64,000 nucleotides of DNA from a virus, in IMG/VR virus record IMGVR_UViG_3300036820_000015, positions 1 to 64,000 of that record. One strand, written 5' to 3'. The notes beneath the pieces are model-generated. The model had not been told where the DNA came from. It ran no database searches and saw nothing but the letters and a program-made list of their open reading frames with translations. Positions 1 to 64,000 of the stretch are shown piece after piece. Every line of letters starts with the position of its first letter. Positions within the stretch are counted from its first letter, which is position 1. A program made the position numbers and the translations under genes.

Positions 1-29
1 GCACTCGATGGCGACGAGGCCGAGGTCTG

Positions 30-66
30 AGCATGCACCCGAACACCCGAGCGAGTGGGGGACCTG
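30..66 (-). promoter_or_regulatory. Phage-specific promoter motif, pointing out of the window
   Basis: Minus strand reads CCAGGTCCCCCACT...CATGCT; the -10-like hexamer starts 28 nt after GTCC. Confidence 0.6.
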
Positions 67-150
67 GGTGCTGGAATCGAAACGCTCCCTATACGCACGC
101 AGGGGGGAGGGGGGGGGTACGGGGGGTGCTGATGACTTACAGACTCATCG

Positions 151-238
151 ACTTACAGTCCTGTCAAACAGAAGGACTTACGTATTGTCATTCCTAGTGA
201 CTAGACCCCAAGTCCTTCTGTTTGACAGGACTGTAAGT
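151..238. repeat. Perfect 29-bp inverted repeat with 30-bp spacer; candidate origin or terminus site
   Basis: 151-179 ACTTACAGTCCTGTCAAACAGAAGGACTT is the exact reverse complement of 210-238; GACTTAC also at 134, 150 and 175. Confidence 0.9.
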
Positions 239-269
239 ACATGTTTTGTGCCTGGGGTACTGTCTAGTC

Positions 270-875
270 ATGGAGCCTATCGAGTCACGGACATGTCCGA
301 CATGCAAACAGTCCCGGATCTGGAATGCTGCCGAGAAGGGTGGTGCCTGGTATCAGCGGAGGATGATCCGCGACGGGGCCGAGGTTTTCGTCCCGAGTAG
401 TGAGTGCCGGATCTGCTCGAACAAGAGGACGACCCGGGGGAGGCGTGATCGGACGAAGCGTCGGAAGGATGCCGCCCTCAACCCGACGGCGGCGGCTATT
501 GCCGAAGGGGGCTATCTCGGGCCTTGCGATGTGTGTGGCCGCCGGACACCCCGAAATCTCATTCTGGTGCCCCGGCCCGCCCTGGCCTGCGTAGCGTGCT
601 CGAACGTTCTGAAGGGGACTGCAGCGGACTCTCGGACCATCACCGAGGGCTGGCGGTTCTTCGTCCAGCACATAGCCCAAGAGCGAGCGCTCGACCAGGA
701 GTGGAACTCGACCCGGCGGCGCCATCCTCATCAGGGCAATCATCATCTTGAAGACATCCCCCCCGACCACAACGACTGCATCCTTTTCGAGGAGACCTAC
801 CGGTCGGTGCTCACTTTCGTGCTCCGCCCAGAGAGGCCGGTGAAGTCACTGGCACGACTCATTACCCTCGCCTAG
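270..875 (+). CDS. Zn-binding protein, degenerate endonuclease VII-like
   Basis: Four CxxC pairs (CPTC, CRIC, CDVC, CVAC) with EndoVII-like spacing; the catalytic DH motif is absent. Confidence 0.5.
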   Translation: MEPIESRTCPTCKQSRIWNAAEKGGAWYQRRMIRDGAEVFVPSSECRICSNKRTTRGRRDRTKRRKDAALNPTAAAIAEGGYLGPCDVCGRRTPRNLILVPRPALACVACSNVLKGTAADSRTITEGWRFFVQHIAQERALDQEWNSTRRRHPHQGNHHLEDIPPDHNDCILFEETYRSVLTFVLRPERPVKSLARLITLA

Positions 876-999
876 TGTGCCTACTGGTGGTTGAGGAATC
901 AGCCACCTAGCACCGCCCTCGGAGTGTGGCTGGCCTAGCGCATGTAGAACGCGGTCAGCAACCCATCCGGGGGCGGTTCTACGCCCGGGCTCAAGCTCA

Positions 1000-1050
1000 T
1001 GGGAGCCGGTCGGCGTCTAGGTGTAGGGACCACGGGCCGACCGGCTCCCA
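1000..1050. terminator. 15-bp perfect hairpin
   Basis: TGGGAGCCGGTCGGC / GCCGACCGGCTCCCA. Confidence 0.5.
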
Positions 1051-1148
1051 CCTTCTCCATCGGCCATTCCCCCGCCACCTTGAACAACACCCACACAACA
1101 GCCCCTGTGCGCTAACCTGTCATCCAGGGACCACGGGGAGAGGGCTAT

Positions 1149-1211
1149 GTGCTCCACCCGTTCATCTTCTTCACCCAGCACCTCATCGTTCTGTTCCCGC
1201 GATTCTGGTGA
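1149..1211 (+). CDS. Possible 20-aa hydrophobic peptide (MLHPFIFFTQHLIVLFPRFW)
   Basis: GGGGAGAGGG RBS before GTG; TAACCT -10-like element at 1113-1118. Confidence 0.3.
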   Translation: MLHPFIFFTQHLIVLFPRFW

Positions 1212-1289
1212 GGGAGTACAGCGATTGGCTCACTGCGCGCGCGGCAGCTGAACGCATGGGGGACGCGCGGATACGCGAACGCGCGAACG

Positions 1290-1571
1290 CGAAACTACCT
1301 CGGGCACTGGAACCCGAGGTAGTTGTCGCCTCAGCGATTCACCCGATTGGTCGCAGCTGAGTAGCCACACTCTGACATCACCGGGCTGACGCCGGGGGAC
1401 TATCCGATTCGCCTCCCCGAAGAGATACCGGGTGACATCGTCGCGGGAGCGAAGACGGCGCCAGGTCGGAATCTCGCAGTACCGGTGAGCCTACGCGAAG
1501 ACTCCCGGGGCTGCAACCCCGGGAGTCTGCTTGCCCTCCGCCCTACTTGTCACGGTGCGAGTGGTGGGCTC
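1290..1571 (-). ncRNA. Candidate structured non-coding RNA, about 280 nt
   Basis: TTGCTG-16-TAGTGT promoter at 1605-1578, several helices, ends in a 12-bp hairpin plus TTT; no credible ORF. Confidence 0.4.
1293..1324 (-). terminator. Intrinsic terminator-like hairpin
   Basis: AACTACCTCGGG-8 nt-CCCGAGGTAGTT. Confidence 0.6.
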
Positions 1572-1625
1572 CTTACCACACTACCCATTAGGCGGTAGTC
1601 AGCAAACACCGCCAACGGTGCTGAT

Positions 1626-2642
1626 TCAGGCAGCTGCCCGAGTTGTCAGCCAACCGGTGGCCCGATCCCTGACCTCAGCCACGGGGCCGCCGAACACCGT
1701 GCTCAGCATCCTCCGCTCGGCCTTCGGCACCCGCGAGTCCTGCCGGGGGGCCTTGCTGTGCTCGGCCCACTCGGTGACCCCATTGAGTGCTCCCCAGCCG
1801 GTGAACCGCAGGCTCTCGGGGATGGTCTCAGACCTCAACCAACTCCCCTTCATCTGTGCCTGGTTCTCCTTGGCCTTCTTCGCCGTGCGCTCAGGCTTCT
1901 TCTCGCTCGGGAAGAGGAACTCCCCAAGCTCGTCAAACTCCTCGACGGCCAGCTTGCTCTCGGCCAACTTCTGGGCCGTCTCGACGAAGTCAGCCTGGGC
2001 CTGGGTGGCCAGTCCGATCAATCGGTGGGCCTCCTTGGCCTTGGCCACCAGGTCGCCCGTGTGCCGGATCTTCCAACCGGCTTTGGCCCGTGCCTTGCCC
2101 AGCTTGAAGGTGTTGGCACACACCGTCCGCACGTTCACGATGTCACCTTCGAGCCCACTCGACCCGTCCTTGGCATCGCTCAACAGGAACCAGCTGAACC
2201 AGTCGCTGTCGTCCAACTCGGCCAGGCCACGCCCGGCCTCACTGACGACGTCCAAGCGCAAGGTAGCGAAGACCAGCCGGTCGTTGCGCAGGCTGGCCAC
2301 CGTGTCCCACTTGGCGCCCCAGTCATCGACCAGCACGCTGCCCAACTCGATCAGGTCATCGTTCTGGAAGGGGACGTACTTGTTGCCGACGGTGGCGATC
2401 TCCTTCACCGCTCGCCCGTTGACGATCTTCACCACCTTCTGGCTGTCGTGACCGTGGACGAAAATGCCCTCGTCGTTACGCCAGAAGTCAGGCCTCAACT
2501 CGACCTGCCAGTCGAGGGCCTTCTTCGCTTCCTCATCGGTCAGCCAGCCATCGTGGGCCTCTCCCAATCCATGCCAGGGGGTGCCCGTCTTGGCTAGCCG
2601 CTCGTTCTTCACGTAGTGGATGGTCTCCACTTCATGAGCCAT
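1626..2642 (-). CDS. DUF932 family phage protein
   Basis: MAHEVET...TPWHGLG start, YVPFQN, VRTVCANT, IRHTG and TGWGALNGVTEWAEH motifs. Confidence 0.85.
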   Translation of the reverse strand: MAHEVETIHYVKNERLAKTGTPWHGLGEAHDGWLTDEEAKKALDWQVELRPDFWRNDEGIFVHGHDSQKVVKIVNGRAVKEIATVGNKYVPFQNDDLIELGSVLVDDWGAKWDTVASLRNDRLVFATLRLDVVSEAGRGLAELDDSDWFSWFLLSDAKDGSSGLEGDIVNVRTVCANTFKLGKARAKAGWKIRHTGDLVAKAKEAHRLIGLATQAQADFVETAQKLAESKLAVEEFDELGEFLFPSEKKPERTAKKAKENQAQMKGSWLRSETIPESLRFTGWGALNGVTEWAEHSKAPRQDSRVPKAERRMLSTVFGGPVAEVRDRATGWLTTRAAA

Positions 2643-2692
2643 TTTGGATCTCTCTCTCTGTCCAGTCCTGGGCTGTCCAGGAACTCCAGCAG

Positions 2693-2721
2693 ATTCTACA
2701 GTACCCCACAGTAGTGTGCAA
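2693..2721 (-). promoter_or_regulatory. SigA-type promoter for the DUF932 gene
   Basis: TTGCAC-17-TAGAAT. Confidence 0.7.
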
Positions 2722-2745
2722 ACTACCGCCTGACCTGGGGCTACC

Positions 2746-2774
2746 TTGACGGCAATCCCCCGAGGCCCCATAAT
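2746..2774 (+). promoter_or_regulatory. SigA-type promoter for whiB, divergent from DUF932
   Basis: TTGACG-17-CATAAT. Confidence 0.6.
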
Positions 2775-2816
2775 CTCCTCGATGTAACTCAGCGCTATAC
2801 CGCAGGAGGTACCAGG

Positions 2817-3218
2817 ATGGGGGGACTCAACCGATGGGTGGAGCAGGCCAGTTGTCTCCAGCTGCGTCGCTCCGGCCAGCTATCGCGAGCCGACACCGAG
2901 CGCCTGTTCTTCCCGGTGCGCGAGAACTCGAAGTTCGATCTGCAGGAGGCCCAGGACATCTGTGCTGAGTGCCCGGTGCTGCGGCAGTGTGGCGAGTTAG
3001 CTCTCTCGCGTAATGAGGAGGAGCACGTCTATGCCGGAATGGCCGGGGCCACGCGCCGCGTGCTACGGCGCCGGGTCCGCAAGGGGGAGGTGACCGTCGA
3101 TGGTGGCTTCTGGGCTAGCCATAGGGCACTGCTCCGGGTGGCGGCCGCTCATCGTCGGGCTCAACGCGCGGCAGCTGCAGAGGCTGCCCGCGCCATGGAA
3201 TCGGCGGTGGCCGTTTAG
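2817..3218 (+). CDS. whiB: WhiB family Fe-S transcriptional regulator
   Basis: W..QASC...LFFP...AQDICAECPVLRQC with four Cys; HVYAG replaces the usual GVWGG turn. Confidence 0.85.
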   Translation: MGGLNRWVEQASCLQLRRSGQLSRADTERLFFPVRENSKFDLQEAQDICAECPVLRQCGELALSRNEEEHVYAGMAGATRRVLRRRVRKGEVTVDGGFWASHRALLRVAAAHRRAQRAAAAEAARAMESAVAV

Positions 3219-3420
3219 ATCGCTTCACCTTCATCGGTGGACGGCACTTCTTACCGGTGGGACTGACCATCACCTCGTACTTGCAGACCTGGCAGATCCA
3301 CTCAATGGGATCGCGCGATAACTGATCCGAGTTGAGTATGGCCCCCCCTCCGCAGCGCGGACATTGTGGTGTATACGCCGCGCGCGCGGAGAGGATGGCC
3401 GGAGTTTTAGGGAGCCGCAT
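3115..3420 (-). CDS. Zn-ribbon protein
   Basis: CPRC...CQVC; overlaps the whiB 3' end. Confidence 0.45.
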   Translation of the reverse strand: MRLPKTPAILSARAAYTPQCPRCGGGAILNSDQLSRDPIEWICQVCKYEVMVSPTGKKCRPPMKVKRSKRPPPIPWRGQPLQLPRVEPDDERPPPGAVPYG

Positions 3421-3432
3421 AACGCGCGGAGG

Positions 3433-3786
3433 TCACGGCTTCCAGTTTCCCTCATCCATCCACTCCGCCACCCGCTCACCATCGAACACCAAGATCCCAT
3501 CGTCCGTACTTCTCATCCCCGGGAACTTCTTCTGATAAGCCGCATCCAACTCCACGGCCTCGGTCAGCAAATGATCGTCCCACTCGGCTTCGGTCATGTA
3601 CCCGTTGTCGATCAGCACACGCGTGAGCGCACTGACCTCCACGCGCAGCAGCATGCTGAGTTCGCGGTGGTCTCTCAGCGCATCACTCTCGGGCTCCCCC
3701 TTTGGCCGTGTACCCAGCTGCCAACCGGCGAATACCGTGCGCCACTTGGCCAGCTTGTTCAGCGCCTCCAGCGTCTTAGCCCTCAT
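3433..3786 (-). CDS. Hypothetical phage protein
   Basis: ATGA-coupled ORF in the minus-strand operon. Confidence 0.7.
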   Translation of the reverse strand: MRAKTLEALNKLAKWRTVFAGWQLGTRPKGEPESDALRDHRELSMLLRVEVSALTRVLIDNGYMTEAEWDDHLLTEAVELDAAYQKKFPGMRSTDDGILVFDGERVAEWMDEGNWKP

Positions 3787-4175
3787 GATCCGGTCGCTGA
3801 ATCGAACATGTCCTGGAACCGCTTCGCATCGTCGGGACTTATCTGCTCAACTTGAGCAATCAGGTCAGGAATCAAGGTTGCCGACTTCTTACTGGCGGCC
3901 TTTTCGATCTTGAGAATGACTTCAGTGGCTGATTGCCCAGTCCCCTCACTCAAGAGAGCGACAGCTGTGCCGAGGAAGATGAGCAACGGCTGCACGGCGT
4001 CACTGTCGTATAGGGATGAGATAAGCGTATGGCCTTCTTGCCAGTCTCCCTCAGCCATGGTCTGAACGGCCGCACACACTACGGTCCGGACAAAGATCGC
4101 CCATTCCTCATAACTCAACAGCCCATCGCGATAGCGTTGGACTGTCTGTAGAATCCTTTCACCCTCCTCATTCAT
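3783..4175 (-). CDS. Hypothetical protein
   Basis: ATGA-coupled on both sides. Confidence 0.6.
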   Translation of the reverse strand: MNEEGERILQTVQRYRDGLLSYEEWAIFVRTVVCAAVQTMAEGDWQEGHTLISSLYDSDAVQPLLIFLGTAVALLSEGTGQSATEVILKIEKAASKKSATLIPDLIAQVEQISPDDAKRFQDMFDSATGS

Positions 4176-4339
4176 TTCGCTGCACACTCCTCGCATAGAG
4201 CCTCAACCATCATTGGTCGCGGACTGGTGAACAACCACTCTTGGCACACTGAGCAGAACACGTCATAGGCAGTAGGCGGCACTGTCTCCGATGCCTGCAT
4301 CTTGGGGAGATCGCGGAAGATAATCATGCCATCAGGCAT
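4172..4339 (-). CDS. Small Zn-finger protein
   Basis: CSVC...CEEC; start overlaps the upstream stop. Confidence 0.5.
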   Translation of the reverse strand: MPDGMIIFRDLPKMQASETVPPTAYDVFCSVCQEWLFTSPRPMMVEALCEECAAK

Positions 4340-4640
4340 TGTTCTTCGCCCTGGTCTCATCCAATAGAGCCGACTTCTCTTCCGCCACTTTGTTGAAATC
4401 AATCCCGAAATACTGAGCCAGCACGCGTTCAATGTTCTTCCGTACCGGCCACAACTGATCGCTGTGGTATCAGTCGCTCCCCGGCTCACACTTAGGAATG
4501 ACCTCACCTTCAACCGAAGCATCCCAGTCGATATGGACCCACTCAGCGAGGACGTGGCCAGCAGTATCAAGAAACTCACCGATGGCTTGGCTCTGTTCGT
4601 GGGCAGCATGCATCTTGTCGCACTCGGGGGTCTTAAGCAT
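4332..4640 (-). pseudogene. 102-codon phage gene with in-frame TGA at codon 57 (absent from the ORF track)
   Basis: MLKTPECDKMHAAHEQSQAIGEFLD...KCEPGSD*YHSDQLWPVRKNIERVLAQYFGIDFNKVAEEKSALL; both halves are protein-like and overlap neighbouring genes. Confidence 0.65.
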
Positions 4641-5088
4641 CGGCCTTCACTCCGGCCTTCACTCCGGCCTTCACTCCTCGCGCCGCCAACAGCTTCATCC
4701 AGGCCTCCTGCAGATCGTCAAAGGTGATGTACGCCGTCGACTTGCCCTGTCTCCAAACTAAACCATCGGAGAAGCCAAGGTGCTCACTTACTCTGACAGC
4801 CCTGGCCGTGTTGTATTTGTCCGGGCGCAGACCACCAATCAGTTGAGTGATCCAGCTATTGGCTTCACCGAACAGGTTATTGACAGCATAGGTATAGCCA
4901 TACTCCTCCATTGGACGCGCCGCCTCAGCGAACACCTGCCCGCAAATGCAGTATTCGCCATCAGAGAGTCGCAAAGTCTCGGGATCGATTCTCTTCTCCC
5001 AACCCTCGAAGTTCTCGTCCAGCCATTTAGCGCCCAACCGCACGCGCCTATTGGCTTCTTTCTGCGTGTCTGTCAGCTTGGTAGTCAT
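4633..5088 (-). CDS. Hypothetical actinophage-type protein
   Basis: RVRLGAKWLD..GW..RID..L..CICGQVF; GGAG RBS before ATG 5088. Confidence 0.7.
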   Translation of the reverse strand: MTTKLTDTQKEANRRVRLGAKWLDENFEGWEKRIDPETLRLSDGEYCICGQVFAEAARPMEEYGYTYAVNNLFGEANSWITQLIGGLRPDKYNTARAVRVSEHLGFSDGLVWRQGKSTAYITFDDLQEAWMKLLAARGVKAGVKAGVKADA

Positions 5089-5391
5089 AGGTACTCCACC
5101 CCATCCCACGTGTTCTCGGCCACCGTGTACCCGGCCCCGGTGCTCCTCGTGCAGCAGCACCAACGGCCGACGGTTCACCGTACCGATCCTGACCCCAGCC
5201 CCGTGCAACCGCGCGCGGAACTCCCCATCCAGCCCCTTCAACTCCTTCCTCAGATCCCGTTCCTCGGCGCCGATCACCGACAGCCGCGCCTTGATGGCCC
5301 GGGCCCGCAGTACCTTCTCGGCGGCCCCCCGGCCCAAGCCGACGGTCCCCCTGTGCCCGGTCTCTCTCTCCAACGAACTCACCGTGACCAT
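5085..5391 (-). CDS. Hypothetical protein with apparent 1-nt insertion at 5135-5138
   Basis: Removing one base gives ...EEHRAGYTVAENTWDGVEYL* with ATGA overlap into the next gene. Confidence 0.55.
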
Positions 5392-5700
5392 CTCTCTCCC
5401 ATCTCTCTCCTGATCGTGTGTTTGCTAACAGCCACTCTATCCGATGGCTGTAACGCCCGCTACGGTTGCCACCCATGCTGATCCGGTTCCTCGAACGCCG
5501 TACCGCCCGCCGCCGACGCCGTCGCTGCATCCGGCTCAACCTCCACATGGCCACCCAGATAACTACTCCCAGTGGCCAAACATGCGCTTGGTGTAGTTGC
5601 CCATAACTTGACGCCCAGCCCACCTACCACTTGGTAGACGCCCTGGTCCTTACCTATAACCACTCCCGGTAACCACCCAGTAGGCTCACTACCGCAATCC

Positions 5701-5736
5701 CTGGTCCGCCCTCCTACCCTCCCTCGATGCCACCAT
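5701..5736 (+). promoter_or_regulatory. Phage promoter motif before terS
   Basis: GTCC at 5704, CACCAT at +27, ATG at +41. Confidence 0.6.
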
Positions 5737-5744
5737 GGCCCTCT

Positions 5745-6404
5745 ATGACCGGCCCTGGCCGCCCTGGAGGCGCTACCCGCTCCCCTGCCGTCCAGGCCCA
5801 GCACCAGCGGGTCTGGCTGCTCTGGTCGGTCATGGGGAAGCGCTCATATGTCGACCTGGCCGCCGCCACCGGCTACTCCTATGACCATGTGCGAGAGATC
5901 ATCCGCGAACAGATCCTGTTGCAGGCTGAAGAAGAGGATGTCGTGGAGTACCGGCGCCAGCTGTGGGCCGACCTGGAAGAGGTCAAGCTCACGCTCGCTC
6001 CGGCGTTGTTCCCCCGCTCTCTACCTGACGGCACGCCATTGCCCGAAGGTATCGGTGTCATCCCGGCCGACAAGGATGCTGCGGCCACCTTCCTGAAGTT
6101 CTGCCATGAGCAGGCTCTGCTCGTCGGTGCCCACGCTCCGAAGCAGACCACCACCACCCACAAGGTGGAAGAGAACGCTCAGGCCGATCAGTTCGCCAAC
6201 GATCTCACCGAGTGGATGGACCTGGCCGACAAGCTCGGCATGTCCGGCTACGGCAGTGGACGCGAGGAACTCTCCCACGAGGATGCTGAGTCGGTGCTCG
6301 ATGCTGACATCGTGCCCACGCCGCGACCGCCGCTACTCGAACAGGTGGAGGAAGCGGCAAGCAAGACCAACGGCCACACACCTTCGGCACCGATCAATCT
6401 ATGA
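5745..6404 (+). CDS. terS: Terminase small subunit
   Basis: N-terminal HTH (SYVDLAAATGYSYDHVREII); ATGA-coupled to terL. Confidence 0.65.
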   Translation: MTGPGRPGGATRSPAVQAQHQRVWLLWSVMGKRSYVDLAAATGYSYDHVREIIREQILLQAEEEDVVEYRRQLWADLEEVKLTLAPALFPRSLPDGTPLPEGIGVIPADKDAAATFLKFCHEQALLVGAHAPKQTTTTHKVEENAQADQFANDLTEWMDLADKLGMSGYGSGREELSHEDAESVLDADIVPTPRPPLLEQVEEAASKTNGHTPSAPINL

Positions 6405-8062
6405 CCGCCACAATGGATGGCGTGGACCTACAGTCCATCCGCGATCGTGCTGTCATTGCTGAAGATCGCCCCTCGGCCAAGCTCACCACCGACGAACAAG
6501 AGCGCTTCGCTGAGCTGACACAACGCCTGCTCACTATTCCGTACTGCCCATGGACGCCTAACGCCGGGCCGCAGACTCTCTTCCTGCTCGATCAATCGCG
6601 CGAGTCCCTCTACGGTGGCGCCGCTGGTGGCGGCAAGTCCATCGGTCTGCTCATGGCCGCCTCCATGAACCTGTACGTGCCCGGGTACTCAGCCCTACTC
6701 CTGCGTAAGACTTTCGCTGACCTCGGTCGCCCGCTGGCCTTGATGGACCTGGCCGAGCAGTGGTGGGGTGGAGTACCGGGCGTTAAGTACGACGCGCAGA
6801 AGCACACCTACACATTCGACTGTCCTGGTGGTGGCCACTCGCGTATTGAGTTCGGAGGTCTCGACAGTGTCAACGACAAGCTCAAGTACCAGGGCGGTGG
6901 CTACAACTTCGTCGGCTTCGATGAGCTTACCCAGTTCCGCGAGTCCGATTACACTTACCTGTTCTCCCGAATGCGTCGTCAGTCCTATGCTGCTATCGCT
7001 CGTATCCCGATACGCATGCGCGCTGCTACTAACCCCGGCGGCCCCGGACACGAATGGGTCTATCGACGCTTCATTGCCAACTGGCTGGCGTGGCAAAAAG
7101 GCCTTGCTCAGCCTCCGAAACGTCGCTTCCACCCGGCTCTCCTAACCGATAACCCCGGTCTCGACTGGGAGGACTACGTCGGCAGCATGATGGAGCTAGA
7201 TCCCATCACGCGCGCGCAGCTGCTGCGTGGTGATTGGAACATTCGACCCGATGGCCGCATGTTCTCACGCAAATGGTTTACGCCTATTACGCGCGATGCT
7301 GTTCCCGGTAACTGTGTATGGGTGCGCTTTTGGGACATGGCGGCCGCCGAACCCACGCCCGGTCATGACCCCGACTACTTCGTCGGTGCTCTCCTCGGTC
7401 GTTCACCCGACGGCCGAACGTTCATCTCGGATATCCGTCGTTGGAGAGAAGAACCGGGCATGAGTGACCTGCGCTGCAAAGCAACAGTCCTGCATGACAC
7501 GGGTCGCGTGACCCAGGTGATGGAGAAGGACCCAGGCGCCGCTGGCAAAATAGCGATACGCCATTTCCGCAACGGCCCGTTTGCTACTGCCACTTTCCAT
7601 TCTGTAGATAGCACTGGGAAGTCGCGTGGCCGCACGACGACAATCCAAGCAGGGAAGAACACGCCTACCTCCAAGATCATCGCTGCAGGGCCATTGGCCT
7701 CGCACGCAAATGCGGGCGAAGTATTCGTGGTAATCGACGGTAGCTGGGACCATGAGGCCTTCCTCTCTGAGATCGAGATTTTCCCCGACGGCGAACACGA
7801 CGACCAGGCTGACGCCGTATCGGGAGCGTACAACTACCTGGCTGGTCATGACCTGGCTGTACCATCATCCATGGCTGACGGTGAGGAGCAGTTGGAGCAA
7901 CAGAACTACTGGGCGCCGAGTCCGATGTCCTGGGGCTTCGACACGGCTGGTGGATACGAGGGTGAGAGGATCAGTCGCGCTGTGGCCAATGTCACGCAGG
8001 AGGCAGCGCGCGCGGCAACGGGACGCGTGATGGCGGAAACGATGGCGGCCTTCGATGTCTGA
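6401..8062 (+). CDS. terL: Terminase large subunit
   Basis: Walker A YGGAAGGGKS, Walker B VGFDELTQF, ATNPGGPGH, nuclease motifs WDMAA and HDDQADA. Confidence 0.95.
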   Translation: MTATMDGVDLQSIRDRAVIAEDRPSAKLTTDEQERFAELTQRLLTIPYCPWTPNAGPQTLFLLDQSRESLYGGAAGGGKSIGLLMAASMNLYVPGYSALLLRKTFADLGRPLALMDLAEQWWGGVPGVKYDAQKHTYTFDCPGGGHSRIEFGGLDSVNDKLKYQGGGYNFVGFDELTQFRESDYTYLFSRMRRQSYAAIARIPIRMRAATNPGGPGHEWVYRRFIANWLAWQKGLAQPPKRRFHPALLTDNPGLDWEDYVGSMMELDPITRAQLLRGDWNIRPDGRMFSRKWFTPITRDAVPGNCVWVRFWDMAAAEPTPGHDPDYFVGALLGRSPDGRTFISDIRRWREEPGMSDLRCKATVLHDTGRVTQVMEKDPGAAGKIAIRHFRNGPFATATFHSVDSTGKSRGRTTTIQAGKNTPTSKIIAAGPLASHANAGEVFVVIDGSWDHEAFLSEIEIFPDGEHDDQADAVSGAYNYLAGHDLAVPSSMADGEEQLEQQNYWAPSPMSWGFDTAGGYEGERISRAVANVTQEAARAATGRVMAETMAAFDV

Positions 8063-8441
8063 CTCCACTCAGCGCGCGCGTACTGATCGTGAACGTGCCA
8101 CCGATCGATACTGGGCCCTCAAAGCCAAGGCCGACAGCACCAACTACCAAGCTGAACGCGAGCTACTCATCGCCAAAGCCGAGGAACTCCGCCATCGCTT
8201 CCAACTCACCAATGCCGACTTCATCCGCCGTGGGCTCATCCGCGAACGCGGACCGGCTCATGCTCAGCCACCCCCTCAACAGCAAGTCATCGTGGTCATC
8301 AACGGTAAGGGTTATCCGGTCCCCCTTGGCATGGACCCGCAGGTCTACGCTCAACAACTGCTGGCTCAGATGATGCAGCCGCGCGTCTACACCTCGACCG
8401 GTAATGCATCCTGGGCCCAGTGGACCTTCACCGTCCAATAA
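8055..8441 (+). CDS. DUF2786-like protein
   Basis: ALKAKADSTNYQAERELLIAKAEELRHRFQL helical hairpin. Confidence 0.55.
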   Translation: MSDSTQRARTDRERATDRYWALKAKADSTNYQAERELLIAKAEELRHRFQLTNADFIRRGLIRERGPAHAQPPPQQQVIVVINGKGYPVPLGMDPQVYAQQLLAQMMQPRVYTSTGNASWAQWTFTVQ

Positions 8442-8449
8442 GGAGGACA

Positions 8450-9544
8450 ATGACTAGACTCACGCGCCGACAGAAGATTGCTGCTACCACTGCGGCCGCT
8501 ATCGCCGTAGCCGGTACCGCTATCGGTCTGACCGTCTCGCAGGTCACCTCACCATCCTGCGCCGCCCCACCCACCTTTGTCTCGGGCGAAACGTTCAACG
8601 CTCCACCTAACGCCTGTTACACGCTCACCGCTCAGTCCATCAATCTCACCCAACTCTCCAATGTCACCATCAACGGTGGCACCTGGAACGATCCCAACAA
8701 ATCTCCCGGCCCTCATCCGAACGCCAAGCCGACAGAACGCGGCCGTCCTGCTTTCTACTTCGGCCAAGGCGCTAACGACATTCTCGAAAACGCCACCATC
8801 AACGGCGTCAACAATCCCGGTGGCTACAACGCTCACCTGGCTTTCAATGCTGGCATTCTGGCCGTCGGCACTCCCGATCTCACCATCACCAATGTCACCG
8901 TCAACCATGTCTTCGGTGACTGCCTCGAACTCCTGCCGCGACGCGGTCTCCATGGCGTCATCGAAGCAGCGGTGAACACTCTTACTGTCACCAAGTTCAC
9001 GGCCAATGTCTGCGGCCGCCAGGGCATCTCTCCGGTCTCACTGCACAACGCCACCTTCACCAATGTTTCGGTCAAGGGCACTGGCTTCGACTCAGTGGAC
9101 GATGAGGCGGATCAGTCTGCGGGCGAAGGTGCCAAGTCCGTCACCTTCAACGCTCCCTGCATGTTCTCCAAGACAATCGTAGAGAAGTCCGGGGGCTCAG
9201 CCAGTGGTCCGATCACCTTCAATGGCTGCTCGATCAACACTTCAGCCACCGGTGAAGCCATCCTGGTCACCAACCTCGACGGCTCGATACCAGCTGGACC
9301 CATCACGCTCAACAACTCGATCATCCAATGCGGATCATCCATCTATGTCGCCTGCCTCAATCTCAACGGCGCCAATGCCGTTCTCTCCGGTTCCACTCTC
9401 TCAGCTGCCCGCAATGGCAGTAAGGAGAAGCTCTATACCGCTACTCACGCCACCTCACTCACCTTCTCATCGACCACGACTACCGGTGGCTTCAAGGCCG
9501 GAACACACGACGCAACATCGACCGTCATAGGAGTACCCTCATGA
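8450..9544 (+). CDS. Exported right-handed beta-helix (pectin lyase-like) protein
   Basis: AGGAGG RBS, signal peptide MTRLTRRQKIAATTAAAIAVAG, beta-helix signatures (NVTING, VFGDCLEL, GRQGISPVS). Confidence 0.65.
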   Translation: MTRLTRRQKIAATTAAAIAVAGTAIGLTVSQVTSPSCAAPPTFVSGETFNAPPNACYTLTAQSINLTQLSNVTINGGTWNDPNKSPGPHPNAKPTERGRPAFYFGQGANDILENATINGVNNPGGYNAHLAFNAGILAVGTPDLTITNVTVNHVFGDCLELLPRRGLHGVIEAAVNTLTVTKFTANVCGRQGISPVSLHNATFTNVSVKGTGFDSVDDEADQSAGEGAKSVTFNAPCMFSKTIVEKSGGSASGPITFNGCSINTSATGEAILVTNLDGSIPAGPITLNNSIIQCGSSIYVACLNLNGANAVLSGSTLSAARNGSKEKLYTATHATSLTFSSTTTTGGFKAGTHDATSTVIGVPS

Positions 9545-9882
9545 GACAAGCCCGCTTCACCTGGATCGCTCTGTGCGTCCTATTGGGCGCACTTCTGTTC
9601 CCGTCCTATGCAGCAGCGTCCCCACTCCCGCGCGTCTCCCACCTCTACTCTGTCGAGTCCGGGCCATACTCCCATCCCGACCAAGTGGAACTCGAATGGA
9701 CTGATAACGCTGCCGTGACCGCCATCGCCGTGCATGAACCGAGTGGCCTGGTCGCTCATTACCAGCGCATCCAAGGTCTCGGCCAGTATCAGCCCCCTGG
9801 CACCTACCGTTACTGCATCACGCCGTCCTCGGCCACCGCCACCGGGCACACTCATTGCATCCGCGTTACGGTCCCCTCATGA
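9541..9882 (+). CDS. Exported FN3-like protein
   Basis: Signal peptide ending AAA; VELEWTDN...GTYRYCI. Confidence 0.55.
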   Translation: MRQARFTWIALCVLLGALLFPSYAAASPLPRVSHLYSVESGPYSHPDQVELEWTDNAAVTAIAVHEPSGLVAHYQRIQGLGQYQPPGTYRYCITPSSATATGHTHCIRVTVPS

Positions 9883-11027
9883 CCAAACTCCTCATCGACG
9901 TTGATATCTACGATTGCTTCACGCGGGCCCAGCGCCAGGAGTGGGGCACTTTTCTGAAGACCGAAGGCATTTCGGCTGTCTGGATGTCCAGCGCCGAGAT
10001 CGACACGGTGGCCCGGACCATCACCACCACTACCTTCGTGGTCGACTTCGAGGGTGATGCCAAAGGCGTCGTCGTATTGGACGAGGCCCAGCAGCCCCAG
10101 AAAGAGACCGCCGTCCACCAACTGAAACCGGATACAGTGGTCCCTGAGTTCCTCAAGCGCTACCCGGTCGGAGTGCGTTTGGTGGTATTGCAGTCTCTTC
10201 CGATCAACCCCAATCCAGCATTCATCCGACCTTTGGAGGTCACAGTCATGGGTAGTTACACGGTCCTCGAAACCGACAAGCCGGGCACACTGACGGCGGT
10301 CTACAAGAACGAAAACGGCGAAGTCGTCCCGCCGGACGACATTCCGGTATGGACGACCTCGAACGCCACCGCCGTCTCGATCTCGTCCACCTCACCGGAC
10401 GGCACGAGTGTGACGCTGGCCTATGGTGTCGAGGGACAGGCGTCCATCGTCTCCGCCTCGACCGACAAGGACGGCCAGAAGCTCTCCTCGCAGGACACCA
10501 TCACCGTGCTTCCGGGCGAGCCCACTACGGTCGAGACCGTCTTCACCCCTGGTGGCCCGCAGGACGTCCTCGACCCCGGTGACTCGCTGCCGCTCTACAC
10601 CTGGGATGGCACGACCGCGCCCGCCACGGGCACCTACGTCCAGGTGCTCGATGTCACTGCTGCCGACGGCACGGCTCTGTATACCTTCTCGGGTGACACG
10701 GCTAGCACCACCAACGCTCCGGCGGGCATCCAGCCCGGCTACTCGCTGTACGAGGGCACCGTGGAGGCCGTCACCCCTCCGCCACCTGCCGTCGTTACCG
10801 ACACGGCCTCGCTCCTGCCGCTCTACACCTGGGATGGCAGCACTCCGGCCGCCACAGGCACGTTCACGGCCGTCACTGACGTCGGTGGTGCATCGGGAGC
10901 CGATGGTGTCACTCCGGCCACGCTGTATACCTTCAGCGGCGACACCGTTGGTTCGGCGCCCACCGGGGTGCAGGCCGGGTACGCCCTGTTCGCCGGGACG
11001 CCGGTACCGCTCACGCCTGCCAGCTGA
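9879..11027 (+). CDS. Ig-like domain protein with two tandem ~65-aa repeats; possible internal start at 10248
   Basis: VWTTSNATAVSI Ig-like motif; LPLYTWDG..LYTFSGDT..Q.GY.L..GT occurs twice; GGAGG before ATG 10248. Confidence 0.65.
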   Translation: MTKLLIDVDIYDCFTRAQRQEWGTFLKTEGISAVWMSSAEIDTVARTITTTTFVVDFEGDAKGVVVLDEAQQPQKETAVHQLKPDTVVPEFLKRYPVGVRLVVLQSLPINPNPAFIRPLEVTVMGSYTVLETDKPGTLTAVYKNENGEVVPPDDIPVWTTSNATAVSISSTSPDGTSVTLAYGVEGQASIVSASTDKDGQKLSSQDTITVLPGEPTTVETVFTPGGPQDVLDPGDSLPLYTWDGTTAPATGTYVQVLDVTAADGTALYTFSGDTASTTNAPAGIQPGYSLYEGTVEAVTPPPPAVVTDTASLLPLYTWDGSTPAATGTFTAVTDVGGASGADGVTPATLYTFSGDTVGSAPTGVQAGYALFAGTPVPLTPAS

Positions 11028-11077
11028 GGTAGCCTGACGCCAGCGGGCAGGTCTGGCTTCCCAATCAGAGAAAAGCA

Positions 11078-11111
11078 AAGAGCCCGGGGCCGACAGTGAC
11101 CCCGGGCTCTT
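11078..11111. terminator. 12-bp hairpin, U-tract on the minus strand
   Basis: AAGAGCCCGGGG / CCCCGGGCTCTT. Confidence 0.6.
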
Positions 11112-11214
11112 GCGCGTCCAGAGAGCGAGCTTCGATTCCCCGCAACTCCTCCCTTGTCGGGCCGCCTCTCCATTGGGCTACCTCTGGACTAGCGCCCGGC
11201 TGCTGCGCCGCAAC

Positions 11215-11250
11215 CTAGTCCACCCTTCCACCGCGCGCGCGGACCATGCT
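11215..11250 (+). promoter_or_regulatory. Phage promoter motif before portal
   Basis: CTAGTCCACCC with GTCC at 11218, CATGCT at +27, ATG at +40. Confidence 0.7.
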
Positions 11251-11257
11251 GGCCACA

Positions 11258-13321
11258 ATGCCCGACGACTCTCCCACCGCGTCCGCTCTCGAAGACGCCA
11301 ACATGACCAAATGGGCGGGCGAACCCTCAGCCTCCTCCGGTCTGGCAGGCACTTCCACCGATCCGGCTGACCTGAACTACGACGCCCAGAAGAAGCCGAC
11401 ACCGTTCACCGAGGTCGGTGCCACCGGTCTCGCTCAGTACGGCGGGTTCATCCGCGAAGAGTTCCTCATCCAGCTGAGTGGTGACGCCGCCCTCAAGACC
11501 TGGCGTGAGATGTACGACAACGACGCCATCGTCGGGGCGTTCATGTACGCCGTGACGATGATCTGTCGGCAGGTCGAATGGCGCGTCGAGCCGCCCGAAG
11601 CAGCGACAGTGGACGATATCGTCGAGGAGAGGATCGCTGAGCGGCAGGCGAAGATTCAGGAGGCACAGCAGGCTCAGCAGCAGAAGCTGGCGATGACACA
11701 AGCAGGCCTTGCTGCCAACTCCACCAATCCCCGTGGGGCTGGTCCCGGTGGCAAGCCCGCTCCAACTCAGCCACCAGGGATGGGTCGGGCGGGACTAGCC
11801 GGGGCGGCGGGGGGAGCGCCCGGTCTCCACGAACCCATTGGCGGACATCCCACAGCAGGCGCAACACCTCCTGGTTCACCCGGTCCGAATCCACGTACCC
11901 AGGCTACCCTCCCCGGCACCAACGCCCCCGGCGAGTCCAATACCCCCGGCACCAATCCCGGTGGTGGCCCGGCTCAAGCTGCCGCCCTCGGTGGCCTCAC
12001 CGGTCTTCCTGGCGCTGGTTCACCGAAGAAGAAGCTCTCCAACCCGAACGATCCACCGTTCGCTGCCTCGCGCGACACCGATCCCCCGGGCTGGGTGCGC
12101 AACGTCCTCACGCGTCTCCGTAAAGCCGGTTCCGGTGGCGGCATGGTTGGTGGCATTGATGAAGGCTCAGCCGATGCCAACGCTGTCGACCCCGAGACTG
12201 ATGAACCTCTCATCTACCCAACCGGTGCCGGGCCCGAGGACATAACGCCCGAAGCGCGCAAAGCCCTCGAACTCGCTGTCCTGGTCGAGACCGCCCTGCA
12301 CGACATGTCCAACTCCTGGGCCGAGACGGTGGCCGAAGTCTTCACCATGATCCCCTTCGGCTTCGCTTTCCACGAGATCGTCTACAAGAAGCGCAACGGG
12401 CCGAATCCTGATTACCCGGAGCAGGGCTCGAAGTTCTCCGACGGCCGCATCGGTTGGGCCAAGTGGGCCGGGCGTGCTCAGGAGACACGTTTCCGTTGGG
12501 AGTTCGGTGACCACGGTGAAGTGCTCGGCATGTGGCAGCTGGCGCCCCCGAAGTTCCAACTGCGCTATCTGCCGCTCTCCAAAGCGCTTCTCTTCCGCAC
12601 CACCGGCTACAAGGGCAACCCGGAAGGCAAGTCCTCTCTGCGCTCCGCCTACCGCTCCTGGTACTACCTGAAGCGCATTCAGGAGACCGAGGCCATCGGT
12701 GTCGAGCGCGACCTGGCCGGTCTCCCTGTCTTCAAGGTCCCAGCCAAGATGATGTCGGCCAACGCCACGCCGGAAGAGAAAGCCGTTCTGGCTGCCATCA
12801 AGAAGCTGGTACGCAACATCCGGCGCAACGAGCAAGAGGGTGTCGTGCTCCCCATGGAGTACGACGACGATGGCAACGAGATGTATACCTTCGAGCTTCT
12901 CGCTTCGCCCTCGCGTCGGCAGTTCGACACCAACCAGATCATCACGCGCTACGAATCGCGCATGGCCATGACCCTGCTGGCTGACTTCATCCTCATGGGT
13001 CATGACGCCGTCGGAGCGCGCTCGCTCGGTGAGACGAAGACCGACATGTTCACCACGGCCTTGGAGGCCTTCCTCGACATTGTGGCTGACGTGGCCAACA
13101 CCTTTGCTGTACCGCGACTCATGCAGCTGAACGGTGAGGACCCGGCTATGTCGCCCATCATCAGCCACGGCAAGCTGGAGACGGTCACGCTGGAGCAGAT
13201 CGCTGCGATCATCACCGCACTGAGCGGGGCTGGGGATGACCTGTTCCCGGACACGAGTCTGTCGGACTGGGTGCGGGATAAGTTCGGGGCGCCACCGAAG
13301 GCAGCATCACCGGACCTGTAG
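11258..13321 (+). CDS. Portal protein (DUF935-like) with a large Pro/Gly/Gln-rich insertion
   Basis: EVGATGL..YGG.IREEF, ND.IVGA, FGFAFHEIVYK, GNPEGKS.LRSAYRSW, AIGVERDLAGLP. Confidence 0.9.
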   Translation: MPDDSPTASALEDANMTKWAGEPSASSGLAGTSTDPADLNYDAQKKPTPFTEVGATGLAQYGGFIREEFLIQLSGDAALKTWREMYDNDAIVGAFMYAVTMICRQVEWRVEPPEAATVDDIVEERIAERQAKIQEAQQAQQQKLAMTQAGLAANSTNPRGAGPGGKPAPTQPPGMGRAGLAGAAGGAPGLHEPIGGHPTAGATPPGSPGPNPRTQATLPGTNAPGESNTPGTNPGGGPAQAAALGGLTGLPGAGSPKKKLSNPNDPPFAASRDTDPPGWVRNVLTRLRKAGSGGGMVGGIDEGSADANAVDPETDEPLIYPTGAGPEDITPEARKALELAVLVETALHDMSNSWAETVAEVFTMIPFGFAFHEIVYKKRNGPNPDYPEQGSKFSDGRIGWAKWAGRAQETRFRWEFGDHGEVLGMWQLAPPKFQLRYLPLSKALLFRTTGYKGNPEGKSSLRSAYRSWYYLKRIQETEAIGVERDLAGLPVFKVPAKMMSANATPEEKAVLAAIKKLVRNIRRNEQEGVVLPMEYDDDGNEMYTFELLASPSRRQFDTNQIITRYESRMAMTLLADFILMGHDAVGARSLGETKTDMFTTALEAFLDIVADVANTFAVPRLMQLNGEDPAMSPIISHGKLETVTLEQIAAIITALSGAGDDLFPDTSLSDWVRDKFGAPPKAASPDL

Positions 13322-13693
13322 GGGCACGGTAGGGCCGAAGTCACCGGCTGGTATCTCAGCAGCAGTAGTGGCGACTTTAGGGCAGCTATCCAAGGAACCC
13401 AGAACAGTCCACCGTGCCGTCCGCCCTACAGTACCACCTGTGGGCACACCGTTCGACGGACACATCCATCTCACCCCTCTCATCACCACCAAATGGGGTG
13501 AGCACCCTTGGGGCTGGGGAGCGGATCGCACGGCCACCTGGCCGGTCGCCAAAGGGCAGCTACCCTGTTGCGGCTCGAAGATCACGCCGGACTCAGCGCG
13601 CGGGCTGCAGTACCCGGATGGCAAGTTCCGTTGTGCTGACTGCGCGCGCGCGTACTGCTTCATAGTGGAGGAGTTCGTGGAGTCGATGGGGCT

Positions 13694-13867
13694 GTGACCT
13701 ACGGCCAGACTGTTGCTGCCATCGCGCGCGCTTTCCCCGGCACCACTCTCGTGCGTCCGTATCCCCTGCACTACGTCGGCCTCCGCTCCTGCATTGCCTG
13801 TGGCGGCGCCACGATCTACGAGGACGATGAGGGGTATGCTTGGCATCGGAGGTGTGTACCTACATGA
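13694..13867 (+). CDS. Small Zn-binding protein
   Basis: CIAC...WHRRC; GTGA and ATGA coupling. Confidence 0.5.
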   Translation: MTYGQTVAAIARAFPGTTLVRPYPLHYVGLRSCIACGGATIYEDDEGYAWHRRCVPT

Positions 13868-14121
13868 CTGACCACCTGGACGTGAAGACGTATAGCGCTC
13901 TCTCTAATGAGGATCGTCAGTCTGTCGACGACTGGTTCTTGCAAGAGGTCGGCAAACCGATCAACCGCGAGATGGCTACTGACATGCGGATTGGGGACGA
14001 TTGGATGCTGGTGGTGGAGCGCTACGTCACGGACGAAAAGGGGATATGGAAGCCGCCCGCTCGGCAGGTGACCGTGGCTTATGGGCCGGTCAAGACGGCT
14101 CCGCCATGGGGTGATTGGTGA
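13864..14121 (+). CDS. Hypothetical protein
   Basis: GGAGG RBS, ATGA overlap. Confidence 0.6.
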   Translation: MTDHLDVKTYSALSNEDRQSVDDWFLQEVGKPINREMATDMRIGDDWMLVVERYVTDEKGIWKPPARQVTVAYGPVKTAPPWGDW

Positions 14122-14128
14122 CACCGAC

Positions 14129-14338
14129 ATGACTGAACTCAGCGACGCCACCGATCAGGAGATAAGTCGAGGAACTCACCCGGCGTGGCTCTCTCCCTCG
14201 TTGCAAGTGCAGCAGATGGTCGACTTACATCGGGGTCTGGGACCGAGACGGAAATACTCTTCGGTGTCAGGGATGCCGCAAGGCTGTAGCGAAATGTCAG
14301 TGTCGATGATGACCGACTTTGAGCTAAATCCGACATGA
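14129..14338 (+). CDS. Hypothetical protein
   Basis: Fills the operon gap, ATGA-coupled downstream. Confidence 0.45.
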   Translation: MTELSDATDQEISRGTHPAWLSPSLQVQQMVDLHRGLGPRRKYSSVSGMPQGCSEMSVSMMTDFELNPT

Positions 14339-14550
14339 CTGAGCCGATCCCCCACTGGACCAGTCGGAAGTTCCGTGGCGGCCAGATGTTTACTCTCCGG
14401 GTCCAGCGAAGGACGTTGGCTCGGGTGGCGGTCCAGGACGAAGTTCTCTACCGGACGTTTTGGGAGACCAAGCTTCCTATCCGTGTAGGCAAGCACTCTT
14501 ACGACGCGTCCATCCGCTATGGGTTGCCGCGCGTGGAGCAGGTGTCGTGA
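14335..14550 (+). CDS. Hypothetical protein
   Basis: Coupled ORF. Confidence 0.5.
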   Translation: MTEPIPHWTSRKFRGGQMFTLRVQRRTLARVAVQDEVLYRTFWETKLPIRVGKHSYDASIRYGLPRVEQVS

Positions 14551-14873
14551 CTGTCCATCCTCTGACTGATGATGACGAGGCCATCTATCAACGTTTGTGC
14601 ATGCTCATCTCTGAAGCGGGGTACTCTTCGGAATGGGTGAATCGGGTCGGACGATTGACTGACTGTCTGACGGTTACAGCTACCGATCATGGCAAAGAGG
14701 TTATTCCTGCTGAAGTGTGTTGGAAGGCCTTCGATCTCGCATACGGCCGGACGCTTGGCGAAACTGAAGGCATCGTTGAGGGGAAACTCCACTGGGGAGT
14801 CGACCGAAGGACGGGGCTCATTTTCGCTGAGGTCTATGGGAATCGCCAAGAAGATGACGACGCATCCTCCTAA
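14547..14873 (+). CDS. Hypothetical protein
   Basis: GTGA-coupled ORF. Confidence 0.5.
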   Translation: MTVHPLTDDDEAIYQRLCMLISEAGYSSEWVNRVGRLTDCLTVTATDHGKEVIPAEVCWKAFDLAYGRTLGETEGIVEGKLHWGVDRRTGLIFAEVYGNRQEDDDASS

Positions 14874-15318
14874 GTTCGACATGAGCGGAAGCGTGCTATG
14901 GCAGAACTGTGTGGAGTGGGAACTCTCGTGTGACAGGTACGGATACGGACAGGTAATGATTACCGTGGCCCCCAAGCAGCGGCGTCTCATGCGTGTCCAT
15001 CGTGCTGCTTGGGTGGCTATCTTTGGTGAGATTCCACCTGAGGTCCATCTGCTCCATCGCTGTGATAATCCACCCTGCTATAACCTGAAGCACTTATTCA
15101 TTGGCGACCAGGCAGGCAACATGGTCGACAAGATTCGCAAAGGTCGCCAGCCGATTGCTTACAAGTTCAAGGAACGCGAGGGTCCACTGACAGCAGAGGA
15201 GATGCAAGAAGCCGAGAAACTAATAGCTCAAGGACTCTCGCAGGCCGTTGTGGGAAATATATTCAATGTCAGTCGGAGTTATATTGCCAAACGATTTAGA
15301 ATATCGGCGCTCCGATGA
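14854..15318 (+). CDS. HNH endonuclease (free-standing homing type) with C-terminal HTH
   Basis: C.EW...GYG...VHRAAW...LHRCDNPPCYN..HL..G...N..D..KGR; AT-richer than the flanks. Confidence 0.9.
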   Translation: MTTHPPKFDMSGSVLWQNCVEWELSCDRYGYGQVMITVAPKQRRLMRVHRAAWVAIFGEIPPEVHLLHRCDNPPCYNLKHLFIGDQAGNMVDKIRKGRQPIAYKFKEREGPLTAEEMQEAEKLIAQGLSQAVVGNIFNVSRSYIAKRFRISALR

Positions 15319-16397
15319 TTCGTCCGCCTCGCATGGACATTCCCTATCTCGGCGGCCCCGAAGACCGCATCTTCGCCGCCTTCCACGACTCCTACTCCTC
15401 AGCCGCTCACGTCTGGCGCACCATGGCCAGCCGCGTCTTCGCTCTCGACGATCCATTGGCAGTAGCCCACACTGCAATGGACGGTGACGCTCTCAAGTTC
15501 TACGAGGCCCTTGTCCCCGAGCTCGAACTAGCCCATCGCACGGGAGCGGCCCGAGGCCGCAAGCAAGTTGCCGCAGTACACGACTGGACTTGGCCGACGG
15601 CGACTATCAAAGCGGCTATGCCCGCCTACTCCGATCCCATCTACCCCATTCGCGAACTCCACCTCCCCCGCTGGCCATCCTCCATCCGCATCCCCCCAGT
15701 GCCGCGCGCGCATCGCACCTTCGGCCACGCTCCTCTCTCCCACATAGACGCCGCCCGCGACCTCGCCCTCAACCTCGTCACCCAGGTCGACCAGACTCAA
15801 CGCGACACCATCGCCGCCATGATTACCGAGGCCATCACGCGCGGCTTCGATGCCGATCTCACCGGGCTCCGTATAGCCAATGTCGTTGGCCTCTTCCCCC
15901 GCTGGCAGCGCGCCGTCGATAATCTCTTCACCAACATGCTGAGCAACGACGTGCCGCTCAGGATCGCCCAGAAGCGCGCTGACGACTATGCCGACTCACT
16001 CCGCGAGAAGCGTGGGCGGATGATCGCGCGGACCGAGCTACTCAGAGCTATGAATAGCGGGCGGCAGGCGGGCTGGCAGAGCATGGCGGATAAGGGTCAG
16101 CTGGACCCCGAACGCTCAATCAAGGAGTGGGTAAGTGCATCCGTTGGTGCTTGCGAGGAGTGCGACTACCTTGGTGATGTTCAGGGTAGTGGGCACGGGT
16201 ACCGCGTACGCGGTATCGACGGTCTGTTCCCTACCGAGTGGGGACCGATTCCGCATCCGCCAGCGCATCCGCACTGTCGTTGCGCGTGTATCCTCCATCC
16301 GGTGTTCGTCTCCTTAGAGCGCGACTCCGATCAGGAAGCTATGGACGACGCTGATCTCAACAACCCGGAGATGGCTCAGATTCTGCATCTCGTCTGA
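15315..16397 (+). CDS. MuF-like minor head (head morphogenesis) protein
   Basis: RMIARTE..RAMNSG, KEWVS, CEEC, PPAHPHCRC. Confidence 0.9.
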   Translation: MIRPPRMDIPYLGGPEDRIFAAFHDSYSSAAHVWRTMASRVFALDDPLAVAHTAMDGDALKFYEALVPELELAHRTGAARGRKQVAAVHDWTWPTATIKAAMPAYSDPIYPIRELHLPRWPSSIRIPPVPRAHRTFGHAPLSHIDAARDLALNLVTQVDQTQRDTIAAMITEAITRGFDADLTGLRIANVVGLFPRWQRAVDNLFTNMLSNDVPLRIAQKRADDYADSLREKRGRMIARTELLRAMNSGRQAGWQSMADKGQLDPERSIKEWVSASVGACEECDYLGDVQGSGHGYRVRGIDGLFPTEWGPIPHPPAHPHCRCACILHPVFVSLERDSDQEAMDDADLNNPEMAQILHLV

Positions 16398-16614
16398 GCA
16401 CTCGCATTGGTGCCATGTCTGGCCAATCTTCGTACACGGTGGCGTTATGCCAGACCCTTGTGGGTGCTCGCATAGGCTTCAGGCTTCCGGGGGGACAGAA
16501 GACGAGTACCCATACTTGACTGTTGTAGTTCTGATGAGCGACGACAAGTTCGCCCTCCTCACCTTTGACGTCACCTAACTCCAACTCATGGGGGAACAGG
16601 TTCAGAAAGCTCAT
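16357..16614 (-). CDS. Hypothetical protein
   Basis: ATGA-coupled last gene of a minus-strand cluster. Confidence 0.5.
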   Translation of the reverse strand: MSFLNLFPHELELGDVKGEEGELVVAHQNYNSQVWVLVFCPPGSLKPMRAPTRVWHNATVYEDWPDMAPMRVLRRDAESEPSPGC

Positions 16615-16907
16615 GAGCGTGGTGGCATCCCGATTGGCAGCTGGACGACACCCTCCTCGATGCAAGCGTGAGCCAGCAACTCTTGGTACTTCCGAGGGTG
16701 TCGCCGCTTGAGTTCAGTGATGGCACCGGAGTAGGTGGCTCCGTCATAACGGACGCCGGAGTGTCGAGCGCCAATAGGAGCCAGAAGGAAATACTCGGAG
16801 TGGTAATACTTGAGCAGTCGATGTCGAGCCTTCTGTCTTGCCCGGCTTCGGGCCTTCCTGTTCTCCATGCCAGCAGGTGTTCTGTGCCGCTGCTCGGACT
16901 CACGCAT
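16611..16907 (-). CDS. Basic helical protein
   Basis: Two AR..A...L...H..Y..L motifs; a similar motif occurs in 54163..54435. Confidence 0.55.
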   Translation of the reverse strand: MRESEQRHRTPAGMENRKARSRARQKARHRLLKYYHSEYFLLAPIGARHSGVRYDGATYSGAITELKRRHPRKYQELLAHACIEEGVVQLPIGMPPRS

Positions 16908-17313
16908 GTCGGATCTCCACCTTCACTGGTCTCCCTAAATCCTCATTGTACGAACACTGCGGTGGCAACAGTACCTGCGGATTCGGCTCCCCAATCCACG
17001 GATACTCACGGCACAACGTCGGCCGATTCTCCCAGTTCGTACAGCGCATCGCCACCGGGTCGTGGAAATCGCAGAGGTAGTAGTACGCCGTCGGACTCAA
17101 CTGCCCATCGATGTCCTTCACGATCAGCCCAGCCTCCTTCAGCCAGGGCTGGATCTCGATGGCCTCGCGCCGCGTGATCGGTGTCAGGTGGTCGAGGATG
17201 TGTAGCCAGTTGTCTTCAGTGAAGCGCTCCGGGCGTGAGGCAACATCGGCTTGGGAGTAGCCAAGGGAGACGGGGCGGCAACAGGCGCCGCACCCATTAC
17301 AGGTGGCTGGCAT
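16900..17313 (-). CDS. YkgJ family cysteine-cluster (CxxCxxCC) protein
   Basis: CNGCGACCR...CDFHD...RC..WENRPTLCREYP. Confidence 0.85.
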   Translation of the reverse strand: MPATCNGCGACCRPVSLGYSQADVASRPERFTEDNWLHILDHLTPITRREAIEIQPWLKEAGLIVKDIDGQLSPTAYYYLCDFHDPVAMRCTNWENRPTLCREYPWIGEPNPQVLLPPQCSYNEDLGRPVKVEIRHA

Positions 17314-17464
17314 CGTCCGGCTTCGCGCGTACCAATGGCCGATACGCGATACACAAACACTGCGACGGCCCCTCCTGCACCTGACAGTACCCACTCCGAT
17401 TCTGCCAGTGCCCTTCGCGCGGATCATGATTGCACTGGCAGACCACGACCTCATCACTCGCCAT
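17297..17464 (-). CDS. Small Cys/His Zn-binding protein (absent from the ORF track)
   Basis: MASDEVVVCQCNH...GH...YC...QCLCIAYRP. Confidence 0.55.
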   Translation of the reverse strand: MASDEVVVCQCNHDPREGHWQNRSGYCQVQEGPSQCLCIAYRPLVRAKPDDASHL

Positions 17465-17687
17465 TAGCCGCTGCCTCCATCATGCTCTTCAGGTCCTCTA
17501 CGGTCAGAGACTTGGTAGCGAAAGCGTGTGCAGCAAGGAAGGCAATCAACTCGGCTGATTTCCTCTGGTAGAGGAGCACCTCGCGCTGCATGATCTGGTT
17601 GAAGGCGTCGTCATCCCGCGCCGCGAAGGTCTCCAGCAATCGGATGACGACGTCGAAGGTCCAGAGTGGTGGGGCTTCAGATGCCAT
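17454..17687 (-). CDS. Hypothetical protein
   Basis: AGGAG RBS, overlaps neighbours. Confidence 0.55.
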   Translation of the reverse strand: MASEAPPLWTFDVVIRLLETFAARDDDAFNQIMQREVLLYQRKSAELIAFLAAHAFATKSLTVEDLKSMMEAAANGE

Positions 17688-17880
17688 CTCGCCACTCCTG
17701 TTCGCGTCGCGGCCTGCGCATGGGGCCGTAGTAATACTTCCGCTCATAGTGTCGGTTGATAAGCACCCACACCCCAACCGATCCCCCGACAGTGCCGATC
17801 CAGAACGGTGTCGGCCATTCAATGGCCAGCAGAATGAAGATCACCGTTGGGATCAGCGTGACCAATCTCCATCTATCCAT
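17677..17880 (-). CDS. Small two-TM membrane protein
   Basis: Two hydrophobic segments and a basic tail. Confidence 0.55.
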   Translation of the reverse strand: MDRWRLVTLIPTVIFILLAIEWPTPFWIGTVGGSVGVWVLINRHYERKYYYGPMRRPRREQEWRDGI

Positions 17881-17918
17881 CCCGGCAGCCTACCCTGTCA
17901 GCCAACAGCCTCCAGTGA

Positions 17919-17954
17919 TCCCTCCCCCACTCTTCTCGCCACCCCTCCTACGCT
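17919..17954 (+). promoter_or_regulatory. Phage promoter motif
   Basis: CTCCCCCACT at 17922, TACGCT at +27, ATG at +39. Confidence 0.65.
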
Positions 17955-17960
17955 CGGGCT

Positions 17961-18320
17961 ATGTCCCCGACCCGCGAGGCCCTCCCCCTCGGCTCCTACG
18001 GCATGCTCGCCACCGAGCAGTGGTCCCTCTCCTTCGACTTCACCCCGACCATCACCCTCCTGAACATCGGCACGCCCCCTACCGCCATCGCCATCGCCGC
18101 CATCGATCTGGCTACCGGGCAGCCCATCGACCCCCTGCCGACCATCACCCAGGATGGCAACCTGGTCCTGGTCGAGGTGGTGGGCAGCGGAGCCACGCCC
18201 ACTCCGGGCCCGCTCGAAGCCGAGCACTCCTACATGCTCTTCGTCTCGGCCGTGCTGGACGCCAACAACACCCAGACGCTGACCAAGCAGGTCACGGTGG
18301 ACGACCCCACCGGGAACTAG
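17961..18320 (+). CDS. Putative virion structural protein
   Basis: Beta-rich 119 aa, leaderless start after the promoter motif. Confidence 0.6.
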   Translation: MSPTREALPLGSYGMLATEQWSLSFDFTPTITLLNIGTPPTAIAIAAIDLATGQPIDPLPTITQDGNLVLVEVVGSGATPTPGPLEAEHSYMLFVSAVLDANNTQTLTKQVTVDDPTGN

Positions 18321-18363
18321 CCCTCCCGGCATAGAACTCGACTGGGAACTAGCCCTCCTCGAC

Positions 18364-18399
18364 CAGGTCCCCCACTCCCGCGCGTACCCGCTCAATCAT
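18364..18399 (+). promoter_or_regulatory. Phage promoter motif
   Basis: CAGGTCCCCCACT with GTCC at 18367, AATCAT at +27, ATG at +40. Confidence 0.75.
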
Positions 18400-18406
18400 G
18401 GGCCCT

Positions 18407-18751
18407 ATGTCCGACACGGCCACACCGGCTCCCACCGACTCCACCGCCTCCTCGGTCGTCGATCCCATCTCCAAGTGCGGAGCCTGTGGCCAGTCGGACG
18501 ATCACCCCAAGCACCAGGTCCTGGTGGGCTACAACAACGAGCACACCGAAGGCCAGATGTTCCATCCGCACGACTTCACGCGTGACGGGATGGTCTACTA
18601 CCACTTCGACTGCGACACGCCCTTCCACGCGATGTCGGCTCATGTCCGCAAGCATCAGGCCCTCATCGATCAGGGCTTCCACGGGGCCGAGCTTCGAGCC
18701 AAGATCCTGGAAGCGACAAAGGCTGCTGACGCAGCAGAGGTGGCGGGCTGA
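18407..18751 (+). CDS. Zn-binding hypothetical protein
   Basis: CGACGQSDDHPKH...HFDC...G..GAELR. Confidence 0.65.
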   Translation: MSDTATPAPTDSTASSVVDPISKCGACGQSDDHPKHQVLVGYNNEHTEGQMFHPHDFTRDGMVYYHFDCDTPFHAMSAHVRKHQALIDQGFHGAELRAKILEATKAADAAEVAG

Positions 18752-19158
18752 TGGCCGGAGGCATTGACCAGACGCTGGCCGGGAAAGTCCTCGCCCTCCT
18801 CACCACGAACTCTGGTGGTCCGAGCGTCTCGGGGACGGTGAAGGTCAAGCTCTGTACCACCATTGGCTCGGACACCTCAGCCGGGACCGAACTCTCCTCC
18901 TCTGGATACACCACCGGTGGTCAAGTCGCTGCCGGTTGGTCATCTCCATCTGCCGGTGCCACCAACCTGACCACCACCGCTCTCTCCTGGACGGCTGGCG
19001 CATCTTGGACCCTGGAGAGTGTCGAGTTGGTTGACACCACTGGTTCCCCGGTGCGGCTCTTCTGGGCGCCTCTCACCGGCCAGCCCATCTCGGTCGCTTC
19101 GAGCAACGTCTTCACCATCCCCACGGGTGTCTCGGGCCTCGTCGTTACGCTGAGCTAA
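18751..19158 (+). CDS. Fibre-associated structural protein
   Basis: VKLCTT.GSD..AGTEL..GY..Q...L.WAPL pattern of small fibre-base proteins. Confidence 0.6.
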   Translation: MAGGIDQTLAGKVLALLTTNSGGPSVSGTVKVKLCTTIGSDTSAGTELSSSGYTTGGQVAAGWSSPSAGATNLTTTALSWTAGASWTLESVELVDTTGSPVRLFWAPLTGQPISVASSNVFTIPTGVSGLVVTLS

Positions 19159-19162
19159 ACCA

Positions 19163-20623
19163 ATGGCGCGGTTCGGGCGCTCCTTCCCGGTTCCCCACCA
19201 CCCGGCGTCTATCGCCGCCCTCATCCCCTCTGGTGGCACCACCACCGGGGCAGCGACCGCCGCTTGCTCTACCTCGGTCTCCTGTGGTGGCAGCCTCTCC
19301 GTCGTTGGTGCTGCCTCCGTGGGAGTCGCCACGGCGGTAACGGCAGCAGGAACCGTATCGATTATCGGAGCAGCGACAGCTGCCTGCGCCACCTCAGTCT
19401 CCGCTGCGAGTACGGTCACCATCCTCGGTGCGGCCACGGCCTCCTGTTCGGTCTCGGTCGCCGCTACCGGCACTCTCACCATCCTCGGTAGCGCTATCGC
19501 TGCTTGTGTCACCTCCATCTCGGCGCCCTCTGTCCTGACCGTTTACGGTGCCGCTGAGGCTGACACCGTCACCTCCGTCACCGTCGGTTCTGTCCTCTCG
19601 ATCGTCAGTGCCGCCACTGCTGCCTGCACCACCTCAGTGACGAGTACCGGAACGATCACCATTTTCGGCTCAGCCACTGCTGCGGCTGTGACCTCTCTGA
19701 CGGTCGCCTCATCGCTCACCATCCTTTCGGCAGCGACGGCAGCCTGTACCACCTCAGTCTCGGCCACAGGAGTCCTCACTATCTTGGCGGCGGCCGAAGC
19801 TGACTCCACCACTTCCATCACCGCCTCCCCCTCTCTTACCATCCTGGCTGCAGCGACAGCTGCCTGCTCTACCAGTGTCGTCGCTACCTCGACCGGGGAG
19901 GTCAATGGTTCAGCTGAGGCTGACACCACCACCTCAGTCTCTACTGCTGGCATCCTTTCCATTATCGGGGCGGCTGAAGTCGATGCCGTGGTGTCGGGCT
20001 CGGCTACTGGGGTCATTACACAGTTCGCTTCGGCCTCAGTCGGTTGCGTTGTCTCCACCACCGTCACCGGAACGATCACTATCTACGGCGCCGCCGAGTC
20101 GGACGTTGTCACCAGTGTCTCGGCAGCTGGCACTCTCTCAATCATTGGTGCTGCCGAGAGCGATCTAGTGACATCGGTCTCGGCCACTGGCATTCTCACA
20201 ATCTCTGCCAGTGCCGAAGCGGACAGCACTACTTCGATCCTCGCTTCCCCGATCGGACAGGTCTCTGGCTCGGCTGAAGCTGACTCCACGATCGACGTCT
20301 CGGCGTCCGGCACCATCGTCGTGCCTGGATTCGCTGAGGCTGATTCCACCGTCTCCATCACCGCTTTCGGGAGCATTCTCGGTGGTGGTGCTGCTGAAGT
20401 CGATGCCGTGGCCTCCATCACTGTCTCCCCCTCCCTGAGCATCATCGCTGCCGCTACGGCCGCCTGTGTCCTCTCCGTCTCTGTTACCGCTACTCCGAGC
20501 GCCACGACCCAGTCCGTCCTCTTCACCGCCAATCCGCCGAACACCCTCTTCTATGCTCCGGTCCCCTCCCCCTTCTTCACCGCCAATCCGCCGATCACCA
20601 TCTTCTTCTCCCCAATCCCTTAG
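19163..20623 (+). CDS. Ala/Ser/Thr-rich fibre protein with 21 x 20-aa repeats
   Basis: Exact 20-aa period (G/A)AA(T/E)A(A/D)..TSVSA.G.LTI. across 19247-20506. Confidence 0.75.
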   Translation: MARFGRSFPVPHHPASIAALIPSGGTTTGAATAACSTSVSCGGSLSVVGAASVGVATAVTAAGTVSIIGAATAACATSVSAASTVTILGAATASCSVSVAATGTLTILGSAIAACVTSISAPSVLTVYGAAEADTVTSVTVGSVLSIVSAATAACTTSVTSTGTITIFGSATAAAVTSLTVASSLTILSAATAACTTSVSATGVLTILAAAEADSTTSITASPSLTILAAATAACSTSVVATSTGEVNGSAEADTTTSVSTAGILSIIGAAEVDAVVSGSATGVITQFASASVGCVVSTTVTGTITIYGAAESDVVTSVSAAGTLSIIGAAESDLVTSVSATGILTISASAEADSTTSILASPIGQVSGSAEADSTIDVSASGTIVVPGFAEADSTVSITAFGSILGGGAAEVDAVASITVSPSLSIIAAATAACVLSVSVTATPSATTQSVLFTANPPNTLFYAPVPSPFFTANPPITIFFSPIP

Positions 20624-20656
20624 GTCCCCCACCCCGCGCGCGCTGCCTGCTATCTC
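20621..20656 (+). promoter_or_regulatory. Phage promoter motif
   Basis: TAGGTCCCCCACC with GTCC at 20624, TATCTC at +27, GTG at +40. Confidence 0.75.
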
Positions 20657-20663
20657 TGGACTC

Positions 20664-20945
20664 GTGCCTCCCGCCCCAGCCAGTCCGACGCCGGACCCGC
20701 CCATCGTGGCTCTCACTCCTCCTGTGGCCCCCGTTCCGGTTACGAAGAAGTCGTTCTGGTCCCGCTTCGACCTCAGTGACGCCTGGCACTTCATCGTCCT
20801 CTACGGCGCCACCCTCATCTCCACCGGCACCATCACCTCGATCCCGAAGACGAAAGACGCCCTCCTGGCTCTGATCCCCGGGGCTGTCTCGGTGCTCGTC
20901 CATCAGATCACCAAGCAGAACCAAGCGAGCCAGCCAGCCCCATGA
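20664..20945 (+). CDS. Holin-like two-TM protein
   Basis: Two hydrophobic helices; GTG start at the promoter +40 position. Confidence 0.5.
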   Translation: MPPAPASPTPDPPIVALTPPVAPVPVTKKSFWSRFDLSDAWHFIVLYGATLISTGTITSIPKTKDALLALIPGAVSVLVHQITKQNQASQPAP

Positions 20946-21172
20946 CCACGGTCGCCAACCTCCATTCCGTGTTAGCCAGTGATGGAGCGATTGGTGGGAT
21001 GACGCTCACCGGAGGCCGCGCTCCGCGCACCGCGCGCGCGGGGAGAGTGTGCGAGCACCCAAGTTGCAGCACCGTTCTCTCGATCTACAATCAGTCGGAG
21101 GGGTGTGCCGAGCACTCGAAGCCGGTGGATCTCCGACGGACACTCGGGGTTCAGGTACCCTCAGCGCGGTAG
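20942..21172 (+). CDS. Small Zn-finger protein
   Basis: GRVCEHPSCSTVLSIYN...CAEH. Confidence 0.55.
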   Translation: MTTVANLHSVLASDGAIGGMTLTGGRAPRTARAGRVCEHPSCSTVLSIYNQSEGCAEHSKPVDLRRTLGVQVPSAR

Positions 21173-21181
21173 CGTGTCGGG

Positions 21182-24100
21182 GTGCAGGCGCTCCCGATCA
21201 GGCTGAGGAAAGACGGTCCCTCTCAGTCAGATGTCCACACCGACGGTCCCGGCACCATCGGCCCCGTCTGCACCTTCTCTCCCGGCCCTGGCTTCAAGAC
21301 GTGTCCGAAGTGTGGTGGCGACCCGAGCACGCACATGGCGCCCCCGAGTATTGCTCAGCTGGAGAAGGACAGAGCAGTCGCTCAGCCCCTCCGTTGCCCG
21401 AAGTGTGGGAGCACAGATACCGGCCTCCTCCCTCCCGACTTCGAGACACTGAAGTGCCATGCGTGTGAGAGGAATTCTCCTTTCATCAAAGCGGCTATCT
21501 CTGTCGCTGGCCTCTGCGTCAAAGCTATTGACACCGGCCGCGTCCTACTCATCGAGCGAGGAGTTGACCCCAATGACCCAGCCTCCGAATGTTTCGAGTT
21601 CCCCGGCGGCCACCTCAACCCCGGAGAATCCCCCGCTGACGCAGCACTCCGCGAGTGGGCCGAAGAGGTCGGCGTCCATCCTCCACCCGGTTACTTCCTC
21701 TCAACTTGGACCCATGGGATCTATCGAGGCTTCATTTATCTCACTGCTACCGAGACCATTTCACCCGAGCACTGGCACGCTCACAGCAATCCCGACAATC
21801 CTGACGGGGATGTAGTCGAGAGTGCGATGTGGGTCGATCCGCGCGCTGCGCGGAGTTTCACTGATCTACGCGCTGAGCTAAAGGGGGACACTGCTCTCTG
21901 GGACCAGATTGAACGAGCCGGGACACCGTATGCATTACTCCCCATCTCGCTCTACAAGGAGGCTGCTGGCCACCCCTTTCGCGGCAACCAGTACACCGGT
22001 GGTGTCGCCTCCGCCCAGATGGGCTCCAACTCCGAACTCGAACGACACGCTCACGCCTACTCCAACTCCATCGGCCTTTCGCGCCCCACCGACATCGATT
22101 ACTCCAAAGTGAAAGTCGACACGCCCACGGCCAAGTCCATCGCGCGCGCCTATGACGCTCTCCCCAAACGCGATCCCGAGGCCTCTCCCGCCTTCGCCCA
22201 GATGGCCAAGGAGATCGAGCAGCAGTACGCCTATCTGACCGGGCCCATGGGCATCAAGGTTGATGTAACGCGCGAAGACCCTTACGCCACGGTCCAGGAG
22301 ATGCAGCACGATGTCACGCAGAACCACCACATCTCGGTGCTCTCGACTGCCCTCACCGGTCATCACCCCTACTTCACCGACGAGCAGAACGATCACTTCC
22401 GGGCCGTCCACGACACCTTCGGACATGCAGCCACCGGTCGTGGTTTCGACCGCCATGGCGAGGAGGCAGCCTGGCTATCCCATTCTCTGATGTTCTCTCC
22501 CCTGGCGCGTCGCGCTATGACCACTGAGACACGCGGCCAGAACTCCGTGCTCACCCAAGAGCGTCACGGCTTCCCCGAGCAGAAGGTGGCACTGCTGCCG
22601 GACAAGTTCTCTACCATCCCTAACTCAATCATCCGCAAGATGATGAGGAAAGCATTAGTGGCGCAGTCGACTCTGCGGCACTGTATTGCTGGGCGCGCTC
22701 AGTTGGACCGGATGCAGTGGCAGCCACCATTCGCCAAAGGATTCTTCCCATTCCTCAAGTTGGGTAATGTCACTTGGGACGAACAGAAACACCCGCGCGG
22801 CCAGCCCACCAACGCTGGAGAGTTCGCATCAGACCCCGGTGGTGGGAGTAAGAAGCCAAAGGGGATTGGCAGAAAGACTATGGGCTCAGCCACTCCCGTC
22901 ACCGACGATGATGTCCCCGGCGACAACATTCAGAACCATGAGGGCACAGCCACTCTCAACGAGGCTATGCAGGATCAGGAGGCTAAAGCTGGAGGTTCGG
23001 GACAGGCTAAAGCTCAGGTGGCCCATCTGGTGTCGGCCGATATGGTGGATAACTGGGGGGACAGGTTCGATGCCAACTTTATGAGGTCTCGGAGCATCAG
23101 CCCGGAAGACCTGAAGATTCCAGGGGCACTCGTTGTGAAGAACCTCAACGACGGCTCGGTGAACGTCTGGAAGCCAAGTAAGCACACGGGTGGGATTGGC
23201 TCCTTTTCGATAAGTTTCAATGAGCGCAAGCAAGCTGTCCCGGCCAACTCCCCCGAAGCCCTCACCGCTATCCGCGAAGGCGGAGTCTCCTCCCTCATCT
23301 CCCTCTGGGCCGGTTCCTCCAACGACTCCTCCGACAAGTCCCTGGCCATCCAAGACGCCGCCATCGCTGAGTTCGGACTCAAGAACACCTCCGAGTGGAC
23401 CGAGTACCGTAACCCTGACTCCGTCAAAGAGGAGTTCGACAAGAACGGTGACATGTACCGAGCCTTCCTCCGCTCCCAGTACAACGTCACCCAGAAGGAC
23501 CTGGCTGCACGCGGCGTCACTACCGTCATGTTGGAGCGCGGCGTCAAAGACGACCCTGAGACCAACGACGCTGAGGACAATGGTGATGGCACGGCCACGG
23601 TCAAGATGCGGCCACTCTCCTCCTGGTCAGTCAACCCCGACACTGCTGAGAACTCCTTTGGCAGTGGGGGGACGACGTATCGCGCTGAGTTTCCGGCCAA
23701 CCGGATTCTTTCCACCACCCTGACCGGATTTGGCTGCCTGGGTGAGAGTGAGGTGGTGCCGCTGGGGGATCAGGAGACGGTGGGTCTCGTGGGTGGGCAG
23801 TGGAATGGTGAGAGTCAGTCCTCTATCAATGAGGAGTGGGCATCTAATGGGCCGCAACAGGAGTGGGCTGACAACATCACCGAGGGATCTGATGAGACCT
23901 ATAGCGAGGATGATCTCAGCAGTATGTGGGCTGAAGAGATGGAGTCGCAGAACTCTGATGCCGTTGCCGCTTGGCTCTCAGGCCAGGACGATATAGAGAA
24001 TCTCACTACCAAACAGGAATGGGCTGAGAGCTATACCTCCGACTATGACGCAGCCTCAGCTGAAGGCCCTGTCACTTCGGAGGAGCTTGATGACGGTTGG

Positions 24101-24661
24101 ACTGGCCATGTTGACGATGAGAACGTCGACACTCTGAACCAGTTCCTTGGCCCCCACCCCGAAGCGAAGGACTGGACGCTCCAGTGGGCGAAGACACAGG
24201 GTGCCGGGTTCTTCAACTATGCCGGGCCAACAGTCGGAGTGCTCATTGACCCGAAGCTGATTGGTGACGGCGTGATGCTGAATGCAGGGGAGTTGGATAA
24301 AGCGTGGGAGAACCACCTCGAAGGCCTCGATAAGCTGAACGAGGGACCATCCGCAGATCAGGACCAAGGACAGAAGCCCTCACTCCCGGGCATGGCTCAG
24401 TTTGCTGGACCTACTGGCGGCAACACATACAAGCCGGTCGGCCCCGGCGTCCTCCCTCTCGGCCTGAAGCTAGGGAAGCCGACACCATCAAAGGATGGAC
24501 CGAAGCTCCTCGACGTGGGCCAGGACAAGTTCCTTAATGCTGATGACCAACCACCCTCCTTCGGCATCGGATGGCAGAAGATCGGTCCGCACAAGTACAA
24601 AGCAGCTTCGGGAGTCATCGCTACCCAGGACCCAAAGACGAAGAAGTGGAGCGAGGAGTAA
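21182..24661 (+). CDS. Polyvalent protein: capsid-like N-peptide, Zn ribbon, Nudix hydrolase, HDxxGH peptidase-like domain, ADP-ribosyltransferase, acidic tail
   Basis: Nudix box GHLNPGESPADAALREWAEEVGV (21608-21676); FRAVHDTFGH..GEE..TETRGQNS; ART R-S-E triad LERG / LSSWS / GESEV. Confidence 0.8.
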   Translation: MQALPIRLRKDGPSQSDVHTDGPGTIGPVCTFSPGPGFKTCPKCGGDPSTHMAPPSIAQLEKDRAVAQPLRCPKCGSTDTGLLPPDFETLKCHACERNSPFIKAAISVAGLCVKAIDTGRVLLIERGVDPNDPASECFEFPGGHLNPGESPADAALREWAEEVGVHPPPGYFLSTWTHGIYRGFIYLTATETISPEHWHAHSNPDNPDGDVVESAMWVDPRAARSFTDLRAELKGDTALWDQIERAGTPYALLPISLYKEAAGHPFRGNQYTGGVASAQMGSNSELERHAHAYSNSIGLSRPTDIDYSKVKVDTPTAKSIARAYDALPKRDPEASPAFAQMAKEIEQQYAYLTGPMGIKVDVTREDPYATVQEMQHDVTQNHHISVLSTALTGHHPYFTDEQNDHFRAVHDTFGHAATGRGFDRHGEEAAWLSHSLMFSPLARRAMTTETRGQNSVLTQERHGFPEQKVALLPDKFSTIPNSIIRKMMRKALVAQSTLRHCIAGRAQLDRMQWQPPFAKGFFPFLKLGNVTWDEQKHPRGQPTNAGEFASDPGGGSKKPKGIGRKTMGSATPVTDDDVPGDNIQNHEGTATLNEAMQDQEAKAGGSGQAKAQVAHLVSADMVDNWGDRFDANFMRSRSISPEDLKIPGALVVKNLNDGSVNVWKPSKHTGGIGSFSISFNERKQAVPANSPEALTAIREGGVSSLISLWAGSSNDSSDKSLAIQDAAIAEFGLKNTSEWTEYRNPDSVKEEFDKNGDMYRAFLRSQYNVTQKDLAARGVTTVMLERGVKDDPETNDAEDNGDGTATVKMRPLSSWSVNPDTAENSFGSGGTTYRAEFPANRILSTTLTGFGCLGESEVVPLGDQETVGLVGGQWNGESQSSINEEWASNGPQQEWADNITEGSDETYSEDDLSSMWAEEMESQNSDAVAAWLSGQDDIENLTTKQEWAESYTSDYDAASAEGPVTSEELDDGWTGHVDDENVDTLNQFLGPHPEAKDWTLQWAKTQGAGFFNYAGPTVGVLIDPKLIGDGVMLNAGELDKAWENHLEGLDKLNEGPSADQDQGQKPSLPGMAQFAGPTGGNTYKPVGPGVLPLGLKLGKPTPSKDGPKLLDVGQDKFLNADDQPPSFGIGWQKIGPHKYKAASGVIATQDPKTKKWSEE

Positions 24662-25002
24662 TGGGCAATCGCACTCTCTCCGAAGACTGGATCAAGCTCA
24701 AGACCTGGGACCTCCCCACCACTCTCTCCTCTCTCCTCTCCATCCTCAACGTCTCCTCCTCGCCCCCCTACACCCAACGCCAAGCCCTCCGGCGTCTCAC
24801 GCGCCAGCCCGCTTTCCGTGCCTGCCCTCCTCAACTTCGTCAGGCCATCACTCACTTCATCGGTGCTCAGCCCAAACCGAAGACCCCTGGTGTCCATCAG
24901 TCCCCCACCGCTGACGACCGTCCCCCTCTGCTCCACATGCCTGCTCCCACCACCAAATCCCTCCTCTCTGTCTTCCTGAAGCGACTCAACGAGGATGGCT
25001 AG
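24661..25002 (+). CDS. Hypothetical protein coupled to the polyvalent protein
   Basis: TAATG overlap; DWIKLKTWDLP motif. Confidence 0.6.
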   Translation: MGNRTLSEDWIKLKTWDLPTTLSSLLSILNVSSSPPYTQRQALRRLTRQPAFRACPPQLRQAITHFIGAQPKPKTPGVHQSPTADDRPPLLHMPAPTTKSLLSVFLKRLNEDG

Positions 25003-25039
25003 CCCTCAAGTTCCGCGCGCGCGGTGCCGATACCCAGGC

Positions 25040-25159
25040 ATGAGATATGCCGCCCACCAACACGACCAGTCCCGCCTCGACCGTTTCCTCCTAATCACCA
25101 CCATCTCCATTGCAATCGTGGCAATCCTGCTGCTCCCCTCCGTCGTCCTGCTACTGTGA
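25040..25159 (+). CDS. 39-aa single-TM peptide
   Basis: MRYAAHQHDQSRLDRFLLITTISIAIVAILLLPSVVLLL. Confidence 0.45.
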   Translation: MRYAAHQHDQSRLDRFLLITTISIAIVAILLLPSVVLLL

Positions 25160-25352
25160 GCCGTCTTGGGAGGGGGTGGGCGGGATATGCGACCACTAAC
25201 AGCCAGCCAGCCGTTATGGAGCCGTCCACTTCCTCCCACCTAGGTCGGGGCCCGGAGGCTGGAGTCATGGAACCAGCTGGTCGGCTTACGAGGTGTCTCC
25301 TGCTGCGGATGGTGGCTTCAGGCCCAACTGACGTCGGCTACCGGGTCCCGAC

Positions 25353-25388
25353 CTAGTCCATCCCCCGCTCCCCCACCCGTGCCATCCT
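25353..25388 (+). promoter_or_regulatory. Phage promoter motif before protease
   Basis: CTAGTCCATCC with GTCC at 25356, CATCCT at +27, ATG at +40. Confidence 0.7.
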
Positions 25389-25395
25389 GGGTGCT

Positions 25396-27468
25396 ATGAC
25401 CACCCTTCTCGATGCCGCTGAGTCCACTGCCTTTGCCGAGATGCCGGACGACCGGCTCATTTCGGCTGAGGATGGACTGCACAAAATGTTCGCCGTGAAG
25501 AAAGCAGCTGGGCTCGACACCGTCGAACTCCAGTCGGCTCACACTCTGCTCGCCCGGCAGATGTTCAAGCGGGGCCTCTTCTACGAGCCCCTCACCGCCG
25601 AGCCTGCTCCCCTGGCCCCGGCTCCCGAGACCCAGGTGCGCAAGGACATCGGGCCGCACTCCTACTTCTCGGGCTGTTGTGACTTCTCTGCCACCGATCA
25701 CATGGCCAAGGCCGTCGGCACCGATGGCTCTCTCGGCAAGGCTCTCGCCTCCACCACCGAGGACCGCCAGCAGGGAGCCGAGAACGGCCTCGCTCTGCCC
25801 GATGGGTGTCTGGCTGCCGAGACACTGGTCACCACTTTGGATGGCCCCCAGCGGATCGACTCCCTCCTCGGCCCCTGCACCGTCCTGACCGATCAGGGCT
25901 GGGTGGAGGCTGAGGTCCGAGACTTTGGTCTCGGGACCCTCTTCGAGGTGGTGCTTCGACGTGGGTCCGAGGAACGGACAATCAGCGCCACTCTCAACCA
26001 CCGCTGGGTTACAACCGATGGCACCTTCGTGACGACCGACCAACTCAGGGATGTGGAAATCCCCTTCGTCGATATGGCAAACTTTGCCAATGTCATCACG
26101 TCGCGTCCCGCCCGATCAACGCAAGCACTTGCCAGCATTGGTGGTGGGAGGGCCGGAGACGCATCAGGTCTGCTCGAAGTGCGGGAAGAAGAAACCGGTA
26201 GCGGAGTTCTACGTCCGCAAGATTGTCCAGCCCAACCGGTATCGCCGAGACTGCATCAAATGCTGTCTCAAACGGACGACCGAGTACGGGCTGGCGAATC
26301 CCGAGAAGAGTGGACGCAATGCTCGACGGGCGAAGCTCAGGACCTTCGGTCTCACAGAGGATCAGTACGAAGCATTGCTCGACGTTCAGGCCGGGGTCTG
26401 CGCTCTTTGCGGACACTCCGAACGGGACTCGACTCGAAAACGCCTACCAGTGGACCATTCGCATCGGCTTGGGCATGTGCGCGGGCTCTTGTGCGCTTAC
26501 TGCAATCGGCAGTTGGGATGGATCGAATCCATCGGGGTGGGTCGCGTCATCGGATATCTCCTTGGCGAGTCGTTGCTGTTGCAGCAACCTCCCGCACCGA
26601 AACCGTCTACTGCGCTGTAGTCCCTGGGCTCCAGCGTTTCGTCCTGGCTGACGGCATCCTCACCGGGAACTCCTTCTACATCCCCGACGAGGCCCATCTC
26701 CACGCCTGCATCCGTCTCCTCGACCAAGCTCCCGACCCCCAGTCGGCCATGAACCACATCATCGAACGGGCTAAAGCCATGGGGCTCGAATCGGCACTCC
26801 CTCCGGCTTGGCGTACCGGTGACGGCACTCCCGACGCCACCGATCCAGCCATCAGTGACGGTGCCCACTCCATCGCTCCCGGCACCGCCCCCACTGCCTC
26901 TGGCCCACCGCGCGCCGGAGCTACCCAGCCCGCCAAGGCCAAGCCCAAGCCCACCTCGGCTCTCATGAAGGCCATCGCCAAGTCCGTCGTCAACGGCGAG
27001 TTCTCCGAAGACCTCTTCGCCAAGGCGGCCGAGGAGATCACCCTGGACGAGAACATCCCGACCTACTTCGTCATGAAGTCGGCCAACACCACCGAGCGCT
27101 ACACCTTGGGCCCGCTCTACATGCCCAACACCCTCGACGCTCATGGCGAGTGGGCCTCAGCCACCGACCTCTTCAAGGCCCGGCTCGACTATGTGCGCGA
27201 GGGGGACCGGACGATCTACCTCCAGCACTCCACCCACCCGGCCGGGGAGTGGGTCGACATCGTCCAGTGGCCCCAGGAGGTCCGCTCCACCATGCAGGTC
27301 ATGGGAGCCGGTGGCGTGAAAAAGGCCGAGGCCATCACCTTCCCGGCCGACACCGTCTACCTGGGTGTCGTCTGGGAACCGTGGGCCCACACCGAAGTCC
27401 TGAAGGGCAATATCCAGGGCTTCTCCATGGGCGGTTGGGCTCACCGCATCGAGGGTCTGCCCGCCTGA
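25396..27468 (+). CDS. Prohead serine protease precursor (XkdF-like) containing an intein
   Basis: C-terminal RYTLGPLYMP..DAHGE...IYLQH...YLGVVW...IQGFSMGG. Confidence 0.85.
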   Translation: MTTLLDAAESTAFAEMPDDRLISAEDGLHKMFAVKKAAGLDTVELQSAHTLLARQMFKRGLFYEPLTAEPAPLAPAPETQVRKDIGPHSYFSGCCDFSATDHMAKAVGTDGSLGKALASTTEDRQQGAENGLALPDGCLAAETLVTTLDGPQRIDSLLGPCTVLTDQGWVEAEVRDFGLGTLFEVVLRRGSEERTISATLNHRWVTTDGTFVTTDQLRDVEIPFVDMANFANVITSRPARSTQALASIGGGRAGDASGLLEVREEETGSGVLRPQDCPAQPVSPRLHQMLSQTDDRVRAGESREEWTQCSTGEAQDLRSHRGSVRSIARRSGRGLRSLRTLRTGLDSKTPTSGPFASAWACARALVRLLQSAVGMDRIHRGGSRHRISPWRVVAVAATSRTETVYCAVVPGLQRFVLADGILTGNSFYIPDEAHLHACIRLLDQAPDPQSAMNHIIERAKAMGLESALPPAWRTGDGTPDATDPAISDGAHSIAPGTAPTASGPPRAGATQPAKAKPKPTSALMKAIAKSVVNGEFSEDLFAKAAEEITLDENIPTYFVMKSANTTERYTLGPLYMPNTLDAHGEWASATDLFKARLDYVREGDRTIYLQHSTHPAGEWVDIVQWPQEVRSTMQVMGAGGVKKAEAITFPADTVYLGVVWEPWAHTEVLKGNIQGFSMGGWAHRIEGLPA
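25807..26670 (+). mobile_element. Intein, 288 aa (Cys1 ... TGN/Ser+1, WCT signature)
   Basis: Block A CLAAETLVTT.DG, block B ATLNHRW, blocks F/G VYCAVVPGLQRFVLADGILTGN|S; splicing restores ALPDG-SFYI. Confidence 0.93.
26051..26620 (+). CDS. Endonuclease VII-type homing endonuclease in the +1 frame inside the intein (likely start 26090)
   Basis: CSKC..K...EFY...CIKC; FGLTEDQYEALLDVQAGVCALC...LPVDHSHRLGHVRGLLCAYCNRQLG. Confidence 0.9.
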   Translation: MWKSPSSIWQTLPMSSRRVPPDQRKHLPALVVGGPETHQVCSKCGKKKPVAEFYVRKIVQPNRYRRDCIKCCLKRTTEYGLANPEKSGRNARRAKLRTFGLTEDQYEALLDVQAGVCALCGHSERDSTRKRLPVDHSHRLGHVRGLLCAYCNRQLGWIESIGVGRVIGYLLGESLLLQQPPAPKPSTAL

Positions 27469-27530
27469 TGGTGGGGCCATCTTCCGCCTGAGGTAGCCTC
27501 CTTCCGAGGACATCTCTCTCCTCTGTCCAA

Positions 27531-27573
27531 GCGCACCGCCCACGGCCCCGGCTCACCACCGGGGCCGGTGCGC
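27531..27573 (+). terminator. GC-rich hairpin after the protease gene
   Basis: CGGCCCCGG/CCGGGGCCG stem extended by GCGCAC/GTGCGC. Confidence 0.5.
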
Positions 27574-27600
27574 GTCTGCTCCCCAAAGCGTGCGCTTCCA

Positions 27601-27636
27601 TAGGTCCCCCACTCCGCGCGGGCCTAGTTCCACGAT
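27601..27636 (+). promoter_or_regulatory. Phage promoter motif before the scaffold/capsid operon
   Basis: TAGGTCCCCCACT with GTCC at 27604, CACGAT at +27, ATG at +40. Confidence 0.8.
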
Positions 27637-27643
27637 GGCACCA

Positions 27644-28558
27644 ATGCCACCGCAGCAGATGACGAGGATTCGTCTCAAGGAGAACTCAGGGGTCGACCAT
27701 CCGGCGCACCTCGTCGAGGGTTGGATGTTCACCAAGGCCGCCACCGATGGGATCTCCGAAGAGATGGCCCTCCTGCTGGCCAAGGCCGAAGCCGTTTCCA
27801 TCGGGATCGACCCCGAGACCATCACCATCACGAAGGGAACCACTCCCATGCCGAAGCTGCCCGACGAGGTCTTCAAGTCCCTCGATCCTTCCGTTCAGGC
27901 CCACATTACGGCCATGGAGAAGGCGGCTGCCTCCCACGCTTGGGCCGACTCGAACTCCGACGGCAAGTGTGACGTCGAGGGTTGCTCGATGGCCAAGTCC
28001 GAGCACATGTCCAAGGCGGCTGACCCCGCTCCGGCTCCCACCGGTCCCGAGGCCGAGCGTCTGGCCTTCGAGAAGGCGGTCAACGCCATGGACCCGGCCG
28101 TCCGCGAGATGTTCAAGGCTCAGCAGAAGGAGACGGCCGCCGCCACCGCTCTGGCCAAGGCCCTGTGGGACGACAAGCAGGACGCCCACTTCGAGACCAT
28201 GGCCAAGGAACTCGTCAACCTGCCGGGCATTCCGCCCACCGGTTACGGCTCGGTCCTGCGCAAGGCCTCCGAAGCTCTGGGCGACGAGACCTTCGAGGAA
28301 CTCTTCAAGTCCATGAAGGGGGCCGACGCTGCCGTCAAGATGTCCAAGGCCTTCGAGGAGGTCGGCTCCGGTCACGGTGGTTCCGGCAATGCGGGTGAGT
28401 CGCTCGAAGCGCTGGCCAAGGAACTCCAGACGGCTGACCCGAACATGACTCTGGCCGAGGCCATGGTCAAGGCAGCCACCTCGCGGCCGGATCTCTACAC
28501 CCAGCACCGCGAAGAGAACATCGCCATCAACCGTGGCGCCACGATCACAGGAGACTGA
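27644..28558 (+). CDS. Capsid scaffolding protein with N-terminal protease-like strand
   Basis: Helical, A/E/K-rich, lies between protease and capsid; N-terminal LKENSGVDHPAH. Confidence 0.75.
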   Translation: MPPQQMTRIRLKENSGVDHPAHLVEGWMFTKAATDGISEEMALLLAKAEAVSIGIDPETITITKGTTPMPKLPDEVFKSLDPSVQAHITAMEKAAASHAWADSNSDGKCDVEGCSMAKSEHMSKAADPAPAPTGPEAERLAFEKAVNAMDPAVREMFKAQQKETAAATALAKALWDDKQDAHFETMAKELVNLPGIPPTGYGSVLRKASEALGDETFEELFKSMKGADAAVKMSKAFEEVGSGHGGSGNAGESLEALAKELQTADPNMTLAEAMVKAATSRPDLYTQHREENIAINRGATITGD

Positions 28559-28561
28559 CGC

Positions 28562-29047
28562 ATGTCCCTCGAAGCCACCCAGCCCTACAAGGTCTCCATC
28601 CCGGTCTCCGCTGCTCTGGCACAGGCCTTGTGGAACGAGGTCCACGCTGCCGGGGCCGCCACGCAGTACACCTTCGTGGCACTCAACTCCTCGGGCCAGG
28701 CCGACCTGCCCGCTTCGGCCACCGACTTCTTCATCGGGGTCATCCAGAACCGACCGGTCGTGAACGCTCAGGGCGCTTCGCAGGCAGGTGGTGTGCCGGG
28801 TGAGATCGTGGTCATGGGTGTGACCAAGATCGTGGCCGGTGGCACCATCACGCCGGGCGAGTACATCGGTCCTCTCTCGACCGGCAAGGCCCAGGCCGTC
28901 ACCGCTCAGGGCTTCGGTGCCTCCTATGTCCAGGCCACCAAGAAGATCCTCGGCCAGGTCTACCCGGCGGCCGGGATCACCTCGTTCGCCTCCGGTGACA
29001 TCGCTTCCGCCATGGTCAACTGCCTCCAGCCCATCCCGGGCACCTGA
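28562..29047 (+). CDS. Capsid cement/decoration protein (DUF2190-like)
   Basis: QYTFVAL...IGVIQNRP...GVTKIVAGGTI..G; located before the capsid gene. Confidence 0.75.
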   Translation: MSLEATQPYKVSIPVSAALAQALWNEVHAAGAATQYTFVALNSSGQADLPASATDFFIGVIQNRPVVNAQGASQAGGVPGEIVVMGVTKIVAGGTITPGEYIGPLSTGKAQAVTAQGFGASYVQATKKILGQVYPAAGITSFASGDIASAMVNCLQPIPGT

Positions 29048-29067
29048 TCGACATGACCACTTCCCTC

Positions 29068-29730
29068 CTACAGCATGATGCCGATGTGGTGCTGACGCAT
29101 CCATTGACGAACGCGCTTGAGGTCGGGATGGGCAGCCAGCAGGTGAACGAGCTTGTGGCAGTCGTGGCAAAGGCAGACCATGTTCTCGACCGCGGAGTTG
29201 TTGGGGTCCTCGTCAATATGGTGGACACAGATCCTGGATTCCTTTCGGGTCCCTCCGCAGAGAACGCAGGTATCTCCGTCCCGTTGGACGACCAGGACAC
29301 CGGCCTCTCCGTAACTCGTCCTGACGTTTCGGAGACGCTGCCTTTCAGCCCGTTCTCCGTCGGTGAGGGCCTGTCGAGTCCGCCCTTCCGAGGTTGCTCG
29401 ACGCCTAATGGCCGTGTCGCGATGGGCAGCGCAATAAACCGGAGAAGGAGCTTCAACCGGGTTGTCGCACTCAGCGCAGACTCCTCGCCTTTGGCGTTCC
29501 TTCCGTTGCTGCTTGCGCCACTCAGCACCTTGGGTGCGGCAGTCGACACAGTTCGTCTCTCCGGGGTTGACCGGAGTCCCGCATCGGAGACAGAGCCCTT
29601 TAGCCCGCTTGATGGCGGCATAGACGGTGTTCTCATGGAGACCGAGGATGCGAGCGGTCTCCCGCCCATTTCCGGTCTGCACGAAGACCTCAAGGATCTG
29701 TCCCTGATCGGCTCTCATCCGGCGTGGCAT
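29068..29730 (-). CDS. HNH endonuclease, antisense within the capsid operon
   Basis: N-terminal HTH, Zn knuckles, RDGDTCVLC...VHHIDEDPNN...NMVCLCHDCH; TGC-TAGGTT-6 nt-ATG leaderless promoter. Confidence 0.9.
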   Translation of the reverse strand: MPRRMRADQGQILEVFVQTGNGRETARILGLHENTVYAAIKRAKGLCLRCGTPVNPGETNCVDCRTQGAEWRKQQRKERQRRGVCAECDNPVEAPSPVYCAAHRDTAIRRRATSEGRTRQALTDGERAERQRLRNVRTSYGEAGVLVVQRDGDTCVLCGGTRKESRICVHHIDEDPNNSAVENMVCLCHDCHKLVHLLAAHPDLKRVRQWMRQHHIGIML

Positions 29731-29773
29731 GGCTGCAACCTAGCAGCTTCCACATGTACAAGGAGAAAGTGAT

Positions 29774-30733
29774 TTGCCACAGCCATCGCAATCGGACGTC
29801 CACGTAGACGCCATCATGACGCAGTTCTCGGTCGCCTACATCCAGAAGGCCGAGGACTTCATCGCTCAGCAGGTCTTCCCTGTCGTGCCCGTCGACAACC
29901 AGTCTGACCTGTACTACATCTACAACAAGGCCGACTGGTTCCGTGACGAGGCCGAGAAGCGGGCTGACGCCACCGAGTCGGCCGGGTCCGGCTACACCCT
30001 GGCGCAGGGGAACTACTTCTGCGAGGTCTACGCCTTCCACAAGGACGTGGGCGACCAGGTGCGTAAGAACACCGACTCGCCGCTCGACGCCGACCGTGAC
30101 GCCACCATGTTCGTCACCCAGCGCATGATGGTGCGCCAGGAACGCCAGTGGGTGACGGACTACTTCAAGACCGGCGTCTGGGGCACCGACGTCACCGGAG
30201 GAACCAACTTCACGGTATGGTCCGACTTCGCTGGCTCGGACCCCATGGAGGACATCGAGCTTGGCAAGGAGACCGTCCTCGGCACCACCGGATTCATGCC
30301 CAACACCCTCGTCCTCGGCTATCAGGTCTTCCGCAAGCTGAAGAACCACCCGGACCTGGTCGACCGGATCAAGTACACGTCGGACAAGGTCGTGACCAAG
30401 GACGTCATGGCCAAGTACTTCGACGTCGACCGTATCCTCATCGCCCGGGCCATCTACAACTCCGCCCATGAGGGTCAGGCCGGGTCGTACTCCTTCATCT
30501 TCGGCAAGTCGGCGTGGCTCGGCTACGTCAACCCGTCGCCCTCCATCATGCAGCCCTCGGCGGGCTACGTCTTCACCTGGAAGGGTGTGTCGGACGGCCT
30601 CGGCACCAACATCGGTATCACCCGCTTCCGCATGCAGCACCTGCGGGCCGACCGCATCGAAGCCCAGATCGCCTGGGCCAACAACATCATCGGAAGCGAT
30701 TTGGGATATTTCTTCAGCGGGGCTGTTGCCTGA
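29774..30733 (+). CDS. Major capsid protein
   Basis: MPQP..DVHVD...SVAY.Q...FIA..VFPVVPV, PNTLVLG, L..HP; strong codon bias; AGGAGA RBS before TTG. Confidence 0.9.
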   Translation: MPQPSQSDVHVDAIMTQFSVAYIQKAEDFIAQQVFPVVPVDNQSDLYYIYNKADWFRDEAEKRADATESAGSGYTLAQGNYFCEVYAFHKDVGDQVRKNTDSPLDADRDATMFVTQRMMVRQERQWVTDYFKTGVWGTDVTGGTNFTVWSDFAGSDPMEDIELGKETVLGTTGFMPNTLVLGYQVFRKLKNHPDLVDRIKYTSDKVVTKDVMAKYFDVDRILIARAIYNSAHEGQAGSYSFIFGKSAWLGYVNPSPSIMQPSAGYVFTWKGVSDGLGTNIGITRFRMQHLRADRIEAQIAWANNIIGSDLGYFFSGAVA

Positions 30734-30736
30734 GTC

Positions 30737-31009
30737 ATGACCACCACCGCCCTCGACCTCGACCACGTTCACATCTTCCTGCGCGGCACCAACTGGGTGT
30801 CCGACGGGGTGACCCGCGAACGTGGTGAGGTCTTGGACACCTCGGCCTGGCGAGCCACCCGCATCACCAGCCTGATCGAGAACCGCACCATCGGGAGGGT
30901 CCCTTACTCTCTCCCCGAGACCATCGAGACCTGTTCCTGCGGCCGCATGTGGCTTGATGCCGAAGCCGCCGCTCGACACACCTGCCCCGTCACCGAGGAG
31001 AGCGACTGA
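30737..31009 (+). CDS. Hypothetical protein with C-terminal Zn-binding motif
   Basis: CSCGR...HTC; directly after the capsid gene. Confidence 0.6.
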   Translation: MTTTALDLDHVHIFLRGTNWVSDGVTRERGEVLDTSAWRATRITSLIENRTIGRVPYSLPETIETCSCGRMWLDAEAAARHTCPVTEESD

Positions 31010-31010
31010 G

Positions 31011-31439
31011 ATGTCTACCGCACAGGGCACCAAAGCCAGGTTCCACGTCGGTGGTCTCTACATCGGCAACGCTGTCTCCGCCGGTGCTTCCGAGACGGCC
31101 GTCGGCTCACCGCGCGACTTCCTCGGCTTCCTCGATGTCATCACCACCGGTACTATCACGCCGGGAGCCATCGCTGCTGGGGCTACCTACACCACCACTG
31201 TCACCTACGCCGGGGCCGAGGTAGCCGGGTCAGCCATCAGTTCTGAGCTTGCTGCTCCCCCGGGCGACTTTGTGCAGGTGCTCTACGTGCCGCCCTCGGC
31301 CGAATACGGGATCATCATCCAGGCCTTCGTCTCGGCGGCCAACACCATTCGGCTCGTCTTCACCAACGCTTCCGGCTCCTCGATCACCCCGACGGCCCGC
31401 GCCTACAACCTCCTGTTCCTCGCCATCAACCACGACTGA
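31011..31439 (+). CDS. Head-associated structural protein
   Basis: GAGGAG RBS; GAIAAG..TVT..GA...GDFV...VSAANTI...N pattern. Confidence 0.65.
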   Translation: MSTAQGTKARFHVGGLYIGNAVSAGASETAVGSPRDFLGFLDVITTGTITPGAIAAGATYTTTVTYAGAEVAGSAISSELAAPPGDFVQVLYVPPSAEYGIIIQAFVSAANTIRLVFTNASGSSITPTARAYNLLFLAINHD

Positions 31440-31443
31440 TCCC

Positions 31444-31905
31444 ATGGCGGCAGCAGTAACTCTCCTGTCGGGAGCCCAGACAGCCAGCGGGACCCTCCGA
31501 CTCGGAGAGGCAGGCTTCCTCGGCTCAGCCGCTCCCGGCACCACCAAGACTCCCGAGATCCATCTCAACTCAGGTGCCGTCTTCCAGTTGGCGGTCACGG
31601 CCGCCACCGCTCTCACCTCGCTCGACGTCAAGCTGCAGCACTCGGTCGACGGCGGAACCACCTGGGACGACTTCGTGCGTTTCGCTCAGGTCACCTCGGC
31701 CCCACTGGCTGCTCCCCTGATCGCTCAGTGGCTCCGCGAAGGCTTCGCTCCGGCGGCTGGGGTCCATGCCTCCTCCACCTCGACCCTGGCCTCCAATGCA
31801 GTGCTCCAGGGTCCGCTGGGCGACGACTGGCAGATCGTCTGGACCCTGGTCGGCACCTCTGTCACCTTCTCCGTTCTAGGGCGGTACTTCAAGCGAGTGA
31901 GGTAA
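31444..31905 (+). CDS. Head-associated beta-sandwich protein
   Basis: LDVKLQHSVDGGTTWDD..FAQVT. Confidence 0.65.
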   Translation: MAAAVTLLSGAQTASGTLRLGEAGFLGSAAPGTTKTPEIHLNSGAVFQLAVTAATALTSLDVKLQHSVDGGTTWDDFVRFAQVTSAPLAAPLIAQWLREGFAPAAGVHASSTSTLASNAVLQGPLGDDWQIVWTLVGTSVTFSVLGRYFKRVR

Positions 31906-31912
31906 GGCAGCC

Positions 31913-32422
31913 ATGAGTTACACCTACACCGGCCGCCCCTTCGCAGTCCCCTACGGCACTCCCGGTGTCGTTCCCACCGTTCAGCAGAACCGTGACTCCG
32001 TCCGCTTCCTCCTGATGGACACCGATCCCAACGACTGGCAGCTGCAGGACGGGGAGATCGACGGCCTCCTCTCTCAGAACACCGGCGCCTATCCGTCGGT
32101 CTACCAGGCGGCCATCGAGGGCTGCATCATGCTGCAGGCCCGTTACACGCGCCGCGCCAACATGTCGGTCGGTGACCTCTCCATCTCGGCCAACACCATC
32201 GCCAAGCAATACGTCGATCTGCGGAAGTCCATCGAGCAGCAGTCCCAGCGTCACGACCCGCCCATGCCCTACGCTGGGGGCACCTCGCGCGGAGACATGG
32301 ACAGTGTCCGCGAGGATGACGACCGGCCGGACAACTGGGCACAGCTGGGCCAGGACGATGATCCGGCTAACGCTCCCGACTTCGGTAACTCCCAAGGGTT
32401 TTCTCAGGTTGTGCCAGGGTAG
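31913..32422 (+). CDS. Head-tail adaptor
   Basis: VRFLLMDTD...LQDGEI...SVGDLSIS; gene position. Confidence 0.75.
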   Translation: MSYTYTGRPFAVPYGTPGVVPTVQQNRDSVRFLLMDTDPNDWQLQDGEIDGLLSQNTGAYPSVYQAAIEGCIMLQARYTRRANMSVGDLSISANTIAKQYVDLRKSIEQQSQRHDPPMPYAGGTSRGDMDSVREDDDRPDNWAQLGQDDDPANAPDFGNSQGFSQVVPG

Positions 32423-32425
32423 CCG

Positions 32426-32776
32426 ATGCCCTTCGACCCCTCTTTCCTCATGCTCATGTCCCAGACCGCCTCCCAGATGTCGGAGGAGGCCGACGACGGC
32501 TTCGGTAACCGCACCTACTCCTCCTCCATCTCCTTCCCGTGCCACATCACCTACAAGCGCAAGGTGATCCGCGGTGACACCGAGGAGAATGCCGTCTCCA
32601 CCGCTCAGATCCAGCTGCCGCCCGCTGGCTACATCGCCAACGCTGTCACCGTCCCGCAGCTGGCGGTCGATGACATCATCACTCTGCCCGACGGCATCTT
32701 CCGCCGCGTCCTCGACATCACCACCTATACCGATAACACCGTCGGTACCCACCACCAAAGCTGTGCCCTCACCTGA
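32426..32776 (+). CDS. Head-tail stopper/closure protein
   Basis: DGFGN..Y...VSTAQI...DIITLPDG; gene position. Confidence 0.7.
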   Translation: MPFDPSFLMLMSQTASQMSEEADDGFGNRTYSSSISFPCHITYKRKVIRGDTEENAVSTAQIQLPPAGYIANAVTVPQLAVDDIITLPDGIFRRVLDITTYTDNTVGTHHQSCALT

Positions 32777-32795
32777 TGGGACCGAGGGCGGTCTG

Positions 32796-33446
32796 ATGGC
32801 CGAAACAATCGAGTGGCAAGGCCTCGACACTCTGCAGGCCCTCATCCGCGACCTTCCTCAGCGCGCTCAGCAATGGACGGTCGACGAACTCGGGCAGGTG
32901 GCCTTCGAGGTCTTCAACGAGTCCCAGCGCGAAGTCCCCGTCCGCTATGGCGTGCTCCGCGCTTCAGGTGACCTGGAGGAAGACGCCGACGGCAAGGGCT
33001 GGTCCATCGGCTATGGCGGTGCCGCTGCTCCCTATGCACTAGCCGTCCATGAAGACCTCTCGGTCCCCCACGCCCCACCGACCAAAGCCAAGTATCTGGA
33101 AGATCCGGCCAACGCCGCTCTCTCCGGCTTTGAGGGTCGCCTCCAGGGCACAGTAGAGGCAGCCATTGTCGGCCAACTGCCCGGCTCCCCGGGGGCGGCC
33201 CACGGCGAGAGAATCCGACGCGCTGTCCGTCAGGCGCGCTCCTCCTCCTCTGCCGTCCGTCACGCCCACGGTATGTCCGATGCCGAGATCCAGTCCGCTC
33301 TCCGGCAGATCCAGCACATGACCGGTGAAGACCTGCACCGCGCCCGTTCGGCCACCCACGCTCGCACCATCTCTTCCGCCATCGCGCGCGCCCGCAAGAC
33401 TCCTGACCAGTTCTACCGGGCCCCGACGCGCCGGAGGCCCATGTGA
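32796..33446 (+). CDS. HK97 gp10-like neck protein with basic C-terminal extension
   Basis: VPVRYGVLRASG...YGG.AAPYALAVHE...KAKYLEDP. Confidence 0.8.
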   Translation: MAETIEWQGLDTLQALIRDLPQRAQQWTVDELGQVAFEVFNESQREVPVRYGVLRASGDLEEDADGKGWSIGYGGAAAPYALAVHEDLSVPHAPPTKAKYLEDPANAALSGFEGRLQGTVEAAIVGQLPGSPGAAHGERIRRAVRQARSSSSAVRHAHGMSDAEIQSALRQIQHMTGEDLHRARSATHARTISSAIARARKTPDQFYRAPTRRRPM

Positions 33447-33850
33447 GCATCCTCCAAGACCTCTGCATCTACTTCCTCCCGACCTACAACTCCGGCTCCC
33501 TCGACCTCGCCCTCGGCACCAACCTCTTCGCTGGCACCCTCCCCGACGAACCGGACGATTGTGTGGCCCTGCTCGAATACCCCGGGGGTCCCGTCGATCA
33601 CGTCTTCGGCCAAGGCACGCCCGAGCAACACAAACCGCGCGTCCAAGTCGTTGTCCGCAATACCGACTACCTCACCGGCCGCGACCAGATCGATGCCGTA
33701 ACCACCGCCCTGGAGTCCATCGTCAACCAGACCATCAACTCCGTCCTCTACCTCCGTGTCGAACAACAGCAGGACCCCTTCGCCCTTCACCGCGACCCGG
33801 CCCGGCGTTTCTTCTTCGCCTGCAACTTCGAGTGCAACCGCGTCCAGTGA
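33443..33850 (+). CDS. Tail terminator
   Basis: LF.GTLPDEPD..VALLEYPG...PRVQVVVR...R..F..NF. Confidence 0.8.
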   Translation: MSILQDLCIYFLPTYNSGSLDLALGTNLFAGTLPDEPDDCVALLEYPGGPVDHVFGQGTPEQHKPRVQVVVRNTDYLTGRDQIDAVTTALESIVNQTINSVLYLRVEQQQDPFALHRDPARRFFFACNFECNRVQ

Positions 33851-33876
33851 ACCAGTGAGAGAGAACGGGGGGGACC

Positions 33877-34119
33877 ATGGACCATGTACGGATCGTGGTG
33901 ACGCTAGGGGACCTGTCGGCCAAGGTCTGGAGCGCTCACCCCATGGCTGACGACGCCACGCCGATCTGCTCCGCCTTCTCGCGCGAGGGCCTGGCCACTC
34001 AACTCCGCGACCTCTACCCGGCCGGGTACACGGCTCACTACCACCCCTCCACTCCGCCCCGGACTCCTCCCCCGCGTCCCCCCCAACGCGACCCGGGCCA
34101 CCCGACTCGGACCTGGTGA
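33877..34119 (+). CDS. Hypothetical protein
   Basis: G-rich RBS, coupled downstream. Confidence 0.45.
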   Translation: MDHVRIVVTLGDLSAKVWSAHPMADDATPICSAFSREGLATQLRDLYPAGYTAHYHPSTPPRTPPPRPPQRDPGHPTRTW

Positions 34120-34430
34120 TGATCGACTCCCTGCTCGTCTCCATCAGCGAGTCCCTCGAAGCCGCCCAGAGCGCTCTCGAAGCCGATCAACCGGACATCG
34201 CCCTCCCGGCCGTCCGTTCCGCCCGTGCGGCCCTCAGGGCGGCTGTCACCGGCATCCTGGGGCCGGAATCGCTCGACCCGGACGACCAGCTGGACGGGGA
34301 ACCCCGGGGGGCCACGCTCGATCCTGAGACCTGTGGGCACCCGGAGACCTTCGACCCTCCGGCCGACCGGCTCTGTCGGACCTGTGGCAGCACCAAACTC
34401 CCTGACGGGACATGGCAGGTACTGGGATGA
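34116..34430 (+). CDS. Hypothetical protein with Zn motif
   Basis: CGHP...CRTCG. Confidence 0.55.
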   Translation: MMIDSLLVSISESLEAAQSALEADQPDIALPAVRSARAALRAAVTGILGPESLDPDDQLDGEPRGATLDPETCGHPETFDPPADRLCRTCGSTKLPDGTWQVLG

Positions 34431-34732
34431 CATCAGCAGCCTCCTCCACTCCAGCAGCTGCTGCAATCGCCGCCGGGTTCGTCTCCGATCGGGCCACCCC
34501 CATCGACCCCACCTTCCACCCGGTCACCGAGGGCCACCCCGTCGAGACCCATCACCAGCTGGCCAAGAAGACGGTCACCGATGCCGATATCCGCTGCACG
34601 GGCCAGGTGGCCATCCAGCGGACCCAGACGACCAAGGTGTGCGGGAAGCTGCTGGCTATCAAAGCGGGACGGCCGTGGGCCATCCAATGCCCGCGTTGCC
34701 ATACCGTCAACACCTCGCCGCCGATCCCCTGA
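34427..34732 (+). CDS. Mu Com-like Zn-ribbon regulator
   Basis: IRC...CGKLLA...IQCPRCHTVN. Confidence 0.7.
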   Translation: MTSAASSTPAAAAIAAGFVSDRATPIDPTFHPVTEGHPVETHHQLAKKTVTDADIRCTGQVAIQRTQTTKVCGKLLAIKAGRPWAIQCPRCHTVNTSPPIP

Positions 34733-34748
34733 CTCCGCGCTCCGCGCG

Positions 34749-34784
34749 TAGGACCCCCACTCCGCGCGCGCGCGGTAGGACGAT
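34749..34784 (+). promoter_or_regulatory. Phage promoter motif
   Basis: TAGGACCCCCACT with GACC at 34752, GACGAT at +27, ATG at +42. Confidence 0.75.
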
Positions 34785-34793
34785 GGGGACACC

Positions 34794-35261
34794 ATGGCCG
34801 CCAAGTTCGTCGTCACCACTGCTCCTGCCGCACTGACGACAGCGGCTACCAAATCCCTTTGGCTCCTCGATCCGGTCACCAACAAGATCACCATCTTCGA
34901 GATGGATGTCTCGATGGACGCAGTCACCCCCCTCCAGGCCGTGCGTTTCGATCTCTACCGAGCCACCTCCCTCGGTACGCCAGCGGGTACGTCAACCACT
35001 CCTGCGCTCATCGATCCCGGTGACGACCAAGCTTCCACCACCACCACCCTCACCAACCTGACCACCGAGCCGACGACAGCTACTGTCCTGTGTTCCTGGT
35101 ACGTCCAGCCCTGTGGGGGCCTTCTGCCTCTCCAGCTACCACTCGGACGCGAGGTGACCGTTCCGGCTGGAGCGACAACGACGGGGCGTATTGGCTTGCG
35201 GTATACGACGGTTACAGGGGTAACGCCCAACTGTGTAGCCAATGTCTGGTTCGATGAGTGA
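34794..35261 (+). CDS. Virion structural protein
   Basis: Thr-rich beta protein ending WFDE. Confidence 0.65.
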   Translation: MAAKFVVTTAPAALTTAATKSLWLLDPVTNKITIFEMDVSMDAVTPLQAVRFDLYRATSLGTPAGTSTTPALIDPGDDQASTTTTLTNLTTEPTTATVLCSWYVQPCGGLLPLQLPLGREVTVPAGATTTGRIGLRYTTVTGVTPNCVANVWFDE

Positions 35262-35275
35262 GTGGTCAGTGAACC

Positions 35276-36112
35276 ATGGCGATCGCTCTAGCCGGTAGCG
35301 CTGAAGGGACGGCCACCGGGTCCGGGCTGACCCTGATCCCCGCCTCCCCGTTGTCGATCATTGGACAGAACCCCGGCCCAGGTCAGCTGATGGTTGTCGG
35401 AGCGAGGACAGCGGGTAACTCTCCGGCTCCGACAGCGGTCTGCTACAGCGCTTCCTACTCTTCCACTAGTCCGGACTTCACCTACATCGGGCAAGAGAAC
35501 AACACGGGAACGACGTATATCAGCCTCTTCTGGAAAGTGGCTACGGGCTCAGAAAGCTCCGTCCAGGTTTCCTACAACAACAGCGGGCAAGGGACGGGGC
35601 AGAACGCATCGGTCATCGGATTCCTCGGATTCAATGGCTTCGTAGGGTCACCGACGCTGGACTCCTTCGCCGTAGCGAATGTGTCTGGCAGTACGGCCGT
35701 CGAGACGGGTGCCCTGCCGGTCGCTGTCAATCCTGAACTCTGGGTCGGTTTCGCTGCCCTAAGCAACACCTATTCAGGGTCTCCCACCTTCAAGGTATCT
35801 GGCGTCCTGTCGGGGACTATCGTCACAGCGGCAGGAACGACCCAGATGCTGGCTGGGTATTACCTCAACTCGACCACGCCTGCCGGTGGAACCACCATTT
35901 CTAACTTCACCTGGGGGACATCCCGCAACACCGGAATGGTGGTGGCGACCTTCTACGACCCCGCCAGCATCGTGATGCCGTCCCCTCCCATCCGTCCCCC
36001 CACCGCCGTCATGCGTGCCTCCAACTGGCTCATCGATAAGCAACCCTGGAAGCGCTCGCGCGATGGACTCATCCTTCCTGGCTTCGCTGACAAACAACTG
36101 GTGCTCGCATGA
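35276..36112 (+). CDS. Fibre/adhesin-like protein
   Basis: Gly/Ser/Thr beta domain (LFWKVATGSE); C-terminal AVMRASNW. Confidence 0.65.
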   Translation: MAIALAGSAEGTATGSGLTLIPASPLSIIGQNPGPGQLMVVGARTAGNSPAPTAVCYSASYSSTSPDFTYIGQENNTGTTYISLFWKVATGSESSVQVSYNNSGQGTGQNASVIGFLGFNGFVGSPTLDSFAVANVSGSTAVETGALPVAVNPELWVGFAALSNTYSGSPTFKVSGVLSGTIVTAAGTTQMLAGYYLNSTTPAGGTTISNFTWGTSRNTGMVVATFYDPASIVMPSPPIRPPTAVMRASNWLIDKQPWKRSRDGLILPGFADKQLVLA

Positions 36113-36750
36113 GTGTCCCCATCCTCGGGCAGTCCTTCCTCCACGCAGCGCAGGCGGACGTCTCCCAATGGGCCACTGTCGGCCAGTTCAAGGCTGCCCT
36201 CTTCACTGGCCCTACTCCCCCAGACCCGACCGCCCTGGCTTTCACCTCTCTCACCGGGGAACTCCCAACCGACTATGGCTACACCCGTGGTGGACAAGAC
36301 GTCTCCTCCTTCTCTCCTTCCATTGTCGAGTACAGCGCTCTCGGCAGCTGGCCGCTCGGTTGGGCTTCCGGTGCCACCTATGGCCTCGGTGCCATTGTCA
36401 CCACCACTGTCTCCGGTGCTTCTCAGTGCCTCTTTCAGTGTTGCACTCCAGGCACTGCTTCCGGTTCCTCTCCCAGCCAAGCCAATGTCGGGCAACTCGA
36501 TACCTCTTCCGTCGGGGCCCAGTTCATCAACGTCGGTAGCTCGATCATTGTGCTGCAGTCCAGTCCCATCTACTGGCTAGCTTCGGTCAGTGACATCGCC
36601 AATGCCTGGTTCATGGTCCTCTACGACGTCATCAATAACATCAATCTCGTTTCCTTCGATATGGGTGCGGCTCAGAATGCTGGACCCGGCAACCGGATCA
36701 CCAATAACCCGGACTCGAACTACGGGTGGTACTGGGCTCTCCCGAGGTAG
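36109..36750 (+). CDS. Fibre-associated structural protein
   Basis: FKAALFT...EL...GYTRGGQ with an inserted WAS...Y..G..V carbohydrate-binding-like module. Confidence 0.6.
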   Translation: MSVPILGQSFLHAAQADVSQWATVGQFKAALFTGPTPPDPTALAFTSLTGELPTDYGYTRGGQDVSSFSPSIVEYSALGSWPLGWASGATYGLGAIVTTTVSGASQCLFQCCTPGTASGSSPSQANVGQLDTSSVGAQFINVGSSIIVLQSSPIYWLASVSDIANAWFMVLYDVINNINLVSFDMGAAQNAGPGNRITNNPDSNYGWYWALPR

Positions 36751-36756
36751 ACGACG

Positions 36757-39700
36757 ATGCCTGCCGGTACCGATCTCGTCGGGAAGTTCAACTCGGGTGA
36801 TGCCTTCACGCCTGGTTCCACCGGGGGCACCTTCACTGTCACGCCAGCCTTTGCGATAGACGACCTCCTCATCTTCACGATTGCCACCTTCGTCAATCCG
36901 ACTATCGCCGCCCCCTTCACCATTACTGATAACGGCAGCGCCAACTGGCAAGTCCTGACTCCGCCGGTCACCAACTCAGGCATCCGCACTCTTGTCCAGT
37001 GGTATAAGTTCGCTACCGCTGCTGATCTCGCTACCGGGAGCCTCACGACCGTCACTCTCACCTGGGGCGGCTCCGGCGGTGGTAACGGCTGGTGGATAAT
37101 GGACGACTTCACCAACTCGTCCAACGTCCCATTGATCGACTCCAACTGGGTGCCCAACTCGACCACGATGTGGACCTCGACCGCTCAGGTGAGTGCCACT
37201 GGTTCTATCCCGACCGTCCCCGGCAACCCGCACGGTAGTGGCCAATCCCCTGTGGGCACCGGGCTTTCCCAGCAGGCTTACGAACTCATCTACATCGTCT
37301 GGTTCAACCAGAAGGGAGCCAAGGGTAACCCGAACTTCGTCTCTAACTCCCCGAGCATCACCACGCCGACTCAGTTCAACACGATCAATGGAGGCAACCC
37401 CTCCAACCTCATTTCTGCTTACGCCACCTCAGACGGCACCGCTCCCTTCTCCACTCTCGACAACGTCTTCGCTCAGTGGACTCAACTTCCCTCTCAGCCA
37501 AGCCCGGCCATCATGGTGGTCAGCTCCTTCTACGACCCAGGCATCGCTGATCTCTCGGTAGCGCCACAGGGCTCTGTCACGATCACTCATGTGGCCGTGG
37601 CTTCAGACGTAGCCACACTGACCTCTGCTCTCTCTCTCCCCCCCCAGTTCGCTGTTGGGTCGACCATTGTCGTCGCTGGGCTCAGCCATACAGCGCTCAA
37701 TGGAACGTGGACAATCACTAGTCTCGGCCCCACCGGCAACACGCTGACCTTCAGCGTCACGACCGGCAATGTCTCAACGACGACAGACAGCGGTACCGCT
37801 ACTGGTCCTCCCTCCAACCAGGTGACCGGAGGTGCCATCTACGGCGCCGGGCAGATGACCTTCAGCATCGGTCTCGCCCCCGCCGGACGCCTTCTTCTCC
37901 CGGGCACCTTCATCGGCCCCCAAGGTGTGGGCGCCAATGGCTCGACCGCTTACGCCTACCGCCTCTATCGCTTCGCTGGTAACTATCCGGTCCAGGGCCA
38001 AGCTCTCCCCTCTGGTTCCCCGGACTCAATCGGTGCGGTCACCACCGGAGATTCCTTCGGTTCCGACGGCGCTTACATGCTCAACGTCCCCGTAGTTGAC
38101 GACTACCTGGTGGCCGTTGTCTACAGCGGCGGCAGCGGCACCACCATCGACTGGCGGCTGTTCTCAGCGGGTTCTGTGGCCGGGCAAGGCTCACCGCAGA
38201 TCACCCTCGACGGCATCACTGGCGACATGGGCGGCCCGGACGGCAAGAGCGTCGACCTCACGACCGCCAATGCTGGAGACACCTCGGATGGGAACGCTGC
38301 CTCCATCCACCACAAGCACAAGTTAGCTGACGCCTATTTGCTTCCTGGTGAGATCCATATCGGCATGGGAGACGGGGCGGCAGCGCGTCTGCAGCTTCCG
38401 TCCACCGATGGCTGGGTGCCCACCTCGTTGCCAACCGCTACACCTGGCACGCCACCTATCGTCTGGGCGGCACCCACCTGGCTCTTCAATATCCTCCCCA
38501 AAGCCGTCTCCGCCACAACGGTCACCGGTCCTGGTGAGATCCCATTCGATGGTAGCGGCGGAGGGTTTCCCTTCAACCTCCCGTTGGCGGCTACGGCACC
38601 ACCGGGGTACTACGCCTTCCATCGCGTCCCCACCGACCTCTCCGGTAACTTCGTCGGCCTGATCCCATACCCAGGTTCGGGCGACACTATCGATGGTGCC
38701 CTGCAGTGGGGATCAGTCAACGCCGGAGATGAACTCGTTATCGCTCCATTTGCCACCGGCCCGTCCACTGGCTATTGGATGGTCGTCCGGCAGCCAGAGA
38801 CGCTCGGTTACCTCTACGCTGACATCAAGTACATGGGCCCCTATGGCTACCCGACTAACAGCGGCTTCATTCTCATGCTGGGTTCTCCAGGGCCTTATGG
38901 AGCGTCGAGTGGAGGGCCGACCGGTGGTGAGCCTTACTTCGTAGCCTCGGTTGGTTCTGGTTCAACTTGGCAGGCCATCATCGAGGTAGGCGATGGCTCT
39001 AACACTCCCTATTACCAGTTCACCGGACGCGATGTCACTCAAGTCATAAAGCCCTGCGCCGCCAACGGCTCGGGTGGTGGCACGATGACGGGGACATCAG
39101 CTGTCATCCTTGCCGTCGGTGCTCTCGGTCATCCACACAACCCGACATCGGCCTGGAGCAACCTGTGGTCATCCCCCTATCCGACCGACTTGGGCCCCAA
39201 CCAAGCCTTAGTCGGCTACAACGGGAACACTGTTCTTGGCGGTACCGGACAAGTCGGATTCCCGGCCCGTGAGTCCTTCATTGATGACCAGTATCCTGCC
39301 TCCAGTGTGACCATCAACAGTGGTGGTCAGCCGGAGACTGGCACGCAGAAGGCTTACGGTGACGGCCGTTACGCCTACCACAACATGGTGACGCCACCCT
39401 CTGGCCTCTTCGATACCTACATGTCGGTCAGCTGGAAATACAACAACAGTGGCAATCCAAAGACCTACTTCGCTCTGGCCGCTGCCTTCCCTTACTATCT
39501 CGACAACACCCGCAGCGGACTCTTCACTCCCGAAGCCTTCAACATCCAAGACCTGGTAGCTATCGGTTCCTCCGAGACGGAAGCCATCCCGGCCCAATCG
39601 ATTGTCGCTTCCGACTACAACCGTTGGGAGACACACCGCATCGGCCAGACACTCGGGACGGCCCTCGATGGCAGTGCTGGCCCCGTGCTCATCCCGGCGG

Positions 39701-39870
39701 GCTATCCCATCCGGCTGTACTGGCGGGTCTTGCAGGCATGGCCGGTTGGCAGCGGCGGCCAGTTGGGTGACGGTACCGGCTGGCAGATCGAGGACGTCTA
39801 CTACCACATGGTGACCAAGCGACTCCCGGGCGGCCCGACCGTCTACCCGGTGCCCAACGGGCTCCACTGA
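36757..39870 (+). CDS. Large fibre / receptor-binding protein (1037 aa)
   Basis: Modular Gly/Ser/Thr-rich beta domains; N-terminal domain resembles 35276..36112. Confidence 0.7.
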   Translation: MPAGTDLVGKFNSGDAFTPGSTGGTFTVTPAFAIDDLLIFTIATFVNPTIAAPFTITDNGSANWQVLTPPVTNSGIRTLVQWYKFATAADLATGSLTTVTLTWGGSGGGNGWWIMDDFTNSSNVPLIDSNWVPNSTTMWTSTAQVSATGSIPTVPGNPHGSGQSPVGTGLSQQAYELIYIVWFNQKGAKGNPNFVSNSPSITTPTQFNTINGGNPSNLISAYATSDGTAPFSTLDNVFAQWTQLPSQPSPAIMVVSSFYDPGIADLSVAPQGSVTITHVAVASDVATLTSALSLPPQFAVGSTIVVAGLSHTALNGTWTITSLGPTGNTLTFSVTTGNVSTTTDSGTATGPPSNQVTGGAIYGAGQMTFSIGLAPAGRLLLPGTFIGPQGVGANGSTAYAYRLYRFAGNYPVQGQALPSGSPDSIGAVTTGDSFGSDGAYMLNVPVVDDYLVAVVYSGGSGTTIDWRLFSAGSVAGQGSPQITLDGITGDMGGPDGKSVDLTTANAGDTSDGNAASIHHKHKLADAYLLPGEIHIGMGDGAAARLQLPSTDGWVPTSLPTATPGTPPIVWAAPTWLFNILPKAVSATTVTGPGEIPFDGSGGGFPFNLPLAATAPPGYYAFHRVPTDLSGNFVGLIPYPGSGDTIDGALQWGSVNAGDELVIAPFATGPSTGYWMVVRQPETLGYLYADIKYMGPYGYPTNSGFILMLGSPGPYGASSGGPTGGEPYFVASVGSGSTWQAIIEVGDGSNTPYYQFTGRDVTQVIKPCAANGSGGGTMTGTSAVILAVGALGHPHNPTSAWSNLWSSPYPTDLGPNQALVGYNGNTVLGGTGQVGFPARESFIDDQYPASSVTINSGGQPETGTQKAYGDGRYAYHNMVTPPSGLFDTYMSVSWKYNNSGNPKTYFALAAAFPYYLDNTRSGLFTPEAFNIQDLVAIGSSETEAIPAQSIVASDYNRWETHRIGQTLGTALDGSAGPVLIPAGYPIRLYWRVLQAWPVGSGGQLGDGTGWQIEDVYYHMVTKRLPGGPTVYPVPNGLH

Positions 39871-39872
39871 CC

Positions 39873-39908
39873 CAGGTCCCCCACTCCCCCCTCTCCTCGG
39901 CCCACCAT
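39873..39908 (+). promoter_or_regulatory. Phage promoter motif before the tail tube operon
   Basis: CAGGTCCCCCACT with GTCC at 39876, CACCAT at +27. Confidence 0.75.
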
Positions 39909-39986
39909 GGTGCCAACAAACCAAGCCCAGTAGCCATCGAGTGCTCGCGCGGCGTCAAGTGGCCCACCCAGTGCCCGAGGTGAACA

Positions 39987-40286
39987 GTGGAACATCGCGT
40001 AGCGGATCGAATCGTCAGCTTCCTCGACCTGTGGGGCAATCGCCGTACCGCCCAACCTAACCAGGTCATCTCGAATGTCCACCCCGAGGAGCTAGCCAAG
40101 CTCCAGGAGTCAGGCCAGGTCATCTCGACCCCTGACGAGGTGGACGAAGAGAATGCCCGAGAGGACGCTCGGATCGCAGCCAATGAAGCGACTGCCGGTA
40201 ACGCTCCTCCGCCTCCGCCCCCGGCCTCACTCGGTGGCAAGTCCGACAGCGATCCGTCCACTTCCTCCACCTCAGGAAAGGCCTAA
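39987..40286 (+). CDS. Hypothetical protein before major tail
   Basis: GAGGTG RBS before GTG. Confidence 0.6.
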   Translation: MEHRVADRIVSFLDLWGNRRTAQPNQVISNVHPEELAKLQESGQVISTPDEVDEENAREDARIAANEATAGNAPPPPPPASLGGKSDSDPSTSSTSGKA

Positions 40287-40291
40287 CCCCG

Positions 40292-41239
40292 ATGGCTTTC
40301 GTACACGGCAAGCACTCAGTCTTCCTCCTCCGCGACTCGACCAACGTCTGGCGTGACATGACCCCGTTCCTGAACGAGGTCACCCTGCCGACCAAGGCCG
40401 GGACCGCTGAGACCACCGTCTTCGGCCGGGGCGCCAAGACCTACATCTCGGGCCTGCTCGAAGGCCAGATGACCATGAAGGGGTTCTACGACCCCAACAC
40501 GGTGGCCGGTTCCGGCGACTCCTCCCCCTACCTCGGCTCGGACTACATCCTGGCCGGACTCCTCGGTCAGCAGCCCGCCATCGGCCTGACGGTGGTGGCC
40601 CAGGTGGCGGCCCAGTCGAACTACGGCCAGTTCATCCTCATTCCGGCCGGGTCCCTGACCGGTGCCACCTGTTCCTTCGGTGACATCGTGATGACCGACT
40701 ACAACACCTCGGACCCGGTGACCGGCGTGGTGAGCTTCACCGCCTCGTTCCAGCTGTCCGGTGCGCCGGTCACGGCCGCATCACCCACGCCTCACCTGAC
40801 CTTCGCTTCGGCCAACCAGACGGCCTACCAGGCGTCCCTCTACGGTCTGCAGATCCTGCGGGCCCCGGCGGCCAACATGTTCACCGCTGGCTGGCTGGTG
40901 GGTGGTACGGCCAACACCATCGCCACCATCCCTATCTCCTCGGGGGGAGCGGCCTCTGTCGTCACCACCACTACCGCTCACGGTCTTTCGGTCGGCCAGG
41001 TTGTCACCATCGTCATCACCACCGACTTCACCACCCCTGAAGTCCCGACCATCGCCGGTACCTGGGTGGTGCTCTCCGTGCCCTCCAGCACCTCGCTGAC
41101 ACTGGGCGCCGTCACCAACACCGGCATCGTCCCCTACGTGGTCACCACAGGTGGCACCGGGGGTAGCCAGTCCATCGCCATCACGCCCAACGCTGGCGTC
41201 ACGCCGAACTACGGGGCCCTGGTCGGCACCACGTCCTGA
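40292..41239 (+). CDS. Major tail (tube) protein with C-terminal accessory domain
   Basis: MAFVHGK...TAETTVFG..AKTYISGL...GVVSFTASFQLSG. Confidence 0.85.
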   Translation: MAFVHGKHSVFLLRDSTNVWRDMTPFLNEVTLPTKAGTAETTVFGRGAKTYISGLLEGQMTMKGFYDPNTVAGSGDSSPYLGSDYILAGLLGQQPAIGLTVVAQVAAQSNYGQFILIPAGSLTGATCSFGDIVMTDYNTSDPVTGVVSFTASFQLSGAPVTAASPTPHLTFASANQTAYQASLYGLQILRAPAANMFTAGWLVGGTANTIATIPISSGGAASVVTTTTAHGLSVGQVVTIVITTDFTTPEVPTIAGTWVVLSVPSSTSLTLGAVTNTGIVPYVVTTGGTGGSQSIAITPNAGVTPNYGALVGTTS

Positions 41240-41290
41240 CCCTAATCATCCTGGGCCCAGACCCCTGCCTAGACAGCATGGAAGGCGAGA

Positions 41291-41587
41291 GTGAGTGCCG
41301 ACGTCGTATGGGTTGCCCTCGGAGTCGGGTTTACGGCGGTCGGCGCTGGGTCTGCTAGCTACCCCGTTGTCCGTAAAGGCTTCTCCCGCCGCCGCAACGC
41401 TCAGCGATGGGAGGACCGCCTTCGTGGATGGTACGACGATCAGGGAGTTTGGCACAAGGGTACCGTTGACCGGTTCGACGATCACGTTGCCGAGGAGTGT
41501 CCCCCTGCTCACGGGCGGCCTGCCCCGATCGTGCCGGACGTGTCGAGAGCGGGGGAGAGACTGCGCGAGGTGTCCCGTGACCATTGA
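41291..41587 (+). CDS. Membrane protein (lysis cassette)
   Basis: N-terminal TM segment. Confidence 0.55.
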   Translation: MSADVVWVALGVGFTAVGAGSASYPVVRKGFSRRRNAQRWEDRLRGWYDDQGVWHKGTVDRFDDHVAEECPPAHGRPAPIVPDVSRAGERLREVSRDH

Positions 41588-42020
41588 CACAGAACGCACC
41601 ATCAAAGAGGAGAAGTCCGATACGCGGAAGTCGGTGGTTTGGACTGTCGCTATCGTGCTCGCCGTTGTGGCTATCAGCCTCCTTATTTTCAACTCCTTTG
41701 AGGCTAGATTGCAGACTGAGAACACGGCCAAGGTGGCTGCGAATACAGCCAAGGTAGCGAAGAGCACGGCCAAGGTAGCGAAGAGCACCTCGAAGACGGT
41801 GTCAGCTATTCGCTCAACACAAAAGGACACCCACACCTCAGTTTCTGATATCCAGGCGCAGACGTTGATTATCACCAATGCCATCACGGCACTGAACCGG
41901 GCGTATGCCAACATTCAACAGGGAGCCGACGCGATCGTAGCCAATCAGGCTGCTATCTGTAACGCTCTAGCCCTGGATCACGTCATTCCCAAGTGCGTGC
42001 TGCCGTCACCGACGGTATGA
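41577..42020 (+). CDS. Membrane-anchored coiled-coil protein
   Basis: TM segment, then heptad repeats ENTAKVA-ANTAKVA-KSTAKVA-KSTSKTV. Confidence 0.6.
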   Translation: MTIDTERTIKEEKSDTRKSVVWTVAIVLAVVAISLLIFNSFEARLQTENTAKVAANTAKVAKSTAKVAKSTSKTVSAIRSTQKDTHTSVSDIQAQTLIITNAITALNRAYANIQQGADAIVANQAAICNALALDHVIPKCVLPSPTV

Positions 42021-42398
42021 GTGATGACCGCCTTCTGGCACTGGCTCCTTCAGGTCACCGGCAACATGACGGCCGGTACGCGTTGGAACCTGGCTTGGGC
42101 GGGCTTCCTCTCCGCTGGCGTCATCTCCACCGGCATCTTCACCGGCACCTTCCACAAGATGCGCCAGGCCAACTGTCACAACAAGGGCTGTTGGCGGATC
42201 GGCCACCACCTGACGCCTGAGGGTTACAAGCTCTGCAAGAAGTGCGTGGCCAGGCCCGTCGATGATCTGGAGCTTCATCCCATCCACCCTCACCACCGTT
42301 TGCATCACGTGGGCTCAGCTACTACGGTGCCCGAGTCCGCAACCGGACCCGAGTCCGCGATCGGACCTGAGTCCGCAACCACAGGAGACAGCCCTTAG
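42021..42398 (+). CDS. Membrane protein with Cys/His motif
   Basis: TM segment, NCH.KGCWRIGHH...LCKKC, C-terminal GPESA repeats. Confidence 0.6.
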   Translation: MMTAFWHWLLQVTGNMTAGTRWNLAWAGFLSAGVISTGIFTGTFHKMRQANCHNKGCWRIGHHLTPEGYKLCKKCVARPVDDLELHPIHPHHRLHHVGSATTVPESATGPESAIGPESATTGDSP

Positions 42399-42500
42399 CT
42401 CACACCGCTCGTCGTGCCCTCGTACCGCACGGCTTGCACACCGAGACCACCGAAGAACGACGGCATCGAGACCTGGTGCCGCACGACCAAGGAGTCGAAG

Positions 42501-42968
42501 ATGCGAGCTTCCCGCGTCCTCTCTGTTTCGACCCTGGCACTCCTGGTGTCAGGGTTTTGTATTGTGGCCCCCCATGGCCCACTGTCGGCACAAGCACCTG
42601 GAAAACGTACCGTCCTATCCGCGAATAGCTTGCCAGGACTGTGGTCGCGAGTTGACCTTCTGGTGCTGGAAACGACCACCACGACTGTACCGAAACTCCC
42701 GCCGCCACCGTTGACGACAACTACGACATCAGCACAAGTTCCTGACGCGACTATCTACCAAGAGTGGACGCGCGTAGCCAACTGTGAAGAGGGTGGCTGG
42801 GTAGGCTACTCCGGGCCCGCTTACCCTGACTCCCTCGGCATCTCAGCCGCCAACTGGTACGCCAACGGCGGTGGCTCCGACCTCTCTCCGGCGGCCCAGA
42901 TCGCTGTAGCCCAGCGCATCGAGGGGTACTCATACGTCCCCGATCAGTATTCCTGCCACTCCTGGTAG
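42501..42968 (+). CDS. Rpf-like lytic transglycosylase with signal sequence
   Basis: WTRVANCEEGGW...LGIS..NW..NGG...QIAVAQRI; AAGGAG RBS. Confidence 0.8.
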   Translation: MRASRVLSVSTLALLVSGFCIVAPHGPLSAQAPGKRTVLSANSLPGLWSRVDLLVLETTTTTVPKLPPPPLTTTTTSAQVPDATIYQEWTRVANCEEGGWVGYSGPAYPDSLGISAANWYANGGGSDLSPAAQIAVAQRIEGYSYVPDQYSCHSW

Positions 42969-43002
42969 GTCCCCCACTAGCCCCGCGCGCGCGCGGGAGA
43001 CT
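42966..43002 (+). promoter_or_regulatory. Phage promoter motif before tail chaperone
   Basis: TAGGTCCCCCACT with GTCC at 42969, GAGACT at +28. Confidence 0.7.
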
Positions 43003-43064
43003 GGCCTCTCGAAGTAGCCCGCCGAACGGCATCCGCCACGGCCCAGTGCTCAAGGGAGAAGCCA

Positions 43065-43511
43065 GTGTCCAGAATCACCGATCTTGCCTCGAAGGCCAAT
43101 GACATCAAGACGGTCTTGGAGCCGATTCCAGAATGGACACCTCCCGGCGATCCCCTCGTCCATATCGGTATCCGCAGCATGACGGGTACTCAGCGCTCTC
43201 AGTATGTTCAGGAACTCATCGAGCGCGACAACGAGGGTGGTGACCGCACCGAGACCGAGTACAAGATCATGGTGCTTTGCTGCTTCGACCCTGAAGACGG
43301 CCTTCCCTGTTTCACTGAGGCCGACATCCCAATGCTCAAGACCAAATCGGGTGCTGTCCTATCGCGCCTATCCATGCAAGCGGTCATCATCAACAACCTC
43401 GACAACAAGGCTGATGAGCGCTTGGGAAAAGACTCCTCGGTATTGGTGAAGCTACCGGTACCGGCGGCTTCACCCGGGGCCACCCAGAGCGGAGATTCTA
43501 TTTCGAGCTAG
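43065..43511 (+). CDS. Tail assembly chaperone (gpG-like)
   Basis: IPEW...IRSMTG..R...DPEDG..FTEADI..L; located before tape measure. Confidence 0.85.
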   Translation: MSRITDLASKANDIKTVLEPIPEWTPPGDPLVHIGIRSMTGTQRSQYVQELIERDNEGGDRTETEYKIMVLCCFDPEDGLPCFTEADIPMLKTKSGAVLSRLSMQAVIINNLDNKADERLGKDSSVLVKLPVPAASPGATQSGDSISS

Positions 43512-43678
43512 CCCGTGAACTAGGTGGCATGACGGTGGGGGAAATGCTTGAGCGCATGGACTCATCTGAGTTGTCGGAATGGATGGCTCTGTACCGGATA
43601 GAGACAGCCGAACGGAAGAGCCGTGAGCCCGGTGGCGGTTCCACCACCACCTTCGGATCAGGGAAGGGGACGCCATGA
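43065..43678 (+). CDS. Tail assembly chaperone gpGT via -1 frameshift
   Basis: -1 frame continues PERRFYFELARELGGMTVGEMLERMDSSELSEWMALY to an ATGA overlap with tape measure. Confidence 0.85.
43424..43430 (+). other. Programmed -1 frameshift heptamer G GGA AAA
   Basis: X XXY YYZ in frame with the chaperone ORF. Confidence 0.85.
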
Positions 43679-46600
43679 CGGTTGTAGCCGACGTACTGGC
43701 CCGCTTCCGCACTGAAGGTCTGACTGACGTGAGCAGTCAGGCCACTGCCACCGCTGACAGCCTGGGCCGAATGGGTGATCCGGCCCAGGCTCTCCACGGG
43801 CATCTCTCCAACGCTGGCGATGCTGCTTCAGGGCTGAGTGGGAACCTGGGGGCGGCGGGTGGTGTCCTCGACAGCATCACCGAGAAAGCTCATAGTGCCG
43901 GTGGTGCTATCAAGGAGATCGCTGCTTCCTTTGCTGGAGCCGCTTCCTTCGGTGCCCTGCTCGATATGGCCACGCGGACTACGGCCGAACTCCAGACTCT
44001 AGGGGTCCAGTTCAACTCGACCTTTGGCGCTAACGGGGCCGAAATGCTGCAGAATGCTGTGACCTATGCCAATAACTTCGGGCAGTCCATTGCCTCGGCG
44101 GGGGCAGCCTTCTCGACATTCGGTCAAGCCACCCGGGGCGGCGTAGAAAACATCAGCAAGGACATGAAGGACTTTGCCGACATTGCTGCCGGGACCGGCT
44201 CCACTGTCGACCAAGTGTCGTCCTCTATCTCGAACTACTACCAGTTGGTGCAGAGGCTAGGCGGTTCTGGCGGTTCGGCTTCGCGTTTCGCCACCACTCT
44301 GCTGGAGCAACACATCATCGATCCGGCGACCTACAACGAGTTGCGCATCCAGGCCAATAAGGGAGCGACGCCGAACCAACTGCTGAACGACATCTTGGGT
44401 GATGCCGAAAAGGAGTATGGCGGGGCTGGGAAAGCGGAGGCCAATACCTTCAGTGGTCGACTGCAGACCTTCAAGAACATTTTCTCCGAGAGTGCTTCTG
44501 GGGCACTGTCGCCCATCACTGGCGGCATAGGCAACATCCTTGGTGACCTGAGCAAGGGGATGCAGACTTCGAGCTTCAAGACGGCTGAGACCGATGTCGC
44601 CTCATTCATCAGCACCATAGGTAGAGGCGCCGAGATCCTGTTGCCCTTCGTGAAGAGCATGGCTGACATCGGGCTGGCTCTCGGTGAAGTGGTGAGCAAG
44701 AGTTCGATACTACGTCCGGTGATTGAAGCTCTGGTCGCTGCCTTCATTGCTTTCGAGGCCATCAAGATCGGCAGCAGCTTGGCGATGTGGGTAAGTAGCC
44801 TCGCTCAAGGCACCACGTCCGGTATGGCCATGCGCCAATCCACCATCTCTCTCACCGATGCCATTCTGGCGCTGAACGAAGCTCTGGCCCAGAACGCCCA
44901 ACTGATGAGTATTGATGCTGGGGTCAGTAGTGCCGCCGTGGAGGCCAACGTGGCCAAGACGGCGAGCGTCAGCACCCTAGCGGCCGGTGAGGTGGGGCTG
45001 GCTCCGGCGACAGCGCTCGGAGGGGAAGAGGGAGCGACGGTCGGCGGTAGCGCACTACTCAACGGGGATCTCCTCGGCGGAGGAGTGGCCGGGGGTCTTC
45101 TGGCTCGCGGTACCGGTAGCCTCCTGACGGCGTCACCTCTGGCCGTAGGGGCCGGAATAGGTATCGGAGGGATGCTTCTCTCCGACGTGGTCGGCGGTGC
45201 CGTTGGTGGCTCGTCCGGCTCGACCATCAAGACCGTCGGTTCGGATGTCTCGATAGGGGCTGGAGTCGGCGCCATCGCCGGTAACGCCATTCCCATTCCT
45301 GGAGTGGGCATGGCGGTTGGTGCCGCTGTGGGCGCTGCTCTCGGTGGTGTCGTCGGCCTCATCACCAACCATCTTCAGAATGCTTCCAACGCCGTCGCCT
45401 CTTTCGCTGATGCCGTGAATGCTGCCGCCAAAGTGCAACAAGACTCCGGTGGGTTCTCTACGGGCACAACCGCTACCGATGTGACGGGCAACGTGAAGGC
45501 GGCTCGCTCAGAAGTCAGTGCCTCTTCAAGTGCCGACTATCAATACGCGCGTTCACACGGATACGCATCTGACCCGAGTAACTTCGAGATAGCCAATCTT
45601 CCTGAATCCCTCAGAGGATCTCGCACCGCTGCCAACCGACGACTCAGCAGCTACGAAGACCAGCAGTACAACGCCAACGCCAATCTCGGTGTGATCCAAG
45701 CCGAAACCGGACTCTCCCGGGGCCAAGCCAGTAGCTTCGCTCAGAGTAACGACATCAATATCACCCAGAATCTCAACGGCAACCTGCAGAACCTCACCGC
45801 TGCTATCCAAGCCTTTTCGGCCAAAGGTGGTCTCCAGCAGTTCAACGCCGAGCAGTACTCGAACATTCTCTCCACCACCGGCACGGTGGCTTCAGGAGCG
45901 GCCGGAGAGTCGAGCTTCAACCTGGACGCTGAACTCTCAAAGCTCACCGGGCTGAGTGGTCCGGCTGCCTACAGCCAGTTCTCCAAGCAAGCCTTTGCTT
46001 CAGGCATCAATCTCAGTGAGTACGGCATCAACCCTCAGTCAGCAGCCACCAACCAGATGACCTCAGGGCAAGCCGAAGAACTCAACTCGCAAATCGAAGC
46101 GACCCAGCAGTTGCGTGATGCCTACAACGCCTTAGGGCAGGCTGAGTTCGCCGCTACCCAAGCCGCCTTCGGTCTAGCCCAAGCCGAGTTCTCTCTCGGC
46201 CAAGCTCAGTTCCAACAGGGGGAAGCTGCCTTCCAGGCCGGTCGCGCCACTCTCTCCATGAGTGTGGCCATGACGACCCAAAGGGATTCTCTCTCAGCCG
46301 TCAACACGGCCATCACCTCTGGCTACCTTCCGGCCAACTACAACGTGGCCGCCACCATGGAGCAGATCACTTCTCTCTCTGCCGGGCAAAGAGACGCCAT
46401 CATGTCCGAGGTCTCGGCCTACAACGCCGTGGAAGCGGCTATGTATCAAGTCAACGCTGCCGGACAGTCTCTCTACTCGACCTACACGCAACTTTCGGGC
46501 AATGTCCAGGTCGCTCAGGCCAACATGCAGGGCTACCAGAACACACTGGGGCAGACGCTCCAAGGGGTGAAGGCTTTCCAGCAGGCCCAAGAATCCGAGT

Positions 46601-47778
46601 CGATGGCCAGTGCCGCCACCTCGATGGCTATGGCCCAACTCCAGTTGGCTGGCTACTCGACCTCGTCGCCCGAATACATCAACGCCCAACGCCAAGCGGC
46701 CATCGAGCAGGCCCAGTCCACTATCACCACTTCGCAGAACACCCTCGGGCTCGGTAACGAACAGTTTCAGATCAGCCAGGCCCAGATGCCGCCACCGCAG
46801 TCCTTCCAGGCCATGTTGGCGGCAGCCCAAGGTGTTGGTGCCCTGCAAGGCCCTCTCTACTCAGCCCAGCAGGCTCTGGCGGCCATCACCCCGGCTTACG
46901 ATTCAGCCAACACTGCTCTGCAAATCCAGAGCCAGCGTAACCAGGCCCTCACCTCAGCCCTGAATCAGCAGGCCTCAGCTGACCAAGGGGTCATCACTAA
47001 CTTCGACAACATGCGGACGGCCAACAATGCACTACTCACCTCCACCAACGGTATTGCTGTAGCCGAGAACGGGATCGCCACCGCCCAGAACAGTGTGAAG
47101 ACTTCGTCTCAAGGGATTGCCGATGCGGCCAACAACCTAACCACGGCGGCCAATAACTTTGAGGGGAACTTCTCCACCCAGGTGGTCAAGGCTTTCACGG
47201 CCATGACCACCAACATCAACACCATTGGCACCGATACCGCCAAACTCGGTACCAAGTTGGTCCAGACCTTCGCTCTGCTGAACGCCGAGGCTGAGGCGAA
47301 CGCCAAAGCAGCAGCGGCCCAAAAGCCCCAGTATCAGCAGTACTGGTCGTCGGTAGCGGCGGGGGAGAGTGCCCTTGTGGGATCGGCTGGCAGCCTCTCT
47401 CAATCTCAGTTGAACGCTGCCGTCGCTGTCGCCTTCGGCAACGCCCCCCACTTTGCCGAAGGTGGTCTCGTTCCGGGTTCTGGCGCCATGGTTGCTGTCG
47501 TCCACGGTGGTGAAGGGGTCCTGACACCGACACAGATGGGCAGTCTGAAGACAGCGCTCAGCAACATTGGAGTGACCATCACTCCAAGCATTGGGAGTAG
47601 TAGTAGTGCGATGTCTTCGGGCGGGGGTGGGGGAGTGACGGTGGCTGACGGCGCCGTCCAGGTCCGTATTGACGTCAACGGCTCCATGCTTGGTAGCGAA
47701 GGAGAACTCCAGCAGACAGTGGCCACGACCGTGAACGAGGCTTTTATTGAACTCATTAATCAGATGAACGGGAAGTAG
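43675..47778 (+). CDS. Tape measure protein
   Basis: 1367 aa, A/G/Q-rich and helical, TM-like segments, FAEGG.VPG...VVHGGE.VL near the C-terminus. Confidence 0.9.
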   Translation: MTVVADVLARFRTEGLTDVSSQATATADSLGRMGDPAQALHGHLSNAGDAASGLSGNLGAAGGVLDSITEKAHSAGGAIKEIAASFAGAASFGALLDMATRTTAELQTLGVQFNSTFGANGAEMLQNAVTYANNFGQSIASAGAAFSTFGQATRGGVENISKDMKDFADIAAGTGSTVDQVSSSISNYYQLVQRLGGSGGSASRFATTLLEQHIIDPATYNELRIQANKGATPNQLLNDILGDAEKEYGGAGKAEANTFSGRLQTFKNIFSESASGALSPITGGIGNILGDLSKGMQTSSFKTAETDVASFISTIGRGAEILLPFVKSMADIGLALGEVVSKSSILRPVIEALVAAFIAFEAIKIGSSLAMWVSSLAQGTTSGMAMRQSTISLTDAILALNEALAQNAQLMSIDAGVSSAAVEANVAKTASVSTLAAGEVGLAPATALGGEEGATVGGSALLNGDLLGGGVAGGLLARGTGSLLTASPLAVGAGIGIGGMLLSDVVGGAVGGSSGSTIKTVGSDVSIGAGVGAIAGNAIPIPGVGMAVGAAVGAALGGVVGLITNHLQNASNAVASFADAVNAAAKVQQDSGGFSTGTTATDVTGNVKAARSEVSASSSADYQYARSHGYASDPSNFEIANLPESLRGSRTAANRRLSSYEDQQYNANANLGVIQAETGLSRGQASSFAQSNDINITQNLNGNLQNLTAAIQAFSAKGGLQQFNAEQYSNILSTTGTVASGAAGESSFNLDAELSKLTGLSGPAAYSQFSKQAFASGINLSEYGINPQSAATNQMTSGQAEELNSQIEATQQLRDAYNALGQAEFAATQAAFGLAQAEFSLGQAQFQQGEAAFQAGRATLSMSVAMTTQRDSLSAVNTAITSGYLPANYNVAATMEQITSLSAGQRDAIMSEVSAYNAVEAAMYQVNAAGQSLYSTYTQLSGNVQVAQANMQGYQNTLGQTLQGVKAFQQAQESESMASAATSMAMAQLQLAGYSTSSPEYINAQRQAAIEQAQSTITTSQNTLGLGNEQFQISQAQMPPPQSFQAMLAAAQGVGALQGPLYSAQQALAAITPAYDSANTALQIQSQRNQALTSALNQQASADQGVITNFDNMRTANNALLTSTNGIAVAENGIATAQNSVKTSSQGIADAANNLTTAANNFEGNFSTQVVKAFTAMTTNINTIGTDTAKLGTKLVQTFALLNAEAEANAKAAAAQKPQYQQYWSSVAAGESALVGSAGSLSQSQLNAAVAVAFGNAPHFAEGGLVPGSGAMVAVVHGGEGVLTPTQMGSLKTALSNIGVTITPSIGSSSSAMSSGGGGGVTVADGAVQVRIDVNGSMLGSEGELQQTVATTVNEAFIELINQMNGK

Positions 47779-47786
47779 AGAGCGCG

Positions 47787-50700
47787 ATGAGCAATCAGGT
47801 AGTCACGCTCTGGCCTCAGGTCGATGTCTATGTCGGCAGTGGTGTCCTGTACTCCACCGCAACGATCACCGGGGATGGCTTTCCCTTTACTGCTCCTGAA
47901 GACAACCTTGTCATTCCGGGGACGGCTACCGCTCCTACTACAGGGCCCTTCCCGGGTCAGGGCTTCCATGACCTCCTGACTCCCCCCTCTTCGCGCAACC
48001 TCATGGCGATGGAGAACCATACCACCAACGGCGGGGATGGTCCCATCTGGTTCGTCTACGAAGGTGGCTTCAATCTCAACGGCATGACCTGGGAGGCTGT
48101 CCTCGGTCGGCAAATCCGTAGCGTGCAGACCAATCTCCTCTTCGGCTACGACGGTACTGACGCTTCCAACCCTGGCGGCCCCGGGAATCTATTCTTCCAA
48201 CTCTGCTTCGGCCAGTACAACAACTTCATTCAGATTAACGTCGACATTCCGAGTTCGAGTCTCATCGCTGACTCCACAGAGAATCCTCCGGTGGGGACAA
48301 CGGCTGGCTATGTCGGCAGTCTCTGTACCGCCAACGGCTCGCGTGGATTCCTCTACACCGACTTCATCCCTGCTGGACACGGAGGGGACCAGAGCATCTT
48401 TCTGAGTCTGGCTGTCTCCAGTGGTCAGCAGATCGACTTCACGAGTGCTGCTCTCAATGTTGCCTACAACGATCCTCCGAGCGCCCTACCTTCCATCCTG
48501 GGCCTGTCGAGTGGAGTGGTCCCTTCCCTAGCCCCCACTATCTCCTGGAACTACTCAGACCCCGAGAGCGATAACCAGGCCATCTACCGCGTCGTTATCT
48601 TCAAGGCCTCAACAGTGGCCGCCTCCTCCTTCCCCCAACTCTTCACCGCCGACGCTAGCCAGACTGTCCTCATCCCCTCTATTCCTAACCCTCTCGCCAA
48701 TCCACAGCTTCTCGGTAGCCCGATCACTCTCCCGCTCACCGTCGTCACGGGCACTAACGACACCTTCAACACCGTAGGCGAGCCCTGGACGATCGCTGCT
48801 GGCACTTATACGACAATGGCTGAAGTGGCGTTGGCTATGGCTGCTGCCCCCGGGGGTGGAGCGGACTTCGGTTATTACATCACCCCAACCATTTACGGCA
48901 ACCGTCTTCTCCTGGTCGGCACGGCTTCCTATACCCCAACCAGTCAGTCCGTCACAGCTGGGACAAATGATGTTGCTGCTGACCTTGGCTTCGGTGGCTC
49001 TGGCACCACGAACTTTAATAACACTCCCCAATCGCCTACCGGCATGATCTACGACTCCGGGCCCATTACTTCCTCCGTCACCGCCCTCACCGTCCCCACA
49101 GGCGTCCTCAACAACTACGCCGCTTACACTGTCTTCGTCCTCGTATCCGACACCGGTTCCTCCGGCCGCTACAACACCGTGCTCGGACGCGGCATCAACA
49201 CCACTCCGATCGCCATCACTGCTGTCTCTGTGGCCAACCCCACCCACATCACTGCTGCTGGACACGGCCTCATTACCGGAGATGCCGTTGTCATCGCCGG
49301 GACAACCACCACTCCTTCGATCAATGGCACGCAGGTCGTCACCGTCATTGACTCCTCCCACTTCACCATTCCGATTCATGTCACCGCCGTTTCGGTTGGT
49401 ACCGGCACTGTCACCAACCAGCCTCAAGCCAACGTGGGCCTCGACTTCCAGACCGCCGTCGAGCCCACCCTCATGCCCGCCATCGAGTTCCCCACCTCCC
49501 CAGGCTCCCCCTCCCTGGCCTTCGATCCCAACGCTGGGCGTATCGATGACATCGTTGTCCGCGCCCGTCTCAATCTCCTCACCACCACCGACGCCGACTT
49601 TGTCCTCTCCACCGGCAACTGGGCCATCACCTCCGACTCGACCGGCTCCCCCTCTGCTCCGGCCTGGACCAATGAGACTGTCCCCGGTGGCCTGACCGAG
49701 AGGGTCATGGTCATCACCGCTGTCTCCTCCGGCGGTACGGCTGGGAACTACTCCATCGGCGCCCACTCCGGTATCGTCACCGTCTCGGCCGGAGAAGTCC
49801 TCACCGCCGAGGCCAAGATCAAGAGTCCGGTCTCCACTCTCCCCTTCGCGCGCGTCGGCATCGAGTTCTTCTCTGACGCCATTGGCACCACCGCCGTCGG
49901 CCCGACCGTCTACTGCTCGCCCCAGTCCATGGCCCTCAACTCCTGGGTCAAAGACTTCGTCCAAGCGCGCGTGCCCAACGGGGCCATCACCGCCCGGCTC
50001 AAAGTCCTCGTGGCTGGAGCCAACGCCAGCGAGATGGCCTACATCTTCGAGGCCTCCATCGCCATGGGGGTCATCAACCTGCTGGACGATGCCAGCTTCG
50101 AGCAGTCCGGCTCCTCGAACGCCTCCTTCTGGGAGGACTTCAACGGGACCGTCACCTTCGTCGACATCCCGGGTGCCTCCTGGCCCTCAGGAGACCAGAG
50201 CGTCCAGCTGACCAACCCCGGGGCCGTCACCGCTCAGGTCATGACCACGGCCGCCCTGGGCGTCCTCACGGGCGGTATCAGCCTGCTCGGCTCCGTCGAC
50301 GCCCAGCTGGTCTCTGGCGTGGCCACGGCCTCTCTGGGGGTCATCTGGAACACCACCTTCTCCGTCCCGACCATCATCGCCCTGACCTCGGCCTGGAGCC
50401 GCCTGGCCTTCCCCTTGACCGGCTCGGCCATTGTGGCAGCTGCTGGAAGTGATCCGGCCCACATAGCCATCGAGTCAGCCACGACCGGGGCCTCGGTGGC
50501 CAACTTCGACAACATCCAGCTGGAGATGGCGTGGCCCTTCATAGGGGGCTTCCTGGTGCCGCTGGCGGGCAGTCCCATCCCGACCTCGGTGGCCCTCGGC
50601 TGGCCCACCGGGGTCGATCTCAGCTGCACCTCGGCCACCGGCTCGGGCACGACGGTGGTCACCACACCGACCGCTCACGGGCTCGTGAGCGGCACCCAGG

Positions 50701-51998
50701 TGACCATTGGTGGCATGACCGGCTCCGGGGCCACGCCGGTCAACGGCACCTGGACGGCCACCGTCCTCTCCTCGACCACTTTCTCGGTCCCCGTCACCAC
50801 GACCGGGAACGGGACCGCCGGTACCGTCACCTCCATCACCGGCCAGTTCTGGCAGCGCGGCGACTCCAATGGCGGGACCTGCACCATCGACAATGTCGTG
50901 CAGCAGCCCTCCGGGGCCCAGTCACTCAAGTCGGTGGTCAGCCCTACCGATGGCCCGGCGAGTATCGAGCAGATCTTCACCGTCTCCGGTTGGCTCTCCT
51001 TCCAGATCCAATGGTACGAATCGGTGCAGACGTGTGGGACCTCGGTCTGCCAGCTGGAGTTCCGCGACTCGGCCGGGGTCCTGCTCTCCCAAGCCTTTGT
51101 CTCGGACGCTGTTATCTCGCCGCTGACCATCGACACCATGACCGGTACCGCCGTGGGCGAGCGCGGCACCTTCACCATCAATGTTCCAGCCAACGCCCAA
51201 CGCTGCCGCATCTCGTTCATCAATACCAACGACGGCGGTGGGGTCAATACCTCGACGGTCTGGGTCAGTAATGTGGTCATCACCCCAACCGGGAACCTGG
51301 CGACCTCGACGCCATGGATGGACGGTGGTTGGTCGGCTGGCGGCTATTCACAGAACGGCACCGTCCAGGTGGGACTGCAACGTTCACAGGACTTGGTCAA
51401 CTGGGCCTTCGTGCGCCAGCCGCCAAACCCGGCCTCCCTCGACGTCGCTGTCGTCGGCCCCAACTTCGAGAATGACTTCACCGACTACGAATACCCGGGC
51501 GGCACGCGCTCGGTCCCGCAGTTCTTCTACTACCAGGCCATCGGGCTGTACTCGACCGGTAACGGGATGATCCAGTCCCCGCTCGGACAGATCATCGAAG
51601 TGACCAACCTGCAGTCCTTCGCTCCGACCGAATGGATACTCGGGGACCCGCTCTATCCGACCTCGAACATCTTGCTGCAGGTGAAGAAGGCTAGCTTCAA
51701 GACAGCGGAGAATCAGACGGTGCTGATGCCCGCTGGCCGTGGCCGCAAGGTAGTTATGGGGGACACGCAGATATTCGGTAACACCATCACTCTCGAACTA
51801 CTCACGATCACGCCCAACGACTACACCCTACTGCAGACTCAGTACCTGAAGGTGACGCCACTGATCCTGCGCTCGCCTGATGGTGAGTTCTGGTACGTGC
51901 GCCTGACTGACCGCTCGCGCGAACGCGTATGGACCGGACCGCGCAACGCCTACCGGACGTACTCGCTGACCATGGAAACGGTCGATATCGTCCCGTGA
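47787..51998 (+). CDS. Large tail tip protein with carbohydrate-binding-like modules
   Basis: PTISWNYSDPESD, NLL..DA.F CBM-like starts, distal-tail-like C-terminus (GRGRKVV, LILRSPDG). Confidence 0.75.
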   Translation: MSNQVVTLWPQVDVYVGSGVLYSTATITGDGFPFTAPEDNLVIPGTATAPTTGPFPGQGFHDLLTPPSSRNLMAMENHTTNGGDGPIWFVYEGGFNLNGMTWEAVLGRQIRSVQTNLLFGYDGTDASNPGGPGNLFFQLCFGQYNNFIQINVDIPSSSLIADSTENPPVGTTAGYVGSLCTANGSRGFLYTDFIPAGHGGDQSIFLSLAVSSGQQIDFTSAALNVAYNDPPSALPSILGLSSGVVPSLAPTISWNYSDPESDNQAIYRVVIFKASTVAASSFPQLFTADASQTVLIPSIPNPLANPQLLGSPITLPLTVVTGTNDTFNTVGEPWTIAAGTYTTMAEVALAMAAAPGGGADFGYYITPTIYGNRLLLVGTASYTPTSQSVTAGTNDVAADLGFGGSGTTNFNNTPQSPTGMIYDSGPITSSVTALTVPTGVLNNYAAYTVFVLVSDTGSSGRYNTVLGRGINTTPIAITAVSVANPTHITAAGHGLITGDAVVIAGTTTTPSINGTQVVTVIDSSHFTIPIHVTAVSVGTGTVTNQPQANVGLDFQTAVEPTLMPAIEFPTSPGSPSLAFDPNAGRIDDIVVRARLNLLTTTDADFVLSTGNWAITSDSTGSPSAPAWTNETVPGGLTERVMVITAVSSGGTAGNYSIGAHSGIVTVSAGEVLTAEAKIKSPVSTLPFARVGIEFFSDAIGTTAVGPTVYCSPQSMALNSWVKDFVQARVPNGAITARLKVLVAGANASEMAYIFEASIAMGVINLLDDASFEQSGSSNASFWEDFNGTVTFVDIPGASWPSGDQSVQLTNPGAVTAQVMTTAALGVLTGGISLLGSVDAQLVSGVATASLGVIWNTTFSVPTIIALTSAWSRLAFPLTGSAIVAAAGSDPAHIAIESATTGASVANFDNIQLEMAWPFIGGFLVPLAGSPIPTSVALGWPTGVDLSCTSATGSGTTVVTTPTAHGLVSGTQVTIGGMTGSGATPVNGTWTATVLSSTTFSVPVTTTGNGTAGTVTSITGQFWQRGDSNGGTCTIDNVVQQPSGAQSLKSVVSPTDGPASIEQIFTVSGWLSFQIQWYESVQTCGTSVCQLEFRDSAGVLLSQAFVSDAVISPLTIDTMTGTAVGERGTFTINVPANAQRCRISFINTNDGGGVNTSTVWVSNVVITPTGNLATSTPWMDGGWSAGGYSQNGTVQVGLQRSQDLVNWAFVRQPPNPASLDVAVVGPNFENDFTDYEYPGGTRSVPQFFYYQAIGLYSTGNGMIQSPLGQIIEVTNLQSFAPTEWILGDPLYPTSNILLQVKKASFKTAENQTVLMPAGRGRKVVMGDTQIFGNTITLELLTITPNDYTLLQTQYLKVTPLILRSPDGEFWYVRLTDRSRERVWTGPRNAYRTYSLTMETVDIVP

Positions 51999-52016
51999 GA
52001 GTCTGACCGATCTACC

Positions 52017-53492
52017 ATGTTTCCCTATCCCAGCGCGCGATTCGCGGCGGCTCTCCTCTATAGCCACAACGTGGCCATCAAGATGGAGATCTGGCAGTCC
52101 GGTGCCACCGCTCCCTCGTTCACCCTGGTCCAAGTGGACGACATGTTCTCGACCACGGCTCCACTGGTGCTGGTCGACGGCAGTGTCACCTATGACAAGA
52201 CCTCTGACCAACGCGGTCAGTGTACGGTCACCGTCGTCAGCCCGGATGGCTCCATGGTGCCGAAGCTACCCACCGACCTCATCACGCCTTGGGGCAATGA
52301 GATCCGCCTCTACCGCGGCATCTACTATCCGCCACAGAACGTCTTCGTCCCCTCTTCTCCCAACACCATCCCGGCCATCCTCAACCAGTCCGGCATCGTC
52401 ATCCCCTCTTTTGTCGACGGTATCTGGGAGGCCGGTGAGTTGGTCAACGGTGGCCTGCGGATCGAAGGCAGTCTCACCTACGACGGAGTCGTCTCGGTGG
52501 TGGATGACTACTCGGAGTACGTCCCCCTCGGCGTGTTCCGCATGTCCAAGGTGGAGATCGACGACCAGTCCGGCGTGCCCAAGATGACCATCACCGGCTA
52601 CGACCGCTCGCGCAACGTCTCGCGTAACGTGGTCCAGTACTACTGGCCGGACTTCAACACTCAGTCCCTCATCCTCAATCAGCCTTGGGCCAACATGATC
52701 CAGGTAGCACTGTCCGATCGTTGGTCACCCATTCAGTTCGACGGTACCGTCACCGAGTGGACTGCACTGCAGAACGATCCCACCAACCAGACCATCCCCA
52801 ACTTCCTACAGTCCTTCTCCGAAGGTAGTGACCTCTTCGATCAGATGCGCCAGTACGCTCAGGCCGCTGGCTGCGACCTCTCCATGACGCGCCAGGGGAT
52901 CTGCTCACTCTACAAGGACCCCAACTTCGTGAACATGCAGTCAGGGTCGGGACCCCCGGTCGCTACTTTCGTCGAAGGCGCCACCGCTACTTTCGAGGAA
53001 GCCAAACGTACGCTCGATGACTCGGTGGCCTACAACCAGGTCATCGTCTATGGTGCTGGCGACATCCTGGGTGTGCCGCTGTTCACCTATCCGCCGAACG
53101 GAACGCCAGCGGTCGACAACGACGAGAACTCACCCACGTACATTGGCGTGCCGACCCTCGACTCCTCGGGCAACTACTCGTACTCCGGTGGCAGCGCTTA
53201 CGGTGTCGTCACCCACATCGTGAACAACAATCTGCTGACGACCATCGAGATGTGCCAGAACTTCGCCAGCTTGCAGCTGGCCATCGATATCGGTTCCCAG
53301 GAGGCGGTCGACCTCCCGGCTTCGGCGGTCAATCCCTGTATCGACGTCGATGACCTGGTGGCCGTGCAGAGAACGCGCATCGGGATCTCGGCCTCGGTCG
53401 GTTATGTGGTGAGTAACACCCAGATCCCGTTGATGGCCACCGCTAAGCAGACCATGTCGGTACGCGAGAAGAGGAACCTGACCTTTGTGTGA
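52017..53492 (+). CDS. Minor tail / baseplate hub protein (DUF5047-like)
   Basis: SARFAAAL..SH, DGSVTYD, PWGNEIRLYRGI, VPLGVFR, YNQVIV. Confidence 0.8.
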   Translation: MFPYPSARFAAALLYSHNVAIKMEIWQSGATAPSFTLVQVDDMFSTTAPLVLVDGSVTYDKTSDQRGQCTVTVVSPDGSMVPKLPTDLITPWGNEIRLYRGIYYPPQNVFVPSSPNTIPAILNQSGIVIPSFVDGIWEAGELVNGGLRIEGSLTYDGVVSVVDDYSEYVPLGVFRMSKVEIDDQSGVPKMTITGYDRSRNVSRNVVQYYWPDFNTQSLILNQPWANMIQVALSDRWSPIQFDGTVTEWTALQNDPTNQTIPNFLQSFSEGSDLFDQMRQYAQAAGCDLSMTRQGICSLYKDPNFVNMQSGSGPPVATFVEGATATFEEAKRTLDDSVAYNQVIVYGAGDILGVPLFTYPPNGTPAVDNDENSPTYIGVPTLDSSGNYSYSGGSAYGVVTHIVNNNLLTTIEMCQNFASLQLAIDIGSQEAVDLPASAVNPCIDVDDLVAVQRTRIGISASVGYVVSNTQIPLMATAKQTMSVREKRNLTFV

Positions 53493-53504
53493 CAGAGGAG
53501 ACCT

Positions 53505-54149
53505 ATGAGCAACTTCCCCGCTATCAGACAGGTAGTGACGCTGCTCGACGACATGCGGCCACCGACCACGCAGAAGGGCAAGTCGCGCTCGGCGCCCGGC
53601 ACACTCGAAGTGCGCATGGGCTTCATCCCTTACACCGATCCCAAAGGGGTCATCAGTGGGCGCCCGATCAATACCAATGCTGCCGGGGAAGCGACCATGC
53701 CCCATTCGGTCAAGGTAACTGCCGGACAGGTGATGTCAGGGACCTTCACGCTGAACGTGGAGGCCAATGGGGATAGCCCGGCGACGAGTGCCTTCACCGG
53801 CTCGGGCAGTCTGACAGTGCCGGTAGCTGGCGGCCCGCCGGTCACCATCACCTATGGCACCAAGTCGGGGACGAGCTTCGGGGGCTGCACGGGCGGCGGT
53901 GGAGCGGTGACAGCGGCCGGACTGGTGGTCCAGGGGATTGGAGTGCCCCTGCAGTGCATCCTGGCTCCCGGGACCGCCCTGGTCGTCTTCGGGCCCACCT
54001 CGAACTACGGCGTCCCCTGGCCGGTGCAGTTCGGGCCACCGACCACCCAGAACGTCACCCCGCCGGGCTACACCTATCCGGGCTCAGCTGTGATCTGCCT
54101 CTCCCAGCCGCCCTATCTCTTCATCCTGGGGAACATGCCCGGGGCCTAG
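53505..54149 (+). CDS. Minor tail protein
   Basis: GAGGAG RBS, last gene of the tail operon. Confidence 0.6.
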   Translation: MSNFPAIRQVVTLLDDMRPPTTQKGKSRSAPGTLEVRMGFIPYTDPKGVISGRPINTNAAGEATMPHSVKVTAGQVMSGTFTLNVEANGDSPATSAFTGSGSLTVPVAGGPPVTITYGTKSGTSFGGCTGGGGAVTAAGLVVQGIGVPLQCILAPGTALVVFGPTSNYGVPWPVQFGPPTTQNVTPPGYTYPGSAVICLSQPPYLFILGNMPGA

Positions 54150-54162
54150 GTGGCACACGGTA

Positions 54163-54435
54163 GTGTGGACCTTACCAGTGTGCCTACTGATCTTGGAGGA
54201 CCGAGCGTTGAGCGTTGAGAGACTCTGTACCGATTGCCGAAGTCCAGGACCGTTCCCCACCCTGGCAGCGCTGAAGTGTACGCGCTGCCGGAAGAAGATC
54301 GCCAAAGGTCGGGGGGAGTATCTGCGTGGGTATGACAGGGCGCGTAAGAGGGCGATCAAGAGACTGATCGAGATGCACCCGCGCGTGTTCAGGAAGTTGA
54401 TGGCAGAAGAGAGGACGCGGGGGGAGAAGAAGTAA
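54163..54435 (+). CDS. Zn-finger/basic helical protein (start uncertain)
   Basis: CTDC...CTRC, ARKRAIKRLIEMHP..F..L..EE. Confidence 0.5.
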   Translation: MWTLPVCLLILEDRALSVERLCTDCRSPGPFPTLAALKCTRCRKKIAKGRGEYLRGYDRARKRAIKRLIEMHPRVFRKLMAEERTRGEKK

Positions 54436-54456
54436 GGAGCACGCGGTGTTGATCTG

Positions 54457-54747
54457 TCATGACTCGGGTACCTCAATCTTGGGTGGGTCGAGCCGCCAAG
54501 ACACCAAGCGGCCTGGGAGTAGGACAATCTCCCCCGACTGCCACCAGCGGCGATAGAGCGCCGAGGTCATGATGGCGTTCTTCCGGGCAGCCTCCGCTGC
54601 CGTGTAGTGGTCGAGCCGGCGCCGGTGGCCTCGCAACTTGAACGTCCTCAGACGTAGGCGCCCTATTCGGACAGTCCGAGTCTTGACAGGGGCCAATGTG
54701 CCCGTTGCCATCTGAACTTCAGCTTCCTCACCTGGGTTGTCACTCAC
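54457..54747 (-). CDS. Hypothetical protein
   Basis: GGAGGAG RBS before GTG. Confidence 0.5.
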   Translation of the reverse strand: MSDNPGEEAEVQMATGTLAPVKTRTVRIGRLRLRTFKLRGHRRRLDHYTAAEAARKNAIMTSALYRRWWQSGEIVLLPGRLVSWRLDPPKIEVPES

Positions 54748-54748
54748 T

Positions 54749-55012
54749 TCACTCCTCCATCCAACACGCCGTAGGCCGTACATCTGCGGGGATCGGCCCC
54801 CATCCAGCCTGGTGGTTGTAGCCGGTCACAGTGCCCCCGGCGAGGCCGAGGTATTCGCCATTTGGTGCCCACCGAGCGAACGGGTTGTCCCTCATATCGT
54901 CTAGTCGTCGGACGCCGCACCAGTCACAAAGGCCGTCCTCCTGGGTTGCCTCTTTCGCACAGGCCACGCCGTGCCAGACGCATCGACATGCCACGGCTAG
55001 CGATTCACTCAC
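54749..55012 (-). CDS. Cys-rich hypothetical protein
   Basis: CRC..H..C...TQEDGLCDWC. Confidence 0.55.
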   Translation of the reverse strand: MSESLAVACRCVWHGVACAKEATQEDGLCDWCGVRRLDDMRDNPFARWAPNGEYLGLAGGTVTGYNHQAGWGPIPADVRPTACWMEE

Positions 55013-55247
55013 CCAGTGCCTCCAGAGCACAGTTGTCAGGGCAACAGAAGTGGAAGCCACGGAGTTTCCCGGTCACCTTGCAGAACGACCAGTAATGGCC
55101 CTGGTGGTTATTGCCGGTGTGCCGATGGCATCGGGAGCACACGTTGCTGTAACCGTCACATGGCCCTTCCTGGCACCACTCGCACCGTGTTTCTTCTGTG
55201 ATTGAATCCCCGCTCTCTACAGGTTCTTGATGTGTTTGGTCATTCAT
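55005..55247 (-). CDS. Cys/His-rich hypothetical protein
   Basis: CSRC...TGN..QGHYW..C...HFCCP..C. Confidence 0.6.
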   Translation of the reverse strand: MNDQTHQEPVESGDSITEETRCEWCQEGPCDGYSNVCSRCHRHTGNNHQGHYWSFCKVTGKLRGFHFCCPDNCALEALGE

Positions 55248-55250
55248 TGC

Positions 55251-55841
55251 TCATGGCTTTCTCAGCACCCAAAGAGTGCTGTGGTTACGGCGAGCGTGAC
55301 GCTGTGGCCCGGATTGCGGTCGGATGGACGAGAGGTGCTCGAAACGGTCAGCCACACGGAACCCAAGCGACAGGGCGGTCGTCAGGGTCAGATGCGAACC
55401 CAGCCACAGGGTGTCGTGGGTCCAGACGTAGTCCTGGCATTTCACCAGAACGACCCCTTTCCGCATTACCACCCGAAAGCACTCCATCAGGCCCTTGTCG
55501 ATGTTCGCTTGTACTTCTCCTGGTGTCGTGGGTGCATCGAATAAGCCATACCGCTCACGCACGTCGGGGAGGGTCGTTCCCCGGCGCATAGCGACGTAAG
55601 GCGGGTCGAAGGCAACGGCCTGGAACTCCTCTGGCCCGTACCACATCGCCCGAAAGTCCCAGCCATCAGCGGGGTCAGGGCGGTGGAGCGTCTTTGGCTT
55701 CCATTCCGTCCACCAGTTTCCCAGACCCCAGGTGGCGTCGAGCGTCTTATCATCGGGGCTCAGGTAGCCGAGTTGGGCGACGGCAGCAATCAAAGCACCG
55801 TTGCTCGTCCAGTGAAAGGCTCCGAGAACGTCAGCGCTCAT
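55251..55841 (-). CDS. DNA N6-adenine/N4-cytosine methyltransferase
   Basis: LDATWGLG SAM-binding motif, AFDPPY catalytic motif, EC.RV...G...VKCQD. Confidence 0.85.
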   Translation of the reverse strand: MSADVLGAFHWTSNGALIAAVAQLGYLSPDDKTLDATWGLGNWWTEWKPKTLHRPDPADGWDFRAMWYGPEEFQAVAFDPPYVAMRRGTTLPDVRERYGLFDAPTTPGEVQANIDKGLMECFRVVMRKGVVLVKCQDYVWTHDTLWLGSHLTLTTALSLGFRVADRFEHLSSIRPQSGPQRHARRNHSTLWVLRKP

Positions 55842-55870
55842 TGTGGCTCCCGTCGTCCTCTATGCGGAGT

Positions 55871-56152
55871 TCATACATCTTTGACCCCAGCCCCGATGAT
55901 GGTGGCGTTGTGGGCCGTTACCATGAAATCGTCATTCATACACTTGTCACCAGGGAGGGTCACCAGGGTCAATCCGACCTCTGACCGCATCCATTCGGTA
56001 AGAACAACATCCAGATAATCCTCGGGGGTGGGCTCGCCGTTCTCGGCCCAGATGGCGGCAGACTCGGGAAGGTCGTCGGCCCAGATGCCGTCTACCGCAA
56101 TCGTCAGTACCAGTTTTTTGGTCGGCTTCGGCTCAGTTGCCATTGCGGTCAC
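55871..56152 (-). CDS. Hypothetical protein
   Basis: GGAGAGG RBS. Confidence 0.55.
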   Translation of the reverse strand: MTAMATEPKPTKKLVLTIAVDGIWADDLPESAAIWAENGEPTPEDYLDVVLTEWMRSEVGLTLVTLPGDKCMNDDFMVTAHNATIIGAGVKDV

Positions 56153-56268
56153 TGTCCTCTCCTGGCTGGTCCGTGATGTTGACCATTTTGCGCGTGTGGT
56201 CCACAGTAACCACCCGTGCCATTTCAGCGCCTGGCACCTTTACACTTTCACCGAGTTGAGGGGCTCTG

Positions 56269-56517
56269 TCATCTGTTGCCATCGTGGCTCCTGTCCTCAT
56301 CTCCCACGCTTGTTGACCCGCCTTCCACCATCTGCCTCTGCTGTTTCAGGACCCACAGCTCCTCGTCGTAACGACAATCGCAGGGTGCGCCGGGGCTTTT
56401 TTTCGTCTTGCACCAGCCGTGGTGCTGGCCGTAGTTCTCTAAGACGCTGATCGCTTGATTGACGGTAGAAACAGCCAGAGCATGTTGGATCTTTAGTCCA
56501 TCCTCACGAGTGGCCAT
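56269..56517 (-). CDS. Hypothetical protein with H..C...CDC motif
   Basis: AGGAG RBS. Confidence 0.55.
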   Translation of the reverse strand: MATREDGLKIQHALAVSTVNQAISVLENYGQHHGWCKTKKSPGAPCDCRYDEELWVLKQQRQMVEGGSTSVGDEDRSHDGNR

Positions 56518-56554
56518 CGTTGCTCCTGTCTTTCATCTCCTACGAGTTCTAACC

Positions 56555-57712
56555 TCATGGCTGATATGCGGCCACATTATTGGCGGTCGACCCTACAATC
56601 GTCGCCCCGCTCAGCACGTCCACCGGACTCAACACATTCCCTTTGCTGCTCCCATCACCAACGGCCCCCAGCCGGTCGCTCCCACAGGCCCACACGTTCC
56701 CGCTCGTATCGATCCCGTAGCTCGTATACCCACCGGTCGCCACACTACTCAACGTCACTCCGCTGGGCAGCGCCGTGAAAGCCTGCACCGGAGTCGAGTT
56801 GGTGGCCGACTGTGTCCCGTTGCAGAACTGGCCGAAGGAATCATTCCCCCAGATGTACGGCACTCCACTGCTCAGCATGGCGATGGCCTGACCGTTGGTG
56901 TTGATCGAGCCTCCGGTATACACCTGCGTGGCCACGCTTCCACTGGGCAGATTCACCTGCACCGGCACGTCGCTATTCGTCGTCGTCCCGTTGCCCAGCT
57001 GGCCCCACTCGTTTTGGCCCCAGTCCCACACTTGGCCACTGGTCAAGATGGCCGACGACGTTGTCTCCCCGGCCGAGATCTGAGTCACCCCCGTCAGCCC
57101 GGTCACACTCACCACCGTGGTGCTATTCGTCGTCGTCCCGTTGCCCAGCTGGCCGTTGCTGTTCCCGCCGCACGCTTCCACCGTCCCGCTGCTCGTCAGG
57201 AAGATCTCGTGGTCACTACCGCCTGCCGTCGCTGTGACCCCGCTCAATGGCAGCAGGGTCGGACTGTGGTGCTGGGCGGTGTTACCGAGACACAGCTGGC
57301 CACCGGCGTTGTAACCCCAGCCGTACACCGTGCCGGTACTACTGACAGCGAAGTTGGTGTCTTGGGATTCACCGATGCTCACGATGGTCGGCAGTCCCGG
57401 GACCCGAACAGCAGCGGCCACATGGTTGACCGTGTCGCCCTGGCCGAGAGCCCCGTGGGTCCCGAGGCCCCAGGCGAACACATTGCCGCTGGAGTCGAGA
57501 GCGATGCCACTGGCGTTACCGACGGCCATCTGCACGATGCCGCTGAGTCCACTGATCGGTGTGGGGGTGTCGCTCTCGTGTGAGTCTGAGACGCCAACGG
57601 TGACGAGTGCTCCCCAGCGTTGGCCGGTCGGTGTCTGGGCGCTGGCGATGCAGCTGGATAGCCCGATGACGGCCGTAGCCGCTAGGACAGCAGTGATGAT
57701 GGTCCGTTTCAT
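56555..57712 (-). CDS. Exported RCC1/BLIP-II repeat beta-propeller protein
   Basis: AAGGAG RBS; MKRTIITAVLAATAVIGLSSC signal/lipobox; repeated G.V..WG.N..GQLG.G. Confidence 0.9.
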   Translation of the reverse strand: MKRTIITAVLAATAVIGLSSCIASAQTPTGQRWGALVTVGVSDSHESDTPTPISGLSGIVQMAVGNASGIALDSSGNVFAWGLGTHGALGQGDTVNHVAAAVRVPGLPTIVSIGESQDTNFAVSSTGTVYGWGYNAGGQLCLGNTAQHHSPTLLPLSGVTATAGGSDHEIFLTSSGTVEACGGNSNGQLGNGTTTNSTTVVSVTGLTGVTQISAGETTSSAILTSGQVWDWGQNEWGQLGNGTTTNSDVPVQVNLPSGSVATQVYTGGSINTNGQAIAMLSSGVPYIWGNDSFGQFCNGTQSATNSTPVQAFTALPSGVTLSSVATGGYTSYGIDTSGNVWACGSDRLGAVGDGSSKGNVLSPVDVLSGATIVGSTANNVAAYQP

Positions 57713-58006
57713 GATGGTGTTGTCTCCTTGTTTTCCTGGTGGGGTTCTGAGTTTTCGAGTACGCGGTCGCGGTGCTTGGCGCAAAACTGAGCCTGGATCT
57801 CTTCTCCATCGGGTAGATGCAGCACGATGATTTTTGACGGCTTGGTTCTGGCAGGGCTCGGGGTCGTCAGGTCGGCCGATGACGCGGTCGTTGCCCCTGC
57901 CCCAGCCCCAGTGGCAGCCGATGAGGGTATGGATCATGTTCTGGGCCTCGGGGTCACCGTCAACAATCTGCTTCATCTCTTTGATGCCCATGCGCTTCTC
58001 GGTCAT
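57709..58006 (-). CDS. Hypothetical protein with apparent 1-nt insertion at 57831-57835
   Basis: Removing one A gives ...VKIIVLHLPDGEEIQAQFCAKHRD...TPS* with ATGA overlap. Confidence 0.55.
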
Positions 58007-58155
58007 GACGCACTCCTTTCGCGAGCAATCCTCAGTCCGTAGTAGTACCCATGCCGCAGCGAACAGAAGAAACCGTTCCCGTCGTAGCCGTAGCCCTTAA
58101 TGAAACGCGCTCTGGGGAGTGGGTGGCTGCAGTAGAGACAGTTCGGGATCATCAA

Positions 58156-58347
58156 TCACCACTCCCCAGAGTGGGCCCAACGAGCGGTGGGAGCATGGCG
58201 CTTCTTCATGACCCGGTTGCCACACTCTTTGCACCATCCGAAGAGTTGATCCGACAACACTGACTCCTCGACCCGACCGGGATCTACTTTGGCCCAGTGG
58301 TCGAAGTCCAAATCGGATGCTTGCTCCCACGTCAAACGGATGGTCAC
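58156..58347 (-). CDS. Hypothetical protein
   Basis: GTGA-coupled; CKECG...WAH. Confidence 0.5.
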   Translation of the reverse strand: MTIRLTWEQASDLDFDHWAKVDPGRVEESVLSDQLFGWCKECGNRVMKKRHAPTARWAHSGEW

Positions 58348-58505
58348 GGCACCACCAACGCGATCCGGTCGTCGTTGTAGTACTCGCCGTCCTCGTAGTA
58401 GTAGTCCTCGGCGGCGAAGGGGTCGGTGTCCCACCAGTCCCCCTCTTCGCGCGACTCGTACTCGATGGCGCTGAGGGGGTCGACGCCAGCGCGGAGCCGC
58501 GTCAT
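58344..58505 (-). CDS. Small acidic protein
   Basis: ATGA-coupled; D/E/Y/W-rich. Confidence 0.5.
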   Translation of the reverse strand: MTRLRAGVDPLSAIEYESREEGDWWDTDPFAAEDYYYEDGEYYNDDRIALVVP

Positions 58506-58885
58506 GACTCCCCCCGCTCTTTGCGGCAAGGGGAGCATGAGCACCCACGCCCATCCGGGTCACCGTTGAGCACCCAGATGGCATGCCAAAGGCATTCGCC
58601 TGTCTTCCAGATCCGTCGAGCAATGCGCTCGACCTTGTAGTCACTCCAGCCCTGAACGCTGCACCTCACGAGCTTCTCAGTCTGCTCGAAGGGCACACCC
58701 TGCGACTCGGGTGACGGGTTCGCCTGGTTGGTGCTGCCGTTTCGTAGGCAGGCAGAGCGTCGATCAAGGTCATCGGCCAATACCTGATCCGACTTCTCGT
58801 CCCAACGAAACCGCGCCTCGAACAGCTTGGCTGCCTTACTTGCCTGATTGGCCTTGATCGAGGCCTCTCGCGTCGCGTCGCTCAT
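58502..58885 (-). CDS. Hypothetical protein
   Basis: AAGGAGAG RBS; C-terminal CSCSPC. Confidence 0.6.
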   Translation of the reverse strand: MSDATREASIKANQASKAAKLFEARFRWDEKSDQVLADDLDRRSACLRNGSTNQANPSPESQGVPFEQTEKLVRCSVQGWSDYKVERIARRIWKTGECLWHAIWVLNGDPDGRGCSCSPCRKERGES

Positions 58886-58955
58886 AGTCACTTCTCTCTC
58901 CTTCGGCCGGGCCCATCCCGAACCTTCCCCCATGTAAGCACACAACCGCCCTCCT

Positions 58956-59387
58956 TTATTCCAGCATCTGCCCGAGTTCTGCCACCTCCCCCCACCCCCC
59001 GGTTGACCTGAATGCCACCCATGTGCTTTGATGGCCTCGCGTCCCGCCGACGCACCCCAGGCGATACCGTGACCATCGCACGAGAGAGCCCGGCCACCCA
59101 GCCCCGAGGGGGGACAGGGGAGCCGGGCTCTTCTCGTTCCTATCGCCAGGTGCCCAGGAGACCCGGCCCCCTGGCCGCCTCAGCCGGGCAGGCCCCCACG
59201 GATGGGCACTGACCCTCTCCCGGGTGCCTGGGGCCACAGGGACCGGTCTCCTCTGAATCCGCTCGCTCGGGCCGAGAGGGACCCAGTCCACCCACTTGGT
59301 CTTGTGGCTCGGGCAGATATGGCCGATCTGGATGGCGCCGCGCGCGTCGATCGTGGCCAGGCACTTCGGGCACTGCCAGGTGGTCAT
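58956..59387 (-). CDS. Zn-ribbon protein (3' extent doubtful)
   Basis: WQCPKC...HICP. Confidence 0.35.
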   Translation of the reverse strand: MTTWQCPKCLATIDARGAIQIGHICPSHKTKWVDWVPLGPSERIQRRPVPVAPGTRERVSAHPWGPARLRRPGGRVSWAPGDRNEKSPAPLSPLGAGWPGSLVRWSRYRLGCVGGTRGHQSTWVAFRSTGGWGEVAELGQMLE

Positions 59388-59550
59388 GGCAGGAGGCTCC
59401 TGAGGCCCTCGACCGGCGACCCGGCGACGTAGGTGTCATCGCTCGGGTCATCGCTCGGGTGCCACTCGTCGCCGCACCGTCGGCAGACCCAGGAGTCGTC
59501 CCGCCAATCGAGGATGCCGTCACAGTTGTCGCAGTGTGGCTTCCTCTTGG

Positions 59551-60069
59551 TCATGGCACCTCCAATCCGTGCTCGTAGCAGACCCAGGCCAATGTATGGT
59601 CACCGCGGCCAATGTGGAAATCTTTCTGTAGCCCATTGGTGAACCCTTCTTCGTGGGTGATACACCGCCAGTAGCCTTCGTTCAACTCGCACTTGGTGGG
59701 CTTGACGGCATAGGTCTCGCCACTGATCACTGACACCTCTCCCACGCGCGCTTTGCGGACTCTTCCGTGTTCTGTCGCTTCCCACTGTTCTGTGTCAGGC
59801 ATTCCCTCTCTCCGTTCCTTCGAGCCCAGCGTCTGCAGTCCAAACTTGAGCTTCTCGCACATCATCTCGGCACCGATCCGCGTACCCACCCAGAAGGTGA
59901 TGGCCGAGCGGTCATCGTCCTCATCGCTGTGGTGCAGGGCCGGGTGACTCTTCAGATAGAGCCGCGCACCGTAGAACACGCGCTCGCTGCCGTCCAGCTG
60001 GATGATCGGCTTGGTCTCGACGATCTCCGTCTCGTTCGTAAGCTCCTCGTGGTAGATGTTCAGGCGCAT
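59551..60069 (-). CDS. Hypothetical protein, possibly two genes (second start MPDTEQW)
   Basis: MRLNIYHEELT...FYGARLYL.S...LHH...DDDRSAITFW. Confidence 0.6.
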   Translation of the reverse strand: MRLNIYHEELTNETEIVETKPIIQLDGSERVFYGARLYLKSHPALHHSDEDDDRSAITFWVGTRIGAEMMCEKLKFGLQTLGSKERREGMPDTEQWEATEHGRVRKARVGEVSVISGETYAVKPTKCELNEGYWRCITHEEGFTNGLQKDFHIGRGDHTLAWVCYEHGLEVP

Positions 60070-60311
60070 CAGACAAACCTGCCCCATACCAGTTTTCCCT
60101 CACCGTCATGGATGTAAGCCGCCATATCAGTACCGTCCTCATCGGTGTCCTCGGTGAAAAGAGTGAGGTGATCGATGCAGACGTTGGGTCGCTCGGTGGT
60201 AAATACCTGCATCCTCTTGCCGTCTAACTCACCGTCGACGAAATCGTAGGTAATACACCATGGCCCCGTCTCTTCATCGAAACCTCTCTCTTTGCTTTGG
60301 AACTCTCTCAC
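60069..60311 (-). CDS. Hypothetical protein
   Basis: 1-nt overlaps on both sides. Confidence 0.5.
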   Translation of the reverse strand: MREFQSKERGFDEETGPWCITYDFVDGELDGKRMQVFTTERPNVCIDHLTLFTEDTDEDGTDMAAYIHDGEGKLVWGRFV

Positions 60312-60964
60312 TATGGCTTTCCTCCTCTTCCGATCCTCACTGCGATCACCTCTCGATCCATCTCTCCGCGTAGCACGCGCGCGAAGTCACTCAGCCCACT
60401 ACTGATATCCCGCTGCCTCCTCCCACTGTTGTCGCGCAGTGCCGCCGCCGGATGGTACAGCGGGAAACACCAGCGCCCTTTGCCTACTCCAGCTGGTATG
60501 GCGAAGGGCTTGCCCTGGATATCCGACACCTTGGCCTTCACCGTCTGCAGACTCTTCAGCGCCGTGTTGCCCAAGGTGACGATCCACTCCGGGTCGGCCA
60601 AGGTAATCTGCGCTCGGAGGTTAGGCATGCAGGCCATGATCTGTGCATCCTCCGGCGGCCCTTGCGCCCGGCAACAGCAGACATTGGCGATGAACATCTC
60701 ACTGAAGGTCGGCAGTCCGACGTCACGCATGAGACGCGCCAGCAGCTGGCCGCTGGGTCCGATGAACGGCTGCCCACGCGCGTTCTCCTCGTAGCCGGGA
60801 GCTTCACCGAGGAGCATGATGGTGGCCGGAGCGCGACCGCGAAATGGAACCGGGGCTTTGGCAGACGCGCGGAGACCACAGGCGGTACAGTCGATGATCT
60901 GGTTGCGGACGCGGTTACGCTCAGCGGCCTGGAGAGCGAGGTCGGTCAAGGCAGTGGACCCCAT
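60311..60964 (-). CDS. Uracil-DNA glycosylase, family 4 (Fe-S)
   Basis: CTACGL, GEAPG..E...G.PFIGPSG, N..CCR, HPAAALR. Confidence 0.92.
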   Translation of the reverse strand: MGSTALTDLALQAAERNRVRNQIIDCTACGLRASAKAPVPFRGRAPATIMLLGEAPGYEENARGQPFIGPSGQLLARLMRDVGLPTFSEMFIANVCCCRAQGPPEDAQIMACMPNLRAQITLADPEWIVTLGNTALKSLQTVKAKVSDIQGKPFAIPAGVGKGRWCFPLYHPAAALRDNSGRRQRDISSGLSDFARVLRGEMDREVIAVRIGRGGKP

Positions 60965-61896
60965 ACTGACCCTGGATCTTTCCGCTCCACTCCAGCAATC
61001 TCTGGATACGCTTCGTTGGCTCCCATCTTCAGGACAGATAGAGGCTTAGCGAAATAAGTCGCATTCCAGGCCTTAGTGATGTAAGCCTGCATGAGCGGGG
61101 GTTCGAGATGCCGTGTCCCTGAAGAGTTCACCATAGCGGTGGCTCTCAATGTGTGGGCTGGATCGCCCTTCGTTAGTCCGGTACCTTCAATCACTTGGTT
61201 AACGAATAGATCAGCCAGTCCACGATTAGCCCACGCCCCGAGGTAGAGAACAGCAGCGAAGCGAGATTTCTGGAAGTAACGGAATGGGATGCGGCGAGCA
61301 TCATTGACATAGATCCCGAGATCGGGATGCCGCCGATAGATGTCCTCTATCTCGGAGCCCACGACTTTCCCGTGACGGCCCATATCGTTCTCCCACCGGA
61401 ACACCTCAGCTGCCGTAGCACTAAGCCGAGAAGGTGCAGCGAGAATGGGAGTGCCTGTTTCCGTAGCCTCCATCGCTAAGACATCAGCACCGTTCCGAGG
61501 TGCCACCTGGTCTAAGTACTTCCTATCATCTGGGTCTATCCCCCACGTCACTGTCACAACAAAGCTGCGTTTGGTTGCCACGCAACTCTTTAGACGATGT
61601 TGACCGTCCCTCAGGATTCCGTCCCAGTCGTAGATAATAGGCTGACCAGTGAGTGCCCAGGTACTGAGGATCATTGCTCGTGCGTAGATGGCCACTATAT
61701 TTGTTCTGACGTTACGATTGTGGATGTTGTATTCCTCAAGATGTTGAGCCGCCATCTCTGGGGTGATGGTGACTTCGGCATGCCATAGCTTCCCTGAAGA
61801 TACGAACACCGCATCAGGGAACATGGCTTTGAGCTTTGCAGGATATGTAGGTGACACTTCTCTCTCCCTCTCTGTCTTAGGTGAAGCTGTGTCCAT
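60946..61896 (-). CDS. ParB/Srx-like domain protein
   Basis: ITPEMA..L..N..NR...YARAM...W..TG..I..D..G...DGQHRL; AT-richer. Confidence 0.75.
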   Translation of the reverse strand: MDTASPKTEREREVSPTYPAKLKAMFPDAVFVSSGKLWHAEVTITPEMAAQHLEEYNIHNRNVRTNIVAIYARAMILSTWALTGQPIIYDWDGILRDGQHRLKSCVATKRSFVVTVTWGIDPDDRKYLDQVAPRNGADVLAMEATETGTPILAAPSRLSATAAEVFRWENDMGRHGKVVGSEIEDIYRRHPDLGIYVNDARRIPFRYFQKSRFAAVLYLGAWANRGLADLFVNQVIEGTGLTKGDPAHTLRATAMVNSSGTRHLEPPLMQAYITKAWNATYFAKPLSVLKMGANEAYPEIAGVERKDPGSVWGPLP

Positions 61897-62308
61897 CCGG
61901 TTCCGGTGTCTTCACCGGACTACCCCTCCGCGCGAACTCCTCATCACTGACCTCACACAACTCCGTCAGCGCTGACTGCATGCTCCGCCCGCACTTCCGA
62001 CAGCCAGGGCCCTCCATGGCCACGCCCTCACGCACCAGCAGCACGTTGACCATCGGCTTGCCCTCGTCGTCCTTCTCTACCTCACCCTCGCCGTCCTCCC
62101 CCTTTACCCTCTCTCCCGCTTCATCCAGCACCCAACGGAAGTCAATGACACACGGAATGTTCTGGACCATGATCCACTGGTGCCGGTACTGATCCTTCTG
62201 GCGGAACTTGGCCAGGTCGACGGCACCGTACAGCGGGACCACCGGTTGATCGGGTACCGGGAAGCCGACACCGATCGGGATGACGTTACTCTCTTCGTCC
62301 ATGTCCAT
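61877..62308 (-). CDS. Hypothetical protein
   Basis: HQWI...GPGCRKC...C. Confidence 0.55.
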   Translation of the reverse strand: MDMDEESNVIPIGVGFPVPDQPVVPLYGAVDLAKFRQKDQYRHQWIMVQNIPCVIDFRWVLDEAGERVKGEDGEGEVEKDDEGKPMVNVLLVREGVAMEGPGCRKCGRSMQSALTELCEVSDEEFARRGSPVKTPEPDGHSFT

Positions 62309-62595
62309 CAGTCTGCGGTCCAATCTGTTCCCTTGAGGCTCTCGGCACAGTCGAGACACACCCACTCACCGTTACGTCGGAACACCCAGTCCCCCTCGTC
62401 GATCGCTCCATCGCATCGCTTACAGTCACTCTCGAAACCTGACTGAGTGCGTGGTCCCTGTGGCAGATCGTGCTGGTTCTTGGCGAGCGGGCTACCCCAG
62501 CCGACGCCAGCTGGCTTGGCCTTTTGGGTGTTGCAGATAGCGCAGAACCCTTTGGTCATCTCGTGTATGCAGAGATCGGCTACCTCACCCATCAT
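62308..62595 (-). CDS. Zn-binding hypothetical protein
   Basis: CIHEM...CAIC; CKRC..I..GD...CLDC. Confidence 0.6.
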   Translation of the reverse strand: MMGEVADLCIHEMTKGFCAICNTQKAKPAGVGWGSPLAKNQHDLPQGPRTQSGFESDCKRCDGAIDEGDWVFRRNGEWVCLDCAESLKGTDWTAD

Positions 62596-62893
62596 CCATC
62601 ACCAGTCCTCCAGCCTCTTCGGCCGTCTCGCTGACCAGCGGACCGTAGGACGGTGGCTGCAGCGGAACGTGGCCGATGATGGTGATGACGCGTACGCCGG
62701 TGTCCACGAACCGTTTGGCATTCGGCATCCGGTTGTGGGGATTGCCCGTGTGGCCTTTGATGTCGATGTAGACGTTCCGGTCGAAGCGGGCCGGGGCGTC
62801 CAGGGTGATGTTGGCTACCTTGAAGTCCGGGGCGTTGACGATTTCGAGGACGGCGTCGAGGGCGGCGCGCTCTTCTTCGGGGGTGAGGATCAT
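62585..62893 (-). CDS. Hypothetical protein
   Basis: ATGA-coupled, strong codon bias. Confidence 0.55.
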   Translation of the reverse strand: MILTPEEERAALDAVLEIVNAPDFKVANITLDAPARFDRNVYIDIKGHTGNPHNRMPNAKRFVDTGVRVITIIGHVPLQPPSYGPLVSETAEEAGGLVMDDG

Positions 62894-63207
62894 CCACCAA
62901 ACTCCTTTGTCTCACTCATGAAAAGAACCCCTTTACCCTTGGGGCTGAAGTCAGCCTTGTAAGGAGGAATGGGTGGGCACTCCTCTTCACTATTAACCCC
63001 ATCATGATGCCGAGCGTTAAGGTAATCGTTCAAGTCGATTCCACACACGAGGGAATGGTCTGATAACTGAGCACAGTAAGCGGCAGCGCAGAGAAGACCA
63101 CAGAACTCTTCGGTCATGTCGATCTCGTCGGCAGCAACGACCCAATGGATAACGAGTCCACGATCGGCTACATCGAGAGGAGCATGGCAGTGAGCGCATT
63201 GGTTCAC
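62890..63207 (-). CDS. Zn-binding hypothetical protein
   Basis: CAHC...FCGLLC; GTGA-coupled to thyX. Confidence 0.5.
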   Translation of the reverse strand: MNQCAHCHAPLDVADRGLVIHWVVAADEIDMTEEFCGLLCAAAYCAQLSDHSLVCGIDLNDYLNARHHDGVNSEEECPPIPPYKADFSPKGKGVLFMSETKEFGG

Positions 63208-64000
63208 AGTCCGACCTCGTGACGCATTTGATCCCAGCCGGTGAAGTTCCCTTTGTGCCCAAGGTGCTTCACTGCACCGTTTGGCCAATGGTCGCACGGT
63301 GTGGCCACATGCTCCAACGGACTGGCATGGGCCGGAACCGCGCTAGTCAGCCGGTCGTACAACTCCAAATCCTTCTCGATGTCGCGTACGCCGTCATGAG
63401 TCAGGTAACTCACGCGCGCGCACCGAGCGGCCGACACTTGCTTCAACTCCTCCCAGTCGACATTCTCCCCATGGCGCATTGCTGAGTCCCTATAGTCCAT
63501 AGGTTGAATAAACGGTAGGTGCCATAATGTCGGTTCGAGCAACTTAGGCTCTGACTGCTCGTAGGCATCCCGCATTGCCTCCGCCGCAGCGCGGATCTCC
63601 GGTTGCGCCATCGGGTTACACCGAAGGGCAAAGAAGTTCGAGAAATCTGTGGCGGATACGATGACTGTGTGCCACATGAACGGCTCCAGCAGCCGATTGG
63701 TCACTGACTTGTGGACTCCGAGCCTCGACAGCTTCTCGGCGTAGTCAGTGGCAGCATCCCGCGCCTCGATCCACACCGCTTTCGGGCCGCTCCAGTATGT
63801 GCCATCAGGACCCTGTAGCGGAATCTCATCACCGCCCTGCATCCCTGGTTGCTCAGTGGGCCACGACAACGGGATTGCCGGATCTGATCGGACACGTTCC
63901 AGTTGTTTCTTCACCGGTATAGCCCGGCTGCTCGCACTGTTCCGCGAGAATATCCGATGCGTGTTGAACTCAGCCAACACGAACCGGTGAAGCGTGACCT
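63204..64000 (-). CDS. thyX: FAD-dependent thymidylate synthase (5' end outside the window)
   Basis: AEFNTHR.FSRNSASSRAIP, HK..NRLLEP, FFALR, SAARCARVSY, HASPLEH. Confidence 0.92.
   Translation of the reverse strand, partial: VTLHRFVLAEFNTHRIFSRNSASSRAIPVKKQLERVRSDPAIPLSWPTEQPGMQGGDEIPLQGPDGTYWSGPKAVWIEARDAATDYAEKLSRLGVHKSVTNRLLEPFMWHTVIVSATDFSNFFALRCNPMAQPEIRAAAEAMRDAYEQSEPKLLEPTLWHLPFIQPMDYRDSAMRHGENVDWEELKQVSAARCARVSYLTHDGVRDIEKDLELYDRLTSAVPAHASPLEHVATPCDHWPNGAVKHLGHKGNFTGWDQMRHEVGL

Follow-up and report, generated by a model that had tools for sequence, protein, structure and literature searches.

How enzymes and anti-defence effectors reach the interior of the phage head is known for few models, namely T4, P1, N4 and MuF fusions. 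Many phages encode polyvalent effectors, and to our knowledge the capsid entry of those without a MuF domain is unexplained. Such an effector is encoded in the stretch of DNA analysed here, the first 64,000 nucleotides of IMG/VR record IMGVR_UViG_3300036820_000015 (the window; Table 1).

The effector gene is positioned between the MuF and protease genes. Its product fits a phage polyvalent effector, with several unrelated domains and a gene located among portal, terminase and head genes. The N-terminal part comprises a leader, a peptide resembling the start of the major capsid protein (the box), a Pro/Gly linker, Zn ribbons and a NUDIX domain, followed by an HD-x-x-GH domain (phrog_3170), a KHPRG..GEF linker, an ART-like R-S-E domain and an acidic, Trp-rich C-terminal part. 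The phrog_3170 domain is homologous to gp205 of Rhodococcus phage E3, whose annotation as 'structural protein' is the sole hint that the effector might be packaged in the virion. The effector contains neither a MuF nor a peptidase domain, and since the MuF-like protein is encoded by a separate gene, it lacks the usual MuF anchor; in the related locus L003 the polyvalent protein does include a fused MuF domain. The GTG start of the effector has a weak Shine-Dalgarno sequence. An ORF of 76 aa (20942-21172) lies upstream in the same frame, separated from the effector solely by the TAG at 21170-21172. Third-position GC is high in the effector frame from ~20940 on, which supports translation of the peptide.

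Table 1. Window features referred to in the text, with positions counted from the first nucleotide of the window
Feature	Position	Strand	Remarks
Stand-alone MuF-like head morphogenesis protein	15315..16397	+	
Polyvalent effector gene	21182..24661	+	GTG start, 1159 aa
Ten-residue leader MQALPIRLRK	21182..21211	+	last residue is the Lys at -3 of the box
Capsid-like box PSQSDVHTD, effector residues 13-21	21218..21244	+	PSSM 22.3 bits
Zinc-ribbon region, three CxxC pairs, after Pro/Gly-rich linker	21269..21472	+	sub-threshold Zn-ribbon families
NUDIX hydrolase domain	21497..21856	+	PF00293, E 2.9e-15, above Pfam cut-off
phrog_3170 domain, HD..GH motif	22043..22615	+	homologue of Rhodococcus phage E3 gp205
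ADP-ribosyltransferase-like domain (R, S-x-S, E-x-E)	23231..23791	+	DRAT E 0.0033, below family cut-off
Prohead protease gene, XkdF-type domain at residues 559-686	25396..27468	+	intein interrupts N-terminal part
Scaffolding protein	27590..28558	+	likelier start ATG 27659
Head decoration or head-fibre protein	28562..29047	+	directly upstream of capsid gene in relatives
Major capsid protein, HK97 fold, lambda gpE-like family (phrog_1005)	29774..30733	+	TTG start
Capsid's own N-terminal box PSQSDVHVD, residues 4-12	29783..29809	+	family signature M-[PAST]-Q-P-T-x-x-x-V-H-V-D

An effector peptide resembling the capsid N-terminus

Sequence, fold and a place after the scaffold and decoration genes all identify the capsid as a lambda gpE-like HK97-fold protein of phrog_1005 (E 4e-98). 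Its TTG start has an AAGGAG 7 nt upstream, and an Rfam search of the region 28900-29900 gave no match. The only close solved homologue found in the PDB by sequence, profile and fold is 3BJQ (E 1e-20 by sequence, 2e-33 with a profile), a crystal of the unassembled protein. In an AlphaFold2 model of the capsid, the fold is confident and matches HK97-fold capsids and encapsulin shells, while residues 1-20 are disordered (pLDDT <50).

An earlier note on this DNA had proposed that the effector begins with a copy of the capsid's N-terminal peptide, maintained at the protein level, and both points were borne out. The effector ORF starts M/V-QALPIRLRK-DG-PSQSDVHTD and the capsid ORF M/L-PQ-PSQSDVHVD, so that 8 of 9 residues are identical between the two boxes. 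A six-frame scan of the window allowing up to 3 mismatches returned only these two sites. We then scored the window with a PSSM derived from the capsid N-termini of 31 relatives, window excluded. The effector site reached 22.3 bits and the next best window site 7.8 bits, and the maxima of 200 residue shuffles had a mean of 12.0 (sd 2.4, highest 21.1); a match by chance is rejected. The DNA of the two boxes is identical at 19 of 27 bases, with different synonymous codons at five of the eight conserved residues. Three codons are identical, compared to 3.5 expected from the codon usage of the phage, and because codon identity is no higher than codon usage predicts, the two boxes show no relatedness at the DNA level. 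Capture of the box from a diverged relative would be compatible with this protein-level conservation and may have taken place.

The window box is embedded in a Pro/Gly-rich, apparently flexible stretch ahead of the first folded domain, and is not followed by x-[IV]-M-G-(K/R)n, as most of the other copies are. Searches with the first 100-110 effector residues gave no full-length homologue, the matches being the effector itself, the Zn ribbon (residues 60-98) and P0013; the position of the tag in the window effector has therefore been seen once. P0013 is a repetitive protein of 435 aa, whose repeat unit includes a box-like ..RRDG-PTNSEVHQN...

Copies of the box in related phages

The capsid family signature M-[PAST]-Q-P-T-x-x-x-V-H-V-D is near-invariant in ~110 loci, and the residue after the start Met is always P, A, S or T. 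Any of these four permits removal of the Met, given the specificity of MetAP. In each of at least 20 other related phages and prophages there is a single additional copy, always on the coding strand and 5' of the capsid gene. In 151 loci (1.87 Mb), as against the 578 or more capsid relatives in IMG/VR, we found 22 distinct non-capsid matches of at least 15 bits on the + strand and zero on the - strand; residue-shuffled ORFs scored with the same PSSM gave 0-4 matches per replicate. A strict pattern applied to 27 related records had found a second copy only in the window, a singleton reading that was overturned by the PSSM on this wider sample. Extending the PSSM to include the flanks yielded no additional copies. 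The copies are restricted to the head module, take the form [K or M]-x-x-P-[T/S]-x-x-x-V-H-[V/T]-D and are flanked by Pro/Gly or basic linkers.

The earlier note had made its reading depend on the peptide being conserved in homologous polyproteins and following the sequence of the cognate capsid, and on both counts the outcome favoured it. Conservation in homologous polyvalent proteins is seen in related phages, and extends to their prohead proteases. In XkdF proteases, the box is found in the C-terminal tail (L095, L097, L098, L103, L139), just after the domain (L105, L084, L092) or just before it (L089); the AlphaFold2 model of the L095 protease has a mean pLDDT of 53, with the tagged tail disordered. 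Prophages of Phyllobacterium leguminum ORS 1419 (L157) and Brucella endophytica CGMCC 1.15082 (L155) carry the box at the N-terminus of a ParB-protease, each gene having a good Shine-Dalgarno sequence, and in L017 it is part of a LigT-protease-scaffold ORF. No strong copy was found in the prohead protease of the window. Box-bearing polyvalent effectors contain topoisomerase IB (L090, tag at residue 8), zeta toxin (L120) or HNH/DUF6321 (L068) and, in L073-L078, L087 and L094, phrog_3170 and ART-like domains as in the window protein. A homologue of the phrog_3170 domain adjoins the box in L087 and L094, the ART-like domain has homologues within the motif-bearing polyproteins of L073-L078, and effector regions 306-491 and 684-870 are common to motif-bearing polyvalent proteins of relatives. 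When the closely related phages L095 and L116 plus L120 are compared, the single copy shifts between protease and effector.

Identical residues in copy-capsid pairs are mostly encoded by different codons, indicating that selection acts on the peptide. The copies also track their own capsids, albeit weakly (1.4 versus 1.04 when shuffled, at 4 variable positions). Without the window pair, own-capsid identity has a p of ~0.01-0.016 by a statistic that ignores shared ancestry. No extra copy is present in many relatives whose loci include 8-10 kb upstream, and the cultured phages Ottawa and RHEph19 have no tagged second protein; much of the family thus does without the tag or has replaced it.

Position -3 of 21 distinct non-capsid copies is occupied by K (16), the start M (3) or V (2), the Lys being absent from two protease tails (L095 and L139 types). 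Short leaders are present in three capsids, as ..YRK-SS-P, ..YRK-SE-P and ..VRK-AQ-P. These 16 copies and three leader-bearing capsids lend weight to the earlier remark that the LRK preceding the effector box resembles the Lys sites of the scaffold. Across the copies, no site C-terminal to the box is conserved; the conserved residue is the Lys at -3, on the N-terminal side.

A candidate head-loading tag and its alternatives

As the box occurs on head proteases and effectors of many relatives, it is probably an address label, hitherto undescribed, for proteins destined for the interior of the phage head. We assign a probability of about 0.55 to the reading that the nonapeptide is one case of a family-wide portable motif, which mimics the capsid N-terminus and recruits internal head proteins. 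In this reading, the one extra copy of a phage is placed on a protein needed inside the procapsid, either an XkdF-type protease or a polyvalent effector. The original proposal for the window, in which the cargo mimics the capsid N-arm to dock in the procapsid, is partly supported.

During assembly, the box would engage the same partner as the capsid's own N-terminus, likeliest the conserved C-terminal domain of the scaffold or an acceptor site on a neighbouring capsid subunit. The tagged protein would then co-assemble into the procapsid through this contact. The scaffolding protein, which has a conserved helix-turn-helix-like C-terminal end (..NP-x-LY..), is a candidate partner. A complex prediction with capsid residues 22-319, the C-terminal 110 residues of the scaffold and polyprotein residues 1-45 scored 0.00, which gives no verdict either way. 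If the capsid's own N-arms filled every acceptor site, it would be unclear where a mimic could bind. Subsequently, the prohead protease would probably cut after the Lys at -3 (effector residue 10, between LRK and DG), leaving two residues before the Pro, which equals the capsid spacing after removal of the start Met, and the effector would later be ejected along with the DNA. The more far-reaching claim is a tentative one, to which we give slightly less than even odds: a mimic of the capsid's free N-terminus would serve as a natural, transferable loading tag across a large, cross-phylum, siphophage-like family, on the maturation protease in some phages and on anti-host polyvalent effectors in others, with the cut at Lys -3 recreating a capsid-like N-terminus.

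If the loading-tag reading is true, cargo would be loaded on a principle that differs from the capsid targeting sequence (CTS) of T4, from MuF anchoring and from encapsulin peptides, and packaging would be explained in a family spanning Actinomycetota to Alphaproteobacteria. Cargo would become predictable from sequence, the tag would give a lead to the assembly partner of the conserved capsid N-terminus, and a natural tag of 12 residues would be at hand for loading proteins into HK97-fold particles. Tagged prophages are present in two cultured bacteria.

Alternatively, the box might be only the site that the prohead protease recognizes and cuts in trimming itself, the polyproteins and, now or ancestrally, the capsid protein. 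It would then play no part in docking, the capsid N-terminus being alike because capsids are also substrates. Consensus cleavage sites are known from T4 and phiKZ-type proteases. The box is often located at module borders of polyproteins and beside the protease domain, and the conserved Lys at -3 would suit a protease site, as would the K-x-x-P spacing that recurs in leader-bearing capsids; capsid and scaffold also share cleavage motifs in the 80alpha/Prp system (PMC5744158). However, more than 100 capsids start with Met at -3 and have nothing to remove, yet P..VHVD is still near-invariant in them, so that the motif must act in the mature or assembling capsid protein. Furthermore, the conserved span of 12-13 residues is long for a cleavage site, polyproteins have a single site instead of one at each module border, and in stand-alone proteases with the box in a 30-residue terminal tail, a cut would free merely a short peptide. 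We consider an exclusive role in cleavage unlikely.

We attach a low probability to the box being a shared signal of another kind, common to the capsid protein and one partner protein, which might serve folding or a chaperone, act as a regulatory or translational peptide, or be a site of modification. The authors of the 80alpha study consider chaperone or regulatory roles for a shared N-terminal sequence (PMC5744158), the invariant His might be modified or bind metal, and there is only one extra copy per phage. Against such a signal, the carriers are heterogeneous yet all head-internal proteins, and the DNA is not conserved. A translational signal would not be expected at N-termini, C-terminal tails and internal positions alike, and copies occur at all three.

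Finally, it is very improbable that the window box is a chance match or a non-functional recombination leftover from the 5' end of a related capsid gene: although it alone matches its own capsid at 4 of 4 variable positions, a 9-bp direct repeat (GACGGTCCC at 21212 and 21242) that could mark an insertion flanks its 21-nt core, D-G-P is encoded twice by identical codons (probability ~0.05), a purine-rich GAGGAAAG just upstream resembles the capsid's ribosome-binding site and the N-terminal 100 residues are without homologues, its PSSM score is far above the shuffles, the fragment comprises exactly the conserved motif and none of the better-conserved capsid sequence after it, its Lys at -3 and N-terminal place are those of functional-looking copies (L090 and others), and homologous effector domains of relatives carry the tag.

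Comparison with known loading systems

One parallel is the T4 CTS, a short terminal peptide on unrelated, injected head-internal proteins (IPI-III and Alt), including an ADP-ribosyltransferase, which suffices to load a foreign protein into proheads. Among the relatives studied here, the same peptide likewise occurs on unrelated head-internal proteins, with one non-capsid carrier per phage. In both cases the tag is coupled to processing by the prohead protease, a coupling that is putative for the box. The T4 CTS is believed to act by binding the scaffold core, and a cut on its C-terminal side (L-x-E) removes it. The copies described here have no consensus site on that side and instead a conserved Lys on the N-terminal side, so that the tag, unlike the T4 CTS, would stay on the cargo. 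They also differ in being found at C-terminal tails and internally and, as far as we know, the T4 CTS does not copy the N-terminus of the capsid protein.

In HK97, a short C-terminal tail outside the catalytic domain targets the prohead protease gp4 to the procapsid, and the proteases of several relatives bear the box in such a terminal tail. We know of no report that the gp4 tail mimics the capsid N-terminus. HK97 further differs in that a delta domain takes the place of a separate scaffold, and in its protease, which is of the S78 type proper as opposed to the XkdF-type S78_2.

Encapsulin cargo-loading peptides, which bind a pocket on the luminal face of the shell protein, resemble the box in that a conserved short peptide with flexible linkers at the ends of diverse cargo enzymes directs these into an HK97-fold shell; a terminal peptide, a flexible linker and such a shell are all present here, as seen from the box flanks and the capsid model. 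Unlike the box, encapsulin peptides are not known to copy a terminus of their shell protein, and encapsulins lack the protease, scaffold, portal and DNA of a phage head.

In 80alpha, the capsid and scaffolding proteins share an N-terminal Prp/L27 motif, that of the scaffold being required for assembly, and in procapsids the capsid N-arm contacts the C-terminal helix of the scaffold (PMC5744158), a precedent for the scaffold contact proposed above. As in our phages, one conserved peptide is thus shared by the capsid protein and another head protein. The 80alpha peptide, however, copies the leader of a host ribosomal protein, is cut by a host protease between F and A, and is absent from cargo and phage protease. 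We found no F-A pair in or beside the box of the effector, the capsid or the capsid family.

The window effector resembles the polyvalent proteins and MuF-fused toxins described by Iyer et al. 2017 (PMC5512222), for which packaging via MuF or other domains and processing via fused metallopeptidases were proposed. No mention of a peptide resembling the capsid N-terminus was found in that study (PMC5512222). Like these proteins, the effector is large and multi-domain, its gene lies among those for the head, its packaging and injection are predicted, and the domain repertoire overlaps with theirs (ART, NUDIX-like, ParB, 2H, HNH and zeta; PMC5512222).

The capsid-like box of the polyprotein

Residues 13–21 of the 1159-aa polyvalent effector (the polyprotein) read PSQSDVHTD, and residues 4–12 of the major capsid protein read PSQSDVHVD; we refer to this peptide as the box, and to any instance outside a capsid protein as a copy. 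An earlier note had reported both peptides with 8 of 9 residues alike, and we confirmed their positions and identity. Its further claim that the likeness lies at the protein level is also correct, because the two genes share a codon at just 3 of the 8 conserved residues, no more than codon usage predicts (3.5 expected); the DNA of the two boxes is identical at 19 of 27 bases. Scored with a position matrix built from the capsid N-termini of 31 relatives, with the window left out, the polyprotein site reached 22.3 bits. Across the window's six frames, the second-best site scored 7.8 bits, and the maxima of 200 shuffles averaged 12.0 bits (sd 2.4; highest 21.1). The capsid-like box in the polyprotein is not a chance match.

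Third-position G+C favours coding in the polyprotein frame across the peptide. The GTG start has a weak ribosome-binding site, and an in-frame TAG upstream of it terminates a 76-aa ORF. This ORF shares the polyprotein frame, contains a Cys-x4-Cys...Cys-x2-His motif and is separated from the GTG only by the TAG and three codons; it may be a neighbouring gene, or reflect read-through or a sequencing issue. No homologue of similar length was found for polyprotein residues 1–100.

The window capsid is a lambda gpE-like HK97-fold protein (phrog_1005, E 4e-98), with its closest cultured kin among Arthrobacter phages (52% identity) and its closest genome-bin kin in Actinomycetota. Its TTG start has good support, with AAGGAG lying 7 nt ahead of it. 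Related capsid genes share the N-terminal signature M-[P/A/S/T]-Q-P-[T/S]-x-x-x-V-H-[V/I]-D, followed by A-I-L-T-N-I-S-V-A-Y. Residue 2 is P, A, S or T in every case, and by the MetAP rule these residues permit removal of the start Met; given that removal, the mature capsid protein would begin two residues ahead of the box Pro. Short leaders occur in three capsid lineages (..P-Y-R-K-S-S-P.., ..P-Y-R-K-S-E-P.. and ..V-R-K-A-Q-P..). Residues 1–20 are disordered in a capsid model, and PDB sequence, profile and fold searches found no assembled solved homologue.

Features of the window (parent: IMG/VR viral contig, 77.6 kb, 61.5% G+C)
Feature	Position (nt)	Remark
Large terminase	6401-8062
Portal	11246-13321
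Stand-alone MuF-like protein	15315-16397
Several small genes		between MuF-like and 486-aa proteins
486-aa Ala/Thr/Ser/Val-repeat protein	19163-20623
76-aa ORF	20942-21172	TAG at 21170-21172
1159-aa box-bearing polyprotein	21182-24661
Box of polyprotein	21218-21244
Direct repeat GACGGTCCC	21212-21220 and 21242-21250	9 bp, exact; Asp-Gly-Pro twice
XkdF-type prohead protease	25396-27468	with intein
Protease linker motif	26830-26960	about residues 480-520
Scaffolding protein	27590-28558
Decoration protein	28562-29047
Decoration-to-capsid gap	29048-29773	726 bp
ORF in gap	29068-29730	minus strand, 220 aa
Major capsid protein	29774-30733
Box of capsid	29783-29809

Several neighbouring genes have features of their own. 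The 486-aa protein consists almost entirely of repeats with a unit of ~20 residues (..SV(S/T)xxGxLxIxGAA(T/E)A..) and has no family match. An intein splits the protease gene (extein junctions ..PDG|C.. and ..GN|S..), an insert that the protease of the closest relative, L002, lacks. Just upstream of its domain, the window protease has a linker reading ..D-P-A-I-S-D-G-A-H-S-I-A-P.. and then a Lys/Pro-rich stretch. A strong box in L089 and a weak one in L003 occupy comparable places, and the window linker sequence may be what is left of a copy. The decoration and capsid genes abut in relatives (e.g. L002); the window gap between them, without an Rfam match, holds an ORF with a sub-threshold N-terminal helix-turn-helix and is probably an inserted gene.

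Copies of the box in related phages

Handles beginning with L denote capsid loci of related phages and prophages. A degenerate DNA pattern had found a second copy only in the window genome among 27 related records; this apparent singleton was overturned by the capsid-derived matrix on a wider sample. Further copies were first hinted at in the L003, L006 and L017 protease genes. Another 80 capsid loci found by profile, plus 30 that came from genome bins or isolates, brought the sample to 151 loci (1.87 Mb), scanned at a threshold of 15 bits. This yielded 22 distinct non-capsid matches of at least 15 bits, all on the coding strand, with none on the opposite strand of the same loci and 0–4 per replicate in shuffled ORFs. 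Every copy lies 2–7 kb upstream of the capsid gene, and a second non-capsid copy was never found in one locus, even with the matrix extended to the flanks. The earlier note would have been refuted by a box not conserved in homologous polyproteins, whereas effectors sharing the phrog_3170 and ART-like domains do carry it.

Carriers of the copy in related loci
Carrier	Place of box	Loci
XkdF protease, C-terminal tail of ~45 residues	begins ~16 residues past domain	L095, L097, L098, L103, L139
XkdF protease	directly after domain	L105, L084, L092
XkdF protease	directly before domain	L089
ParB-protease protein	extreme N-terminus	prophages of Phyllobacterium leguminum (L157) and Brucella endophytica (L155)
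LigT-protease-scaffold ORF	N-terminus	L017
Topoisomerase IB effector	residue 8	L090
Zeta toxin effector	internal (about aa 144 of open frame)	L120
HNH + DUF6321 effector	internal	L068
Effectors with phrog_3170 and ART-like domains, as in the window protein	adjoining those domains	L073-L078, L087, L094

The carriers thus listed fall into two groups, XkdF prohead proteases (the ParB and LigT proteins included) and polyvalent effectors. The two ParB-protease boxes read M-S-[Q/E]-P-S-A-S-A-V-H-V-D and are preceded by a good Shine-Dalgarno sequence. The carrier differs even among close kin: L095-type proteases have the tail with the box, whereas in L116 and L120 the protease ends directly after its domain and an effector has the box. 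At L090 (4130–4700) the protease gene ends 7 codons short of the box, where the tagged effector begins, read in a different frame. The counterpart of this box sits within the protease ORF in L084 and L092, as though a gene had been split, or two fused, at the tag. Gene 87 of Arthrobacter phage Ottawa (L001, 14142–15281), annotated 'RNA ligase', matches the XkdF protease domain in its C-terminal third (46% identity to the window protease) and is probably a LigT-protease fusion as in L017. Outside the window, the 435-aa database protein P0013 comprises six tandem units of ~62 residues, each with ..N-I-R-R-D-G-P-T-N-S-E-V-H-Q-N-G.., resembling the leader and box of the window protein.

Over 21 distinct copies, the third residue before the box Pro (position -3) is Lys in 16, the start Met in 3 and Val in 2. 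Most copies continue with x-[I/V]-M-G and a Lys/Arg cluster; the window copy has a Pro/Gly linker instead. On the simplest reading of its context, ..L-R-K-D-G-P.., a cut after the Lys (..L-R-K|D-G-P..) would recreate the free N-terminus of ordinary capsids. Copies also track their cognate capsids, as the earlier note had proposed to check, albeit weakly: identity to the own capsid at four variable positions averaged 1.4 without the window pair (1.52 with it) and 1.04 in shuffled pairings (permutation p = 0.011; 0.016 when each distinct capsid peptide contributes a single pair), by a statistic that takes no account of common descent. The closest agreement, 4 of 4, is that of the window pair. 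In most copy-capsid pairs identical residues use different codons, which places selection on the peptide and not on the DNA.

Docking, cleavage or capture

Three findings need to be explained together: the box is nearly invariant even in capsids with nothing to cut off; every carrier of an extra copy is a protein that belongs within the procapsid; and copies, mostly preceded by Lys, occur in linkers as well as at N-termini and in C-terminal tails. Judged from sequence, a docking tag that mimics the capsid N-terminus, combined with an adjacent cut, would account for all three, and we give this reading a probability of roughly 55%. The box might instead be purely a cleavage site, but we regard this as rather unlikely, since it leaves the invariance in capsids with nothing to remove unexplained.

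For the docking tag, candidate partners would be the scaffold C-terminal domain, conserved in the family (..N-P-x-L-Y..), or the N-arm acceptor site on an adjacent capsid subunit. In 80alpha procapsids, the corresponding scaffold helix binds the capsid N-arm (PMC5744158). The window polyprotein contains a securely assigned NUDIX domain, an ART-like domain (sub-threshold against DRAT, with homologous domains in the tagged polyproteins of relatives) and a phrog_3170 domain, whose homologue in Rhodococcus phage E3 is annotated 'structural protein'. The polyvalent protein of L003 has a MuF domain and no box; because MuF is a separate gene here, the window effector would need another route into the head. 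These cargo features are consistent with the tag hypothesis but do not prove it.

Recent capture of the window box from a diverged capsid gene could be signalled by the direct repeat flanking its 21-nt core, a purine-rich stretch ahead of it and a series of N-terminal elements (leader, box, Pro/Gly linker, Zn ribbons) that homologue searches returned for the window protein only. We nevertheless consider it improbable: the fragment spans the conserved motif exactly and has the Lys at -3 that is typical of the family, and a second effector, that of L090, is arranged in the same way at its N-terminus. The two D-G-P would agree in all their codons with a probability of ~0.05, and the repeat could be the footprint of an insertion or mere linker composition.

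Capsid-targeting peptides are already known, namely the T4 CTS, the HK97 protease tail and encapsulin peptides. In 80alpha, capsid and scaffold share an N-terminal motif (PMC5744158). Neither the polyvalent-protein survey (PMC5512222) nor searches of open-access texts yielded a description of a tag that mimics the N-terminus of its own capsid protein and is placed on a protease or polyvalent effectors, and it is in this respect that the box appears to differ from the known peptides.

Follow-up and report, generated by a model that had tools for sequence, protein, structure and literature searches.

An endonuclease VII gene nested out of frame in an intein of a viral head-protease gene: a probable composite selfish element

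A 64,000-nucleotide stretch of viral DNA (IMG/VR record IMGVR_UViG_3300036820_000015, positions 1 to 64,000; hereafter the window) carries an intein whose endonuclease slot is occupied by an endonuclease VII (EndoVII) gene on the same strand but in the +1 frame. The best explanation overall is probably that of a composite selfish element, intein plus nested EndoVII, which an uncultured actinophage-like virus from soil carries in its head-protease gene. The features, with positions counted in the window, were as follows.

25396 to 27468, plus strand: host gene, a head-maturation protease precursor of the XkdF / Peptidase_S78_2 type, open throughout
25807 to 26670, plus strand: intein of 288 codons, from Cys1 to the terminal GILTGN and followed by Ser+1, defined by exact insertion relative to intein-less homologues
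25807 to 26070, plus strand: N-terminal splicing domain with blocks A and B, 60% identical to that of relative L003 and 30% to that of relative L012
26071 to 26562, plus strand: read-through linker of the intein frame, about 164 stop-free codons rich in Arg, Ser, Ala and Gly, with no domain match
26075 to 26089, no strand: perfect 7-1-7 palindrome TGGCAAA-C-TTTGCCA, which abuts ATG 26090 and holds a proposed TGn-CAAACT extended -10
26090 to 26620, plus strand: nested endonuclease VII (beta-beta-alpha-Me) gene in the +1 frame, identified by Pfam, PHROG and alignment to T4 EndoVII
26563 to 26670, plus strand: C-terminal splicing domain with blocks F and G, 77% identical to that of L003

The host open reading frame comprises 690 codons with the intein included, and a spliced product of 402 aa (43 kDa) is predicted. 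Pfam family PF14550 matched it at E 3.4e-4, under the family cut-off, and scored over the cut-off in homologues P0003 and P0001. The gene lies in a head module, with a 1159-aa Nudix-containing ORF on one side and the genes for scaffold and major capsid on the other. In nine intein-less homologues the protein is continuous across the insertion point, reading ALPDG/SFPIPDEAHLHAA with the 288 residues absent; insertion had taken place at ALPDG/SF, where these homologues show an uninterrupted ALPDG-SFPIPD, and the intein-less junction in the DNA would read ...CCCGATGGG/TCCTTCTAC... Among homologous genes the intein occurs sporadically. Neither a blastn search of positions 25000-27500 against cultured phages nor a search of cultured-phage records for the intein family gave any match, and a search for a close intein-less allele that could serve as a present-day target found none.

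Block positions in the intein, set by alignment to solved DnaE inteins, placed T62, H65 and W67 in block B, Cys269 in block F and Thr286-Gly287-Asn288 in block G. The splicing motifs Cys1, T62-x-x-H65, Asn288 and Ser+1 are all present, and C1, H65, W67, C269, T286 and N288 are invariant across nine relatives, T62 alone among these motifs being variable. The penultimate residue is Gly in place of the usual His, and this Gly is likewise invariant in the nine relatives. The intein also carries the triplet Trp B:12, Cys F:4 and Thr G:5 (W67, C269 and T286) that defines the class-3 signature (PMC5222942), at positions which pair with F, D and A of class 1 DnaE inteins. In class 3, attack by Cys F:4, giving a block-F branched intermediate, opens splicing and an N-terminal nucleophile is unnecessary. 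The Trp-Cys-Thr triplet is shared with the class 3 inteins mycobacteriophage Bethlehem DnaB, Msm DnaB-1 and Mch DnaB1 (PMC2807308, PMC5222942, PMC7664689), and His65 and Trp67 even bear the same numbers as in Msm DnaB-1. Unlike these examples, the intein described here starts with the class 1 nucleophile Cys1 and has Gly, not His, before the terminal Asn. As Cys1 is present, class 1 chemistry would be possible too, and the sequence is compatible with either mechanism without distinguishing them. That the intein combines the class-3 signature with Cys1 appears to be a new observation. An AF2 model of the whole intein, built from a nine-row alignment, was of low confidence (pLDDT 41.6) and too poor for judging the fold.

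The nested gene has 176 codons if started from ATG 26090 and 189 if started from ATG 26051. Its frame is closed upstream by a TGA at 26030, six codons before ATG 26051, and ends with a TAG at 26618-26620 that overlaps the Ala and Val codons right after the block-F Cys. The ORF at 26051-26620 matched Pfam Endonuclease_7 (PF02945) at E 4.6e-20 (71.7 bits, cut-off 23.6), and residues 36-160 of the nuclease matched the PHROG endonuclease VII family at E 1.7e-27. An N-terminal CxxC...CxxC zinc ribbon precedes a core composed of CxxC, DHxH and CxxCN, whose CALC, VDHSH and CAYCN correspond in an alignment to 1e7d to C23/C26, D40-H41-H43 and C58/C61-N62 of T4 EndoVII. These zinc and catalytic residues are invariant in six relatives; the position of T4 Glu65 is a Leu here and hydrophobic in the relatives. 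Foldseek searches with an AF2 model of the nuclease (pLDDT 67) returned nothing at E <= 0.001, and the weaker matches were without exception beta-beta-alpha-Me nucleases (Hpy99I, E 0.03; T4 EndoVII, E 0.2). In a word-based protein search the nested ORF was absent from 5.8 billion predicted proteins, where only two distant matches were found.

In the intein frame the same DNA has no comparable content: Pfam detected no domain in the intein middle, the sole match being a weak one to Intein_splicing (E 0.031). An earlier note, written from the letters alone, had described an intein frame open from Cys1 to TGN/S, a motif-less middle and an intact +1 EndoVII with its stop inside block F, and all of this was borne out. 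Codon-position GC over 26051-26620 had a gene-like pattern in the EndoVII frame (0.60/0.48/0.67) and was 0.67/0.60/0.48 when read in the intein frame, a misfit for the linker; over 25807-26070 it agreed with the host frame. When the window was compared with L012, the EndoVII frames aligned with a score of 299 (61/150 identical) versus 78 (30/103) for the intein frames over the same DNA. Frame-specific protein conservation was used here in place of dN/dS; synonymous sites are saturated, since L012, the sole DNA-level relative with this layout, has 41% protein identity. Both the GC at codon positions and the conservation across species show that the nuclease frame is the one under selection in the overlap, and over most of its length the intein frame is merely a stop-free linker rich in Arg, Ser, Gly and Ala.

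The openness of both frames exceeds chance. Synonymous shuffles that kept the EndoVII protein left the intein frame stop-free in 0.28% of cases, shuffles that kept the intein-frame protein left the +1 frame open in 0.26%, and in L012 the intein frame stayed open in 0/20000 shuffles; these results support the reading that both frames are held open by selection and not by error. Of the dual coding claimed in the earlier note, the maintenance of two open frames therefore stood (P about 0.003), but the nuclease overlaps the conserved C-terminal splicing block by only about 19 codons (26563-26620). The first 58 bases of that block double as the C-terminal tail of EndoVII, whose residues 165-176 are predicted to be disordered, and dual coding of folded protein is confined to this short stretch. 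The element can also reveal how tightly two overlapping frames may be constrained.

We propose the following course of events for the composite element. In the protease precursor, a HINT-type intein occupies the conserved ALPDG/S(F/Y)PI motif, and its slot between blocks B and F is taken by an endonuclease VII gene of the free-standing type, which lies on the same strand in the +1 frame. Ribosomes translating the host gene would cross the nuclease gene in frame 0 and produce a linker of about 164 residues without a fold of its own, which selection would keep stop-free through synonymous codon choice in the nuclease gene. Intein and linker would then splice out together, restoring ...ALPDG-SFYIPDE... 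in the protease. The nuclease (about 20 kDa) would be a separate product with a translation start of its own, probably at ATG 26090, and would most likely come from a short internal leaderless transcript, as no Shine-Dalgarno sequence precedes either ATG. It would presumably cut element-less alleles, which would acquire the element by repair, that is, by homing. As to origin, an EndoVII gene most likely took over the slot in a lineage of inteins whose other members carry LAGLIDADG endonucleases in frame.

The relatives of the intein bear on this origin. The earlier note had proposed a search for relatives with both frames open, and such relatives exist. In DNA the +1 layout was found in two genomes only, the window and L012, a distant relative from another metagenome. 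Constrained back-translation further pointed to it in P0010, P0023, P0036, P0060 and P0099 (z 7.8-14.5, +1 only); this approach works from protein sequences, and P0012, an antisense case with known DNA, served as its positive control. The layouts of P0001 and P0011 were likewise deduced by back-translation. The sister inteins L003 and L008 carry an endonuclease VII in antisense orientation (Pfam E 8e-18 and 5e-17). When 48 splicing domains were placed in a tree, based on 125 columns only, 11/11 EndoVII-bearing inteins formed one group (90/70) inside the LAGLIDADG-bearing family, and all 11 occupy the same extein motif. By sequence, then, the closest sister inteins bear antisense EndoVII and the wider family in-frame LAGLIDADG, which appears to be a new observation. 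In L017 and L063, whose inteins are 286 aa long, the antisense ORFs had no Pfam match. Viral contigs scanned with the EndoVII protein, P0001 or P0011 gave no match, and three further scans, two of metagenomes and one of genomes, gave none either.

These relationships also leave room for a different reading, possible though hardly probable, in which the nuclease does not carry the whole intein into intein-less protease genes but is an independent free-standing homing gene, the intein slot a harmless landing pad, and the targets inteins without it or with another endonuclease, between which it would spread. The splicing domains of the window are 60-77% identical to those of L003 and 30-42% to those of L012, and the EndoVII proteins disagree with this order, with 41% identity to L012 and 34% to L003. 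One well-supported clade (96/87) contains both +1 carriers (window, P0010) and antisense carriers (P0001, P0012), so that orientation must have changed at least twice, and free-standing EndoVII genes adjoin related LAGLIDADG inteins in L007 and L080. However, the common extein motif and the grouping of all 11 EndoVII-bearing inteins fit co-inheritance too, unequal rates of change in nuclease and splicing domain could produce an apparent disagreement, and the tree has the small number of columns given above. In the same tentative vein, the slot may be re-usable, unrelated EndoVII genes having been swapped repeatedly in either orientation with the slot itself, not the protease gene, as the target; the nuclease would then be a parasite of a parasite, with its own leaderless promoter and with codons tuned to keep the intein frame stop-free. 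One clade displays three endonuclease modes (in-frame LAGLIDADG, sense +1 EndoVII and antisense EndoVII) and offers a compact natural system for testing the gain and exchange of intein mobility genes.

The expression of the nuclease was considered in the light of its start region, which reads TGG-CAAACT-TTGCCA-ATG(26090). The earlier note had taken this as a private promoter with leaderless geometry overlapping a palindrome. The motif is present, but CAAACT agrees with TATAAT at 3/6 positions, a consensus sigma-70 scan of 25300-27600 yielded no promoter and no terminator, and there is no Shine-Dalgarno sequence upstream of ATG 26051 or ATG 26090. In L012 the nuclease starts with an ordinary ribosome-binding site, GGAG-N6-ATG, so a private leaderless promoter is not conserved. 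The idea stays plausible because two antisense relatives show TANNNT-N7-ATG, an arrangement that precedes only 0.6% of all ATGs in the window, and we retain the leaderless promoter as a candidate. The palindrome is likewise present, and was rejected as a special element as its frequency is at chance level (18 palindromes with 7-bp arms in the window versus about 21 in shuffles). The sequencing runs listed for the sequence comprise one DNA run, from a soil metagenome that is probably the source sample, and no RNA run.

The lack of a recognizable ribosome-binding site and the weak promoter motif would also suit a decaying relic, with the nuclease unexpressed or inactive and the intein inherited vertically around a junk linker, as would the missing equivalent of Glu65 and the failure to find a close intein-less allele as a current target. 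We regard this as improbable, as the ORF of 176-189 codons is intact, an outcome seen in only 0.26% of the shuffles keeping the intein-frame protein, the zinc and catalytic residues are all invariant across relatives of just 30-41% identity, and the nuclease frame is conserved far above the intein frame. Synthesis by programmed +1 frameshifting, which would join N-extein, intein N-domain and EndoVII in one fusion protein and leave the nuclease no start of its own, could draw on the common strand of nuclease and host gene and on the missing Shine-Dalgarno sequences; it is very unlikely, given that the TGA at 26030 leaves about 20 codons for the shift, in which no slippery motif was noticed, that L012 has a stop 15 codons ahead of an ATG with a good GGAG site, and that this route is impossible for the antisense relatives. 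An artefact in which two compensating indels conceal an ordinary in-frame EndoVII intein, conceivable in a metagenome contig for which the earlier note reported indels elsewhere, is very unlikely; that note had itself pointed out that two compensating errors and a second frame stop-free by chance would be needed. When contigs were compared, a Logan assembly (k-mer depth 28), independent as a second assembler though probably of the same reads, was identical over 25300-27500 with 0 differences and 0 gaps, a 190-codon frame open by chance is expected in 0.28% of cases, the +1 offset recurs in L012 and five further protein clusters, and the EndoVII frame has both its upstream TGA and its own stop inside block F.

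With free-standing phage EndoVII homing genes (T7-like gene 13.5 and mycobacteriophage EndoVII; PF02945) and with T4 EndoVII (1e7d) the nested gene has the domain, the zinc ligands and the DHxH/N residues in common, and its best tblastn matches were about 38% identical. It differs from them in being nested in an intein, in overlapping a second frame, in its extra N-terminal zinc ribbon and in the missing Glu65 equivalent. Endonuclease genes in antisense orientation have been reported within inteins, namely LAGLIDADG (Gorbalenya, 1998, cited in 10.1101/2025.01.02.630785) and VSR-like genes (Gosselin et al., 2025). In these inteins the slot holds a separately expressed gene, as is proposed here, and the intein frame is open, and L003 and L008 match this pattern exactly. 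Their antisense EndoVII is a type not listed for the antisense strand by Gosselin et al.; the copy in the window is on the sense strand.

The earlier note had allowed that an alternate-frame intein nuclease might be novel, but a preprint of 2025 was the first to describe this kind of layout and gives 27 cases of out-of-frame EndoVII-like inteins, for example in the terminase of Gordonia phage Affeca (Gosselin et al., bioRxiv 10.1101/2025.01.02.630785). We verified the out-of-frame layout in the Affeca sequence. The inteins of the preprint and ours have in common a same-strand EndoVII-like ORF in the endonuclease slot, in a frame other than that of the intein, and an intein frame that is stop-free throughout with a middle lacking a recognizable fold; the origin proposed there is likewise an invasion by a free-standing endonuclease gene. 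Gene callers overlook such nested arrangements, and inteins of this sort should not be entered in annotations as decaying or mini-inteins.

The differences from the cases in the preprint are that the frame offset is +1 here versus +2 ('frame 3') there, that the host is a head protease versus the terminase large subunit of clusters 18 and 47, the head protease being absent from the 19 host protein types listed, and that those inteins are listed as class 1 whereas ours has the class-3 signature. A comparison with the Affeca intein detected no similarity between the splicing domains (E 0.09) and gave 39% identity between the nuclease cores. On these comparisons the element has the same architecture as the terminase inteins of Gosselin et al. 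and represents a separate lineage, with no sign of common descent between the two. With it, the out-of-frame-endonuclease design gains a new host, a late structural head-protease gene without a nucleotide-binding site, as well as a new frame offset and an intein lineage that bears a class-3 signature.

The window stems from a 77.6 kb IMG/VR virus record of a soil metagenome, and Arthrobacter phages have the nearest relatives of its major capsid protein (52% identity). The ORF that carries the intein lies in the head module, and its C-terminal part corresponds to an XkdF-type head protease (Pfam PF14550), a match that is weak in the window and above threshold in homologues. Besides its Nudix domain, the large ORF upstream contains a second, large domain without known function (phrog_3170, E 5e-50). 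Downstream of the intein-bearing ORF come scaffold-like genes, then a free-standing HNH gene and the major capsid gene.

Features of the intein-bearing region of the window
21182-24661, plus strand: Nudix-containing ORF, 1159 aa, upstream of the host ORF (PHROG Nudix, E 5e-15)
25396-27468: host ORF, 690 codons, head module
26033 to TAG 26618-26620, +1 frame: open endonuclease VII (EndoVII) ORF with ATGs at 26051 and 26090
29068-29730, minus strand: free-standing HNH endonuclease gene, with the scaffold/decoration genes on one side and the major capsid gene on the other

Alignment to nine intein-less homologues of 380-560 aa, which read uninterrupted as ...ALPDG-SFPIPDEAHLHAA..., placed the 288 additional residues of the window protein exactly between G and S. 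The coordinates and junction sequences of the earlier note thereby proved exact, the intein starting with Cys at 25807 and ending with ...GILTGN at 26670, followed by Ser. Residues C1, H65, W67, C269, T286, G287 and N288 were invariant across nine relatives. Aligned with class 1 DnaE inteins of solved structure, W67 falls at position 12 of block B, C269 at position 4 of block F and T286 at position 5 of block G; the window intein carries the Trp-Cys-Thr triplet which at B:12/F:4/G:5 is the defining signature of class 3 inteins (PMC5222942). Unlike typical class 3 inteins it additionally has Cys1, and Gly, not His, precedes its terminal Asn. Having both the class 3 signature and Cys1, the intein may use either class 3 or class 1 chemistry. 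The insertion motif A(L/M)PDG-S(F/Y)PI...DL..A......R (window 25783-25806 and 26671-26700) was also found in homologues. Phage head proteins that differ in other respects have it in common (XkdF protease, DUF2213 and Mu-like_Pro-like proteins), and one and the same intein clade has invaded all of them there.

A TGA at 26030 lies six codons upstream of the first EndoVII ATG. The product matched Pfam Endonuclease_7 (E 4.6e-20) and, from residue 36 on, the PHROG endonuclease VII families (E 1.7e-27), which confirmed the proposed intact endonuclease VII in the +1 frame with its stop inside block F; its TAG shares bases with the two codons that directly follow the block-F Cys. When aligned with T4 endonuclease VII, the protein keeps both CxxC zinc pairs, the Asp-His-x-His and the Asn, whereas the position of Glu65 is taken by Leu and is hydrophobic in its relatives. 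AF2 modelled the nuclease with moderate confidence (pLDDT 67), leaving residues 1-21 and 165-176 as disordered tails, and a fold search with this model gave weak matches only, all to beta-beta-alpha-Me nucleases.

Four lines of evidence supported the dual-frame reading of the earlier note and indicate that the layout is real. An independent Logan assembly of the sequencing run (k-mer depth 28) agreed with the window at every base of 25300-27500 and showed no gap, although it was probably built from the same reads and so is a check on the assembly, not on the sample. When synonymous codons were shuffled keeping the EndoVII protein, the intein frame remained stop-free in 0.28% of trials, and the converse test for the EndoVII frame gave 0.26%. 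Codon-position GC over 26051-26620 was 0.60/0.48/0.67 in the EndoVII frame, resembling the surrounding genes, and 0.67/0.60/0.48 in the intein frame. Finally, the layout recurs among relatives. An IMG/VR profile scan gave 80 related intein loci, and in L012 the intein holds an EndoVII ORF at the +1 offset of the window.

Features of related IMG/VR intein loci (own coordinates)
L012, 3001-4068: intein within a 962-aa host ORF
L012, 3341/3353-4060: EndoVII ORF, +1 offset as in the window (Pfam E 2e-17)
L003, 4268-4741, minus strand: antisense EndoVII (Pfam E about 1e-17)
L008, 3187-3735, minus strand: antisense EndoVII (Pfam E about 1e-17)
L017, 3001-3858: intein, 286 aa, ending ...YTSN
L063, 3001-3858: intein, 286 aa, ending ...YTSN

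The host frame of L012 was open in 0/20000 shuffles, and its nuclease frame aligned with that of the window at a score of 299 (61/150 identical), as against 78 for the intein frame over the nuclease DNA. Additional relatives with a 'motif-less' middle that can be aligned to that of the window came from an all-against-all HMMER search. In a back-translation test, the frame-0 protein set which residues were possible in each alternative frame, and the best case was scored against the window nuclease. In five related intein-bearing proteins (P0010, P0023, P0036, P0060 and P0099) only the +1 frame scored (z = 7.8-14.5), and in three others (P0001, P0011 and P0012) only the in-register antisense frame did (z = 5.7-13.3). 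P0012, for which the DNA is known, was the positive control, and no signal came from three LAGLIDADG-bearing relatives.

Over most of the overlap the intein frame encodes a linker of ∼164 residues (Arg 15%, Ser 12%, Ala 10%, Gly 10%) with no domain match. Overlap with the conserved C-terminal splicing block is limited to 26563-26620, where a disordered tail is predicted for the nuclease. The most apt description of the design is that of a nuclease gene lying out of frame within the intein's endonuclease slot, the intein frame being merely kept open.

No Shine-Dalgarno sequence precedes either EndoVII ATG. Of the own promoter proposed for the nested gene, the string TGG-CAAACT-N6-ATG(26090) is present, but the hexamer lacks the first T, a consensus promoter scan around the intein found no match, and the EndoVII start of L012 reads GGAG-N6-ATG. 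The HNH gene is preceded by TGC-TAGGTT-N6-ATG, a leaderless-type geometry, and the antisense EndoVII genes of the two relatives L003 and L008, which must have promoters of their own, by TAGGCT-N7-ATG or TAGCAT-N7-ATG, both of the form TANNNT-N7-ATG. Across the whole window, TANNNT-N6-7-ATG occurs at just 0.6% of the ATGs. A private leaderless promoter for the nested gene is plausible on these motifs, if somewhat doubtful. The palindrome at 26075-26089 exists as described, but palindromes of this kind are about as frequent as chance predicts (18 with 7-bp arms in the window versus 21 expected). Two further perfect ones lie inside the intein, at 26517-26533 (GATGGAT-CGA-ATCCATC) and 26572-26588 (GTTGCTG-TTG-CAGCAAC), and 3/18 fall within its 864 bases.

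L003 and L008 are sister inteins with the same ALPDG|S extein motif, whose antisense EndoVII genes are in register with the intein frame, an arrangement in which an open frame comes cheaply, as it was kept in 100% of shuffles. Most other family members carry in-frame LAGLIDADG domains; Pfam revealed no recognisable endonuclease in any frame of the L017 and L063 inteins. An antisense ORF of L063 (2710-3636, 308 aa) had no family match. A tree built from 48 splicing domains placed the EndoVII-bearing inteins, 11 in number, in a single group (support 90/70), and a well-supported clade (96/87) held both +1 carriers (the window intein and P0010) and antisense carriers (P0001 and P0012). The N- and C-terminal parts of the window's splicing domain are 60% and 77% identical to those of L003, and 30% and 42% to those of L012, whereas its endonuclease VII shares 34% with L003 and 41% with L012. 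This mixed clade and the discordant identities, albeit from short alignments, suggest that the nuclease cassette may have been replaced or exchanged within the clade. At two other loci (L007:4549-5037 and L080:758-1117) a free-standing endonuclease VII-like gene is found near a related intein with a LAGLIDADG domain; these genes are possible donors for a take-over of the slot.

The novelty claimed for this layout was not upheld, as out-of-frame EndoVII inteins are already described in a preprint (Gosselin, Arsenault and Gogarten, bioRxiv 10.1101/2025.01.02.630785), which reports an out-of-frame EndoVII-like gene ('in frame 3') for 27 inteins of actinobacteriophages, a layout its authors call unreported until then. 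Terminase large subunits are the hosts in the table entries consulted, and antisense LAGLIDADG and antisense VSR-like intein genes are described as well; the head protease is not among its 19 host protein types, nor antisense EndoVII among the endonuclease layouts it lists. For Gordonia phage Affeca we confirmed the layout from the sequence (intein at 1147-1941, EndoVII ORF at 1386-1841), with an offset of +2 as opposed to +1 in the window; the Affeca splicing domain has no detectable similarity to the window's, and the nuclease core is 39% identical. The window's intein family was absent from cultured-phage records. To the known out-of-frame EndoVII intein design the present element adds a new host gene, the +1 offset, the class 3 signature and sisters with antisense EndoVII.
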